This document shows positions 1 through 64,000 of a DNA stretch of 64,000 nucleotides, in pieces; position 1 is the first letter of the stretch, and each line of letters starts with the position of its first letter. The stretch is from Geosiphon pyriformis uo1 (Eukaryota; Fungi; Glomeromycota): NCBI GenBank assembly GCA_016748015.1, contig JAAOMT010000061.1, positions 268,433 through 332,432 of the forward strand, given 5' to 3'. The notes below the pieces were generated by a model. That model saw only the letters and a list, made by a program, of their open reading frames with translations. It searched no databases and was not told the DNA's origin. Both the position numbers and the translations under genes were made by a program.

Positions 1-3000
1 TTAGAATCTTTGGCACAAACAGTCAAAAATAATTAGCAACCACAAAGATCCAAATTTGAACTACACTTCAATTAGTCTTAGCAACTATCTTATCAAAGAC
101 AACAAAATTGTGGCCCATCTGTGTGCTATTATTGTGAATTAACTAAACATTTTTTTAGAGATTACAACAATCCCCTCTTGCTCTTTTTAGCTTTTAGAAA
201 CAATAATAATTAGAACAACAAACTTAACAACAATAATGTTTTCAATCAAAGATTTAATCATGTCAACATTAATTTTTTTGGGGAGGATTTTTTAGTTGAA
301 ACTACAGTTTAACCTAACTAATAATAATTATAATATAGATAAATTAGTAATCAATCTCTCTAATTCAACAAGAAAAAAAGAAAGCCAAGATTGATTTTGC
401 TCTGAATTCCAATAAAGCTTTTACATTAACTATTAACAACAATAAGTCACTAAAAGCAAAAATCTTCAAAAAATTTTTCAAAGCTAAAACCTCCAGAAAT
501 TATACAAAAATCTGGTCTTTATTTTATTGTTAAAGATTTTATAGAAACACTAGTTCATATTACTTTTGGCCAGTTAATGACCTATTTACAGTTTAAAAAA
601 ATTTTCACAAATTCTTAATCTCAAAGAAAAAGACATCTAAAACTAACAAACACTTTTGCCAAGTTGAACTTGTTGATAACAACAATATTACTTTTTTGAT
701 TTGCAAAGTCCAAATGACTAAATACTTTATTAATTTGATCTTAGACAGTAAATTATCTGTTAGTGTAATTGCCAAATATTTTCTTAAAATTATTGGTAAA
801 AAAATTGATGAACTTATAACCAGACCTATAACCAATATACATAATGACAAAAAAAAAAGCTTAGTATAGCCAAAGCTGTCCCTGTTTGCATTAATAACAT
901 CAGTATTAAAACTGACATGAAAGTTTCTAAAGTTAAAAAATACACTATTATTATTGGTAATAAATAGTTTAAGAAAACAAAAGTCTTACTTGACTATAAA
1001 CTTTATAAGCTAATCATCAAATATGGTAAAAAGTCCATTGTGATTAAATGTCAACATTAGACAACTTTTTTAATGCCCAAACAAGATTCAAAAGAAAAAC
1101 AATTAGATGAATCAGATAATAAAAAAAGCAAAGAAGAAGAAAATGAAAAAGAACAAAAAAAAACTGCTGAATTTATTTACACTATTTTTATCAACAATAA
1201 CAAACTACTGAATAATATTAAAGCTAACAAAAAAGAAATTATTGTAAATAGCAAGCTAATCTATTAGTTATACTATGATATACTCAAAAAAATCTTTAAC
1301 AAAAAGCCAAATACAGTTATTGGTAATATGGCCTTTATGTTTGGTACTAGTACATAAGCCATTGTATTCTTCCAGTAATAAATTCAAATCCTGCTTGATT
1401 TATTACAAAGATTAGAAATCAATCAGTTTAATACCACAAGATAAAATAAAAGAAGTACAAAAGTTCTTTGAGAATAAATTATCAAAGATACAATCATTTA
1501 TAATAGAACAAAAAAACTCTTTTCAGAAAAAAAAAGATAGACATTAAAAATCTATTGGCTAAAAACAGTTCAGTTTATCTCAAAAAAAAATAATACTCTT
1601 GTATGTACTCATATAATACAACACACTATTATAATCAAAGAAATTCACTCTATTTACCTAAAATCTTATTAGTCTAATTGTTATAATGACAAGTTTATCA
1701 AGAAAAAAATAAACCAGAAAAATCTTGAATTCATACAAGAAACCAAGAGTAAATAAGCTTTTCCAATTATAGTGGTATCCAAAAAAGGTAAAACTCTATG
1801 CTTTTGTATTAATTATTGACAATTAAATATCATCACTAAAAGAAACATATATTTACTTTCCAAAATTGATGCAATATTAAACAAATTCAATAGTGCTGTT
1901 TTTTTCTCAATTATTGACTTAACTGCTGAATTTTGGCAAATAAAAATGAATCTAAAAAGCAGAAAAAAAACTGTTTTTATCACTAAATATGGCACTTATG
2001 AATTTACAGTCATGTTTTTTGGTCTCATCAATGTTCCTTCTATCTTTCAATACTTAATAAACAAAGTATTTAAATTAGTAAAAAAAAACTTTGTTTTGGT
2101 CTATTTAAATAATATAAAGGTATATTTAAAAACTTGAAATAAATATCTAAAACATCTACAAAAAGTTTTTGATTTTTTTAAAAATGCTGGCCTTAAAATT
2201 AACCCAATCAAATTTTTCTTTAAATGACAATCTACCCATTTTCTTGGTTATCTTATTACTGAAATACATATTAATAAAAAGCATTTAAAACTTTGAAAAA
2301 AAAATTGGTTACAGAACTTATCTTTATACAACCTAATTTGGATCAATCTTTTATTCTTTATACTGATATATCTAGCTATAAACTTGGTATTGTTTTCTTA
2401 CAAAAAAATAAAAATGACAAAGAATATGTTATAACATATACAAGTAAAACACTCTCATCGGCAAAACAGAATCATTCAATTACTAAACAAAAATACTTAG
2501 CAGTAATTTGGACTACTAATTACTGGGATAAATATCTTTTTGGTATGAAGTTTTTAATAGTAACAAATTATCAAGCTTTGGTTTGGCTATACAACAAAAA
2601 GATGCTGGAACATAAACAAATAATTTATTAAATATTCTATTTAGATAAATTCAACTATAATATTTAATATTGCAAAGAAGCAAATCATCAAAATGCTAAT
2701 ACTTTTTTTAAACTTATTATCCAGTAACAGTACAATTTTTTTAAAACCAAATCAATCTAATTATTAATAACTCTTTTTTAATCAAATATGATAATAGACT
2801 TAGATAATTACTCTGTCTTAATAAAATTTCTAAGTAAAAAACAATATCTATTGAATTATACTTGACAGCAAAAAAAACATTTGTACAAACAATTAAATTT
2901 TTATTTAATCTGCCAAAACCAATTTTACAAAAAATTCTAACCACCTCCAAAAAGTTATTAGATTTAAAAAAAAATTGTGATCTATAACATGTACACAAAT

Positions 3001-4960
3001 TTATTAGCTAGATATTTTGAAAAAACAAAAACCATTTAAAAAATATTAACTTGTTATTATTGGCCTATCTTAAGAAAAAATATTATTAAGTACATCAAAA
3101 TCTGTAATATTTGCCAAAAAAAAGGAAATTTTAATTGCAAAAAAGATATTCATTCAATTTCTGTTAATCAACTATTTAACAAAATTGGTATAAATGTTGT
3201 TGAACTTTTAACAGTAACTTTTAATGACAACAAATATATTATTATAGCTACTAATTATCTTATAAAATAGGTAAAAGCAAGAGCCACTTCAGACCAAACA
3301 GCAGTCTTTATAGCCAATTTCATTTTTAAAAATATTATTTGTTACTATAATTGTCCCAAAAAACTTTTATTTGATAGAAAAAGAGCTTTTTTCAATATAC
3401 TAGTGTTACTCATAAAAAGAAAACAGATATAGAAAAACAGTAGACCAATAAGAGAGTAGTAGTTAACATATAAGCATATTACTCAGCAATGTGGAGCAAT
3501 GTCAAAAATCATGGCACATTGCTCAGCAATGTAAACATTGCTTGAGAAATTATAGAACATTGCTTGAGAATGTGAGCAATCTTGTAGAACTCAAATTATG
3601 TATATATAGCAGTAGTATCAGAAGTTAAAAAATTAGGGAAAAAGACTCAAAGTCAATTGATTCGCAGAGTCAATTAGACTCGCAAATCATAATTATTAAA
3701 AATAAAAAAAAATAAAAAAAAAAAAAAAGAATCTTTTAGTTAGAAATCTCTCATTCCCAAATATCGAATAAATAAATTATTTACCATCCAAATCCACTCT
3801 TCACTATCAACACTCCATGTTGATAGCAATTGATACTTAATCACACTGGAACAATAGCTCTTGATTATGGCTATTGATGAATACTAACTTGTGTATTGCC
3901 TTGGCTTATTTCTTATTTTATTTTTTTTTTCTTTTATTTTTGATTTTGTTATTTCTAACTCTATTGAGAATTAATACGCAAAGTACTGATGTCAAAATAT
4001 AGCACTGGTAAAAGACCCAAGAATAAGGGTAGAACACTTGATTGAAGATAGCTTACCAGGAGAAATACCAGCCATCAAGCTGAGAAAAAAATTGATGAAA
4101 CTGCAGTTTTGGGAAGCTACAGATAAAACTATTACAATTGAATCTCTGTTCATTATATAAAAGACTCAACTAAAACCTTCAGATAAATACACCTTCAGAT
4201 ATTACCAACAACAGTATATCAATTGAGCACCAAGTTACAGGTTTGTTATTTGATTTGAGACCTCAAATAAGCACCAGTAACACTGGTTAAAAAACTTTGT
4301 AAAAAAATAGGAATATATTATAAACTATTTTTTTCTTATTACTTTTAAACAAATAACCTAATAAAATGTTTTAACAGAATACTGTATGAAACATTAGCCA
4401 AAACCAATAAAAAAACAAACTTATAGAACAAAATGCTGCTTTCAATCTTATTTATTTATAGAACTGTGAATTATAACATAACAAGTTATAAATTTTTTTA
4501 TCTGTTTTATAAATAAATAGCAGCTTTACCAATAAAAACTAATATTAAGACAATACTCTTTGAGAAAATTACAATAAAAAATTACAAAAATATTTTACAA
4601 AAAAAACTTGGTGCTATTCTTGACTCTTTAGTAGAAGCATAAATAATTGTTTTTGAAAAAATAAAACAGTTTCAAAAAAAACATAAAAAAAAAAACATAT
4701 AAAATACTTTTCTTAAGTATTAGTAACTTAGTTTTAGAATATCACTTAAAGAGAAACAATGTCTATAGTAATAAGTTTTTTAATCTGTGAAAAAAATTTT
4801 TTTTAGTCAACAAAGTTTTGAACAATAGTTTTTATATCTTAAAAGATTAATATAGAACAATCTTTAATAATTATCTTGTTTATAGTACATAACTCAAAAA
4901 ATATCACAAATGGTCTGATTAGTTATCTGTTGTGGTAATACTAATCTAAATAATTAGCAA
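1..4960 (+). mobile_element. Degenerate Ty3/Gypsy LTR retrotransposon gag-pol (5' end outside window), interrupted by a solo LTR at 3404-4282
   Basis: Domains occur in Gypsy order. Gag zinc-knuckle remnant CYYCELTKHFFRDY (~125-170); aspartic protease LILDSKLSVSVI (~735-770); RT FITKYGTYEFTVMFFGLINVP...VYLNN (YLDD mutated; 1975-2115); RNase H FILYTDISSYKLG...KQNHSITKQKYLAVIW (2293-2631); integrase from ~2980 (YYWP, CNICQ, CPKKLLFDR, continuing LVKKLC...TNNLIKCFNR after 4283). Many stops and frameshifts. Confidence 0.93.
3404..4282 (+). mobile_element. Solo LTR (879 bp) nested in the Gypsy integrase
   Basis: TGTTACT...AGTAACA terminal inverted repeat; 4-bp TSD CTAG/CTGG. Removing it restores the integrase frame FNILVKKLCKKIG. 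Contains internal (A)GCAATGT-type tandem motifs and a TATA-like TATATATAG near 3600. Confidence 0.88.
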
Positions 4961-5640
4961 AAATTAGGTATAAATAAATACACTATTTCTAAACAAAGAT
5001 ATTTTTAATTAACATGAACAATTATTTTCTGAATTAAAACATTCAAAATGTCTTTTATACTCTTTATAAGTATTAAATTAATAACTATTCAAATGCTATT
5101 TTGATTATTAAAAAACAGACCATTATAATTGATAATAATAGAATACATACTGTTATTAGACCAAAAAAAACCACTACCAGAAAAGAAAAAATTGATAGCA
5201 AAATAAATAAATATTTACTAAAAAGTATAACAGCAGTAATACTTTTACTTTTCATTATAATTAAAAAAACAATTAAGAAAATTTTGCCTATAAACAAAAA
5301 CTTGTCATATAAAAGACAATTAAAACTCTATGGTTATCTTAATAAAATCATAGAAAATATAAAACTCTTAAAAAAACAACTTTAAAAATACAAGTAAAAA
5401 TTTTGGATATTATATAATTAGATATTCCAAGAGTTTTGACCATTGTTAAAAGAACCAAAACTCTTATACAAAGATTTGATCTCTTAGATACAAAACTTAT
5501 TTTGTTTTAAGTATTATATATTTTATTTACAAAAAAATTCAACAAACTAGTTAGCTTTGAATTAAATAAAACTCTTCAAATAGAATACCTTATAAATAAT
5601 TTGATTTTACTCAAGCTCAATCTCTTTAGAAAAAATAATA

Positions 5641-5960
5641 ATATGATTAAAACTTATACTTTTATTAATTATTACATGTATTAACCACTAATATTATATA
5701 ATTAGCCATCTTATTTTTAGATAGTAATTAATAACTTAATTGTTAATCTGATTATTGACCTAGTTATTAACTTAATTGTTGACTATTTTTAATAGCTATA
5801 TAAGCAATAAATCTCTTAGCTATAGAAAAGTATGTATAAATCAATAAAAACAAAAAAATAAAATAACAACTCTTCTTTTCTTACTAATTTTTTTTTCTTT
5901 ATCTTTAAGTATCTGAACATTTTAAAATAAAAAATTACTTGTTAATATTTAATTACTTTT
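5641..5960 (+). repeat. Probable decayed 3' LTR of the Gypsy element
   Basis: Follows a purine-rich tract (TTTAGAAAAAATAATAA, possible mutated PPT), has short degenerate tandem repeats at 5725-5785 and TATATAAG at ~5796. Right boundary uncertain; no 5' LTR in the window for comparison. Confidence 0.35.
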
Positions 5961-7807
5961 TTTCTAACTTGAATTATTGTAGTATTTAAAAATTATTGAA
6001 TTCTAAGAGTGCTGATGTAAGACATAAAATTATACTAGTGTGTTATTATTTGTTAACAGTATAGATTATCTTTCTACTTTCAGATTTTTCAATTATCTTT
6101 TGAAAAAAATAGTGACTAAAATATTTTATAAGACTGATCTTATATATTAAATTCATAATTATTCAATTTGTTTTTTGAAGTTAAAATCTCTTTGATTAAT
6201 TCTATTACTCTACAATCCTGTTTTTTTTGTTATCTGTTAGCTTATTATTCTAATTTGTAATAATACTATTAGTTTAATATTTATAAAAATTCTTTTTATT
6301 TAATTTATTTAATTAATATTTTTTTAAAAAATTAAATTAAAACTTTAAATATTTTATTAACTAAGTTATTATTTAAATTGTTAAAATATTTTTTAATTTT
6401 ATATTTAAATTTATTATTATTAATTTTGGTTTTTTTTCATTTTAATTAATAAGTATTTTAGAAATTAAATTAAAAATAAAAAAATAAAAAACTTTTTTCT
6501 TTTCTATGTCTAAATTCTCCAAAAAGCAGTTTTTGAAAAAAAAAGTTTTTTGTTTTTACTGTTTTTTTTAGTATTACTACTTTCAACATTTTATAAGCTA
6601 ATAATTTTTTTGTGATAGATCTAATAACTGCTTCTGATAGCAATATGTTTAAAAAAAAGACACTCAAAGATGTTTTTCATAAACCAGTTAGGAGTTTTTT
6701 TTTTCAGAAAAAATATATTTTTGTATGCAATATTAAATACTTTGGTAATGAAAATAATATTTAAGTAAATTCGATTCTGGTAGTGGTATATATTTAGACA
6801 TAAATAGTAAATCTAATAATAGTAAAAATAATAATCTTTTAATAAACAGTATTAGTAGTGGTTTTCTTGGTTCAATGATAACAATCTAAGGCTAAAAATA
6901 TTAATACTGGTTTGGAATATAACTTTTCTATTGGTAAAATCGATTTTGGCATAGATAAAGATAAAAAATCTTTTTTTTCTCTTTTTAACATATCTCTAAA
7001 TAAAAGATAAATTAATCTTAAAATTGTAAAAACTCAAATAAAAGTAGTTGTTAAGAAATTTTTTACTTTAAATATTAAATTTTTAGCTATAGAAAAGAAG
7101 TCAACAACAGCAAAAATTCAAGTAATTAAAAAACTTTTTTTAACAATTAATAATTTTGAAAAGGTTATTATCTCTTCAAAATTTAAGAAAATCATTAGAT
7201 TAACATTTGTTTTAAAAAAAGTATAAATAAGACTGCATTATTGATTATAGAAAAAAAATCAATGTAAATAATAATCTTAAGAAACAAAAAATGCACTCAG
7301 ATTGGACTGTAATAATCAAAAAAATTCTTATAAATACACTAAAAGAAATAATTATTACTGTAGTATCTGAGTATAGCCAAATTGTATTAATCAAATTGCA
7401 ATTCATTGGGCTGTGGCAAAAGACTGTAATAGAGTTTGCTAAATCAGAACAGACAAATTAATTAATAGCAAAATAATTTTTTTTTGATTAGAAAAAATTT
7501 TGTGTACATAGCCAGAGCCATAGAAAATCATAATATTTGAATAATAAGAGATTAATTTAGAATGTTTTTATTTACTTTGTCAATAAAAACAACCACTTAT
7601 AATCTAAATACTTTATTAAACAGAGCTAGTAGAAAAACTTGTATCATTAATTGATTATTCAAGACTGGTAACAAAATTTACTGTACTATAGTTGGCTTTG
7701 AATTTAATAAAAAACTAAAATTTGCTTTTTACATAGAACCAATTTTTAGTGATATTAAACTTTTTTAAACAAGACTTAATATAATTTATTGTAAAAAATA
7801 TGAGCAT

Positions 7808-8650
7808 TGTTATTCCTAAAAATTAAGGATTATAATAATAAATAAAATAGCCAATTAGAAATAAATATAGTAAAAAAAAAAATTCTAGAATTTCAGAATT
7901 TTTCTTAAGGAATTACAAGATTTAAAAATTCCAGAATATTAGGATTCTTTTTAAAAAAATTGAAAAATTTTAAAAAATCTTATATAATATGAATTAGCTA
8001 TATATAGTAAGAGTATTAGAAACAAAAAAAGTATTTGAAACTTAGACAAAACAGTAGCTAAAAAATAACTACTTATTTTATTATTCTCTTTTTAAAAGAT
8101 AGTTTTCTATAACTTGAAGTAAAATTATTCTTATATCAATAAAATTATCTATTATTATCTAATCCATATTATTATCACTTAATTAAAGAAATATTAATTA
8201 CTTCTATATTATTAATACTCTATGTTAATAAAATCTAATACTTAATTATACTAAATTAATAGCTTTTAATTATAATTATTAATAAAATACTAATTTTTTT
8301 TTATTTTTTTTATTTTTTTTTGTTTTATTTTTTTGTTATTTATTAATTGATTAAAAAAATTAAGTGCTAAGTATTTAACATCAAAAATAATTTGGTAAAA
8401 AACCTGAAAACAAGGATAAAAAACTTAAAAATAGTTTATTAAAAGGGCACAACTGCCAGAATAAACCAGTTACCATGCTAAAAAAAAATTTACAGAAAAA
8501 ACTATTAATTAAATCTCTGTTTATTATACAAAAAACTTATCAAAACTTTCAAACTCCAAAACCTTTAGAAATTACCAACATTTCTAGTTATTAAGCACTA
8601 AATTACAGATTTGTTATTTGTTTTTACATTCCAAATAATTACCTATAACA
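7808..8650 (+). mobile_element. Solo LTR (843 bp) nested in LINE ORF1
   Basis: TGTTA...TAACA termini; TSD GCAT/GTGT. Its 3' ~630 bp aligns by eye with the elements at 14092-14972 (reverse) and 3404-4282. Confidence 0.85.
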
Positions 8651-11600
8651 GTGTCTTAAATATAATTCTTTAAGTTTATCAGTTTTTATTCCAAGAAAAA
8701 TATATAAGAAGTTTGTCTTAAATAAAAATTATGTTCAGTTGGTCTATTTATATCTAAAAAAAAATGTTCCAATTATTTGTTTTGTTGTTTTTAGTAATAA
8801 ATTCTGAGTACAGATAGTCTTTTTAGTAGTTGTTTTTATTAGTGTTTGTTCTAGTTTTTTTCTTAAATCTTCTCTATCTGGTGGCTTTTATCTTGACAGT
8901 ATTTTTTTTAATTCTTAAAACATGTCTTCTTTTAATAATCAGCTAGCTTCTTTAGAATGTTTTTTTAAAGTTATTAATAGATTAAGTATTGATAATTATA
9001 TGCAAATTAGATAAGATAGATTTGGTGTTTTTTGTGTCTGCTCTTGTTTCTCCTATTTTAATAGATTTTTCAGTTCTAAATATGAGTTTGGCTTCAAATC
9101 TGGTTATAAATACTTTCTTATTAATATTTTTTTCATAAACTCTAACATAATATTGAATAATTTACAAATCTTACTTCTTTCTTATTTATTAGTAATAGTT
9201 AGAGTTTCAGTATTAAATTTAAGCAGTTCTAAGATCTTGACTACTAAGATTGGAAGTCTAAAATCTAAGATAATCACTTTTAAAGTGTTTATTAGTTCAG
9301 TTTTAAATAAATTAGATTAGTTGTATGCTAACTTAGACTCTTAAAATCTTTTTTATATCAATAACCAGCTTTGTTTGAAAGTTTGTAATCTGTAATATTA
9401 AAAAAATAAACAATATAACTAAACAAAATAATGTCATTAGGTAACATAAAAATTTAAGCAATTTGGTTTTTATTATTATAGAAACAAAGTTAAAAAAGCA
9501 GACTAAACTATAAATTAAAGATAGATTTTTGGATTTAAAAGTTTTTGTTTCTGGATTGGATGTGGGTTATTTGGATTTGAAAATAACAGTAATAATAAAT
9601 GATAATTTTATTCAACATATATGCAAAGTTTTTGAGATTTCTGGTTATCTTATTTCTATTTGGTTTTTTTTTGCCAATAAAGTTTTAGTAACAATTTTGG
9701 ACTTATATGTTGGTGCTTTAGCTAATGTGAATTTAGTTAAGTACATAAAATAAACTCATGTATTGTTAAAGCTGTTAATTTGAGTTTTTATGTAGTACTA
9801 AGTAGAAATTTTAATAAGCATAGAGTAAAATACAGTGTTAGTTATAAAAAATATTTGGATTTGAGTTTACATAACTTTTTTCAAATAGTTTTTTTTCAAG
9901 TTTCTAATATAAAGTAATTCAAAAAGAATAAGAAAGAATATTGATTTTATTTTTGTTAGTAAACACTTTTCAATAGCTGTAATAAGTAAAAATGTCAACA
10001 ATGTATTAAATTTCTTTAAAACAGATTATATGTTTGTTTTTGTCTCTTTCAGTTTGAATGGTCTCTTGGATAAATACTTAAATACAATTCAAAAACAAGC
10101 TAACAAAGATTGCTAAAAGTTCAAGATCAAAAATTCAGATGTAGTCAAATAAATTTGCTTTAAAAAATGTTTTTCTGTCAAGATGTTAATGTATTTAGAT
10201 GAATTTATAAATACAAAAAAACTTGGTAATTTGAATTCTATGTAGAAAATATTGAGAATAATAATAGCCAATTCAACAGACTTGATTTTCTCTAAATATT
10301 GGTTTAATGTATTTAATTGATTAAAAAATAAACAAACTTCTAAGTTCTATAAGCTTAAAGTATTAATTGCTAGAATAGTTAATGTTTTAAACTTAAACAA
10401 CAGTTCAGATTTTAATTATTTTATCAAGATTTGGTTAGCTCTTGATAATATACAAGCTTTTAAGTTTACCAGTTTAATTAATAAAAATGCTAGTTTTATA
10501 AAAATTTTTAAACACTTATCAGTAGTCACAAAATGTTATTAAAAATTCCAATACAATAAAGCAAAATTGGCTAAGAGCAAATCTATTAAAAAGACAATTG
10601 AAAGATGCATAAAAAATTTTAGTTTAAATAAAAAAAGTATAATAAAAAGTGTTTTAAAACAAACTTTTTGTAAAATAGTGCTTGATCATTTGGTCATTGA
10701 AAATAACTTAATTTTAGAACCAAATAATGTGAAGTTTAAGATAGATAAAATTATAGTGGATTGGACAAAGAAGCAAAAAGTACATAAAATAATACCAAAA
10801 TTATGATTTTTCTAATATATATTTTTGAACTATATAAAAAATAATTTTTTTTCTGGTGTGATAAATAAAATCAACATAGATAATTTGGTTTCAGTAATCA
10901 AAAACCTGCCTGATGGCAAAGCTGTTAACTTTTTAAGAATTTCAAATAAACTTTAAAAATATTATAATAACTTAGTATTAAAATGTTTTTTGAATTTATT
11001 AAACTCTTGTTTAATTTATAGAAATATTTTAGTTCTTTGAAAAAATATCTGGGTTTTAGTAATTTCCAAATTCTATGATTGGAATAGAATACTTATAAAC
11101 ACATAGTCTATTGCTTTAATTGAAATAGCAAGAAAAATTTTAAACAAAATTTTGTCAGATTGTATTTTATTAGCTTGTATAACAATTTTTTGGTTTTGAA
11201 GAGTACTACAACTTAATTTTTTATTTTTGCTATTAATTCAATAGTTAAAGACACTTTAAAAAAAAACTGGAAGCTTTAACTAGTTCTTTAGAATATGTAT
11301 AAAGCATATAATTTAGTTAAATGACATTATTTGGAAACTAATTTAAAATGAATTAAAATGTGTACCAGATTTATTAAGTTTTTTGGAAACATTTATTTAA
11401 ATAGAGCCAACAAAATAATAACAGACTTTGGTCTTTTAAATGACTATAAAACACAAGATAGGCTTGATCAAAGTGAAGTTTTTTCTTCTCTTCTTTGAAA
11501 AAATTTTTATGATCTCTTTCTGTATAAAATCAAGAGACTTGACTATTTATGCAAATACAAAGTTAACTTAAAATTTGTGACAAAATCTGACAAGATAGAA

Positions 11601-14091
11601 ATTTAAGTCAGAATAACCATTAATTTTGCTGCTAAAACTTTTATGAATAACATAATTTAAGTTAATAACAGTTAAGCAACAACACAATATATTTTGAATA
11701 AGTAAATTCTTTACAATTAATAATATCTCTATAAACAATAAAAAAACAATTGCTATTCTTATTAATCAGAAAGTTAGAAAACTTTTTTTGCTTGTTAGTA
11801 GCTTACCAATTACAATAATTAAAAAAAATAAATCTTATTAATACTTGGGCATATTTTTGTTAATAAAAAAGCTGTCAAAGCCTAATTTAGCCAAAGCTTA
11901 ATTAGATGCTTAGTTTTTTTCAAATATAGTTTTGTACAAAGTTATTTCTAATAAACAATTTTGTTATTTAGTCTTTTTAATTTTACAGTTTATAATTAAT
12001 TATAAAACACAATTTAATTATATTCTTAAGAATATTTGCACTAGGTAAGATGCTATGATTAAAAAGAGCTTAAAGCTCAAATAAGTCTTCTATATAATTT
12101 TTCTACAGATATATTGCTATATTCATTTCTTTATGATATAAAAACTTTTGGCCAAGTACAGACTAAGAGTAAATTATTAGCTGTTTTAAGTTTTGTAAAT
12201 ACATCTAATGTCTTAAAACAGCTTTTTATTCATTAATATATGAATTTACAGATTACCAGCTAGCTATTAGTGTATTTATTATATTATTTTGTTAGATTAA
12301 ATATTAGTTCTATCAATAATTTTTTAGTTAAAATTATAAAAATTTTCTTATTTTGTGGCTTATATTTTTTTAATGCTCTGTCAAATGCTTTTTGATCCTC
12401 TAATAAAACATTAATATCTGAGATTTTTGAAAGCAAAAAATTTTTTAAAATAGTTTGTTCTCTAAAATACTTTGATATTGCTTTTGTAAAACAGTTATTG
12501 GACAAAAAAAAACATTGTTTTAACTAAAAATGTTTTAGATATTGGAAATATTTGAATTTTTAAAGCTCTATTTTTGTATAGTTTAGCTTAGTCATCTGAT
12601 TTTTAGACAACAAATTGGTTATAGTTAGCATTTTGTCTTGACTTTTTAATAAATACTCTTTTAATTCTATAGTGGCTGACTCAATTGGTTATGCTAAAAA
12701 CATTTTGTTAGAATCTAGTTTAAATTTATTTAATATCTATACAGATAAGTTTATAAAACATTTTGGTTCAACTTCAGTTGCTAGAAAAGCTGCTGCTTTT
12801 TTTTCAGATGTTAATTTTGGTATTAGAATTAGAATTTATGATATTATATTATCAATCTTATTAGAACTCAAGACTATTTCTCTTATATTTGCTTGTGTTT
12901 CTATAAAAAGCAATATAATTGTTAATTTGAACAGGCAAGCTGTTATTAATGCCTGTATTAATGAATTAAAAATGGTCTTATCTAATTTTAAAAAGTGTTT
13001 ATGAATAAAATAGTAACAAATAATAAACATTATTAAGAATAGATCATTTTTAGTATCTTGAATTAAAATCAAAAACCATGCTAATATTGTAAAGAATAAA
13101 CATGTCAATATTCTTGTCTCTAATATATGTTTTTTTAATTCTGTTTTTCCAATTATGATTTATGAGTTTTTTATATATACAAATAATATGGCTTTGTTTT
13201 ACAATATTTATTATTATGTTAGAGATTTCTATAGAACTTTGTATGATATTAAGTAAAAAAATAAATTTAAATCAAAAATAAAAAGTGTTTTTAATATTAG
13301 TATAATAGATTGAAAAATATTTTTAGAAGTTTGGCATCTTGATAAAAACATGGCTTTTGGTTTTATAAACAACTCATTAAATGTCTTATGATTTTATTTT
13401 ATGAAAGCTCTATATAGATATCTATCAGTAATTAATAGGAAATGTTTATATAATATGTTATATTCAAGTATAAAGTGCTTACTTTGTAATAAGATCAAGA
13501 CTTTTAATTATATATTTAGATGTCTTTGTAACAATAGTGCTTATAATAAAATTTTATTTAAGTTTGGAACATATTAAATATTATTACCAAATATTGTTGT
13601 TTTTTTTTCTTTGGTTCTCTAAGATTTGTCTTTTTGTATGCAAAATATTGACTTGTATTCTGCTTTAGTAAAAAACTTTGTGCTTAAAAATTGGTTTGGT
13701 AAAGCTCTAACTGTATTTGGTAATTTTGAACTAACAGATTTGCAAATAGCAACATTTGTAAAAAACTTAATATTAATTTACAGATCCAAAATATAATGTT
13801 ACAAATCTAAATATAGAGCTAATATGAATAAAAAAAGCATAATAATTGCTAATAATAGTGTAGTTTCTTAAAACCTCAAAAGCATAGACAAATTGAGTAA
13901 CAGACTAATCATGTTGCTTAATGTAAAAAAAAAATAGAAAAGTGTACTTTAGTACATAATCTAAATGCTTATTTTTTTTAAGTTTGAAAAATAATATAGT
14001 AGTAGTGGCTGGTTTTTAGTATAGTCTTAATTGGTCCAAATAACTGATTACATTTAGCAAATGCATAAATTATATTTAGTTTATAACATAT

Positions 14092-14972
14092 TGTTACAGG
14101 TGATTTTTTGAGATATTAGAACAAATAATAAACTCATAACTTGGTATTTAATAGCTATTAATGTTAATAACTTCTGAAGGTTTTGAAGTTTGAAAATTTT
14201 TGTTGAGTTTTTGTATAATAAACAGAAATTTAATTAATGGTTTTTTTCTGTAATTTTTTTTTCAGCATAATGGCTGGTTTATTTTAATAATTGTGTTTTT
14301 CTAATAAGTTATTTTTAAGTTTTCTATTCTTGTTCCTGGGTTTTTTATTAAGCTATTCTTAATATTAATTACTCAATACTTAATCTCTTTAATTAATTAG
14401 TAAACAACAAAAAAAATAAAACAAAAAAAAATAAAAAAATAAAATAAAAAATTAGTATCCTATTAATAGTCATAATTAAGAACTATTGGTTTGGTGTAAT
14501 TAAGTATTGGCTTTTATCAACATAAAGTGTTAATAGTGTAAAATTGATTAATATTTTTTAATTAAATAATAATAACATAAATTAGATAATAATAAATAAG
14601 TTTTATTAATATTAGTATAATTCTATTTTAAGTTATAAAAAACTATTTTTTGAAGGGAAAAATATTATTGTTTTAAACTAATCTGTCTTTTTTGTTTTTA
14701 ATATTCTTACTATATATATATAATTTTTGTTATATAAAATCTTACATATTCTTGAGCAATATGCCATGATTTTTTTGATAATATGCTTATTGCTAAGCAA
14801 TATATTATAATTTTCTAACAGTGTGCTCATTGTTAAACAATATACTATAATTTTTTGACAATGTGCTTATTGTTGACAATATGCTTATTTGTTAAATACT
14901 ATTTTCTTATTAACCTATTTTTATTATCTGTTTTTTCTACTTATTTCTTGTACTCTTTTTCTATGAGTAATA
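14092..14972 (-). mobile_element. Solo LTR (881 bp) nested in the LINE 3' UTR
   Basis: The reverse complement starts TATTACTCATAG (cf. TGTTACTCATAA at 3404) and ends CACCTGTAACA; TSD ATAT/GTAT; same GCAAT-type tandem motifs as 3404-4282. Confidence 0.85.
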
Positions 14973-15559
14973 GTATATATATTGTATATTTCTAAATAGT
15001 AATTAGGTCACACTTATTAAACTTAATAAAAAAAATTAAGTTTATTTAATTTTATTAATTATAAAATACAAATTAATTGTTTATTAAAATATATTTTAGA
15101 ATAAAAATTATTGTTTTAAGTTTAATTAATTTTAATAATATTATTTTATTTATTTTAAGTTTAATTTTTTATAAATATTGTAAAATATGCAATAATTTTT
15201 GTAATTATATTGTTTTTATTCGAATTTTTAATTAATTTGTTAATATAAACAGTAATTTATTAAATATACAAGATTTTAATTGTTTTATATTTTAAAATTA
15301 ATAGTACTATTAAAATTTTTATGTATATAATTTTAAAATAATTTAAAACAACAATAAATAAAATATTTAACAAAATATATTTAATAACAATAAATGTGTA
15401 TTAATTAAATATTTTATTATTAAATTTTGATTTTTTTGATTTTTTAAACATATTTATTTTGCTTATTAAATTAATTAATTAAAATTATTTCGAATTTTTT
15501 AAATATCTATTATAAAACAATATTTGTTTTTAAAATATTTAACAATATTGTTAATGTTT

Positions 15560-16700
15560 AAAAAAAATAAACACAATCTATATATATCAAAACTAATACT
15601 AAAACTTTTATCTAAACTTAACAGTTTAATAACACTATCAAAAAACAGAAATAGTAAACCAAAAACATCAAAAATTAAAAAACTATTATATTAAATCAGA
15701 CTATTTTTCTTTAATAAAGCTTTGTATTTAGTACAGACCAATAAAATTTCATTATAATAAGTTATATTAAAACCATGCACAAAATCTATAAGTTTGTTAA
15801 CAAAAATTTTAGTATTACTAAATACAGTAAAAATTTTTAAATACTAATTCTTAAACACAAAGTTTTTAATCAAACAAGTATAAAATATACTGTTTAAATT
15901 ACATATTAAAAGCAATTAAAAAACATAAAACTTAGATTAACTAAGATTAAATATTAATTTTCATAATTTAACATAAAAATTTAGTAAATATTAATAAGTA
16001 ACAGAGTCTATTATATAAGTAAAAAAATAATTCAATAAATTAATTTTATTATAATATAAACACAAAATATTCAAACAGTTTTGATTAAAAAATACTTATA
16101 AATAATTACAAACAAATAATAATATAATACTTTTATAAAATAAATATGTAAACTTATAGTTTTATTATTTATAAATTCAATAATTATGTAAAAATTAAAG
16201 TATTAAATCAAAAAAAATTAAGACCAGTTAATATTTTTTAATACAAACTTATTTACAACAATAATACTAAGATCTGTTTCTTATTATACATAATAAATAA
16301 ATTAAAAAACATAATAAACAAAATAATAAATATTGCTAAAAATAATCTTATTAGTTTTAATATAATATTTACTAATATATACAAAAAGTATTCAATTCAA
16401 AAATACAATAACATAAACCAATATATTAGTTTTTTTTCTATCAGATCAAAGTGTTTTTTAATTTTAAATCAAACTATTTGAAAACTTTTATTATTAACAA
16501 ATTTTACAATATAATATTTTTTTAATTGATATTAATTATAAAAATTAAGACATATTAATTTTAATTTAAATAAGCATATATTAAATACTATTTAATTATT
16601 AGAAAAAATAATCAAGTTATTAAAAACAAAAACACATTTTAATATTAATATTAATACAATAATCTGAAATTTAGCAAATATTAACAAAAATAAACCAACA
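15560..16700 (-). mobile_element. Highly decayed LINE fragment (ORF2 C-terminal region)
   Basis: The reverse complement of 15600-15900 resembles the ORF2 C-terminus at 13660-13930 (KNFVFKN*Y motif). Boundaries approximate. Confidence 0.55.
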
Positions 16701-19700
16701 ATTTTTTTTTTATTAAGTTATTAATAAGTAAAGCCCAACTGCTATTTAGTACATAGAATTAAACTAAGTGGTTTAAATTAAATATGACTTATGTGCTTTC
16801 TATATATAGCTAGTTATTTAAATCAGACAAAACAACACTATATATTTATATAAATTTTTATATTACAAACCAAAAAAAAACAAATACAGTTTGTATCTAC
16901 CAAAACTAACAGCAAATACTTTAATTAACTCTAAAGGATAGATCATATTATCTGACAAACCAACTACTAAGCCAACAATTAAACCAGACTTTATTTTTTT
17001 ATTATCTACCAAACCTATTTTCTTTATATTTGCTTTAAATTTTGATTTAACAAACCAAATTTTTAAGCAATAAGATTTTATTAACTGCTTTATAAAAGCA
17101 ATTACAGTATCTAAAGCTTTTTTTTTGTTATTAAAAGGCATTACAGCTTTCAAATACCATTTTTTTAGCACAAATTTTTTACAAATTAAAGCATATAAAT
17201 TTATATTGCCCAAATATTTAAAGAGAGTTCTTAGCATAGTAGAAGAAAAAATACAAGTGCTTACTAAAAAATCTTAGATGTTAAAGAATTCAAACAAAAT
17301 TTTTTTATAAGCAATAATATTTTTAAAACAAGTAAAAACATGATCCAAAAATTCAACTTTTTTATACAACAGACAAAATACTCTAAAGTATTTTTTATTA
17401 TATAGTTTTTTTTTGACTGCTATAGAGAAACACTTATAAACAGTATTTATTAAATATGTATGCAAATTGGCAAACTTCTTACTTATAAAACCGAAAAGCA
17501 TATGCAAATTAAGATGCTATATTTTAACAGTAAACATCTAATCTATTTTTTAAATCAAATTATCTGAGACCATATTATGATCAGAACTATTTTTTTAATA
17601 AGCACAATATATAAATTTATATATATTACAAATGAAATAAAAAATATTACCAGAAACAGCTATATTTTTAACTACAATAAAATGTTCATAAATCTTACTT
17701 AACAGAAACAAAAAAGAAGTTACAGTTATACTTGCCATCTGATTTGCTTTAATATTGCTTAAAACACTTGAATAGTCTTTAATTTTAATCTACTTGATTA
17801 TAAAATTTTTGTTTTTTATCAAATTAATAATATGTTTTCTTTTTATCCAACATTGATTACAAAAATTTAGTGTGTTAAATCCAGTTTTAGATATACATAT
17901 ATTAATAACAACTTGGCTATTCAGATGCAAAGCCATTGTGTAAAAAAACACAACACACTTTAAAAACAAAGCAACAGCTTGTAATTTGGCCATTGTAAAT
18001 AACAAAAGACCATGTATTTTAATATTAACTCTCATATTTAATACTAAAAAATATGCTACAGCCATACAAGCTATCTTTTCAGAACCCAAATTTTTTAATA
18101 ATCTATCAATGTATATTTCAATGACATCTGTTCAAACCTTATATAAATATTTATAGATATTAGAAAACTTATTGGATTTTAAAATGCTTAATCTGTTTGA
18201 TCTATTAGTATAATTACAATCAACTATTAAAAAGCTTTATTACAAAAAAAACTTTGAAGCTAACTTTAACCAAAATAACACAAAGCTCTTAAGATTTAAT
18301 TTTTTCTAATAATAAAATGTTTTTCAATTATATTATTAATAAAGCATCAACATACAGCTCCAAAATTAAAACAGAAAATTTATTTTTAAACAGCAGTTTA
18401 ATAAACAAAAACCAGCCAACAATTTCAAAAATTCTGTATATATGTCTTATTAGCACAATGTTTATAATAATTGTGATATCAGAATTCAAGTAACCAAAAT
18501 CCAAATCAGAAGTAAATACATAAATACCATTAAATTTGTTGATAATTTATAAATGAATTTTTTTTTTCAATTTTATTTTAATAATTATAGAAACCAAATT
18601 ATTTATATTTTTATGTCAATGAATAATATCTGTTTGCTTGGCAGGATTTTTTATATTCCTAATATTATATGTAACAATTTTTCAAATAAGATCAGTTATT
18701 GTTAAAAAAAAATGTATGAACTTAAACTCTTATTGTTTATCTTGGCCATTAAGTCCATAATTATAATTAATAAATTGTTTATTTTTACTTTAAACTTTGT
18801 AATAATTGACTAATCTAAATACTTTAATAACAGTTTTATTACTAATAATTATATCTGAATTTTTACTCATTATTGTATTTATTTTTTGATTTGTAATAAA
18901 AAAATTACCAAAAATTGACATCCAAAGCTAGACTAAAAAATTATTGGTCTAAATATATTTAATTTTTTAGCCAACTTATTAACTTGCTTTCAAAAGTAAC
19001 AAACTTATTATTTACTTCTAAAAAAACCAGCAAAGAAAGTTTAGTATTTAAAAATAAACCAGTACCAAAAAAGACCAAAAACACTATATAAAAAGTGAAA
19101 TCATTAGCAATTTAAGCCCAAATCTTTCTATTAAATAAAACTGAATAAACAATTAATATTTGTTTTTTTTATATATATTTACCAAACAAATTTAATTCTA
19201 AAAATTAATCATTTTTTTATTATAACCACCTAAATTTTTATTTATTAAACATATACTAAAAACATAGTTTAAATGTTTGCATTAAGCACAACAGGCCAAA
19301 AAAAGACCAGTTCAATGCAAATTCACACTTTTGAAAATCAAAACAAAATTAATAACAGCTTTTTTTGATGTTTTATCAGTAAAACAAATAATAACACATC
19401 TGTTATATACATAAAAACTTGAATTATGACCAATAAAACAAGTTTTCTTACCATAAAACACCAATAAATCAGAAAAATTATAAGCAATTGTTCTAATTGG
19501 TAAAGTATAAAATAGAGTTCAATAATAATTTCTAATTACTTATATTTGTTTATTATTAATAGTTAATACTATACACATAGAATTTTTATCTATAAGCACT
19601 AAATATTTAAACACAATCAAACCAATAATTTTAGATGATTTAAATTCAACCAGAATCTTTTGCCAAAGACTAATAAGCTGTATTTTAATTAATATAATTT

Positions 19701-20620
19701 TATCAAACTTAGAAAAACCTGACTTTATAGTTGATTTAAAAAAATCTATTGAAATTTTTTTGATAATTACTTCTTAATTTATATAGCTATTTATCTTTTA
19801 ATATTATTATTGATCAGAATTTTCTTATAAATTGCCATTTTTTTAGCTTTTTTTAAGCTTAATTTAAATATAAAAGATAATTTAATAATTTTTGAAAATT
19901 TTGAAAAAGTAGATGTTTTCCAAAACTATTTACACAATAAAAATTTTTTTTACAGCCATTAAATTATTATTAGAAGTTTTTTTAAACACAACAAAAAGTT
20001 TAATATTTATGCAAAAGATTTTACAATATCAAAATTTTGTTTTTTCAAAACATATAACTTGACCAATAGCAACTGCTTAAAACCAATAAACTTAGAAGAT
20101 AAAAGCATCAAAACATTATTATTATTATTCAAATTATTAAAAAAAGATGCTTTTGGTAAGTACTTTAATACATATGTCTAAATATAAGTCTTTTTTGATA
20201 TAGTTTTGTTCATATTCTTGTCATCTACAGAAATATTTAAATTTACATAACTGATTTTTTCTGCAATTGTGTTTTTTATATTTTTTATATTTAAAAAACT
20301 GTTAATACTATTTGTTATGCTATTAGCTTTGCTCTTCTAAAACATCACAAATTTAATATTAGAGCTTATAATATCTTTCAGATTCAAAAAATCAGCAGAC
20401 AAATTAACTATGTTACTATTAATTTTAGGTTTTTTTAGCTTTTTATAAGATATATTATAAGAATAAACACTCTTTAAATATTTATTTAGTGCTTGAATAA
20501 GTTTTCAAACCAGCCAAACCAAAACCAAAACCACTAATAGACAAGCTTACTGATTTTATTACAACAAAAAAAGATGTATTAAAAGAAATAACAAAAAAAA
20601 ATAAAAATAAAAAATAAAAA
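16700..20620 (-). mobile_element. Internally deleted LINE (ORF1, APE N-terminus, RNase H, C-terminus, 3' UTR; RT missing)
   Basis: On the minus strand: ORF1 remnant (20600-18720); APE start I*KIVTYNIRNIKNPAKQ (~18690); jump at ~18335 to the pre-RNase H region; RNase H ORF 18089-17790; C-terminal CLLY...DHVFTC (17507-17274); 3' UTR 16860-16720 homologous to the other LINE tails. Confidence 0.85.
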
Positions 20621-20799
20621 AAGTTATTTTTTTAGTAACTCTATACTTTTATTATAACTTGAGAATAAATATGAGAAAAAATTTTTTAAATTAAAAAATA
20701 TCTTAAATTTAAAATAACATTAATAATTAAAAGTTTTTTATTAAATATTATTTTTTTAATATATTAATTTTTATAATAATAATATTTAAATTAACTTAA

Positions 20800-23700
20800 A
20801 AGTTAAATATAATAATAATATATTTTAACTATTAAATAAAATTAAAAATCAAAAAATAAAATAAATATGACTTATGTTTTTTTATATATAATTAGTTATT
20901 TAAGTTAATTAAAACAATATTACAAATTTAAAATATAAAAAACATAAATATTATTACAAAAACCAAAAAAAATCAAAGCTAAAAGAATAATAAAACCAAA
21001 ATTGATTAAAATATTATAATTAAAACTAAATATGTAAATATTTACAATAAAGTTATTTAACAATAAATTACTAAATAATTAATATATTTAATATATTATT
21101 AATTAATAATTTTTAGATTTTATAAAATATTAATAATTTAATATTAGATAATCAAATATTTAATTTGTATTAAGTAATCATATTATAAATAAAGATAAAA
21201 ATACTTATAATAGCTTTTAAAACATTAATAAATATTTTAATTGTCTTTAAAAATAAATTATTTAATACAAAATTTTTAATAATAATTATACATAAGTTTT
21301 TATTATTAATTATATTATATAATAATTAAAAAATCCAAAAATTTACAATTAAATAACCAAAAATAATTATTTATTTATTAAAATATAGAAACAATATTTT
21401 TTTTAATAGTATAATAAAAATATACAAAAAGATATAATCTAAATTTATTAATAATTTATATTATAAATAAATAATATTTAGATATAAAAAGTTATATAAT
21501 TTTTTTTAAAAACAGTTAGTAATTGTTTATATAGTGTTTTTATAAAATATATTTAAAAAACAACAGAAGCTAAATTTATTAAATTAAAATTTATATGTTT
21601 ATTTATATGTTAAAACAAATTAAAAACTTTAAATTAAAATTATAAATTAATAATTTGTTTAAAACTACTTAGTATACTTAACTTTTTAATTAAAAAAATC
21701 AACAAAATTAAATTTAATAAAACAAATATTTAACTTATATATTTAAAGCAAGCTAATTATTAAAATACATAAAAACCAAATTTTAAACAGGAATATAATC
21801 TAATACTAAAACAACTGTTTGCAATTTGGCCAATATAAGTGAAAAAACAAATATAATTATGTATTTAAAAAATCAAATTATTAATTTTAAAAGCAATATA
21901 ATTAAAAAAATATAAATATTGTTTTTTTAAAAAAATTAATTAATAATTTAAAACAATATTTAAAAATATATAAAACTTAAAATACACAATATTAAATTGT
22001 TACCAACTGGCAAACTTTAACTTAAAACCAAAAACTTTATTAAAAATACTTATAATATTTTTAATATTATTTATAATAGTTTTAAAAAAAACATTACAAA
22101 AAACAATAACAGATATTTTTATAATTTTAAGAGTAATAAAAAAGTAATTTAACAAGCTTAATTTGTATAATAGCTTTAAAAAACTTAAAAAACAAATTTT
22201 ATACAAAAAAGTTAGACATTGTTTTTAATACTTAATTTATATTAAAAATATTATATAAAATTTAAAATACAGTCTTAATATAAATTATTTTAATTTTAAC
22301 AGTTTTATTAAACATTAAAATAAAGATTATTTATCCAAAAAATCTTAAAAATTAATAAAAATTTTTCAAATATTATTAAAATTAACAGTATTTTTAACAA
22401 ACAAAAAAGAAAAAATATTTTGATTTTTGTTTAATCAGTTTAATTTTTAAGATCAAATAATTCAATAAGTTAATTAATTAAAATTATATGTAAAAATATA
22501 ACTTAATTTATATTTAAAATTAACAATAATTATTCAAAATTTAATATATTAATCAATTTAATTCTATATTAATTAAAATCAGTTTTAATAAACGTGTTGC
22601 TATTATTATTATCTAAATTAAAAAAAAAGATTATTGTTTATAGCCAAATTTAGATTAAATATTATAATTAGTACAGCTGCTATAAAATTAATATAAATAC
22701 CAAAAAAACAAATAAAATAATTTGCTTTGGTATTTTAAAAAGAAAAAAGATTTTTTTTTGGTTTTTTGGTCTTTTTAGTATTTAAGCAGATATAAAAAAA
22801 GTTGTAATAAAAAATAGCAGTTTGATTACTGATCTGTTATTAAAGATCTTAAAGCTTTTTATAATAGTAATAAATAATTTGCCAAATACTTTGCTTAAAA
22901 CAAATATAAATACAGAATTTAACACCTAAAAAAATTATTTATAAAATTTTAAACAGCAAAAAAACATTTACACAAACAATAAAGTTTTATTTAATTTATT
23001 AAAGTTATTATATTAAAAAACAAAAATAATATAAAAAATATTATTATATACTTATTGGTTTACTTTAAAGAAAATATAGAAAAATTTACAATATTCGTTA
23101 AAAAAACCACCAAATTAAAAAAAAACTTGTATTTAATATCTATTAACCAATTTTTTAAATAAATTGAATAATTTTTTAAAAATTATTATATTATATTGTT
23201 TAATAATCCATTATTTACAGACATAAAACTCAATTTATTTTGTAATAGATGAAGCTTATACTTTGTTTATATGTAACTATTTATTGAGGCCAATTAAAAC
23301 AATACTATTCTTTTATATATAAAGAAACCAATTCCAAATTACTCATTTTATTAACAAAATAATTCAAATTTACTTATTTAAAGCCTGGTTATTTTAATCT
23401 TAAATTTAATATTAACGTCAAGTAGTTTTTAAAGAATAAGTATGTATTTAAATTAGTATTATTTATAACAAAATTTTTTATTGTCTATGTTATATTCAAA
23501 ACTTAATTTTTAGAATCTTGTGACGAATGACTAATATTTCTTTATTTTTCGAATTAATAATAAAATCCAAATAGCGCTTGCGAAATCTTTTTTCAATATC
23601 GTTAAATCCATAATGAATATCAGGCATTTACTTAATAAAATAAATTCTTTGGCTTCCACATATGTTTTTACAATTACAACAAAAAACTTGATTTAATTTT

Positions 23701-26700
23701 CATAGAAAAAGATTTAAGTTTTTATTTTTTATTAAGTTTATTTTTAGCAAAAAGCCAAAATTATTAAAGAGCCAATTGATTCAATTATAGATTTTATTAA
23801 TTAAATAAGTTCTTGTAATCTAAATTTCAAAAGGATTAGTTTTAAATTAAAATTATTATTAAAACATAAAATAAGATACAATAAACTAAATAATAATTTT
23901 AGCATATAAAATTAATTAAATAATCAATTTAAAAATTTTTCATCACAATTAAAAATTTAAAACAATCTTAATAAACCAAAAAAAGTAATATTGTACTTTA
24001 ATGGAAATTTTAATACTTGTAACAATACATCAAAATATGTATTTTTTAAAATATCAGTTTTAATAATTGCAAAAATGAGATTTTTTAAATTTAAAATTAA
24101 AATACCATATTTTAATAGTAATTAAAATTAGATATTTGAAAATAAAACAAGTTTGATTATGTACTTAAACAATTATGTTATTAATTTTAAAAACTATATA
24201 GCCAAAAAAACAACCAACTTGGTTTTAAAAGTATTGTATAAAACAATTTTTTTTTTAATTTAGAGAAAAAATCTAAATACTATTTTTTATTATTAAAACT
24301 AATTCATAAACAAAAGAAATTTTAATTGACTTAAAAGTTTAATATATATAACAGAATATTATTATAAATTAATAAACTTGAATTTGATATTAAAAACTTT
24401 ATTTAAAACTTTAAATAACTTTTAATATTATTAAAATAATATTTAGAAAAAATATTATAAAAACAACAGCAGTTAAAAACAAAAACTATAAAAATTTTGC
24501 AATTTTAAAAATAAAAAAAAATCAACAATTTTAATTTTGATAATAATATTCAAAAAATTTTAGAATGTAATTTTATACAAAAAAATTTAAATAATCAGTT
24601 TAATACTAATAAAATCATATTTTTTAAATATAAGCTATTTTAATCTTAAAAAAAACATTAAGCATTAAAGTAAAGATTATAAAAAATTTTAAATACTATT
24701 AAAATTAACAGTATTTTAAAATTAGATAATATTATAGTAAAATTACATATTAAAATATTTCTTTTTTTGCTTTTACAATTAAAAATAATTAATTAAACCA
24801 ATTTTTTATTAATCAATACAACCAAATAATAATTTAAAACAAAATTAACAAATATGTTTTTTATTGTATTTTTTAGCTATAATTATAAAAATAAAAAAGT
24901 TATAATATTTAAATTTAAATATTTTATAAATTAAATAAAAATAAAAACTGTATTTAAAATAAAATTTTTAAGTTTTTTATTTTATTTTATTATTTATATA
25001 CAAACAATTTAAAAAAATTATACAAAAAATTAATTTATAAAACCAAATTTTATTTTTAGTTTTTTAATAAATAAATAAAACTTTTTTTTTGTAATTTTAT
25101 AATTATACTTAAAGCAAAGAGTAAAAAAGTTGCAATTTATATATTTTTTAAAGTAATTAATTGTATTTTTATTAGTAAAATATTTATAGTTATTAAAACT
25201 ATTTTGTAATAATATTTTTTTTAAATAAAATAATAATAAAATAGCTTTTTACTAATTTTAAAGCATTTTTTGGCTTTAAATAGAAGTTTTTTTTTCAAAG
25301 TCTTATTAAAATAATATATTTAAAATAATTTTTATATAGCTATTATTATATTAAAAAATCTTAAAATTTTTAATTATAAATTAATAATTAAGTTATTGTT
25401 TTTTTCTGCTGTTTTTTTTTGTTATTTAAATAATAATAAAAACCAAAACAACAAAAAACAAATTTTTTTTAAATTAGTTATTATTTTTTTGTAATATTAA
25501 AAACTCTGTTTTTTTAGTGTCTTTAATAGTATTTTAATTATATTAAAATTAATTTTTTTTTTATAAAAAACAAAGCTTTGGTTTTTTTATTAATTTTATA
25601 ACATTAATACTAATTATAATATTTAATTTTATATATTTATAAATAATAAATAATTGTCTGTTCTAAATAATAACAATAAAAACATGTTGATTTATTTTGA
25701 TTTGAATTAATTATTAATATTATTATTTAATATATTGAATTTTAACCAATTTTTGTTAATTTTAAAAGTAAAACAAATTATATTTTAATGTATAATTTAT
25801 TTATTAAATTACTTAATTTCAAAGATTAATCTAACCAGAATTTTTTTTCTGTTTTTTAATAATATTTAAAAAACAATTATTAATTATTAAAAATTTTTTA
25901 AATAAATAGTTTTTATTTTAATATTTAGTGTTTTTTTTAAAATTAGTTTTTAAGACAATATTAAATTATTTTATATAAAGTTTGTTTTAAATATTATTTA
26001 GCTAATTAAATTTATTAATTTTTTTTTATTTTTAAAATTATAAAATTTTCTGTAATTCTTGTATTTGGTTTTGTTTTTGTTGTTGTTTTTTATAATATTA
26101 TTTTTCAAGTTTTTATAAATAATATTAAAAATACTATATATATTTAATAAAATTTTTAGTATTAAATTAAAGAAATATTATTATTTTTAAAAAATTTTTA
26201 AAACCAAATTGGTAATTTTTTTTATTAAATTGGTTTAAGATTAATAATTTAAGTTTTTAAATATATAATTATATTTGTTTTATTTTTAGTTTTTTAATTT
26301 TGGTTAATAGTTATAATATATTATAATTATTTTAAATTTTTAAAAATATTTAGATATTACAATTGTTAAAATTAATATTTTAAAAAACTTTAATTGTTAA
26401 TATTAATATAAATATCAAAATTTAAACTATTTGTTTTTAATTACAAAATGTTTTTATATATATATTTTAGATTGTAATTGGTTTTAAAGTTTTTAAACTT
26501 ATTTTATTAACATAAAATTATATGTTAAGATTGCTGTTTTTTGTGTTTTTTTTGTTATTATTGTAATTGTTAATTTTTTTGTCATTTCTAAATTGGCATT
26601 TTTAGAATTTAAACTGGCCAAATTGGTTTTGTTTATAAAAATTTATTATTAAATTAATTTGTATTTTGTTTTTTTTTTAATTATAAAATTAATTAATGTT
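20800..26700. repeat. Extremely AT-rich (~85-90% AT) field of decayed retroelement fragments
   Basis: 20860-20925 matches the LINE 3' UTR at 16780-16850. Blocks 22300-22400 and 24650-24720 are direct homologues, and 25860-25930 is their reverse complement. Almost no CpG except at ~23500-23620. Confidence 0.6.
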
Positions 26701-26719
26701 TTTTTTAAATGTTAAAATA

Positions 26720-27590
26720 TTTTTTTTTTCTTTCTTTTAACGAGTGAAGTCCAAATACTACCTAGAACTATACATTATTTAAATGATCTAAACTAGGTAT
26801 GAATCATGCTTTTTCTACATGTGACCAGTCACTTAGACCAGTCAGAACAACACTATGTACTTATACCAACAGAAACTATGTCACTTATACCTGCAAAAAA
26901 TAAACAAGGCTTGCCATCAATCTTACTCCGCAAACTATCCATCACAACTCCAGAATTAGAGCCAACCTCCCAACATGTTCAATGAACAGACTGGAAAACA
27001 CCACAGACAAAACATCTTGAATTACTAGATATTGCAGTACCATCAGTCTTCAGAAAATGTTCACTGACTATATAGGGCAGCTGCCAAGAAGAAAAAACAG
27101 CATCTTTAGCAAGTGCATCAGCCCGCACATTGCCTAAGATACTCGAATAACCTTTAACTTTGATCCAATTCACATCCAAATTTTTCTGATGAATAATGTT
27201 AACAATATGGCAATGTTCAATCCAACACTGATTTTTGAAATCTGGACAAACCAACAGAGATTCAGACTTGCAAGCATCCAAAGCAGCCTGGTTGTCCGAA
27301 AACAAGTTAACTGAATGAAAAGAGGAGACACACTCAAGAGCCAAGGAGATGGTCTACAACTTTGCCATCATAGAAAAAACCATACCAGACATACTTACAT
27401 CCAAACCTGAATTAATGTCCTCAAAAAAAACAGCAGCACCAGCCTTTATATTATGAGTTCCTAAACCACTCAGAAACCCATCCATATACACAGAAAGGCA
27501 AGCTGCATCAACAACCAACAGATTGTTACAAACAATACCAAAACCACAAGATTAACAAACATCAAATAAGGCAGAACAAAGAGATCAAAC
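26720..27590 (-). mobile_element. Less-mutated, 5'-truncated LINE fragment: RNase H plus 3' UTR and A-tail
   Basis: Minus strand VYMDGFLSGLGTHNIKAGAAVFFED, then ORF 27344-26979 LFSDNQAALD...WIKVKGYSSILGNVRADALAK (RNase H). It joins directly to the terminal GKPCLFFAGISDIVSVGIST* and the 3' UTR; T-run at 26720-26738 on the + strand. Confidence 0.9.
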
Positions 27591-27699
27591 CATAATTAAA
27601 ATATGATATAAATAAAAATAAAAATATATTTAACATAAAAAATTCAGATTTGTTTATAAACAAAAAATTTTTGTAAAATTAATAATGCTTTAAAAGATT

Positions 27700-27905
27700 T
27701 AAGCTTTTAATATTAAAATAAAACTGTTATATAATTGGTTAGTTTAAGTTTATTTTTGTAAATTTAATGTAGTTTAGTTTAAATTAGATTTGTGTTTGAT
27801 TACATATAAAAAGTATGTAAATATTATTTATTTTAGAGCCTATTTTATGGTTATATTATAATAGATAGTAATTAGATTTTACATGTTAATAATAAATAAA
27901 TAAAG
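27700..27905 (+). mobile_element. Decayed LINE 3' end
   Basis: Similar to 60340-60495 and to the LINE 3' UTR consensus (TGATTACATATA...TAGATAGTAATTAGA...A-rich tail). Confidence 0.5.
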
Positions 27906-28903
27906 AAATTTATTAAACCAATTTTATCTGGTTAAAAATCATAATTAATAAAATTAAAATAAATTTTCAAAAATATAACTTTTTTCATTTTAAATTACTT
28001 TGTTTAAAATTAATTTAACATTTTATTTTATTTTTTAAATTGAAATTAGTTTATTGTTTTTAAAACAAAATATAATATTATTATAAAATACATTAAAGTT
28101 AATTAATTTTAGAAACAGCTTAATATTAAAAAATTATTATTATTATTATTATTATTATTATTTATTTATTTACTTTGAAAATAAATTTTATTACAAAGCT
28201 TTAAAAAAAAAAGAATAAAAATTTTGTTATTATTTGCAAATCTTTAATTATTTTTAAAAAACAATTATTTATTTATTTAAATCTTTTTATTATTTCTTTT
28301 AGTTACACTATTATTCATTTTAATTATATATTATTAATACTTTAAATTACATTATTCTTATTTTTTATAAATTTTTTATAAAATAAAATTTCAGTGTTAT
28401 TAAATAGATAAAGAATTTATAATTGTAATTATCAGCTCTCATTAAATATAAATCTATTGATAACTTTATTATCGGATGTGACATTATATATATTTTTAAT
28501 TGCTATAATCAAGAAAAAGTCATAGCACAATTTAACTAATTTATTTTAAAAATTATGAAAAATGTAAAATATACCAAACTTGCTCATGAGAATCCCCAAA
28601 TTTTCAGGGAGGAACACACGCTGTTTTATTCAATTTGGGAAAGACCTGTATGCGAATGAAAAAATCATCACAAAGATGTACATAATGGGCAAAAAAAAAA
28701 TTTGGCGGTGCAGGTTATTTTGACCAAATTAACTACTTTGTAACACCAAAAAAGTCCCTTGAAACTATTTCCCGACTAGCCGTGATAAGAAAGCAATCTA
28801 AAAACAATTCCTGCATCCTTCAGAGAGTTGGGGTTTTTGCTTTAAACAATGTAAACTCAAGTTACACAAATTCCCTAAAATTTTAACCCCTAAATGATTA
28901 CAA

Positions 28904-29002
28904 GATCGGTGATATACTATATATAAATATATGAATCGGGTGGCTGGTCACATGTAGCAAGAGTTGCAGCTGGGCCACACTCGTTATCGCATAATAAAAA
29001 AA
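28904..29002 (+). mobile_element. Short, little-mutated LINE 3'-terminal fragment
   Basis: GTGGCTGGTCACATGTAG and GCTGGGCCACACTCGTTA plus an A-tail match the LINE 3' UTR motifs (reverse complement of 26740-26835; 14040-14060 with 15000-15035). Confidence 0.65.
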
Positions 29003-29380
29003 TAATATATAAATATATATTTAAAGTTTATTTTTCTAGAGAATCCTATTAATAGAAAAAAAATAATATGGATATAATGAATTCATTGTTAAATACGCAA
29101 AAAATGATGAGCCAATAAAAACCGTTGGATTAGGGATGAATTTTAATTTAAAAAACTTTTTTGAATCAAATATTTTTAGTGGTTATGACATATCCACAAT
29201 ATGACAAAAAGAATCGTGTTAAACAATAAAGAGATCTTCATTTTTTGGAAAGCTCAGGTTTCACATTGATGACCTGATTGAAAAACTCGAATCGAATTGA
29301 TCAACCTCCCTGAAAAACCATATCCTCTCTTTCAAAGATAGATTGGTAGTAATATTTATTAATTCAAATCTTTGCAAGTA

Positions 29381-29473
29381 TAATAGAATAGAATAGAATA
29401 GAATAGAATAAAATAGAATAGAATAGAATAGAATAGGATAGAATAGAATAGAATAGAATAAAATAGAATAGAA
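29381..29473. repeat. (AATAG)n microsatellite
   Basis: About 18 near-perfect pentamer copies. Confidence 0.95.
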
Positions 29474-30563
29474 TCATCAGTATGATTGTTAAACTTAATT
29501 TTCTTCAATTCTGTTCTGAGTTTCATAGCAGGAAAGGATTCGTTATTGTCGATGATCGGTCCTAAATTTAGCCATTCGATTAATCAATTTAGTGATTGAT
29601 GTCAGTAAGTCCGATTGTCAAGTTCTATTTGAATTTCTCCGAACCAATTTGAATTGAAAAAACTGTTTTCTCCAAGAAAATTCTTTAGTAATCAAACGTC
29701 CCTATTTAGATAAAAAAAATAGAGTGTTACATTCTTTTTTTATGTCAAGTGGCTGGTTGGATCACCTATCCTATGAAGATGAAAGTTAAAATCCTTTGTC
29801 ACCTATTAAAAGATATTGAGGGTACCGTAACTCTTTTATTTGCGCTGTCCAATTTAAAAGGTTAGACCATTATTATGTCTGTTTTCCGATTTTTCAGCCA
29901 TTCAATACAAGTAAAAAATCAAATATTATTTCAATCGACCCGAAGTAGGAAAGATAAATATCCATATATATATTACAAAAATACAGTACCTATCCAATGA
30001 TTCTTCTATTCGGAAAAAGATAATGATGTAAATGAGATGGCTTCACATCGCAGTTTTTAATTGTATCCTACATTTTGAATCCTCTTGGGCTCTAAATAAA
30101 GTTTAATTGAAATTTACCTGCTTAATTGGTGTCACAATAACGCCAATGGAAACATAAAAAACCACTTTTATCAACACCCTTACTTTGTGTAAAATAGTTC
30201 AACCAAAAAAATAATGATAATGAAAAATTTCATTATTTCAATTAATTTTAGGAAATTTAATTTTTTCTTTTTATATTTTCATTTCTAAAACAGAATTATG
30301 TTGTACTGACTCCTTTGATTAATTTTCCACTCCATTATAAGCTCTGTATTTGTGTACGTTTATATTGTATAACATTTAAATTTAAAGTTTGCGAACCCAA
30401 ATGATAATTGTGTAACAATTAACCAGATTAAAATAGGGGTTATTAACGTTGTGGCGCCAAATCAAATTTCTCTTATATTTAATGGTTGTTTTGGCAGAGA
30501 ATGTTTTTATCTTGAAATAAAATAAAAAAAGTTTCGAGTGAAATAAAATAATTTTGTTAAAAG

Positions 30564-32818
30564 ATGTTTTTTATGTTTCGTGCCCAACGTAATGTGGTAA
30601 GTTTTTAAAGTATAAAAAAAATTCAATTTTTTGTATAATTTCTTTTAAGGAGTATTAATCTTTTTTTTTTTTACTTTTGAAATTGGTTTTTGTTAAATAA
30701 ATTTTTACCCAGTTCCAAGAGCCAAGAACATTTTATATAATACGAGTTATAACAGCGACAATAGTTTCTATGCTATATTTTTCTTACTTGATTTTTCTAG
30801 CATATCAAATATGGAACGATAGACCAGTGCTTCAACTTGCACGAGAACATGTTCGTCTCGTTAAAGCGCCAGGTATGAAAAACTTGAAGTTTTTTAAAAA
30901 AATTTCAATTTAAAAATATTTACTTAAAATCTTGATCTAAATATAATAGATTAACGAGAGGTATAATTCATTTTATAATTATAGATATTGAAATGTGTGG
31001 TTATGGTACCGACATAGAAATCGTACGATGTGACTTTACCTGGAAAAACTGGAGTAGCGTACAATACGATGACTGTGCTCGTCCAGATGGAACAACATGG
31101 CTTACAGCTGGTCCAAGGATAAACGATCACGATTTCTGTTACTTGTTTAGCGGAAGTGACAAATTATTCTATGGCGACAAGGATCAAAAAGGAGATTATT
31201 TGCAACGATTAGGATTTTATTTCCAGTTCAAGAATATAACAGCATCTAATAATTTAGTTGTCGCTGTTCCTATTGTGGCAGTAAGTAAATTTCTTTCGCA
31301 TTAGTTCGGGTTTTTGGATATTAAACGAGATGTAAAGTTTATACCTTTTAAATCTTAATATAGGCACAATTATTAGATCCTGATTTTAATCCACTTTGGA
31401 ATAAGACTAAAACGAATACTAGAGAGGTACGAATCTATAAAGTTTTTTAGTTTTATACGTTTTTTATCAAAAAAATTTGAGCTTTAAACTTTCATATATA
31501 TTCTAGAGGGTAGCTGCCGATACCGATTTCAGATTACAAGGAAATAATTTTGGTGGAGTTTTTAACCAGAGCACTCTTGTAAGTGAAATTAGTTTGAAAA
31601 TTTTCGGTTTGTCTATTTTCTTTCTCCTAAATTACTTTTTATTTCTATAGGTAAAAATGTTTGTCTCAAAATTACAAGAAATAAAACCACATGACTTTAG
31701 TAGTGTTTTAGGCTTAACACCCTCCTATATCAATACAACAATAATATCCCAAGCTGCCACCTATTATCCATTACATGAGAGTGAAAAATTTGGTCCTAAC
31801 CGCAATTATAGTGGATATTTTCAAGTGGAGATGGGGAGTTTTACAATTGAAGTGCAGACTCAGAAACGGTGAGTTTATGAAGAATTTTTTGCATCTTATA
31901 TGTGATGATTAATTTTAGCTAGATTAAAATTATAAATAAGTCAAGTCTTTTACTAATGCTCTTAATCTCAAATAGAGTAAGGACAATACTTGGAGCTCTT
32001 GGTGTTGCTGGTGGTGCTTTCGGTAAGTATAAATTCATATTGGGCTAGAAGTTGATTGCAACGATATTTTAGAAATCTATTTCACACAATCAATTTCAAA
32101 ACCAGGTATAATTTGCACAATATATTTTGTTCTATATGGCGATCGAAAAACACAACCTTGGTAATCTTCTTTCCCTATATAAATTTCGAGATATCACTTA
32201 TTATTTCCGTTTATTGACACTAACAAATATATTAATTATCTCAGGGGTCTAATGCATCGTATGGTGAAATCCGAAGTACGCCGTTTTGCACAAATGCCTA
32301 ATGTACCCTTGATATCCCCCCTTCACGAAAAGGCAAGTGAAGAACTAACACAAGAAGAACGAGTAGCGCGCATCGAAGACCGTTTTCAAGAATTAGAAGG
32401 CTTTTTATCGGATTACTTTATTGATACGGGACCGTTAAGACGTTTTAAGGATCAAGCAAAGGATGATCCAGAGTTAGCGCGGCGCNNNNNNNNNNNNNNN
32501 NNNNNGAGATATCACTTATTATTTCCGTTTATTGACACTAACAAATATATTAATTATCTCAGGGGTCTAATGCATCGTATGGTGAAATCCGAAGTACGCC
32601 GTTTTGCACAAATGCCTAATGTACCCTTGATATCCCCCCTTCACGAAAAGGCAAGTGAAGAACTAACACAAGAAGAACGAGTAGCGCGCATCGAAGACCG
32701 TTTTCAAGAATTAGAAGGCTTTTTATCGGATTACTTTATTGATACGGGACCGTTAAGACGTTTTAAGGATCAAGCAAAGGATGATCCAGAGTTAGCGCGG
32801 CGCTCTCCGTCTTATTAA
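30564..32818 (+). CDS. Two-TM membrane protein, paralog A (399 aa), PAC/DEG-ENaC-like topology
   Basis: Nine GT-AG exons: 30564-30596, 30713-30872, 30985-31280, 31364-31426, 31507-31578, 31651-31868, 31976-32022, 32106-32160, and 32245-32485 plus 32804-32818 (after collapsing the gap duplication). Total 1200 nt, open frame. TM1 VITATIVSMLYFSYLIFLAYQIW; TM2 ILGALGVAGGAFGIICTIYFVLYG; PWG motif; C-terminal coiled coil. Confidence 0.88.
32188..32803. other. Scaffold gap (20 N, 32486-32505) flanked by an apparently identical 298-bp duplication
   Basis: 32188-32485 equals 32506-32803 by eye; typical of an unmerged contig overlap. Confidence 0.9.
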
Positions 32819-33739
32819 TGATAATTTGTATAGTATGGGAAAAGGTATGAAGACGAGTATTCTTAGATTGTAAAGCTTGGGAGGCATTTCGGGAGGCGAA
32901 TGGATTGAGAACTTTTCTATTAATTTTGTGAATTTTCAAAAAAAACTCCCATTTCGAAACCTGCAGTGACTTACATTTCACTGTTATTTGTAATTTAATC
33001 AATTCTCAGCATTTCATTGTATGAATGAGAAAACTTCCAATGTGATGAAGTCGAGTTCGTTTAATTAATGTAGGCATTACTGTTCATATAGATGACTCGG
33101 GTTCTATACAATTACCAAAAATATTGTAAAATCTCAAATCATAAACTTCATGTGTTTAAACAAAAAAAAATTTTTAGGCCAAAAGCGTGCAAATAATTAT
33201 CGATATGCAATTTATCCCAAAAAAAGATATTGAGATTATCATTAAGTCCATAATTGACCTGATGTTTCCCCAGATTAAATAATTTATTTATGCAAAATTT
33301 ATATTGTATTTCAAATTTAAAAAATACTTTCGAAAAAGAATATAATTAAATAAATCATTAATTTCACAAAACCTTAATTAGAAACACAATATTAATTGAT
33401 TATCAAATTATTAATTTCACAATTTACTAATCATGACAATTGTGGATAGTTACAACTATTTTGAAAATTCAAATATTAAACCCATATTATTTTAAGTCTT
33501 TCAAAAAAATAGATTTTATTAGGAATTAGAACAAAGGTATTAAGAGTTATAAGATGGGAATTTTTTCTCAAATGTATATCAATCATAAAGGTGAATTAAC
33601 TTAAAAGAGATCATTTGTTTTTGTTCGGATCACTTTGACTCTTTGTATATTTAAGGTTAGATTTAAAATATATTAATATAAAATGACGTCATCTTTTTGT
33701 CATCTTAATATTCTTTGAATTATTCTAGATATCTGCTAA

Positions 33740-34140
33740 ACTCATTTATTATCCGACTGTTCTAGAGAATGAGTACCAAGGTACCTCTCACAGTTCTAAA
33801 TCAGTCTAGCATATTATGAATTAAAAATAGAGGTAGATAATTTAGAATGAACAAAAATCTTTTTTAAGTCGTTTACGACTATGAAATTGCGAATTCAAAC
33901 GCTATTTATAATCTCAGACTAAAAAACTCCATAAAAGCTTAAAATATGTTTTAAAATTATCATTTGCTTTATTTATGAATTTGAAAGTGAATATATTAAG
34001 ATTTTTAAAAGCCTTAAACCGTTGTTTCAACGTACAATTTGCATTTATATGCGAAGAAATAAGCAAAGATGGTTTTTATCCCTCGTTGCCCATCGAAATG
34101 TTGTAAGTTTTTAAAAATTAAGAAACCTATTTATAGATAT
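33740..34140 (+). pseudogene. Duplicated promoter plus orphan frameshifted exon 1 of the two-TM gene family
   Basis: 33752-34120 is homologous to 34164-34530. AAATAAGCAAAG-ATG GTT TTT ATC CCT CGT TGC...GTAAG at 34069 has 34 nt rather than 33, and no exon 2 follows. Confidence 0.65.
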
Positions 34141-34480
34141 TTGCTCTTTTAATCCATCTAATTATTCGACCATTCTAGGGAATGAGCACCAGGACACTTA
34201 CCCTCGCAGTTCTAAACCAGTCTGGTATTTTATGAATTAAAAATAGAAACTAATTTAGGACAAACAAAGTAATTTCATAGACGAAATTTTACTAAAAATT
34301 ACATAGTAGGTTAAATATGTTCAAAAGATATCGTTATCTTGGGGCTATAAATTTGAAGAGGAATGTATCAAGTGTTTTAAAAGCCTTGAACCGTTGTTTC
34401 AACATACGAATTGATATATTTTTGAGTTAAACTTATACTCCGAGAAAATATTGAAAAATCAAGTAAAGAAATAAGCAAAG

Positions 34481-35207
34481 ATGATTTATATCCCTCGTGC
34501 CCAACGGAAGGTTGTAAGTTTTTAAAAGTAAAAATCTTTCAATTACTTGTAGAATTTCTTTCAAGGAATGTTAATCATTTTTTTATTTTTTTGAAATTGG
34601 TTTTTATTATTAAATAAATTTTACCCAGTTCCAAGAGCATAGATTATTTTACATAACACGAATTATAATAGCAACGGTAGTTTCTATGATATATATCTCT
34701 TACTTGATTTTTCTAGCATATCAAATATGGAACGATAGACCAGTGCTTCAACTTGCACGAGAACATGTTCGTCTCGTTAAAGCGCCAGGTATGAAAAACT
34801 TGAAGTTTTTTAAAAAAATTTCAATTTAAAAATATTTACTTAAAATCTTGATCTAAATATAATAGATTAACGAGAGGTATAATTCATTTTATAATTATAG
34901 ATATTGAAATGTGTGGTTATGGTACCGACATAGAAATCGTACGAGATGTGTATAAGAGACAGTGATGAGATTGAATCCACGAGATTCTATACAGATTCAT
35001 AATGTACCCTTGATATCCCCCCTTCACGAAAAGGCAAGTGAAGAACTAACACAAGAAGAACGAGTAGCGCGCATCGAAGACCGTTTTCAAGAATTAGAAG
35101 GCTTTTTATCGGATTACTTTATTGATACGGGACCGTTAAGACGTTTTAAGGATCAAGCAAAGGATGATCCAGAGTTAGCGCGGCGCCCTTCGTCTTATTA
35201 CGGATAG
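34481..35207 (+). CDS. Two-TM protein paralog B, incompletely assembled (exons 1, 2, start of 3, then last exon)
   Basis: Exons 34481-34513, 34629-34788 and 34901-34943, then an adapter, then last-exon sequence 34963-35207. It has its own N-terminus (MIYIPRAQRKVFQEHRLFYITRII) and C-terminus (RRPSSYYG). Confidence 0.65.
34944..34962 (+). other. Tn5 mosaic end / Nextera adapter sequence (library artefact)
   Basis: Exact 19-mer AGATGTGTATAAGAGACAG sitting at the exon 3 to last-exon jump. Confidence 0.95.
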
Positions 35208-36424
35208 TTTGTATAGTATGGGAAATGGTATGAAGACGAGTATTCTTAGATTGTAAAGCTTGGGAGGCATTTCGGGAGGCGAATGGATTGAGAACTTTTC
35301 TATTAATTTTTGAATTTTCAAAAAAAATGTTAATTAATGTAGGCAGTACTGTTCAAAATCATAGACTTCATGTGTTTAAGATCGTCATTAAGTCCATTGT
35401 TAGGCTGATGCTTTCCCAGCCACATATTTAAATGTATGCGTTATGCTCTCTTAATTAAAGATGGCACCGCCACAATTAAAAGGTTGTAACTCTTAGTTCC
35501 AACCTAAAAAATTTCAACTGTCAGGAATTAATTTCCAACTTTTGGATGTTTTAAGTTTAAGAACAATATATATTGTATTTCAAATCTAACAAATACTTTC
35601 AAAAATAATATAATTAAATAAATTATTAAATTGCGCATAACTTTAATTAGAAACACAATATTAATTGATTATCAAATTATTAATTTTACTAACAAAAAAC
35701 AATTTACTAATTATGGCAATTCTGAATAGTTACAACTATTTTGAAAATCAAAAATAAAAGCAAAAGATCGGTTCCTTTATTGCCGATCATTCTCCATATT
35801 ATTTTCAGAAGGTACTAAGAGTTATAAAGTGGTTTTTTTTTCAAATGTATATCTTTTTCTATTTTTATATTATTGTTAGATTTATCAATCATAAAGGTGC
35901 ATTGACTAATCAAAAATCCAAATATTTATTTTCAAAAAAGAGTAAAAATGAGTGCACTCGAAAAAAAGAGACTATTTTGTATTATTCGGTGAATATGTTT
36001 TCACTTTGACTCTTTGTATAGATTTAAAATGTTGATATAAACCAACAGTCATCGTTTTTTTTTATTTTATGCTATTTCAATATTCTTTAACTGATTCAAA
36101 TATTTTTATTTAGCAGAAAACCTACTAATAGATATTTACCAAACTACTTTAATCTCTATGGATTGCACAAATGTTATTATTCGTCTATTCTAGGGAATGG
36201 GCGTTTCTGAGGGTAAGTAATTTATGACAAACAAAGGAAATCTTTTACGATTATCAAAAATTTCGAATTCACACGCCCCCCCCTTCGTAATCTCAGACAA
36301 AATGACATCGTTTTATTGTGGCTATAAACTTGAATGGAAATTTTAAACCGTTGTTTCAACGTACAATTTGTCCATATTTTAATCTAAACTTAATTTTAAA
36401 AATCAAGTGAAGAAATAAGCAAAG

Positions 36425-38329
36425 ATGGCTTTAATCCCTCGCGGTCACCGAAATCTTGTGAGTTTTAAAAATTAAAAATCCTTCAATTACTTGTATAATT
36501 TCTTTTAAGGAGTATTTTTTTACTTTTGAAATTGGTTTTTTTTAAATAAATTTTATCCAGTTCCAAGAGCCAAAAAAATTTTATATAACACGAGTTGTAA
36601 CAGCAGTGGTAGTTTCTATGCTATATTTCTCTTACTTGATTTTTCTAGCATATCAAATATGGAATGATAGACCAGTGCTTCAATTTGCACGAGAACATGT
36701 TCGTCTCGTTAAAGCGCCAGGTATGAAAAACTTGAAGTTTTTTAAAAAAATTTCAATTTGAAAATATTTACTTAAAATCTTAATCTAAATATATTAGATT
36801 AACGAGAGGTATAATTCATTTTATAATTATAGATATTGAAATGTGTGGTTATGGTACCGACATAGAAATCGTACGATGTGACTTTACCTGGAAAAACTGG
36901 AGTACCGTACCATTCGATAACTGTGCTCGTCCAGATGGAACAACATGGCTTACAGCTGGTCCAAGGATAAACGATCACGATTTCTGTTACTTGTTTAGCG
37001 GAAGTGACAAATTATTCTATGGCGACAATGATCAAAAAGGAGATTATTTGCAACGATTAGGATTTTATTTCCAGTTTAAGAATATGACAGGATCTGATAT
37101 TTTAACTAATACTATTCCTGTTGTGGCGGTAAGTAAATTCTTGCGTGTTAGTTTCGGGTTTTTGGATGTAAAAACGAGATGTAAAAGTTTATACCTTTTA
37201 AATCTTAATATAGGTACAATTGTTAGATCCTGATTTTAATCCACTTTGGAATAAGACTAAACCGAATACTCAAGAGGTACGAATCTATAAAGTTTTTGAG
37301 TTTCCTAAATTTTTTATCAAGAAATTTTAAGCTTTAAACTTTCATATATTTTCTAGAGGAAAGCTGTCGAGACCGATTTCAGATTACAAAGAAATAATTT
37401 TGGTGGAGTTTTTAACCAGAGCACTATTGTAAGTGAAATTAGTTTGGAAATTTTCGGTTTGTCTATTTTCTTTCTCCTAAATTTACTTTTTATTTCTATA
37501 GGTAAAAATGTTTGTCTCAAAATTACAAGAAATAAAACCACATGACATTAGTAGTGTTTTAGGCTTAACACCCTCCTATATCAATACAACAATAATATCC
37601 CGAGATGCTATCTATTATCCATTACATGAGAGTGAAAAATTTGGTCCTGAACGCAATTCTAGTGGATTTTTTCAAGTGGAGATGGGCAGTTTTACAATTG
37701 AAGTGCAGACTCAGAAACGGTGAGTTTATGACTAATTTTAGCCAGATAAAAATCATGGATAAAATGAAGTCTTTTACTAATGTTCTTAATGTCAAATAGA
37801 GTAAGGACAATCCTTGGAGCCCTTGGTATTGCTGGTGGTGCTTTTGGTATGTATTTCTTTGTATGAGTTTTGAGATTTAAATTAGATTTTACTGATTTTC
37901 TTACAACTAGGTATAATTTTCACCATATACTACATTTTATACGGTGATCGCAAATCAAGACCTTGGTAATGTTTTCCCGAACATGAATGTTTGGATTTGA
38001 TTTTGAAGTTTCCTAGTACTACAAGATATTTTTTTCTAAAATTTCTAATTTTTAACTGCAATAGGGGATTAATGCATCGCATGATGAGATTGAATCCACG
38101 AGATTCTATACAGATTCATAATGTACCCTTGATATCCCCCCTCTACGAAGCCTCAAGCCAAGAGCTAACGCAAGAAGAAAGAATAGCATGTGTTGAAGAC
38201 CGTATAGAAGGATTAGAAGGCTTATTATCGGAGTACTGTTTCGATACAACACAGTTAAAACGGCTTAGTGAGCGAATTAAAGACATTCAGCAGTCTCCAG
38301 CTAGTTTGAAAGATTTAGAGGCCAATTAA
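36425..38329 (+). CDS. Two-TM membrane protein, paralog C (402 aa)
   Basis: Nine exons: 36425-36457, 36561-36720, 36833-37128, 37214-37276, 37357-37428, 37502-37719, 37800-37846, 37911-37965, 38065-38329. Total 1209 nt, open frame, same intron positions as paralog A. Confidence 0.9.
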
Positions 38330-40129
38330 TATGTGGTAACTAACAAGTATTTACTTAAAATATTTAATTTCTATACTCATTTTTATCAGTTTCAAATGAA
38401 CCTAGACTTTAGTTCTCCAGAACCACATCTTTCAAAAAGTTTAACTTTCATACCAAAGAAATCCATTCACCAAGCTTCACTTATTTAAATGTTGCCTTAA
38501 TTGCCAGTCTTTGGTTTTTTTTGAATATTAAAATGTTTATTTTATTAAGGCAAAATAGTAAATATTATTTAGCAATGATCAAAATTGTAATTTGAAAATT
38601 TTTACGTGAATATAACATAGTATTATTAAATGATGGTAAATTTTTTAATAATATAATACCAATATTTTGTAAATTATAAATATCAATATATAATTTTGAA
38701 TATGGCTTTTAATAATAATTAAGAATATTGAAATAGGTTTAATAATATGTTTATTAATATTAATTAATTATTACTGATATTTTAAAAAATCATTTCACAG
38801 TTTTTATTATTTCTTAATAAAATTTTGTTTTTAAAAAAAAATTTTTTACTAGAATTTTTAATAAATGCAAAAAATTATTTCATTAATTTACTGTACTTTT
38901 TTTTATAAAAAAAAACAATTTTAAAGAATTTTTTACATATTTATTTTATAGCTATTGTTGAAAATAAGTTTATTTCAATTGTTTTTCCATTTATAATAAT
39001 AATAATGTTAAAATGATAATATATAAAATAATTTTTTTTTCAAATTATTTATCTAAAAGTAAAAGTTTTTTGCAATAATTCAATTCGGAAGTAAAAAAAA
39101 ATTTTCTGATAAAAACAGACAATTACGCTTTTTAAAATTTTCAAAGAAACATCTATTATCATCGTCGTGTTAAATTTCCTCATTCATCTTCTTAAAGCTA
39201 TTGAGCATGATCTAACTCAATAAAAATTATGTATCATATTTCTTGAAAATCCAATCAAAACATATCTATGAAAGTTTATTAATTTGGATTTCATATTTCA
39301 ATAAAACTTATTTAAATTAGATTAAAATCAAGGGAATATAATTTTTAATTGTTGAACAAATAAATTATATTCTTTAAAATATGTTATAAATATTAGCCCT
39401 CTTTGTAAATTGAATGAAATCATACTTTTTCGGAAATTTCCTTTCAAATTAGCATTGAAAAAATATTTTTATATATTCATTAATTTTCTTCGAGGTTTAA
39501 ATGGGATTCTCGACTAAGAGATTGATTATAAAAATTTATCCATCATAGATTCATTCTCATTTCGTCCCTAGCTTTAACATTTATTCACGATTTAAAGTTG
39601 AAATATCTGATAACAGATCTAATAGACAATCAATTTGATCCAATCTTGATTTCGAATAATTCATATTATTTCCGCAGTCAAAAACTTATGACTCATCAAA
39701 ACATAATCCGATGGGCGGATTTTAAAATTAAGTATATTTAGTTTCTATCTCAAAATCTATTCCCTGTATTTTCATTAACTGCGGTTAATGAAAATGTTAA
39801 ATAAATTGAACGTCGATTTGACAAGGAAACCCAAAAAATTCTTTTGTTTTCTCTTGATAAAATTAGACATATCACGTGATTACTTAAAATTCATCTAATT
39901 TTTAAATGCCCCCCATTCAAGGTAGAAAAGCTGTTACAAAACCCATTTGTCGTGAAGAAATACTAAATGACTATATAACCATAACACAATTGAACCGAAT
40001 GAATAGAAAGGAATTACAAGGTATGATTGCTTTTTCAATATGGAAATAAATTTAAAAGTAAAAAATTTCAGGTTCCAGTTAATGAACTTTCCTTTGAAAG
40101 GAAGCATATATTCATAATTTTTACTACCT

Positions 40130-40820
40130 TGATACAAACTTTAGGTTTAGCAGGTCGTTTTGGACTCCAAACTTGGGGTAATCGGTGGTTGTTATTGGGT
40201 CGTTTAAGGTATATTTCAAAAAGCCTTTAGAAAGTATTATTTAATATAAAATCCTGTGATTTCAACATTTCAAAATACTATTCATTAAAGGGATTATATG
40301 TTTACCGATAAGCATAATAATTGCTGTAAACTCGAGAAGACAAACTCGAAACAGGCCAGAGTGCTTGAATGGGCTGAATTTTTATTGGATATGTCGGTCG
40401 CTTCGTGAGTTTAATTGATAAATCTGATAAAGAGAATCAAAATATGGAAATAATTTTATTTAAAAAATTCTTATCTCAAGGTTTTTAACCTTTTGGAAAG
40501 AATATTATTCTTTTCTGCCAATTGCCGATGCATTTCTTGAGGCAGATGTGAAAATGAGGTATTTTATTAGAAATATTTAGTTCTTTAATGTTCAAGATAT
40601 TTTTTTTAATTAATACTTTCCTTTAGAAATAGACAAGTTAAAGGCTCTTCAATTAAGATGTCCTTAAGTTATATTCTTAATTAAAGTCAAGGTTAAGTTT
40701 TCGGTAAGATTATTTTTTCATTTTAATATCCTATCATAAGGGACTCTTTTTGACGGGGGTGTTTGGCAGGATTTTATGACGTCTTTACTAGGTTTAAGAT
40801 CTTTAATTTGGGATGGGTAA
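40130..40820 (+). pseudogene. Possible multi-exon gene remnant of unknown family
   Basis: GC-richer blocks bounded by AG/GT: GLAGRFGLQTWGNRWLLLGRL, DYMFTDKHNN...LEWAEFLLDMSVAS, FLTFWKEYYSFLPIADAFLEAD, DGGVWQDFMTSLLG. No complete model could be built. Confidence 0.3.
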
Positions 40821-42084
40821 AACTTTTCATTTTAAAGACTTTTAAGTTTGATTTTTTAAAAATCAAGATTTTCAGAAATTGCCAAATATTGGTATAAATA
40901 TCAAATTTTTACCAAAATTAACTTGCACAAAGTTATTTCTATAATGAAGCCTTTAGTTTTTATCGGGTATCTCTCTAAATGCACTATACTACACATTGAA
41001 AAGAATAAATTCGAAAGAGAATAAATAGTGATTTAGTTTGATTTAAAAAAATCTCATTGGAGTTTCATAAACCTTTTTATCAATCATCCCTGAAATATTT
41101 TGTCCTATAAAATTGAAATAATTATAAATATATTATAAAAATATAAATTTTAATTAGAAAATTTTTTTGGTAGGTCTAATTTTGCGAGTTCACACATGTA
41201 CAGTATATCCAAAACCCTTTGATTGAGATATGAAACGAGAAATGGTGGAAATGTCTGAAAATTTAACGTTTAAGAAGTTAAATATTTTTAAAGAGTGTAA
41301 AAAGAAAAAATAATTTTTGAGCAATTTTTACAAAAAAAAAAAACTCAAACTTTTAAAAAAAATTGTCCCGTCATTTTAAAGAAGTAGACCAGTAAATAAA
41401 ACGAAAAATTGTACAATATATATATATATATATATTTTTTGTATAATTAGAAAATTATTTGTGAATTACATAATAAAAACAAGAATTCCACCAAAATTAA
41501 AAGCTCAGCATCTTTTATTTTATTCATTATTTATTTTTAATTATTTTTCTTATTAAAAAAAAAAGGTGATTAAAAAATATTTTTAAACCAACTTCATATC
41601 AAAAAAGTACAATTAATATTAAAAAAATCAATTAATTACTTGGCGTTATACAATAATTCTTTAAGAAATCCCAAATTTAATTTTTTAGACATAGGATGAA
41701 TTGGTTGAGTACCTTTATGCCAATGTTTACCATGTTTTGAAATTAATGGTAATATTTTTAAAAATGGGTTTTAATTTTTTTTATTAAAATAAACAATCTT
41801 TAAATCTTTGTATCTATTTTTTTTTGACATTCATAAATTAATTTAACTTTTAAATCTTTAAAGATTGATTTTTAATATTTTTTGTAACATTTTGTTTACT
41901 TGATAAAAATATAACAGAATTTTAGATTATTAAAATTGTAAATTAAAATAAATTATATGCATTCAAAAAAAAATATATTTCATAAAATTAAATTAATTAA
42001 TTAATTATTTACTATTTTAAATTTTGATACTTAGTAAATAATATTAAAAGAATTAAAACTTTCTATTTTCTTAATTTTATAACC

Positions 42085-42700
42085 ATGACCAGAGCAAAGA
42101 GTAAAAAAGAAACAAACCACCACTTTTTTTACAAAATATTGAAAAAGTGTTTTTTTTTAATTATTACAAATACAAAACAGTTTTTAGTTGTTTTAATAAC
42201 ATCATTTTTTCTTTTTTTGTTAAAAATTCTTTTTTAGTCAAAATTTTATTAAATCAACACATCAAAACCAGTTCTAATGTTGGCATTGCCATCACAAAAA
42301 GTCTCAAAATTTTTAACAAGCTAGTAATAAAGTAACTGTTTTGTTTTGAAAAATAGAGCTTTGGGTTTTTTGTTTAATATTAATTTTTTTATTAATTCTG
42401 TTTTATTACTACTAACAACAATATTGTTTTTTTTTAATTTAACAACAGCAATAATAAATTTATTAATATAAAATACAAATAACTATTAATACTTTAAAAG
42501 ATTGTATTTGGTAAAAAAAAATTAAATATATACTGTTATAAGTATTAAAATTCAAATTATTTTATTGGTAAATTAAATACAAAAAAACCATTTTTGATGT
42601 TTAATTTAGTTTAATATATAAAATTAATATAAGTTTAATTAACTAATTACATATAAAAAAACACATAAATAATATATTATTATAAACATATATATAGTAA
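42085..42700 (+). mobile_element. Decayed LINE ORF1-like remnant
   Basis: Starts MTRAKSKK; 42535-42590 (VISIKIQII...QKT) resembles ORF1 at 7380-7425; CpG-free and AT-rich. Confidence 0.4.
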
Positions 42701-43940
42701 ATATATACATAAATAATAAAAGAAATGTATTTATTTATTTAAATCCAATTAATAAATAAAAACTTGTTTTTTTTTTAATTTTTACAATTATATTTAAATC
42801 AAAAAGTAAAACATAAAAACAACTGCTAGTTTTTTTTATAGCAATTAAAAATATCAAGATTCAAATAAGTTTTTTTAAAACATAAAAATAACTAAATAAA
42901 ATATTGTAAAAATTATTTCTTTAAAAATTGCTTAAAACTTTAATTTTTTATTAAAAACATTAATTATAATAATTTGTTCCAATCTAATTATAAACAAACT
43001 TTTTTTTTAATTTAAATAATAATAATAATTATAATATATTTATTAAGATAAATACAGATTAATAAATAATTAGATTACTTAAATACTATTATTTTTTAAC
43101 AAATTATTATTGATTGTAAAAGCAAAACAAGTTTATATTTTAATATAAAATTTTATCTAATTATATTATAAAACAGTTTTTTTTTATAAATATTTTTAAT
43201 TTTAATAATGTTTTTAAAATTATTAATGATTAATAAAAATATTTTATAAGTAAGTAGTTTTTACTTTAATATTTCATGTTTTTTTTTTCAAATTTATCTA
43301 TTGTTTATTTAAAAATTGTATTTTAAGTTAATTACCAAGAATAATATTTATGTTTTTCTGTATAAAATTTATATTTCAAAATTTTTTGAATGCTATTATT
43401 AAAATTTAATTTATTGATTTTCTATTTTTTACTACTTTTAAAATAATTTTTTTATTAGCTATTAAGAATAAGTTTACTATAAAAATATAAAACAAATATG
43501 TGTAACAATTTTTTTAAAATTGTTGGTTATAAATAATTTTTCCTGGTAATGAAACCTAAATAATAATAATAACCAAAATTATTATTTTGAGTTTGAAATA
43601 AGTATTAGAACCTTTTTTTTTATACTAAAAAAATATTATAATTTAAAACTTGATATATTTTTATATCTCTCGTGTATATTTTTGAAATTAAAGATTAAAA
43701 TTTTCTTTGTATCTCGCTTAAATATTTAAAAATTTTCAAATTTATATAAAAGAAATGTTCTAACTGTAATAATAGGAATATTAATAGAGAATTTATTAGA
43801 ACCTGTCATATAAAAAATTTTCTTTTGATCTTTATAATCATAAGAAAATCGTTACCATTTATCCTTAGGCCAGCTGTAAACCATATTATTTCTTGTAGAC
43901 GAGGATAGTTGTCTAATTGTGATATCATAATTATTTAGAT

Positions 43941-44070
43941 TTATTTCGTTGTGTTATCTTAAATCACCTAACTTTCTTTGGTAATGTTACCCTAAATTAT
44001 CTAACTTTCTTTCTTTGTATTCTCCTAAATTAGCTAACTTTCTTTCGTTGTGTTATCCTAAATTATCAAC
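43941..44070. repeat. 33-bp degenerate tandem repeat, ~4 copies
   Basis: CTAACTTT recurs at 43968, 44001 and 44034; unit ~CTTTCGTTGTGTTATCCTAAATTATCTAACTTT. Confidence 0.85.
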
Positions 44071-44585
44071 CTCTGTTTTAATAAAAAATTTCGAACTTTG
44101 TTAAAATCTACACACAAGTTTCACGGTGCTCATAATATTTGCATCTTTATATTTTTGGGAAATTCAATGAGATGAAAGGAATTTAGCTAAAATACTGTAA
44201 TTCTTGGGAAAATATTTATTAATAGATTTCTTTTACTAAATAAAAACTTTTGAATAATTTAAAGAATATTAAATAATATGAAATTAAAAAACGGTAGCCA
44301 TAAATACACTATAGTAGTAATTTAAATCTGACTTTAAATATATATCCTAAAGAATTAGAATGAACCCAAAAAAGGGAGATAGTTACTTTTTTTTTTAAAT
44401 ATTTGAATTAATAATAATAAGCTCATTTATTTTTATAATTCCACTGAATTAGTTAGGGGTATTAAAGAATTAAAATAAAACCTTAAAATACTAAAGGGTT
44501 AAATCATAATTACTAAATTCTTTATATAAACCCCAGCTACTAAGGTAAGAACATTTTATCTCATAAGCTTTAATCTTATGAATAA

Positions 44586-46395
44586 ATGGCTCTTTTAAAG
44601 GTTATAAACTTTCTTTGTTGAATTCTAGAAAAAAAAATTTTTCAAGATCTCTCACACGCGTTTGAATTTTTATATACATGAATAATTATCGAAACCCAGA
44701 AATCTAGTCATTTAAGAACGATCTTTGGGATCTTGATCACACTTCTTTTGTTTTTGTACTTGGGCTTTTTGATTTTTATCATCAATAACGATAAGCCAGT
44801 CATTGAAATAGAGCAAACTCAATTAGAGAGAATAAAAGCACCCAGTAATTTTAACTTTTTATTTGAAAATTTGATTTCGGATTATACCCATACTTAAAAA
44901 TAGTTATTTTCTATCAAATTTTAACGCAGATATTGAAATATGTGGCTGGGGAAGCGATCTTTATATAAAACGTTGTGACTTCACTTACAATGATGAATCT
45001 ATAGACGAAAACATCAATTGCACTAGCAATACAGGCGTTAATTATATCACACTCTCAGATGAAGATAAAAGAGGACCTCCTAATTATTGTTATCTATTCA
45101 CCACAAACAATACACTATATTTCTCTAACTCTATAAAATATATGAAGGATCTAAAAAAGATTGGGATTTATTTCAAGTTTTTAAATGTAAGCGGAGCTGA
45201 GACCTTGTCACGTAATGTTGCTAATGCTGGTAAGCAAATAGGATATGAGTTAATTTTACAGTTTGATGAGCATTTCTAATATTATTTCTCATTTTATCCG
45301 CTATTTAAAGCCGTTCAATTAATGCATCCTGAATTTAACTCTCTTTGGTATCACGCACCTATGAGAAATGAAATGGTATAGTTGTATTCGTTCGTTCGTT
45401 CGTTCATTCGTTCGTTCGTTCATTCGTTCGTTCGTTCATTCGTTCGTTCGTTCGTTTATTTGTTTGTTTGCCTTTCTATTAATAATAATAATAATATCAT
45501 ATTTAATATGTAGGATCGAGCCCAATTCGAAAGTTTACGACTTCAAGATAACAATTTTGCCGTTACACGAAATTACTCGACTATGATTAAATTCAAACAA
45601 TTGACCTTTAAAACTATTCGAAAAAGAAATATTGCTGAAATATTTGGGCTTCAACCAGAATATGATGATACCATCTCTTTTCCAGCCAGTGGTCAACTTC
45701 TTCCATTACACACCAATCCTAATTTTACAGCTGAAGATTCATATTTTTCATTTGGTGTTGGCAGTTATTCGCATCGCGTGGAAAAACAGAAACGGTAACT
45801 AATGAAAATTAATTTTAAATTTGTGTTTTACTAAACTAGTAAATAGTTTATCTTCTCTTACTGAATATCAAATTTTTTTTCAGTATTCGTACAATTTTAA
45901 ATACTTTTGGTCTTGCTGGCGGGGCGTTTAGTATGTTCTTATTAAATCTTTAAAACTCGTTCCTAATGAAATATTTGTAGTAGTAATTTTAAACATTATA
46001 TTTTTAATATCATAGGTCTTGCAGGGGCCTTGTACGTTTTTCTGTTTGGAGGCAGTAAAGTAAAGCCTTGGTAAATATTTCTAGGGATAGTTTTTATTTG
46101 ATTTAGTCCCACGATACTAACGTCTGCTTTTTGTAATAGGGGTGTTATGGATAAATATTTTGACTATCAAGTTAAGGAAATTGTTAAAAAGTTTGAACAA
46201 ATACCATTAGTAGGAAATAAACGTCACGACTATGACCTGGGAGATGCTGAAAATTTTCAACAGAAAGAGACGTACGAGGATAGAATGAACCAACTCGAGA
46301 AGCGACATGACGATTTAGAAGAATTTTTAAGTTCTTATTTTTTAGATATAACTCATTTAATGCGAAAGAGAAGTTGTGACGATGAGATAAATTAA
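44586..46395 (+). CDS. Two-TM membrane protein, divergent paralog D (~387 aa; start uncertain)
   Basis: Exons 44586-44600 (tentative, MALLK), 44700-44844, 44930-45229, 45311-45375, 45514-45794, 45884-45930, 46016-46070, 46140-46395; phases are consistent. Shares NDKPV...KAPNIEICG, RCDFT, CYLF, RLQDNNF, QKRIRTIL...GLAGGAF, PWG and LEEFLSSYFLD with A and C. Confidence 0.85.
45387..45456. repeat. (TTCG)n intronic microsatellite
   Basis: About 17 tetramer copies with TTCA variants, in an intron of paralog D. Confidence 0.95.
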
Positions 46396-46465
46396 TCGTG
46401 GGAGTGAAATGTGGTCATTACAAAGTTAAAATGATAAAAAATAAATATATATATATATATACATT

Positions 46466-46471
46466 CTATTA

Positions 46472-46510
<39 letters not shown>

Positions 46511-46597
46511 CATTATTATTATTATTATTATTAAGGGTTAAATTCTAAAATAGGGGTACAAGAATTTATGCAAAATGGCTTTCACTTGATGGGGTTT

Positions 46598-46663
<66 letters not shown>
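46466..46663. repeat. Two (TAT)n microsatellites
   Basis: Runs at ~46466-46532 and ~46599-46663. Confidence 0.9.
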
Positions 46664-46669
<6 letters not shown>

Positions 46670-46903
46670 ATTTATTATAATCACCCAGAGATCATTAAAA
46701 ATTAGAATAAAAGTAATGAGTAATTAGTGAAATCTGTTATACCTTTTTTTTTTTTAAATTATTAAACTTACTATTTAAAAGTTATGAAAAAAGAGATTAG
46801 ATTTTAAATAATAAGAGTAAAAGTTTTCGAAATAGAAATTAATCATTTGACTAATCCTTTTTTAAATTTTTTTTTTTTTTGAAAACTTTATTAAATTTAT
46901 TAA

Positions 46904-46959
<56 letters not shown>

Positions 46960-47142
46960 TAAAAATAGGGTAAATAAATATCAATTTCATTTTTTTTTTC
47001 AACACTCTAATTTTAATTTAAAACTAAATAATTCTATTCCATGTATCATGAAATTTAATTAATTTTTGTAATTGATTACAAATTAATTAGACTAAAAAGT
47101 TTTATTATAAAATAAAATAAAATAAAATAAAATTAGATCTAG

Positions 47143-47240
<98 letters not shown>
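47143..47240. repeat. (TAG)n microsatellite in the lipase-like gene 3' UTR
   Basis: About 32 perfect GTA repeats just past the stop codon at 47251. Confidence 0.95.
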
Positions 47241-47241
<1 letters not shown>

Positions 47242-47250
47242 TGGATGATG

Positions 47251-48880
47251 TTATTCAGTTTCATATCCTTGAAAACCAAATTCTCCAAAACCTCGACAAT
47301 CACCCATAATTGTACGAAAATAAGGACCACGATGTATAGCGTCATGTGGAGTATCAAAGAAACTTTGACCGACATTACATTCCTATTTTAAATACAAAAA
47401 ATATTTTCATTATTTGAAATTTATAATAATTGATAATTAATAATTTCATATATAAAAAATTTACCGGATTTTCACCAGATCCCCCAAACCAAGGCAGTGA
47501 AAGGTAATCAGTTCTTTTAGAAGGTAGTTCGTTGTCATAGAACTCATAACTAGTACGTAATTTCTTTCCACGACATAAATAATATTCTACAGTTTCGTTA
47601 TTATCTTCACAATCACAATTATCTCCAATTGGTTTAATCCATATTTCTGTTTCAAAATGTTCCATAATAGTTTTATTGTTAAATGGTTTTTTAACAGTGA
47701 AATGAGGAACATGATCGTTTCCATATGTTACTCGAATGTTCGTTTTATAATGGGTATTAACAAGTCGTGCAAAATTTTGATTCCCAACCCTCGGGGCGCC
47801 AAATGTTATTACACGAAATGGAAAAAGTGTATATAATCTTGCCTTTACGTTTTTTTGTCGAAAAATGTTCCATAATTCAGCGGCTAATATTGCGTACGCT
47901 AAAAATCGAATAATTTTTTTTTTTTTTTTTTTAAAGATATATACAGATACAGATAAGCATTATTCATTTTAAAATTTAAAATTTATTATTATTTAAACAA
48001 ACCTCCACCGATAGCGTGACCAATAAAATAGATCTCATGAACATAGAAATCATTATGTCTTTTTTTAATGATTTCGGAAATTTGACTGATAATAAATGGC
48101 CACATTTTTTCAACATCTTGGAACCATTCTTCATCTACCAAAATTGAAGGGTTAGGTTTTTGTCCTAAATAAGTGAATTCAACAAGTTTTGCTTTTCTTG
48201 AAATCCAATCGGCTTTTGTTAATGTCTAGAATATTTTTAAATGAAAATATTTTCTGTTAAAAAATAGGGACTAATTTCAAAAATTAATATATGATAGATA
48301 ATTTTTTCTAATTATGAATTACCTTTCCTTTAAAATAAATTGTAATAGCTGCATTTGATCCTTTTCGTTTCGGTTCCGCAACATAATATCCTAAATGTGC
48401 TTTAAAAAATTAAGAAAATATTATAAAAATAAATTTTTAGATTTTGTATAAAAATTTTAAAAAATTGAATAAAAAAATTATAAATTATAAATTTTATTAT
48501 AAAATACCTATTACATCTTCTTTTTTAACTACTCTTCCAATAATATTTTTATTAGGCATGCAGTAACCATGATTTGCTATAAATGCAATAATAGGTAAAT
48601 TCAAAAGTATTTCTGAATCAGGTGAAATTTTTTCTTTTCTTATGATACTTGATTTAGGAAAAAAATTTTTTTTAGAAATTTGAGAAAAATTCTTTGTATA
48701 AAAAATGTGATTTGAAATATTATATTGAGAATTTTGAATATATGTTTTAATTTTTAAAGAAATAAATTCTAAATTTAAAAGTGAAACTTTAAAATAATTT
48801 ATACAAAAAAAAAGAACTATAAATTCTAATAAAAATCCTATCAAGAAAATTGGAAATTTTAATTTTTGCGCAGGATTCAT
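47251..48880 (-). CDS. Lipase class 3-fold (alpha/beta hydrolase) protein, 412 aa, nucleophile Ser replaced by Ala
   Basis: Five exons: 48880-48508, 48399-48323, 48225-48003, 47898-47465, 47382-47251; 1239 nt, open. N-terminal hydrophobic anchor or signal; IYFIGHAIGGAYA, VITFGAPRVGNQNFA, RVTYGNDHVPH, HFETEIW, ENPECN, HRGPYF. Confidence 0.9.
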
Positions 48881-50146
48881 GATTAAAATTATTTGATAAT
48901 AATAATGATGATGATGATGATGATGATGATGAGGATGATGAGGATTCAAATATAAAAGGTATTCATATATCAAAACACTCAGTGGGAATTGTTACTCTGA
49001 CAAAATATTTATATCAACATTGCTATCTCTATTATTTTGTTTGATGAAATTGATTAGATGAATCGACTTTATTATATATATATTTTTTTCTCAAATAAAA
49101 CTCTTGTTTATTATGCACGAATACTAAGTTTTCAATATTAAAAAAATTTCCTTATTTAATTAAAAACTATACTATACTCATATCAAATTAGAATAAACAA
49201 AAATAACGGAATATAGTATTTAAATTTTTTACTTTCCCTGAAATGTAATAAAACAATAAAAATATATATATATATATATATCATTATGTATCTAGATTAA
49301 TTCATCAAATTTTACAAAATCTAAAAATATTTAGATGTAATTTCTGAAATGTTTATAATAAACAATCTGTTTAATAAATAATATATATTAAACAATTATT
49401 AAAATTTTATTAAAATTTTAAATCAAATATGATTTAGAATTTTTGATTAATATAACATATGGTATTTCAAATTAATAGAGTAAAAATCATTTTTTTTTAA
49501 TAATTTCAAAAGATTTTAACTCTTGTTTTTTTTTTATTTAAATAAAAAACTATTTCTATTTTTATATATTTATTAACAAAAAATTTATTAAAATTTATTT
49601 TATTTTATTTTATTTTTAACTTGTTTTATTTTTTTTTTGCTTTGCTGAATGTTTTTTTTTTTATAAAAAAAACAATTGATATATTTTTTTACCATTTCAA
49701 ATTTTTAAATTATTATGAAAAACTATATCTATTTTTATCTTTTACATCATCTTTTTCTTAAACTTATCAGACAATTAGAATCAAAAACCTTTTATAATTT
49801 AACAGTTGATTTTTTTTTCTTTATGGGACCCAGTTTTAAAAATATATTTACTGATCTTGGATAATAATAAATCTTTTTTGAAAGTTTTTGATTACGAATC
49901 CATATTATCTCATCAATAATGTATGATTATCAATAAAACGTGCAAAAAAAATCTTTTAAAGGGAAATATATTTAACTACATTTATGTCTTATGTAATTCA
50001 AAAAGGATTTGTTGATTTTTTTTTCCCAATTAAAAATGGAGATAATTGGAACGAATTTAAAATCAAGGGATTCACATCAATTCTTTGGTTTCACCTGTGT
50101 ATTTTTATTTGTTTGGTTTGTTAAACAATTACTTTTTAATTTTGAA

Positions 50147-50372
50147 CTACTATTACTACTACTATTACTGCTACTATTACTGCTACTATTACTACTATTA
50201 CTACTATTACTACTACTATTACTACTATTACTGCTACTATTACTGCTACTATTACTACTATTACTACTATTACTACTATTACTACTACTATTACTACTAT
50301 TACTACTATTACTACTACTATTACTACTATTACTACTATTACTACTACTATTACTACTACTATTACTACTAC
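50147..50372. repeat. Compound (TAC/TAT/TGC) microsatellite with 9- and 12-bp higher units
   Basis: TACTACTAT and TACTGCTACTAT tandem units over ~225 bp. Confidence 0.95.
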
Positions 50373-51391
50373 AAAAATGCAGACTAATACTTTAGAATAA
50401 TCCAAAATTTTTCTGAAAAAACTTTATATTTCAAGGTTTTAGTCAGGCCACCAAATAATCTCTCCACATTAGTTGTTCCGAATTTTTATCAGTATCACAT
50501 TGCCATAACGGAGAATTTTCTAAAATTGTCGAAATTTCTGGATCAACAATGCATTTATAAAATTGTCTTCTCGAATTGCGCCCTGTATCAACAGACGTGA
50601 CGAATAAAATAATTTAATATTAATAGTCATCATTAGAACGATATTTTTTAATATTTCACAAAAAACCAAACTCCGAACTATTTCACAAAAAATTCATGAA
50701 TTTGTGGTAAGGGAACATTGCACAAAAAAATCTTTCGGCTTATATAAAGCCTTTTTCTTAAAAAGACTAGGATAGTAAAGATGAAATAGGTCTTCCCGTT
50801 GTCAGGATCACTTGAATTCCCGTTAACCTCACAAAGTAAATTAATCCTAATTATGGGGAATTGGTACTGTATTTTTTGTTGATCGTTCATTTCGTGGTAT
50901 TTTTTTCCAATTTTTTTTTCTATTCGAATTATGAATTTTTTTCCATGCCACACATATCTTATTTTTATTTTTTGTAAAAAAACCCCTATTTATTTTGTCC
51001 ATCAACAAGAAAAAGACAAGGCTTTTTCTTCATTTTAAACTATTATTTATATTTCACTAAATTTGTACAACCCCCCCCCCCAAGTTTGGTTTTTTTATTA
51101 AATTATCTAAAACCAGACCTAATATAAATGGCTAAAATTGGAATCACCTTCATGTCAACCTACTTATTAATTCATTTAATAATTTACCCATTTTTGTAAC
51201 AATAATATTGGCTTCCTGTATTTTTAGTATAGCGTCATTTTTTATGTTTCAATTTTATGTAAACTAGAAGGAAAAAATAAATATATAAAAAACAATTTAT
51301 TATTTTTGCTAATATTCCCAAAAAACAATATATATATATATATATATATATATTGCCATCAAAACTTCTTTTCACCAAAAATTATTTAATC

Positions 51392-52659
51392 ATGAGGATC
51401 TTTAAATTTTCTTGGTAAAAGTCGGAAAATTTCTTTTCACTCTAAAATAAATTTGACAATAAATAAATTAAATATTATCTTTCATTATTGTCCAGCTTTA
51501 ACGCTAGCCGTCTTTTAGATACAAATAATAGTACCAAAAAAAGGAGTCAAAGAGGTTCCAGGAAGTCTTCATATTCATTAGCTCAGCGATCGGAAAATGA
51601 AAGGGTTTGTTCCACGCTTCCCCACTCATCTTTTACGGTGGATTCAATAGGAAGAGAAGCTCTCAATCCTCGAAACTCAATATTTGGCACCCCAATTAAT
51701 CTTGCCGAACAAGATCGTCTACAAACTCAACATTTTCTTCTAAAGTATGTTTGGGGTTCCAATTTCTCGTCTCCAGTGACTCAAATCTTGGAGTTTGGAG
51801 GTGCCAAGGTTCTTGATGTCGGGTCTGTTGAATATTTTCTTCAATTCAAATTTCAACAAAACTAAGAATAATCAAAATCATTTATAACTTTAATATTCTT
51901 ACATTCTTTTGTTTAAGTTGTGGTCCTGGAACATGGTGCTTAGATATGGCTACCGATTATGAAAGTTCTGAATTTTTTGGTATCGACATATCACCTTTAT
52001 TTCCATCCCATATAAAACCACCAAATACAACATTTTTACTTGCTGATATTCTCTCGGGGCTTCCTTTCCAAGACAATTATTTCGACTTCATTTATTTGCG
52101 TAACATGTCTCTGGAATTCACAGTCAAACAATGCAAAGAAATTGTTATTCCGGAGTTAACAAGAATTGTAAAACCAGGTGGATTCATCGAATGCATGGAC
52201 TATTGCTTTCCTAAAAATTTTGGTCCCACTTCCAAGATCATTTTTGATCTTTGTATGTGAAATTTAAATACCTATTACGTTCTGAAAATTTGTGTGACAC
52301 AACCTATTTTTTAATACAATCTCTCAGTTTATATTAAACCAGGGGCTGATGAACTAGTTGCAAGAAAATTTGATCCAAACATGGACAATCAATTCTTCGA
52401 CTTGTTATCTTCGCAACCAAACATTATTGATATAAAGAAAGAATATCGTGCTATTCCACTTGGCAACTGGGGTAAAATGAATGGTCGAATGGCTTTGAAT
52501 GATGTAATTCAACTTTTACAATTAATTGGCCCATCAATAAGCCTTTCTGGAAGAAATCTTGAAAATTTTCTTGAAGAATTTAAAAAGGAATGCGAATTGT
52601 ATAAACATGAAAATACTTCCTATCGCATTTTTGCCATAAAGCATAGGAATACAATTTGA
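51392..52659 (+). CDS. Class I SAM-dependent methyltransferase (LaeA-like fungal family), 333 aa
   Basis: Four exons: 51392-51414, 51496-51822, 51918-52252, 52343-52659; 1002 nt, open. Motifs EQDRLQTQHFL, NFSSPV, motif I VLDVGCGPGTW, FFGIDISP, GLPFQDNYFDFI, ELTRIVKPGGFIE, IPLGNWG. Confidence 0.92.
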
Positions 52660-53201
52660 AAAAAATCTTTTTTTTTTTTACCCTAATGATAAAAAACTTT
52701 GTCTTTTAGAACAAATTTATCGTTGTCTGTATTGAATTTTCTATTTTTGAAGATCAATTACAAAATTTTCGGAACAATTGCTTCTAAAGACAATTTTTCT
52801 GTTTCATAATTTAATTGTAAATATTTATTTTAGCTGATTTACTCATCTTTTAAGGGATTTAATTACAGCTCGATCCTAGCTTTTTTGAATAAAGTCGAGA
52901 AACGTGAGTAAAAATTTATTATTGAAAATAAAAACTATTAGAACGAGGCTTTTTTTTTATTTTCGGACAAATTAAAAAGAGTTTACAATGGACTAAGTCA
53001 GAAATATGGCTTTGTCTTTGCGTCACAAAAATACAATTAATATCCCATAGACTTTTTTAAAAAAAAATTGAACACTCTAAAGTTTTTCAGGATAATGGAA
53101 ATAAAAAGCACTTAATTACTTATTGCATATAATAAATGATTTAAATTCATGTATTTTTAAAAAGGAATTAAAATGAAGAATATTGGTTTTAATATATTGA
53201 T

Positions 53202-53238
<37 letters not shown>

Positions 53239-54253
53239 CAAAGAAATCTAAAATTAATTGAAAACCATTGTTGATTCTTAATCTATAACAAAATGATAGA
53301 TTATGAAGCACAGAAATTATACATTTTCATTTTTTTTTTTTTTACATTTACAAAAATCTTATTTGATTAACTTGTATTGTTTTTATTATATTTTGCTAAT
53401 TTTTAATATTGCATATTTATGAAAAATGTGAAACTTTTAATTTTTAAATTGGAATCGTTTTTGAAAATACTCAAGTTCTAAAAAAATTATTATAAAAATT
53501 AAACTATAAAATTTTTATTTAAAATTATCCATACAAATTTAACTATTAGAAAGAATTTTGAATACTTCGTTTTCCACCTACTCTATTTAATTTCAAATAA
53601 TTAAATCATAGAAAAAAAATTAATAATTTTATATTTTGGTTTCCCGCCCGCTAACTCCTATAATCTAGTAATTGAACATTGGATATTTAGTATAATAAAA
53701 AATAATATGAGAAATAGTTTTCAAATTTTTTTACACGTATTTTCTACAAAGCATGATAATCATTATGAGAAAATTGAATAAATAAAAATTTTTACTGTCA
53801 GCATTTTCCGTGGTAAATCTTCATTCTTAGTACACGTTTTAAAAATTATGTGTTATACATGTAACAAAAATAAATTTATAGATTTAATTAAAAAATAATT
53901 CCCTGTTTCCTGCCTTTTGTATGATAAATAGTAAAACAAAAATTTTAATATTATTTTGAAAGGGAAAGATGCTTTTAGGATTTTTTTAGAATGTTTTTGG
54001 GATAGCATAATTAGAATATCTTGACAATGAGCTGGAAAATACATGTAAATGATTTAATTGGTAATTGGTTATTTTCTAAAATTTTGGCTTTTTTATCATT
54101 TGATTCAAATGGATATTATTTATATTATTCCAATCATAAAATGAATGTCATTTTTTCTATAAAACTAGTCGTGCTTTTCCAATTTCTTTTTTGTCAATTC
54201 AAACAAACTAATGACAAAGAGAAAAAAAGAAAATTCATAACAAGTAAGAGGTA

Positions 54254-54431
54254 CAGAGGGCGCCAAAAGTTTATCACCACTTTTTTTAGCAATATACTAA
54301 AATTTCTTACAATTTTATAATGAAAATTTTTTAAAATTATACTCTCAGGAAAAATACTTGAAATATTAAATTTATTTATGTAAATTAATTAGGTAAAAAA
54401 AAGTGATGATAAAACTTTTGGCGCCCCTCTG
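54254..54431. mobile_element. Tc1/mariner-type MITE (178 bp)
   Basis: ~35-bp TIRs CAGAGGG(G)CGCCAAAAGTTT(T)ATCAYCACTTTTTTT, flanked on both sides by TA; no coding capacity. Confidence 0.88.
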
Positions 54432-57400
54432 TAAATCAATAATCTCATGAAAATAGAACCAAAATCAACATTCATTCAATCAACTCTGAATTTTTGTTCC
54501 TAGAAACGACTCTGTTAAAGGATCTATCGGCGATTCGGACGATGATACCGGTATTTGTCAATGGTTGAATTATATAAAATTAGTATTGAAAATTCTTTTT
54601 TCTTAATTATAATGGTAAATCGGCACCATAATTCATAAAAAACAGAAAACTTAAGATTGGAGTCTTTGGCTTATATTTCAAATTAGTAAAACCCGATTCT
54701 AAAATTTTTCATATGATTATTTAACCCTTAATAATGACCATGAAGGTAAAAGTAATACACACTACCACCAAATCGTATTTGAGTCTTATACTGATTTAAA
54801 ATTTACAAACTATTTTTGTACTTTTAATACTTTGAGGATAAACACTTTATTATCTTTTTTTATATTTGATTAATCATAAAATTAATGGAAATATTAATGA
54901 AAACTACTTTGTAATTTATTTATAAAAAACTATTATTGAATAAGCAATTATTAGTTTAACTTAAAAATTATATATTCAATCCAAAATGCTTTTGGAGAAA
55001 CTGTGGTAGATTTGTTTAATCTCACCAATTCTGTAGTTGAAAAAAATGCACAAATAATAATAATTATGTTTTTTAGACTTGATATTTATAATATTGTTTT
55101 ATGTTCAGAATTTTTTGCTAATTAAAGTTAATAGTTTTGTAACTGATTCTTTTATTTTTTATTTTACAATAATTTATTTGGTTTTTTTCTTATATTTTTA
55201 ATTTAATTTTTTTATGTTTGTTCAATTCTTATTTTTTACTTTTTATTTTACAAAAAACTTTAAAATTAATATACATTTACAATAAATTTTAATTATAAAA
55301 TTATTATTTTTTCTTATAAATTATTAATTAGTAATAAATCACAAAAGTCAAATTCCATTTAATTTCAAGATTTATTAAACAAAAGTTTTGACTTGGTTAT
55401 TAACAAATACATTATAGATGTAAAAATCTTTATTTTGAGTTGATCAAAAATTAATAGGTATAAAAAACATTAAACAAGTTAAATAAAATAAAACAAAAAT
55501 AAAGATATATTATAATCGTTCAAATTGAATAAGATTCTCAAACATAAATAATTTTAATTAAAGTTATTTAATTTTTAAAATTTTGATATTAATTAATGTT
55601 TCTCTAAAAAAAAATTGAATTAATTAATCTTGATTTTTGCCTTTTGCCTTTTGCCTAAAATTTATTAAATAAAAACTCAATATTTAGTTACATCTTAATT
55701 TTTAAAAAATATCAGTAAAAATATTGTTCAACTTATTTGAGTCTTATAAATAAATTTAATATCAAATTATTTACCTTTATTATATAACGTTATATTTGGT
55801 TTTATGTAAAAATTGAAAAGTCTTAAATATGTGACTTGAGTTATAATCTGATCAATTATGATTTTGAAACATGACTAACTTTTGAAATTTTCATTAATAA
55901 TTTTAACAAAAAATAATTATAAATTTTATATTATTTAAAGAATATGTATAATTTTAACACAAAAATTTAAAATATATTTAAATTTATTAAGTAAATCAAT
56001 TTGGATTAAAAAAAAATATATTAATTAAAATATATTAACAAATTTTTATGTTGAAAGTAAAATAATCTATTAATAAGTTTGAACTTTAAAACATATAATT
56101 GCAATTGTTACCATTTGTAATATTGTACCATTTTTTTATTTGCCTCAGTTCTTTTATTATTTTTTAATTAAATTATTATTTCTTCCAATTACACTATCTT
56201 TTTTTCCTATCAATAATATTGTTCAATAAAAAACAATTTATTACCACATCAATGTTTATTTTATTTATAAATAATAATTATTCTTAAATAAAACGGGTTT
56301 TAAATTTTTTGAAACATTATAAAAGTCAAAAATAAATTTAATCTATTTTAAAAGAATAGAAAATCTTTGGATTAAATACCAAAATTTAAATGGGTGTTAA
56401 ATCAAATTATAATTTCAACAGAGTAATAATTCTAAGCATATTAACAGTCTTATTTCTTTTTTCTGGAAAGAATAATTCCCAAATTTATGTATTAGCAATC
56501 TAATAGTTTAAACTTTGAATTTTATTGAAAATTTGAAGTATTTTTAAAAATAATGTAAAAAATAAATACACTAAAAATCTTAATAAACTGGAAAATATTT
56601 CATAGATAATTTTAATTAATCGTGCAAGATCAATAAAAATAATAATGTAAACTTGCTATTGATTTTCGACTATCAACAATTTATTGCTTATGTACATTAA
56701 AATGTGGCAATCAATTTTCTAATTTCAGTATTTTTTGTGCTAAGTTGTATTTATATATTAATACTTTTTCTTTGATAAAAAATAAAACTAAGTATCACTT
56801 AAACCGATATCCAAAAAAAGGGAGCTCAAAAATTGGTTAACAATGTTACATAAGATGGAAAAAAAATTATTTATATTTATTCTTAAGTCCTTGGGTTTGC
56901 TGACAGATCTTAATTCTTATTTAAATAAAAATAGAAACTACATTAAATGATATTTATTTTAAAAATTATATTTATTTACTTTTGGTCGCATATAATTCTT
57001 CAATGGCGAGATATTCGAATCTCACCATTTTTTCGTGCTCAGTTTTTTTTTTGCGAACACGCTTAGGTAATTTTTGGACCCCAATTTTAGGCCACTTTAG
57101 AATAAGATCAAAACAGATATTTGAGAAGTACAAATCCAAAAATGCACAAAGTTTCAAATTTTTTTAATTTTTGAGTTTTCATATATTTTCCGGGGAAGGC
57201 TATTAACACCGATCTCAGATTATAAAGAAAAATTATGGTGAAATTCAACCAAACCACTATTCTAAAAGAAATTAACTTGAAAATTTTCAAATTTCAAATT
57301 TCAAATTTCCTTATATTTAATTATTATTATTTTTGAGTAAAAAATTCCAAGAAATAAAATCACAAGACTTCATGGTGTTTTATGTCTGACATTTTATAGC

Positions 57401-59239
57401 ATAATAATTTATTACATTTAAATGATAAATTTCTTCGTAATAATAATTGTAATTGATATTTTAAAGTCAAAAAAAGTAGTCTTATAATCGAAATTCAGAC
57501 TAAGTAACAATTATTTTATGTGCATTTTTTATCATATTAAGCTTTAAAATAAACTTCATTTATGACAATTTACAATAATGTTTTTAACCAATTTTATTTT
57601 GACTTTTATAATTTTGACATGATTATGAATTACCAATTATTTTAGTCACAACAAAATAAATGAAAAAAATGTCACTTCTATTTTGACTAAAAAACCAGCA
57701 AATGAAAAAAGAATTGCGATTTTGAATAAACCTGTAAGGAAATCCTACATATATTAATAACAACATTGGATAAGTTGGAGAACAATTAAAAAGTTAAAAA
57801 AGTTTACATCTTCAAAAAAGGTAGTTGTAAACACAATAAAGAAAGTATAAAGCTTTAAAGCTGCAGCTATTATAGAAATCAAAATTAAATTAATTTTTTT
57901 TTAATTTAAATAACATCATTATATATTTAAAAACTTGCAACCAATATCTTAAAAATTTGCAAAAAGTTTTTAGTCTTTGATAAAATATTGAACTTAAAAT
58001 TATTATTTTTTGTACAACAGTACTTTCAAAAACAATGTCTTATTCAAATTTAAACACAAAAATTTATATTTTTTGATTACTTTATTTTTAATAATTATAT
58101 ATTAAATAAGAAATTATATTGATGTTTTATTGTGTCTCCGTTTAATTTAAACGTTTTTTACGAATTCGAATTGGATTTCAAAATTTTTTTTATAAATATC
58201 CATCAGAAAATATCTTTCAATGGAATAACACAATAAAAATTTGGATCAATTTAAAATTTCACTTATGAATTAATAGCTGGAAAAAAACAAAAAATTGTGT
58301 TAGTATCATAATAATATGATCTTACCCTTTATTCATAAATTTAAAACACTACATGTCTTTAAAAAATATGCTTTCAATCTGGTAGTATTGAAATAATAAG
58401 CCTTGAATACAATAAATTGTTTTTGATCATTACTTCAATCAACTTAAATACCCAATACACAAAAAAAATTGACATATATTTTTTTATAAATAATACAAAA
58501 TATTATAAAACTAAAAAATTGAATACTTTTTGAATATTTGAATTTATTTTCTTTTTCCAAATATAACATTTTACACATAAACGATTGATCAAAGTCTTAT
58601 TTATAATTTGTTATTGTTAGTCAATTATCAACATAATTTTTGCTAAAATTAAATTGAGCTCTAATTTTATGTTTAGTTTTTCTACTATTTCAGATACAAT
58701 TGTATTTTCTGCTACTGCTTGAAATTCTGTAACCTGAGTTACAATTCAAAGCTGTTGGGATTGTGCAGACATATTTTCTTCTTCTAAATCTTCTAGTAAT
58801 ATTCATGATCATAAACTTGTAAATTTTACTCTTAATAATAATAATGAATTTACAGAACTTATTTATCAATTTTTCGGAAACTTTTCATTCTTTAATTCTA
58901 ATAGAATATATTCAAATTAATAATCAAATGATAAGTGACATATGATGAAATCACTCAATTTGTGACTAGTAAGAAGCAATAACAAATGTTTTAAGAGTTG
59001 AAAAATAATACGGTTTTTACAACAAGATAATAATGTAGATATGGACTTTGAAGCTATGAAGATATTAAATATTTTGAAATCATTGTATCATCCGCAAAAT
59101 TCATTAAAATTTATATATTACGTTGATGATTGAAAATAAAAAATAAATCAATTAAATCAAGCTCCATAAAAACCAGACATGATTTATTTATTTCTTGTGT
59201 TAAATAATTTACATAGTAGCGAATATGGCATTTATTCTA

Positions 59240-59765
59240 CTTATTAATGAATATGTATACAAATATGGTCATAATAAGATCTGCTACTCTATTGGGTTGG
59301 ATTCAGTAAGTTTTATACTAACTTCAATTTCAATATTATTATAAGTGCTCAATGGGATTTAGATTGTGGGGCCAATCAAGACCTCAAAATTATCGTCTCC
59401 AAAACACTTCTTGTGGTCATTATTCTGTTGAAAAATTATGTCCTGTGAATCCAAATCAAATTGGTTTAACGCATTGATAAAATCATCTGTAAGTATTTTT
59501 CTACCGTTTGCCATTCAATTTTCCTTTAATATGACAGAGATTGCCAATGCCATGCGTTATAAAAAAACTCCACACCATGATACCACTCCCACCAAATTTT
59601 ACTGCTGGCTGTTTTAATAATAACATTTAATGATATTGTCGATTTGATTTTTTTTTGAATTTCTGTTGAACATTGTTGAATAAGAATAAGGCGAACAATT
59701 CTTTGTTCATCACGTTTAGTTAAAAGTCACAGGCCTCCAAATCTGTGCTTATCCGTGAAACTACC
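59240..59765 (-). mobile_element. Tc1 (DD34E-type) transposase remnant with internal deletions
   Basis: Minus-strand motifs LLTKRDEQRIVRLI, AVKFGGSGIMVWSFF, IIFQQNNDHK (FQQDNDPKH-like) and VLDWP..NPIEHL (frameshifted). Confidence 0.85.
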
Positions 59766-59799
59766 AATTTCATTTTTACTTAATTTATTTGGCTTTTAA

Positions 59800-60495
59800 G
59801 TATAAAAGGTTTTTATTTTATTCATTAAAATTGGTATTTAAGTTTGCAATAGATCTCAAAATCTTTGAAAGTTAGTTTACTGATACAAGATTATATGCAA
59901 AAACTGCTGCTTTTTTGGTTCTTTTTTTTATTGATTTTGCTAATTTTATAATTGATTCCAAGTTGACTTCTTTGGATTTCAAATTGGTAAAGTTGGCTTT
60001 ATTAATTAGATTTATTGATAAGTAATTGGTTGCTTGGTTATAAAGTTAATAAATATTTTATTTAGTAGTGATTTTGAAGTAAAAAATAAAATTTTTGTTA
60101 TAAAAAAGCAAGTTACCATTTTTAATAAAGTTTTGAATAATTTAAACAAAAAATAATTAATTTTAATATAGAATATAGTGTAAAATAGTCTTTTTAATAA
60201 TAATATAACCCAGATTTTTCTGTTGGAAAAGAAAATTTTGCTAGATTAATAGTTTTTTGGAAGCTTTAAACTCTTAATACCAAGTTTAATACAGATATGA
60301 CTGTAATAATTAGCCAGTTTGGTTTTTAGTAGTAATAACTTTAAGTTTTCTTCTTTAAATTTAGTGTAGTTTAGTTTTAACTGGCTTAAATAACTAGTTA
60401 TGTATAAAAAATAAATTATAATTAATTTAAAGTTTATTATGGCTGTATTATATTAGATAGTAATTAGATTATATTAATTAAAGTTGTAAAAAAAA
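59800..60495 (+). mobile_element. Decayed, internally deleted LINE remnant ending in 3' UTR and A-tail
   Basis: CpG-free; 60340-60495 is homologous to 27740-27905 and the other LINE tails. Confidence 0.5.
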
Positions 60496-61099
60496 TATTT
60501 TTTAAACCAAAAATTATTTTACTATCTAATTTTTTTTATTAAATATTTTAAATAAGAAAATATTGATTAGATAATTGTAATTTTAAAAGAGTTATATTAA
60601 TGAAATATTTTACATGTTAAATTTTAAAAAATTTTATTCAACTTAAAATTTTCTTATATTTAATACAAAATAAAAAATAATTGCAATAACAAATATATTC
60701 AAAGTAAATATTTAATAAATATATCATTGCAAAACCATTTTCAATAACAATAAGTTTAACAGATTTTAAAAATAAAAATTTTAATATTATAAACCAATGG
60801 TGAAATCAATTAATAATCATATGTATGCATATAATTTCAACTTTTACTGTGGTCCCAGCAAAGGTAAGCGGTGATCTTATCACCATAGAATGGTTTTTTC
60901 TGAAGGATGAGTACATGATACTCCAACCTTATATATACCGTTTAGCCTAAAGAACTTTAATTAGAAACTTCTTTTTATAGCTACAAAAAAAGATCATGAG
61001 AGAATAGAATCCAACATTATCTATCCCGCGTTACTAATATGTAACTAGTACTACGAGACTATAAAAAAATCAAAACATTTTCACACCACAATCCCTCAT

Positions 61100-62128
61100 T
61101 TAACTTCTATAAATTAAACGTTTCTTCCTGTTCCCATCTGTCGCTCAACCAGGTACTCTTCCCACGGGTCCAGTTGCTCCATAATAGATTAGAACTTTCA
61201 TAGGGGGTAAAATGATATCGTGTCATTTTAGTGCGAGAAGGCGATTTGTCACATCTGGATGTTTTTCGAAAACTTTCACTACATAACTGTGCAGATTGTG
61301 ATAATTTTCAATCGAAATGCAAATGTTTAGAAATTATATTAAACATCATAGAACGTGTAATAAATCTCTCCATCTCCTTCTTTATAAAGAACCTCACCTG
61401 GGGCAGGAATAACCCGAAGTTATATTGGTCCCAGAGTAGATAGAACATTCCGAGTCGAACCCCACAGTCCATAATCAAAGCATTCTCGGAATCCCGATGT
61501 AGAAACCTACTCGAATAGGAAGATGTGATTTAGCGAACTAAAAAATAAAGTTAATAAGGGAACCGAATAACACAATCGACGGCTTCTAGTAAGAACAATT
61601 ACTCACAGTACTTCCTCTTTCACTTTACGAATTGCTGACTGGCAATAGTCTAGCAAAATTAGTGATACATTGGTACCATCCACGATTTACTATGAAAATA
61701 TAAAAAATTTTAGATCAAATAAAATTGTTTACGTGCATGAGTTAATAAAATATTACCTGCTTCGCACCCTCGAGGTTTGTCTTCTCCATGCTTAAACCAA
61801 CCAACCATCCATACCGAAACTTGCTTCTTGATCCACTCGGCGTTGTCTAAATTATTAGAATATTCCGAATTTTCTGAATATTCAGGCTCTGGATGGTAAG
61901 AGTAGTCACTTGACTCGGACGAAATCTGAAATTTCCGACTTAGCGCTTTCTTCGAGATGCGAGAACTAGTGATCTATTTATATTAAACGATTAATATGTT
62001 AATAAGAGTGAAGAATAATACCTAAAGAAATTACGCGCCCGGATTGCATTTTATGACAAGAATTGGCATAAACATCAGCAATTTCATGTGCATCTTCTTT
62101 ACAAGGCTTAACTGCACGACAAATCGAT
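61100..62128 (-). pseudogene. Spliced hypothetical gene or pseudogene of unknown family
   Basis: Minus-strand exon-like blocks with GT-AG edges: ...MQSGR | ITSSRISKK...WMVGWFKHGEDKPRGCEA | IVDGTNVSLILLDYCQSAIRKVKEEVL | SLNHIFLFE*.... Frameshifts and stops prevent a continuous ORF. Confidence 0.4.
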
Positions 62129-62514
62129 CTAAATGTCACATTGAATTAACTTTTTGCGTTCTATTGATGACATCGGAATACCGAAACCACCATCCTAGTT
62201 CCGCACAGTAGAATAAAAAATCCTTATCATTCATATTTCCCTTCCCCTTGATATGCTAATCATCACATCACTACAAGATAGCGAGACAATGTAGATACCT
62301 TCGAATTTTAAATAGTTGTGACCTTCCCATCCTTTCCTCTTGCAAGAAAGCCGAGTGTCGCTTCTTGTAATTTAACTTGTGAATTGCAATATTTGATTTT
62401 GTTCCTGTCATCTTTCCATTTCTATAATGATAAAGAAAAAAAGAAGAGCGAGCTTTAGTCACACATGAGAGAGCAAAGATTAGTGGCCACGGTGAACATT
62501 TTATTCAAAACCTT

Positions 62515-64000
62515 CTAGACCTTTCGCCACCCGATGTGCCGCAAGAGTTTGCTAACAACATTCCTCTTCCATTAATAAGAAGACCACGGCCAACTTTTCG
62601 TTGAACACCAGATAGACCTTCCATCATCTGGTGTGCCGCAAGGAGTTTGTTGGCAACATTCCTCTTCCATTAATAAGAAGACCACGGCCAACTTTTCGTT
62701 GAACACCAGATAGACCTTCCATCATCTGATGAGGCGCAAGGGGTTTGTTTGCGACATTCCCCTTCTAATCATAAGAAAACCACGGCCACTTTTTTCGTTG
62801 AAAACATGATAGACCTTCGGTCATCTGGTGTGCCGCGAGAGGTTTGTTGGCAACAATCCTCTTTTATCAGTAAGATGACCACGGCCAACTTTTCGTTGAA
62901 CACCTGATAGACCTTCCATCCTCTGGTGTGCCGCAAGGAGTTTGTTGACAAGATTCCCCTTCTATTCATAAGAAGACCACGGCCAACTTTTCGTTGAACA
63001 CCAGATAGACCTTCCATCCTCTGGTGTGCCGCAAAAGGTTTGTTGGCAACATTCCTCTTCTATTCATAAGAAGACCACGGCCAACTTTTCGTTGAACATC
63101 AGTTAGACCTTCCATCATCTGGTGTGCCGCAAGGGGTTTGTTGGCAACATTCCTCTTCCATTAATAAGAAGACCACAGCCAAATTTTCGTTGAACACCAG
63201 ATAGACCTTCCATCCTCTGGTGTGCCGCAAGGAGTATGTTGACAAGATTCCCCTTCTAATCATAAGAAGACCACGGCCACTTTTTTCGTTGAACACCTGA
63301 TAGACCTTCGGTCATCTGGTGTCCCGCGAGGGGTTTGTTAGCAACAATCCTCTTTTATCAGTAAGATGACCACGGCGAACTTTTCGTTGAACACCTGATA
63401 GACCTTCGGTCATCGGGTGTGCCGCGAGGGGTTTGTTGGCAACAATTGCTCTCCTATTCATAAGAAGACCACAGCCAACTTTTCGTTGAACACCAGATAG
63501 ACCTTCCATCCTCTGGTGTGCCGCAAGAGGTTTGTTGGCAACATTCCTCTTCCATTCATAAGAAGACCACGGCCAACTTTTCGTTGAATACCAGATAGAC
63601 CTTCCATCCTCTGGTGTGCCGCAAGGAGTTTGTTGGCAACATTCCTCTCCTATTCATAAGAAGACCACGGCCAACTTTTCGTTGAACACCAGATAGACCT
63701 TCCATCCTCTGGTGTGCCGCAAGAAGTTTGTTGGCAACATTCCTCTTCCATTCATAAGAAGACCACGGCCAACTTTTCGTTGAACACCAGTAACACCTTC
63801 CATCATCTAGTGTGCCGCAAGGAGTTTGTTGACAACATTCCTCTTCCATTCATAAGAAGACCACAGCCAACTTTTCGTTGAACACCAGATAGACCTTCCA
63901 TCCTCTGGTGTGCCGCAAGAAGTTTGTTGGCAACATTCCTCTTCTATTCATAAGAAGACCACGGCCAACTTTTCGTTGAACACCAGTTAGACCTTCCATC
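62515..64000. repeat. 98-bp tandem satellite, at least 15 copies, continues beyond the window
   Basis: Consensus GATAGACCTTCCATCCTCTGGTGTGCCGCAAGGAGTTTGTTGGCAACATTCCTCTTCCATTCATAAGAAGACCACGGCCAACTTTTCGTTGAACACCA; the AGACCACGGC-type anchor recurs at 62581, 62679, 62777, 62876 and 62974. Confidence 0.97.

Follow-up and report, generated by a model that had tools for sequence, protein, structure and literature searches.

The question raised by this locus of Geosiphon pyriformis is what its clustered, intron-rich genes encode. The original prediction proposed a cluster of four genes for ion channels of the PAC (TMEM206) or DEG/ENaC kind, each with two transmembrane helices (TM1 and TM2) around a large loop. 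Positions below are those of the window, i.e., the whole stretch of 64,000 nucleotides that was analysed, and the genes, gene fragments and adapter lie on its forward strand. The present analysis shows that the assembly holds three complete genes (A, C and D) and one broken copy (B). The products of A, C and D are likely subunits of a Mucoromycota two-TM family with the PAC/DEG-ENaC core fold, which would act as gated ion channels of three subunits and respond to something in the extracellular or luminal medium.

Gene models of the cluster

Gene A (30564..32818) encodes 399 aa in nine exons (30564-30596, 30713-30872, 30985-31280, 31364-31426, 31507-31578, 31651-31868, 31976-32022, 32106-32160, and 32245-32485 plus 32804-32818 with a duplicate collapsed), a model based on GT-AG splicing, a stop-free frame, and matches to the introns and the profile of the family. 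TM1 (30734..30811, approximately residues 19-44) has a conserved Arg at its cytosolic start and is followed by Asp-x-Pro. Exons 3-6 (30985..31868) encode most of the beta-rich extracellular domain, including four conserved cysteines (codons at 30996, 31029, 31074, and 31137, corresponding to C69, C80, C95, and C116) and exactly the six N-glycosylation sequons listed in the original prediction. TM2 (31983..32137, approximately residues 284-307; by hydropathy, the second hydrophobic segment spans approximately 284-309) is split by intron 7 and carries a Gly/Ala stripe and no charged residue. The cytosolic tail (32138..32818) consists of a basic linker, a PWG motif, a short helix, and a C-terminal amphipathic helix, a putative coiled coil.

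The last exon of A is interrupted by an assembly artefact (32486..32803), made up of 20 N (32486-32505) and a right flank (32506-32803) that is an exact copy of the left flank (32188-32485, 298 bases each). The gap is an unmerged assembly overlap, harmless to the gene, and collapsing the duplicate leaves one last exon, whose reading frame continues to the stop codon at 32816-32818. A 188-aa open reading frame across the Ns, or a doubled tail, is spurious because the flanks are an exact duplicate.

Gene C (36425..38329; exons 36425-36457, 36561-36720, 36833-37128, 37214-37276, 37357-37428, 37502-37719, 37800-37846, 37911-37965, and 38065-38329) encodes 402 aa in nine exons and is 78% identical to A. 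Gene D (~44586..46395; exons 44586-44600, which is tentative, 44700-44844, 44930-45229, 45311-45375, 45514-45794, 45884-45930, 46016-46070, and 46140-46395) encodes ~387 aa, is 35% identical to A, and is sister to the Geosiphon relative P0001. The segment 44637-44657 was considered as the first exon of D, since it is in frame and resembles the Geosiphon first exon, but it lacks an ATG and runs into a stop codon.

As predicted for spliced proteins of ~390-400 aa, A, C, and D each have GT-AG introns, stop-free frames, two hydrophobic segments, four loop cysteines (C58, C69, C84, and C107 in D), the PWG motif, and the C-terminal amphipathic helix. All eight introns of A and C agree in codon position and phase with those of the Ambispora leptoticha gene for the relative P0030, while the pattern of D (third intron in phase 1, fifth intron absent) is that of the P0001 gene. 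With a family profile built without the window sequences, all exons past exon 1, which is below the 14-aa cut-off of this search, match collinearly, with E values of 1e-5 to 1e-30 for the large exons and weak scores for the short ones.

The fourth predicted gene is the broken one. The 5' part of copy B (34481..34943; exons 34481-34513, 34629-34788, and 34901-34943) encodes 78 aa; it has an exon 1 of its own (76% identity to A, 67% to C) and ends in 245 bases that match A at 100%. It runs into a 19-bp sequence (34944..34962; a single match, 0 expected by chance), which we take to be the Tn5 mosaic end of a Nextera adapter and which forms a junction skipping the middle of the copy. The last-exon part, with its own stop codon, follows (34963..35207), the first 28 nt being identical to C and the next 195 nt 98.5% identical to A. 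The adapter at the junction rules out B as an intact gene or a natural short isoform. Two further remnants were found, namely an orphan copy of exon 1 (34067..34100) with a one-base insertion, a retained donor site, and no exon 2 after it, and a degraded stretch corresponding to exons 4-6 from an A/C-like gene (57064..57505), which has no open frame and 67-69% DNA identity over 57064-57382.

Fold and sequence links to PAC and DEG/ENaC

The fold was modelled on the natural relative P0030, 44% identical to A, using AF2 without templates. The full-length model (79 rows, pLDDT 88.9, pTM 0.75) places TM1 at 16-45, a beta domain at 50-278, and TM2 at 283-305, and hydropathy gives the same arrangement of two helices flanking a large ectodomain for A, C, and D. 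In a Foldseek comparison with the PDB, ranks 1-19 are all PAC/TMEM206 (E 1.3e-12 to 3e-10, identity 11-14%, rmsd 6-8 Å), DEG/ENaC structures follow (E 1.6e-9 to 4e-8), and the best 50 structural relatives are all channels. For the ectodomain modelled alone (pLDDT 95, pTM 0.89), PAC takes ranks 1-18, with a best E of 8.6e-10 and TMq values of 0.50-0.57 across 239-254 columns; ASIC/ENaC come next, with long gaps (TMq 0.47-0.58), and the best 50 matches are all PAC, ASIC, or ENaC. At the level of the whole domain, P0030 shares the beta core of these channels, which comprises 12 strands in PAC and ASIC (PMC7904269).

PAC and DEG/ENaC are reported to be alike without recognisable homology in sequence (PMC7904269). 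For the fungal family, a profile covering TM1 to beta2, run against 177,635 PDB sequences, has PAC in all of its top six matches (E 0.0014-0.067), pairing the fungal Asp47, Pro49, Pro64, and Cys80 with PAC D91, P99, P114, and C128 (PAC residue numbers obtained by counting along the alignment) in a collinear TM1-beta1-beta2 order. Profiles of TM2 and the C-terminal part of the ectodomain gave no sequence match, and whole-family profiles reach PAC only at E 1.0 and 0.54; their match to the YadA coiled coil is due to chance. Among the three segments that the original prediction had aligned with human PAC, the first stands with the real human sequence, while the second and third have no sequence match and draw their support solely from the fold. 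A Pfam search gave no match for nine window exons and none above cut-off for 15 and 79 relatives, and the family has no Pfam assignment. The PAC family PF15122 appears below cut-off in 1 of the 79 relatives (best E 0.19) and in none of the window exons. ASC (PF00858) appears below threshold in 3 of 79 rows (best 17.4 bits, E 0.0025; cut-off 23.6 bits), over TM1 and the post-TM1 motif only, and thereby spans the ENaC-like Pro-x-x-x-x-Cys motif noted earlier.

It could be argued that the resemblance arose by convergence or from the modelling itself, the ectodomain being an unrelated beta-sandwich between two helices, since the identity is only 7-14%, the C-terminal half has no sequence match, and Pfam returns nothing above cut-off. 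However, we consider this very improbable, as the template-free models reach pLDDT 89-95, the ectodomain taken alone still retrieves only PAC/ASIC/ENaC among its best 50 matches, and an independent sequence profile puts PAC first. Both profile and structural matches to the predicted set of folds were thus found, with P2X being the member of that set to be dropped. P2X receptors likewise form trimers of two-TM subunits whose ectodomain is large, and they have been reported in early-diverging fungi, but they are outside the best 50 PDB matches of either P0030 model, and the fungal family has just four loop cysteines. A viral fold library gave nothing credible, its one P2X match being viral with a TM of 0.15.

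The fungal proteins resemble PAC (ASOR, PACC1; PDB 7jna, 7sqg, 8h8d, 9hqn) in the two TMs and in the compact, beta-rich ectodomain, which in P0030 comprises 238 aa with only short helices, a helical insertion of about PAC size, and no thumb or finger. They differ from it in the four loop cysteines (97-100% conserved), the ~six sequons, and the conserved cytosolic PWG and C-terminal helices. With DEG/ENaC/ASIC (PDB 9e4c, 5wku, 8ymr, 9jf7, 6bqn) they share the core beta domain, the two-TM layout, and a multigene nature, by which heterotrimers are possible. In contrast to these channels, the fungal ectodomain is 200-242 aa long and cannot accommodate the thumb and finger, for which the alignments need ~100-200 more columns, and it has exactly four cysteines in 54 of 66 cases instead of a Cys-rich thumb accompanied by finger and knuckle domains.

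Pore helix, putative gating and rival functions

In PAC, the TM2 helices cross at G313, the glycine G312/G313 lying in the hydrophobic gate (PMC7904269). In the fungal TM2, Gly, Ala, or Ser occupies positions 285, 286, 288, 290, 291, 292, and 295 at 76-100%, a stripe expected of helices crossing at a glycine like G313 (PMC7904269). The Gly-Gly at mid-TM2, a possible counterpart of the PAC crossing glycine, is conserved at 100%/97%. The current and selectivity of PAC require a TM2 lysine, K319 in human and K320 in pufferfish (PMC7904269). No Lys or Arg is found in TM2 of A, C, and D in any register, and 3 of 70 relatives have one. DEG/ENaC channels carry a GAS (G/S-x-S) filter motif in TM2 and an HG motif before TM1. 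Neither is present in A, C, and D; among relatives, G-A/S-S occurs in 0/70 and G-x-S in 7/70, and HG in 3 of 40 N-tails. Without the PAC filter lysine and without the GAS motif, the family therefore counts as neither PAC nor DEG/ENaC and forms the third branch of this fold, a fungal one.

Given the absence of charge in TM2, the pore probably has low selectivity or lets cations pass and does not contain a PAC-type chloride filter, while conserved Arg/Lys residues at the cytosolic mouth (98% at the TM1 start, 95% directly past TM2) keep an anion preference possible. These basic residues, together with PAC being the best match by both structure and sequence, would fit true functional counterparts of PAC, proton-gated and chloride-selective with the filter moved to the cytosolic mouth. 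We regard this as unlikely, however, because the essential lysine has no TM2 equivalent and the proton-sensor positions are not clearly retained. The acidic pairs of the PAC sensor involve E107, E249, E250, E257, D289, and D297 (PMC8809534). Of these, E107 is the position that was mapped, and it falls on a variable column (His in A and C, Gln in D) beside a 72% acidic one. The conserved acids of the family are D47, E67, D222, D/E273, and E277, the last present in 96% of relatives and replaced by Gln in A, C, and D; conserved acids occur on the last strand of the ectodomain.

By analogy with the fold family, both termini would be cytosolic, the ectodomain would be glycosylated with its four cysteines in two disulfides, and three subunits would assemble, possibly as A/B/C heterotrimers. 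TM2 would line the axis, its crossing at the Gly stripe creating a hydrophobic gate, and a stimulus shifting the first and last beta strands would pull on TM1 and TM2 and open the pore. Acid pH is, tentatively, the likeliest stimulus, because conserved acids cluster on the membrane-adjoining strands, the site of the ASOR carboxylate pairs. A small ligand is a somewhat weaker candidate, and force transmitted through a wall-tethered ectodomain an improbable one.

An alternative in which the same fold does not conduct was also considered. The proteins would then be trimeric surface receptors or scaffolds that signal through the PWG and C-terminal helices, with tandem copies diversifying the ectodomain for self/non-self or microbe recognition. 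The lack of a selectivity motif in TM2, the conserved cytosolic elements, and the tandem arrays at the Geosiphon locus and in Entrophospora would agree with it, as would the ectodomain exons of A and C, which differ by 33.5 non-synonymous and 6.5 synonymous changes while the adjoining introns are 89-99% identical. However, this excess (pN 0.065, pS 0.050) is too small for significance, most Mucorales species sampled have one or two copies, the near-invariant Gly stripe is typical of a pore-crossing helix, and the best structural relatives are all channels; we find the alternative quite unlikely. The dN/dS of the A/C pair, 0.61 overall and ~1.3 in the ectodomain (small counts), indicates that recent purifying selection on it is weak, a point against the channel reading. 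The family is most likely a pH- or ligand-gated trimeric channel, where we infer the trimer, the conduction, the ion, and the stimulus.

A probable fungal branch of the superfamily

About 110 relatives were found, every named one from Glomeromycota or Mucorales, and the family is retained across both with conserved introns. P0040 and P0045 among them are tandem-fused gene predictions. PAC has been described as an orphan channel encoded by a single gene without a gene family, the orthologues given being vertebrate and hemichordate (PMC6663466), whereas the fungal proteins form a multigene family with tandem arrays. A published BLAST survey with Fungi among its taxa detected no DEG/ENaC in them (PMC10507113), and our search of one literature library for fungal PAC/ENaC-like proteins found no paper.

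A broader reading, which we hold to be evenly balanced, is that the third branch is a minimal trimeric channel, proton- or ligand-gated with a new selectivity mechanism, and an unrecognised extracellular sensor of mycorrhizal and mucoralean fungi. The trace of both PAC and ENaC in its N-terminal sequence would then mean that the fold is older than the animal-fungal split, and that PAC and DEG/ENaC are homologous and not convergent.

The fungal family, which shares its core with PAC and DEG/ENaC and is weakly linked to each of them by sequence, opens the origin of the superfamily to testing and provides natural variants without either known selectivity filter. It is also a candidate sensor of pH or of a ligand, both for arbuscular mycorrhizal fungi and for Mucorales amenable to genetics (Mucor, Phycomyces), groups in which few such channels are known.

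Gene models in the window

The window DNA is AT-rich, with many introns, and fungal. The exons of genes A (30564-32818), C (36425-38329) and D (about 44586-46395), all on the + strand, were placed by reading the sequence; a script then tested the reading frame and hydropathy of the models, computed their pairwise identities and looked for more copies elsewhere in the window. With the predicted splicing, the three genes encode proteins of 399, 402 and 387 aa, respectively, with GT-AG introns only and no internal stops, the spliced models being 78% identical between A and C and 35% between A and D. Each protein has two hydrophobic segments, four loop cysteines, a Gly-rich TM2, a PWG motif, a C-terminal amphipathic helix and five or six sequons; the six sequons originally named for A are exactly those present in it. 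All exons beyond exon 1 match, in collinear order, a profile built from relatives only. The first exon of D is assigned tentatively. The eight A/C introns all lie at the identical codon and phase in the Ambispora leptoticha gene for the relative P0030, and D shares a shifted third intron and an absent fifth intron with the gene for the Geosiphon relative P0001.

The N-gap in the last exon of A (32486-32505) is an unmerged assembly overlap, because the 298 bases 3' of it are an exact copy of the 298 bases 5' of it. Collapsing the duplicate gives a single last exon, in frame up to the stop, and gene A is undamaged by the gap. Copy B (34481-35207) consists of 78 codons, a 19-bp element (34944-34962) and a partial last exon. 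The element is the Tn5 mosaic end of Nextera libraries, left untrimmed; this 19-mer has one match, with zero expected by chance. An adapter that survived into the contig raises the possibility of further chimeric joins in this genome. Exon 1, the stop codon and the sequence upstream are B's own, and the copy combines tracts resembling A with tracts resembling C. B probably represents a genuine third paralogue of the A/C type that lost its middle when an untrimmed read bridged it, a point that the assembly alone cannot establish. The original prediction of four genes is thus partly confirmed, as three complete ones (A, C and D) and one broken copy; the window also holds one orphan exon 1 and one decayed relic near 57 kb.

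Fold and relation to PAC and DEG/ENaC channels

The window models were searched exon by exon, and all structure results refer to P0030, a natural relative about 44% identical to A and with identical intron positions. The AF2 model of P0030, obtained without templates from 79 rows (pLDDT 88.9, pTM 0.75), runs from TM1 through a beta-rich domain with short helices to TM2, a short cytosolic helix and the C-terminal helix. In Foldseek, PAC (TMEM206) occupies ranks 1-19 (E 1.3e-12 to 3e-10; TM 0.47-0.59 by target, identity 11-14%), the remainder of the top 50 being DEG/ENaC channels and one further PAC entry. The ectodomain was folded separately (pLDDT 95.0, pTM 0.89), so that the membrane helices could not account for a match; PAC again comes first, almost gap-free (best E 8.6e-10, TM 0.50-0.57 by query), followed by ASIC/ENaC with long gaps. 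P2X is absent from the top 50 of both searches. The proposed PAC/ENaC-like reading is thus supported at the level of the fold.

At the sequence level, the top six matches of a TM1-beta2 profile among 177,635 sequences are PAC (E 0.0014-0.067, values somewhat favourable since the region was picked after a weak whole-family PAC match there). This profile reproduces, against the real human sequence, the first of the PAC alignments originally proposed. Pfam ASC gives sub-threshold matches in three relatives over the same region, and profiles of the C-terminal half gave no sequence match.

The fungal proteins are like PAC and ASIC in architecture but do not show what defines either family. The TM2 lysine that is essential in PAC (PMC7904269) has no counterpart: TM2 of A, C and D contains no charged residue, and K/R occurs in only 3 of 70 relatives. 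The GAS motif of DEG/ENaC is found in none of 70 relatives and the HG motif in 3 of 40, and the Cys-rich thumb is absent. The fungal proteins should therefore be filed as a separate family within the PAC/DEG-ENaC superfamily. In the full-text literature searched, which excludes most subscription journals, fungal PAC- or DEG/ENaC-like proteins are not reported, and in a BLAST survey by Elkhatib et al. that included Fungi, DEG/ENaC candidates were confined to holozoans, one alveolate and one stramenopile (PMC10507113). Given this coverage, and because the proteins may already be grouped with PAC in structure-cluster databases, priority is uncertain.

Predicted pore and stimulus

The proteins have conserved Cys, and a near-invariant stripe of small residues runs along TM2. 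By analogy with PAC and ASIC structures (PMC7904269, PMC8809534), the proteins would form trimers whose TM2 helices cross at Gly to give a hydrophobic gate, with gating coupled via the first and last beta strands. Close to the membrane, the acids D47, E67, D/E273 and E277 (P0030 numbering) are conserved and placed similarly to the carboxylate sensors of ASOR (PAC), which makes pH a first guess for the stimulus. However, ASOR E107 aligns with a variable column of the fungal family, and residue 277, just before TM2, is Gln in A, C and D (approximately 31863-31865, 37714-37716 and 45789-45791, respectively) versus Glu in 96% of relatives; a ligand or mechanical stimulus is thus nearly as likely as pH. 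Since K319E renders PAC cation-selective, the uncharged TM2 points to weak or cationic selectivity, and an anion preference is possible via conserved basic residues at the cytosolic mouth.

Relatives and divergence

An exon-3 profile of A, C and D gave 29 matches, 28 of them family members, and three more searches brought the set to about 110 proteins. Members occur in Glomeromycota (Ambispora, Geosiphon, Paraglomus, Entrophospora, Gigasporaceae, Acaulospora, Rhizophagus and Glomus) and in many Mucorales (Phycomyces, Mucor, Rhizopus, Lichtheimia, Cunninghamella and others). Every named relative belongs to the Mucoromycota, those of Ambispora and Geosiphon being the closest, so that the window most likely comes from a Glomeromycota genome close to the Archaeosporales. 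The named members are annotated as hypothetical or uncharacterised throughout; none of the 15 and 79 relatives compared with Pfam exceeds the cut-off. No match lies outside Mucoromycota, although the limited reach of the search leaves absence from other groups unproven.

In a low-resolution tree of exon 3 only (101 columns), A, C and D all fall inside a Glomeromycota clade (100/98), D being sister to Geosiphon P0001 (99/94) and A to C (100/100). The A/D split is old, and A/B/C is a recent tandem expansion. A similar array is present in Entrophospora sp. SA101 (L003:1-20030), with at least three near-identical family copies and an inverted partial one. The tandem relatives P0040/P0045 (640-670 aa) look like fused gene predictions. 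The P0001 gene model (L002:10001-11785) omits both TM2 exons, a probable annotation error, as the DNA has them at 11294-11338 and 11431-11490.

Between A and C, dN/dS is 0.61 overall, and for the ectodomain it reaches about 1.3, the latter on 40 differences and not significant; the ectodomain exons (30987-31866 in A, 36835-37717 in C) carry 33.5 non-synonymous and 6.5 synonymous changes, and introns 3-5 are 89-99% identical. This pattern fits gene conversion together with relaxed or diversifying selection.

A Lipase-3-like gene (47516-48222, - strand) lies 1.1 kb downstream of D and is 34-41% identical to two Lipase_3 genes adjoining the P0001 gene, a case of local synteny between the two loci. 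The window also contains a spliced SAM-dependent methyltransferase gene (51488-52659, Methyltransf_25/11), retroelement relics with RT-RNase H and RNase H fragments (2293-2631 and 26979-27344) and, at 62535-64000, a 98-bp unit repeated in tandem about 15 times (88% matches, GC 44%), in an array that continues past the window end.

The more distant relatives P0070 and P0071 (E about 2e-16) keep TM2-PWG and the C-terminal helix and lack the four-Cys pattern; judging by these two proteins, these fungi may hold a far larger superfamily.
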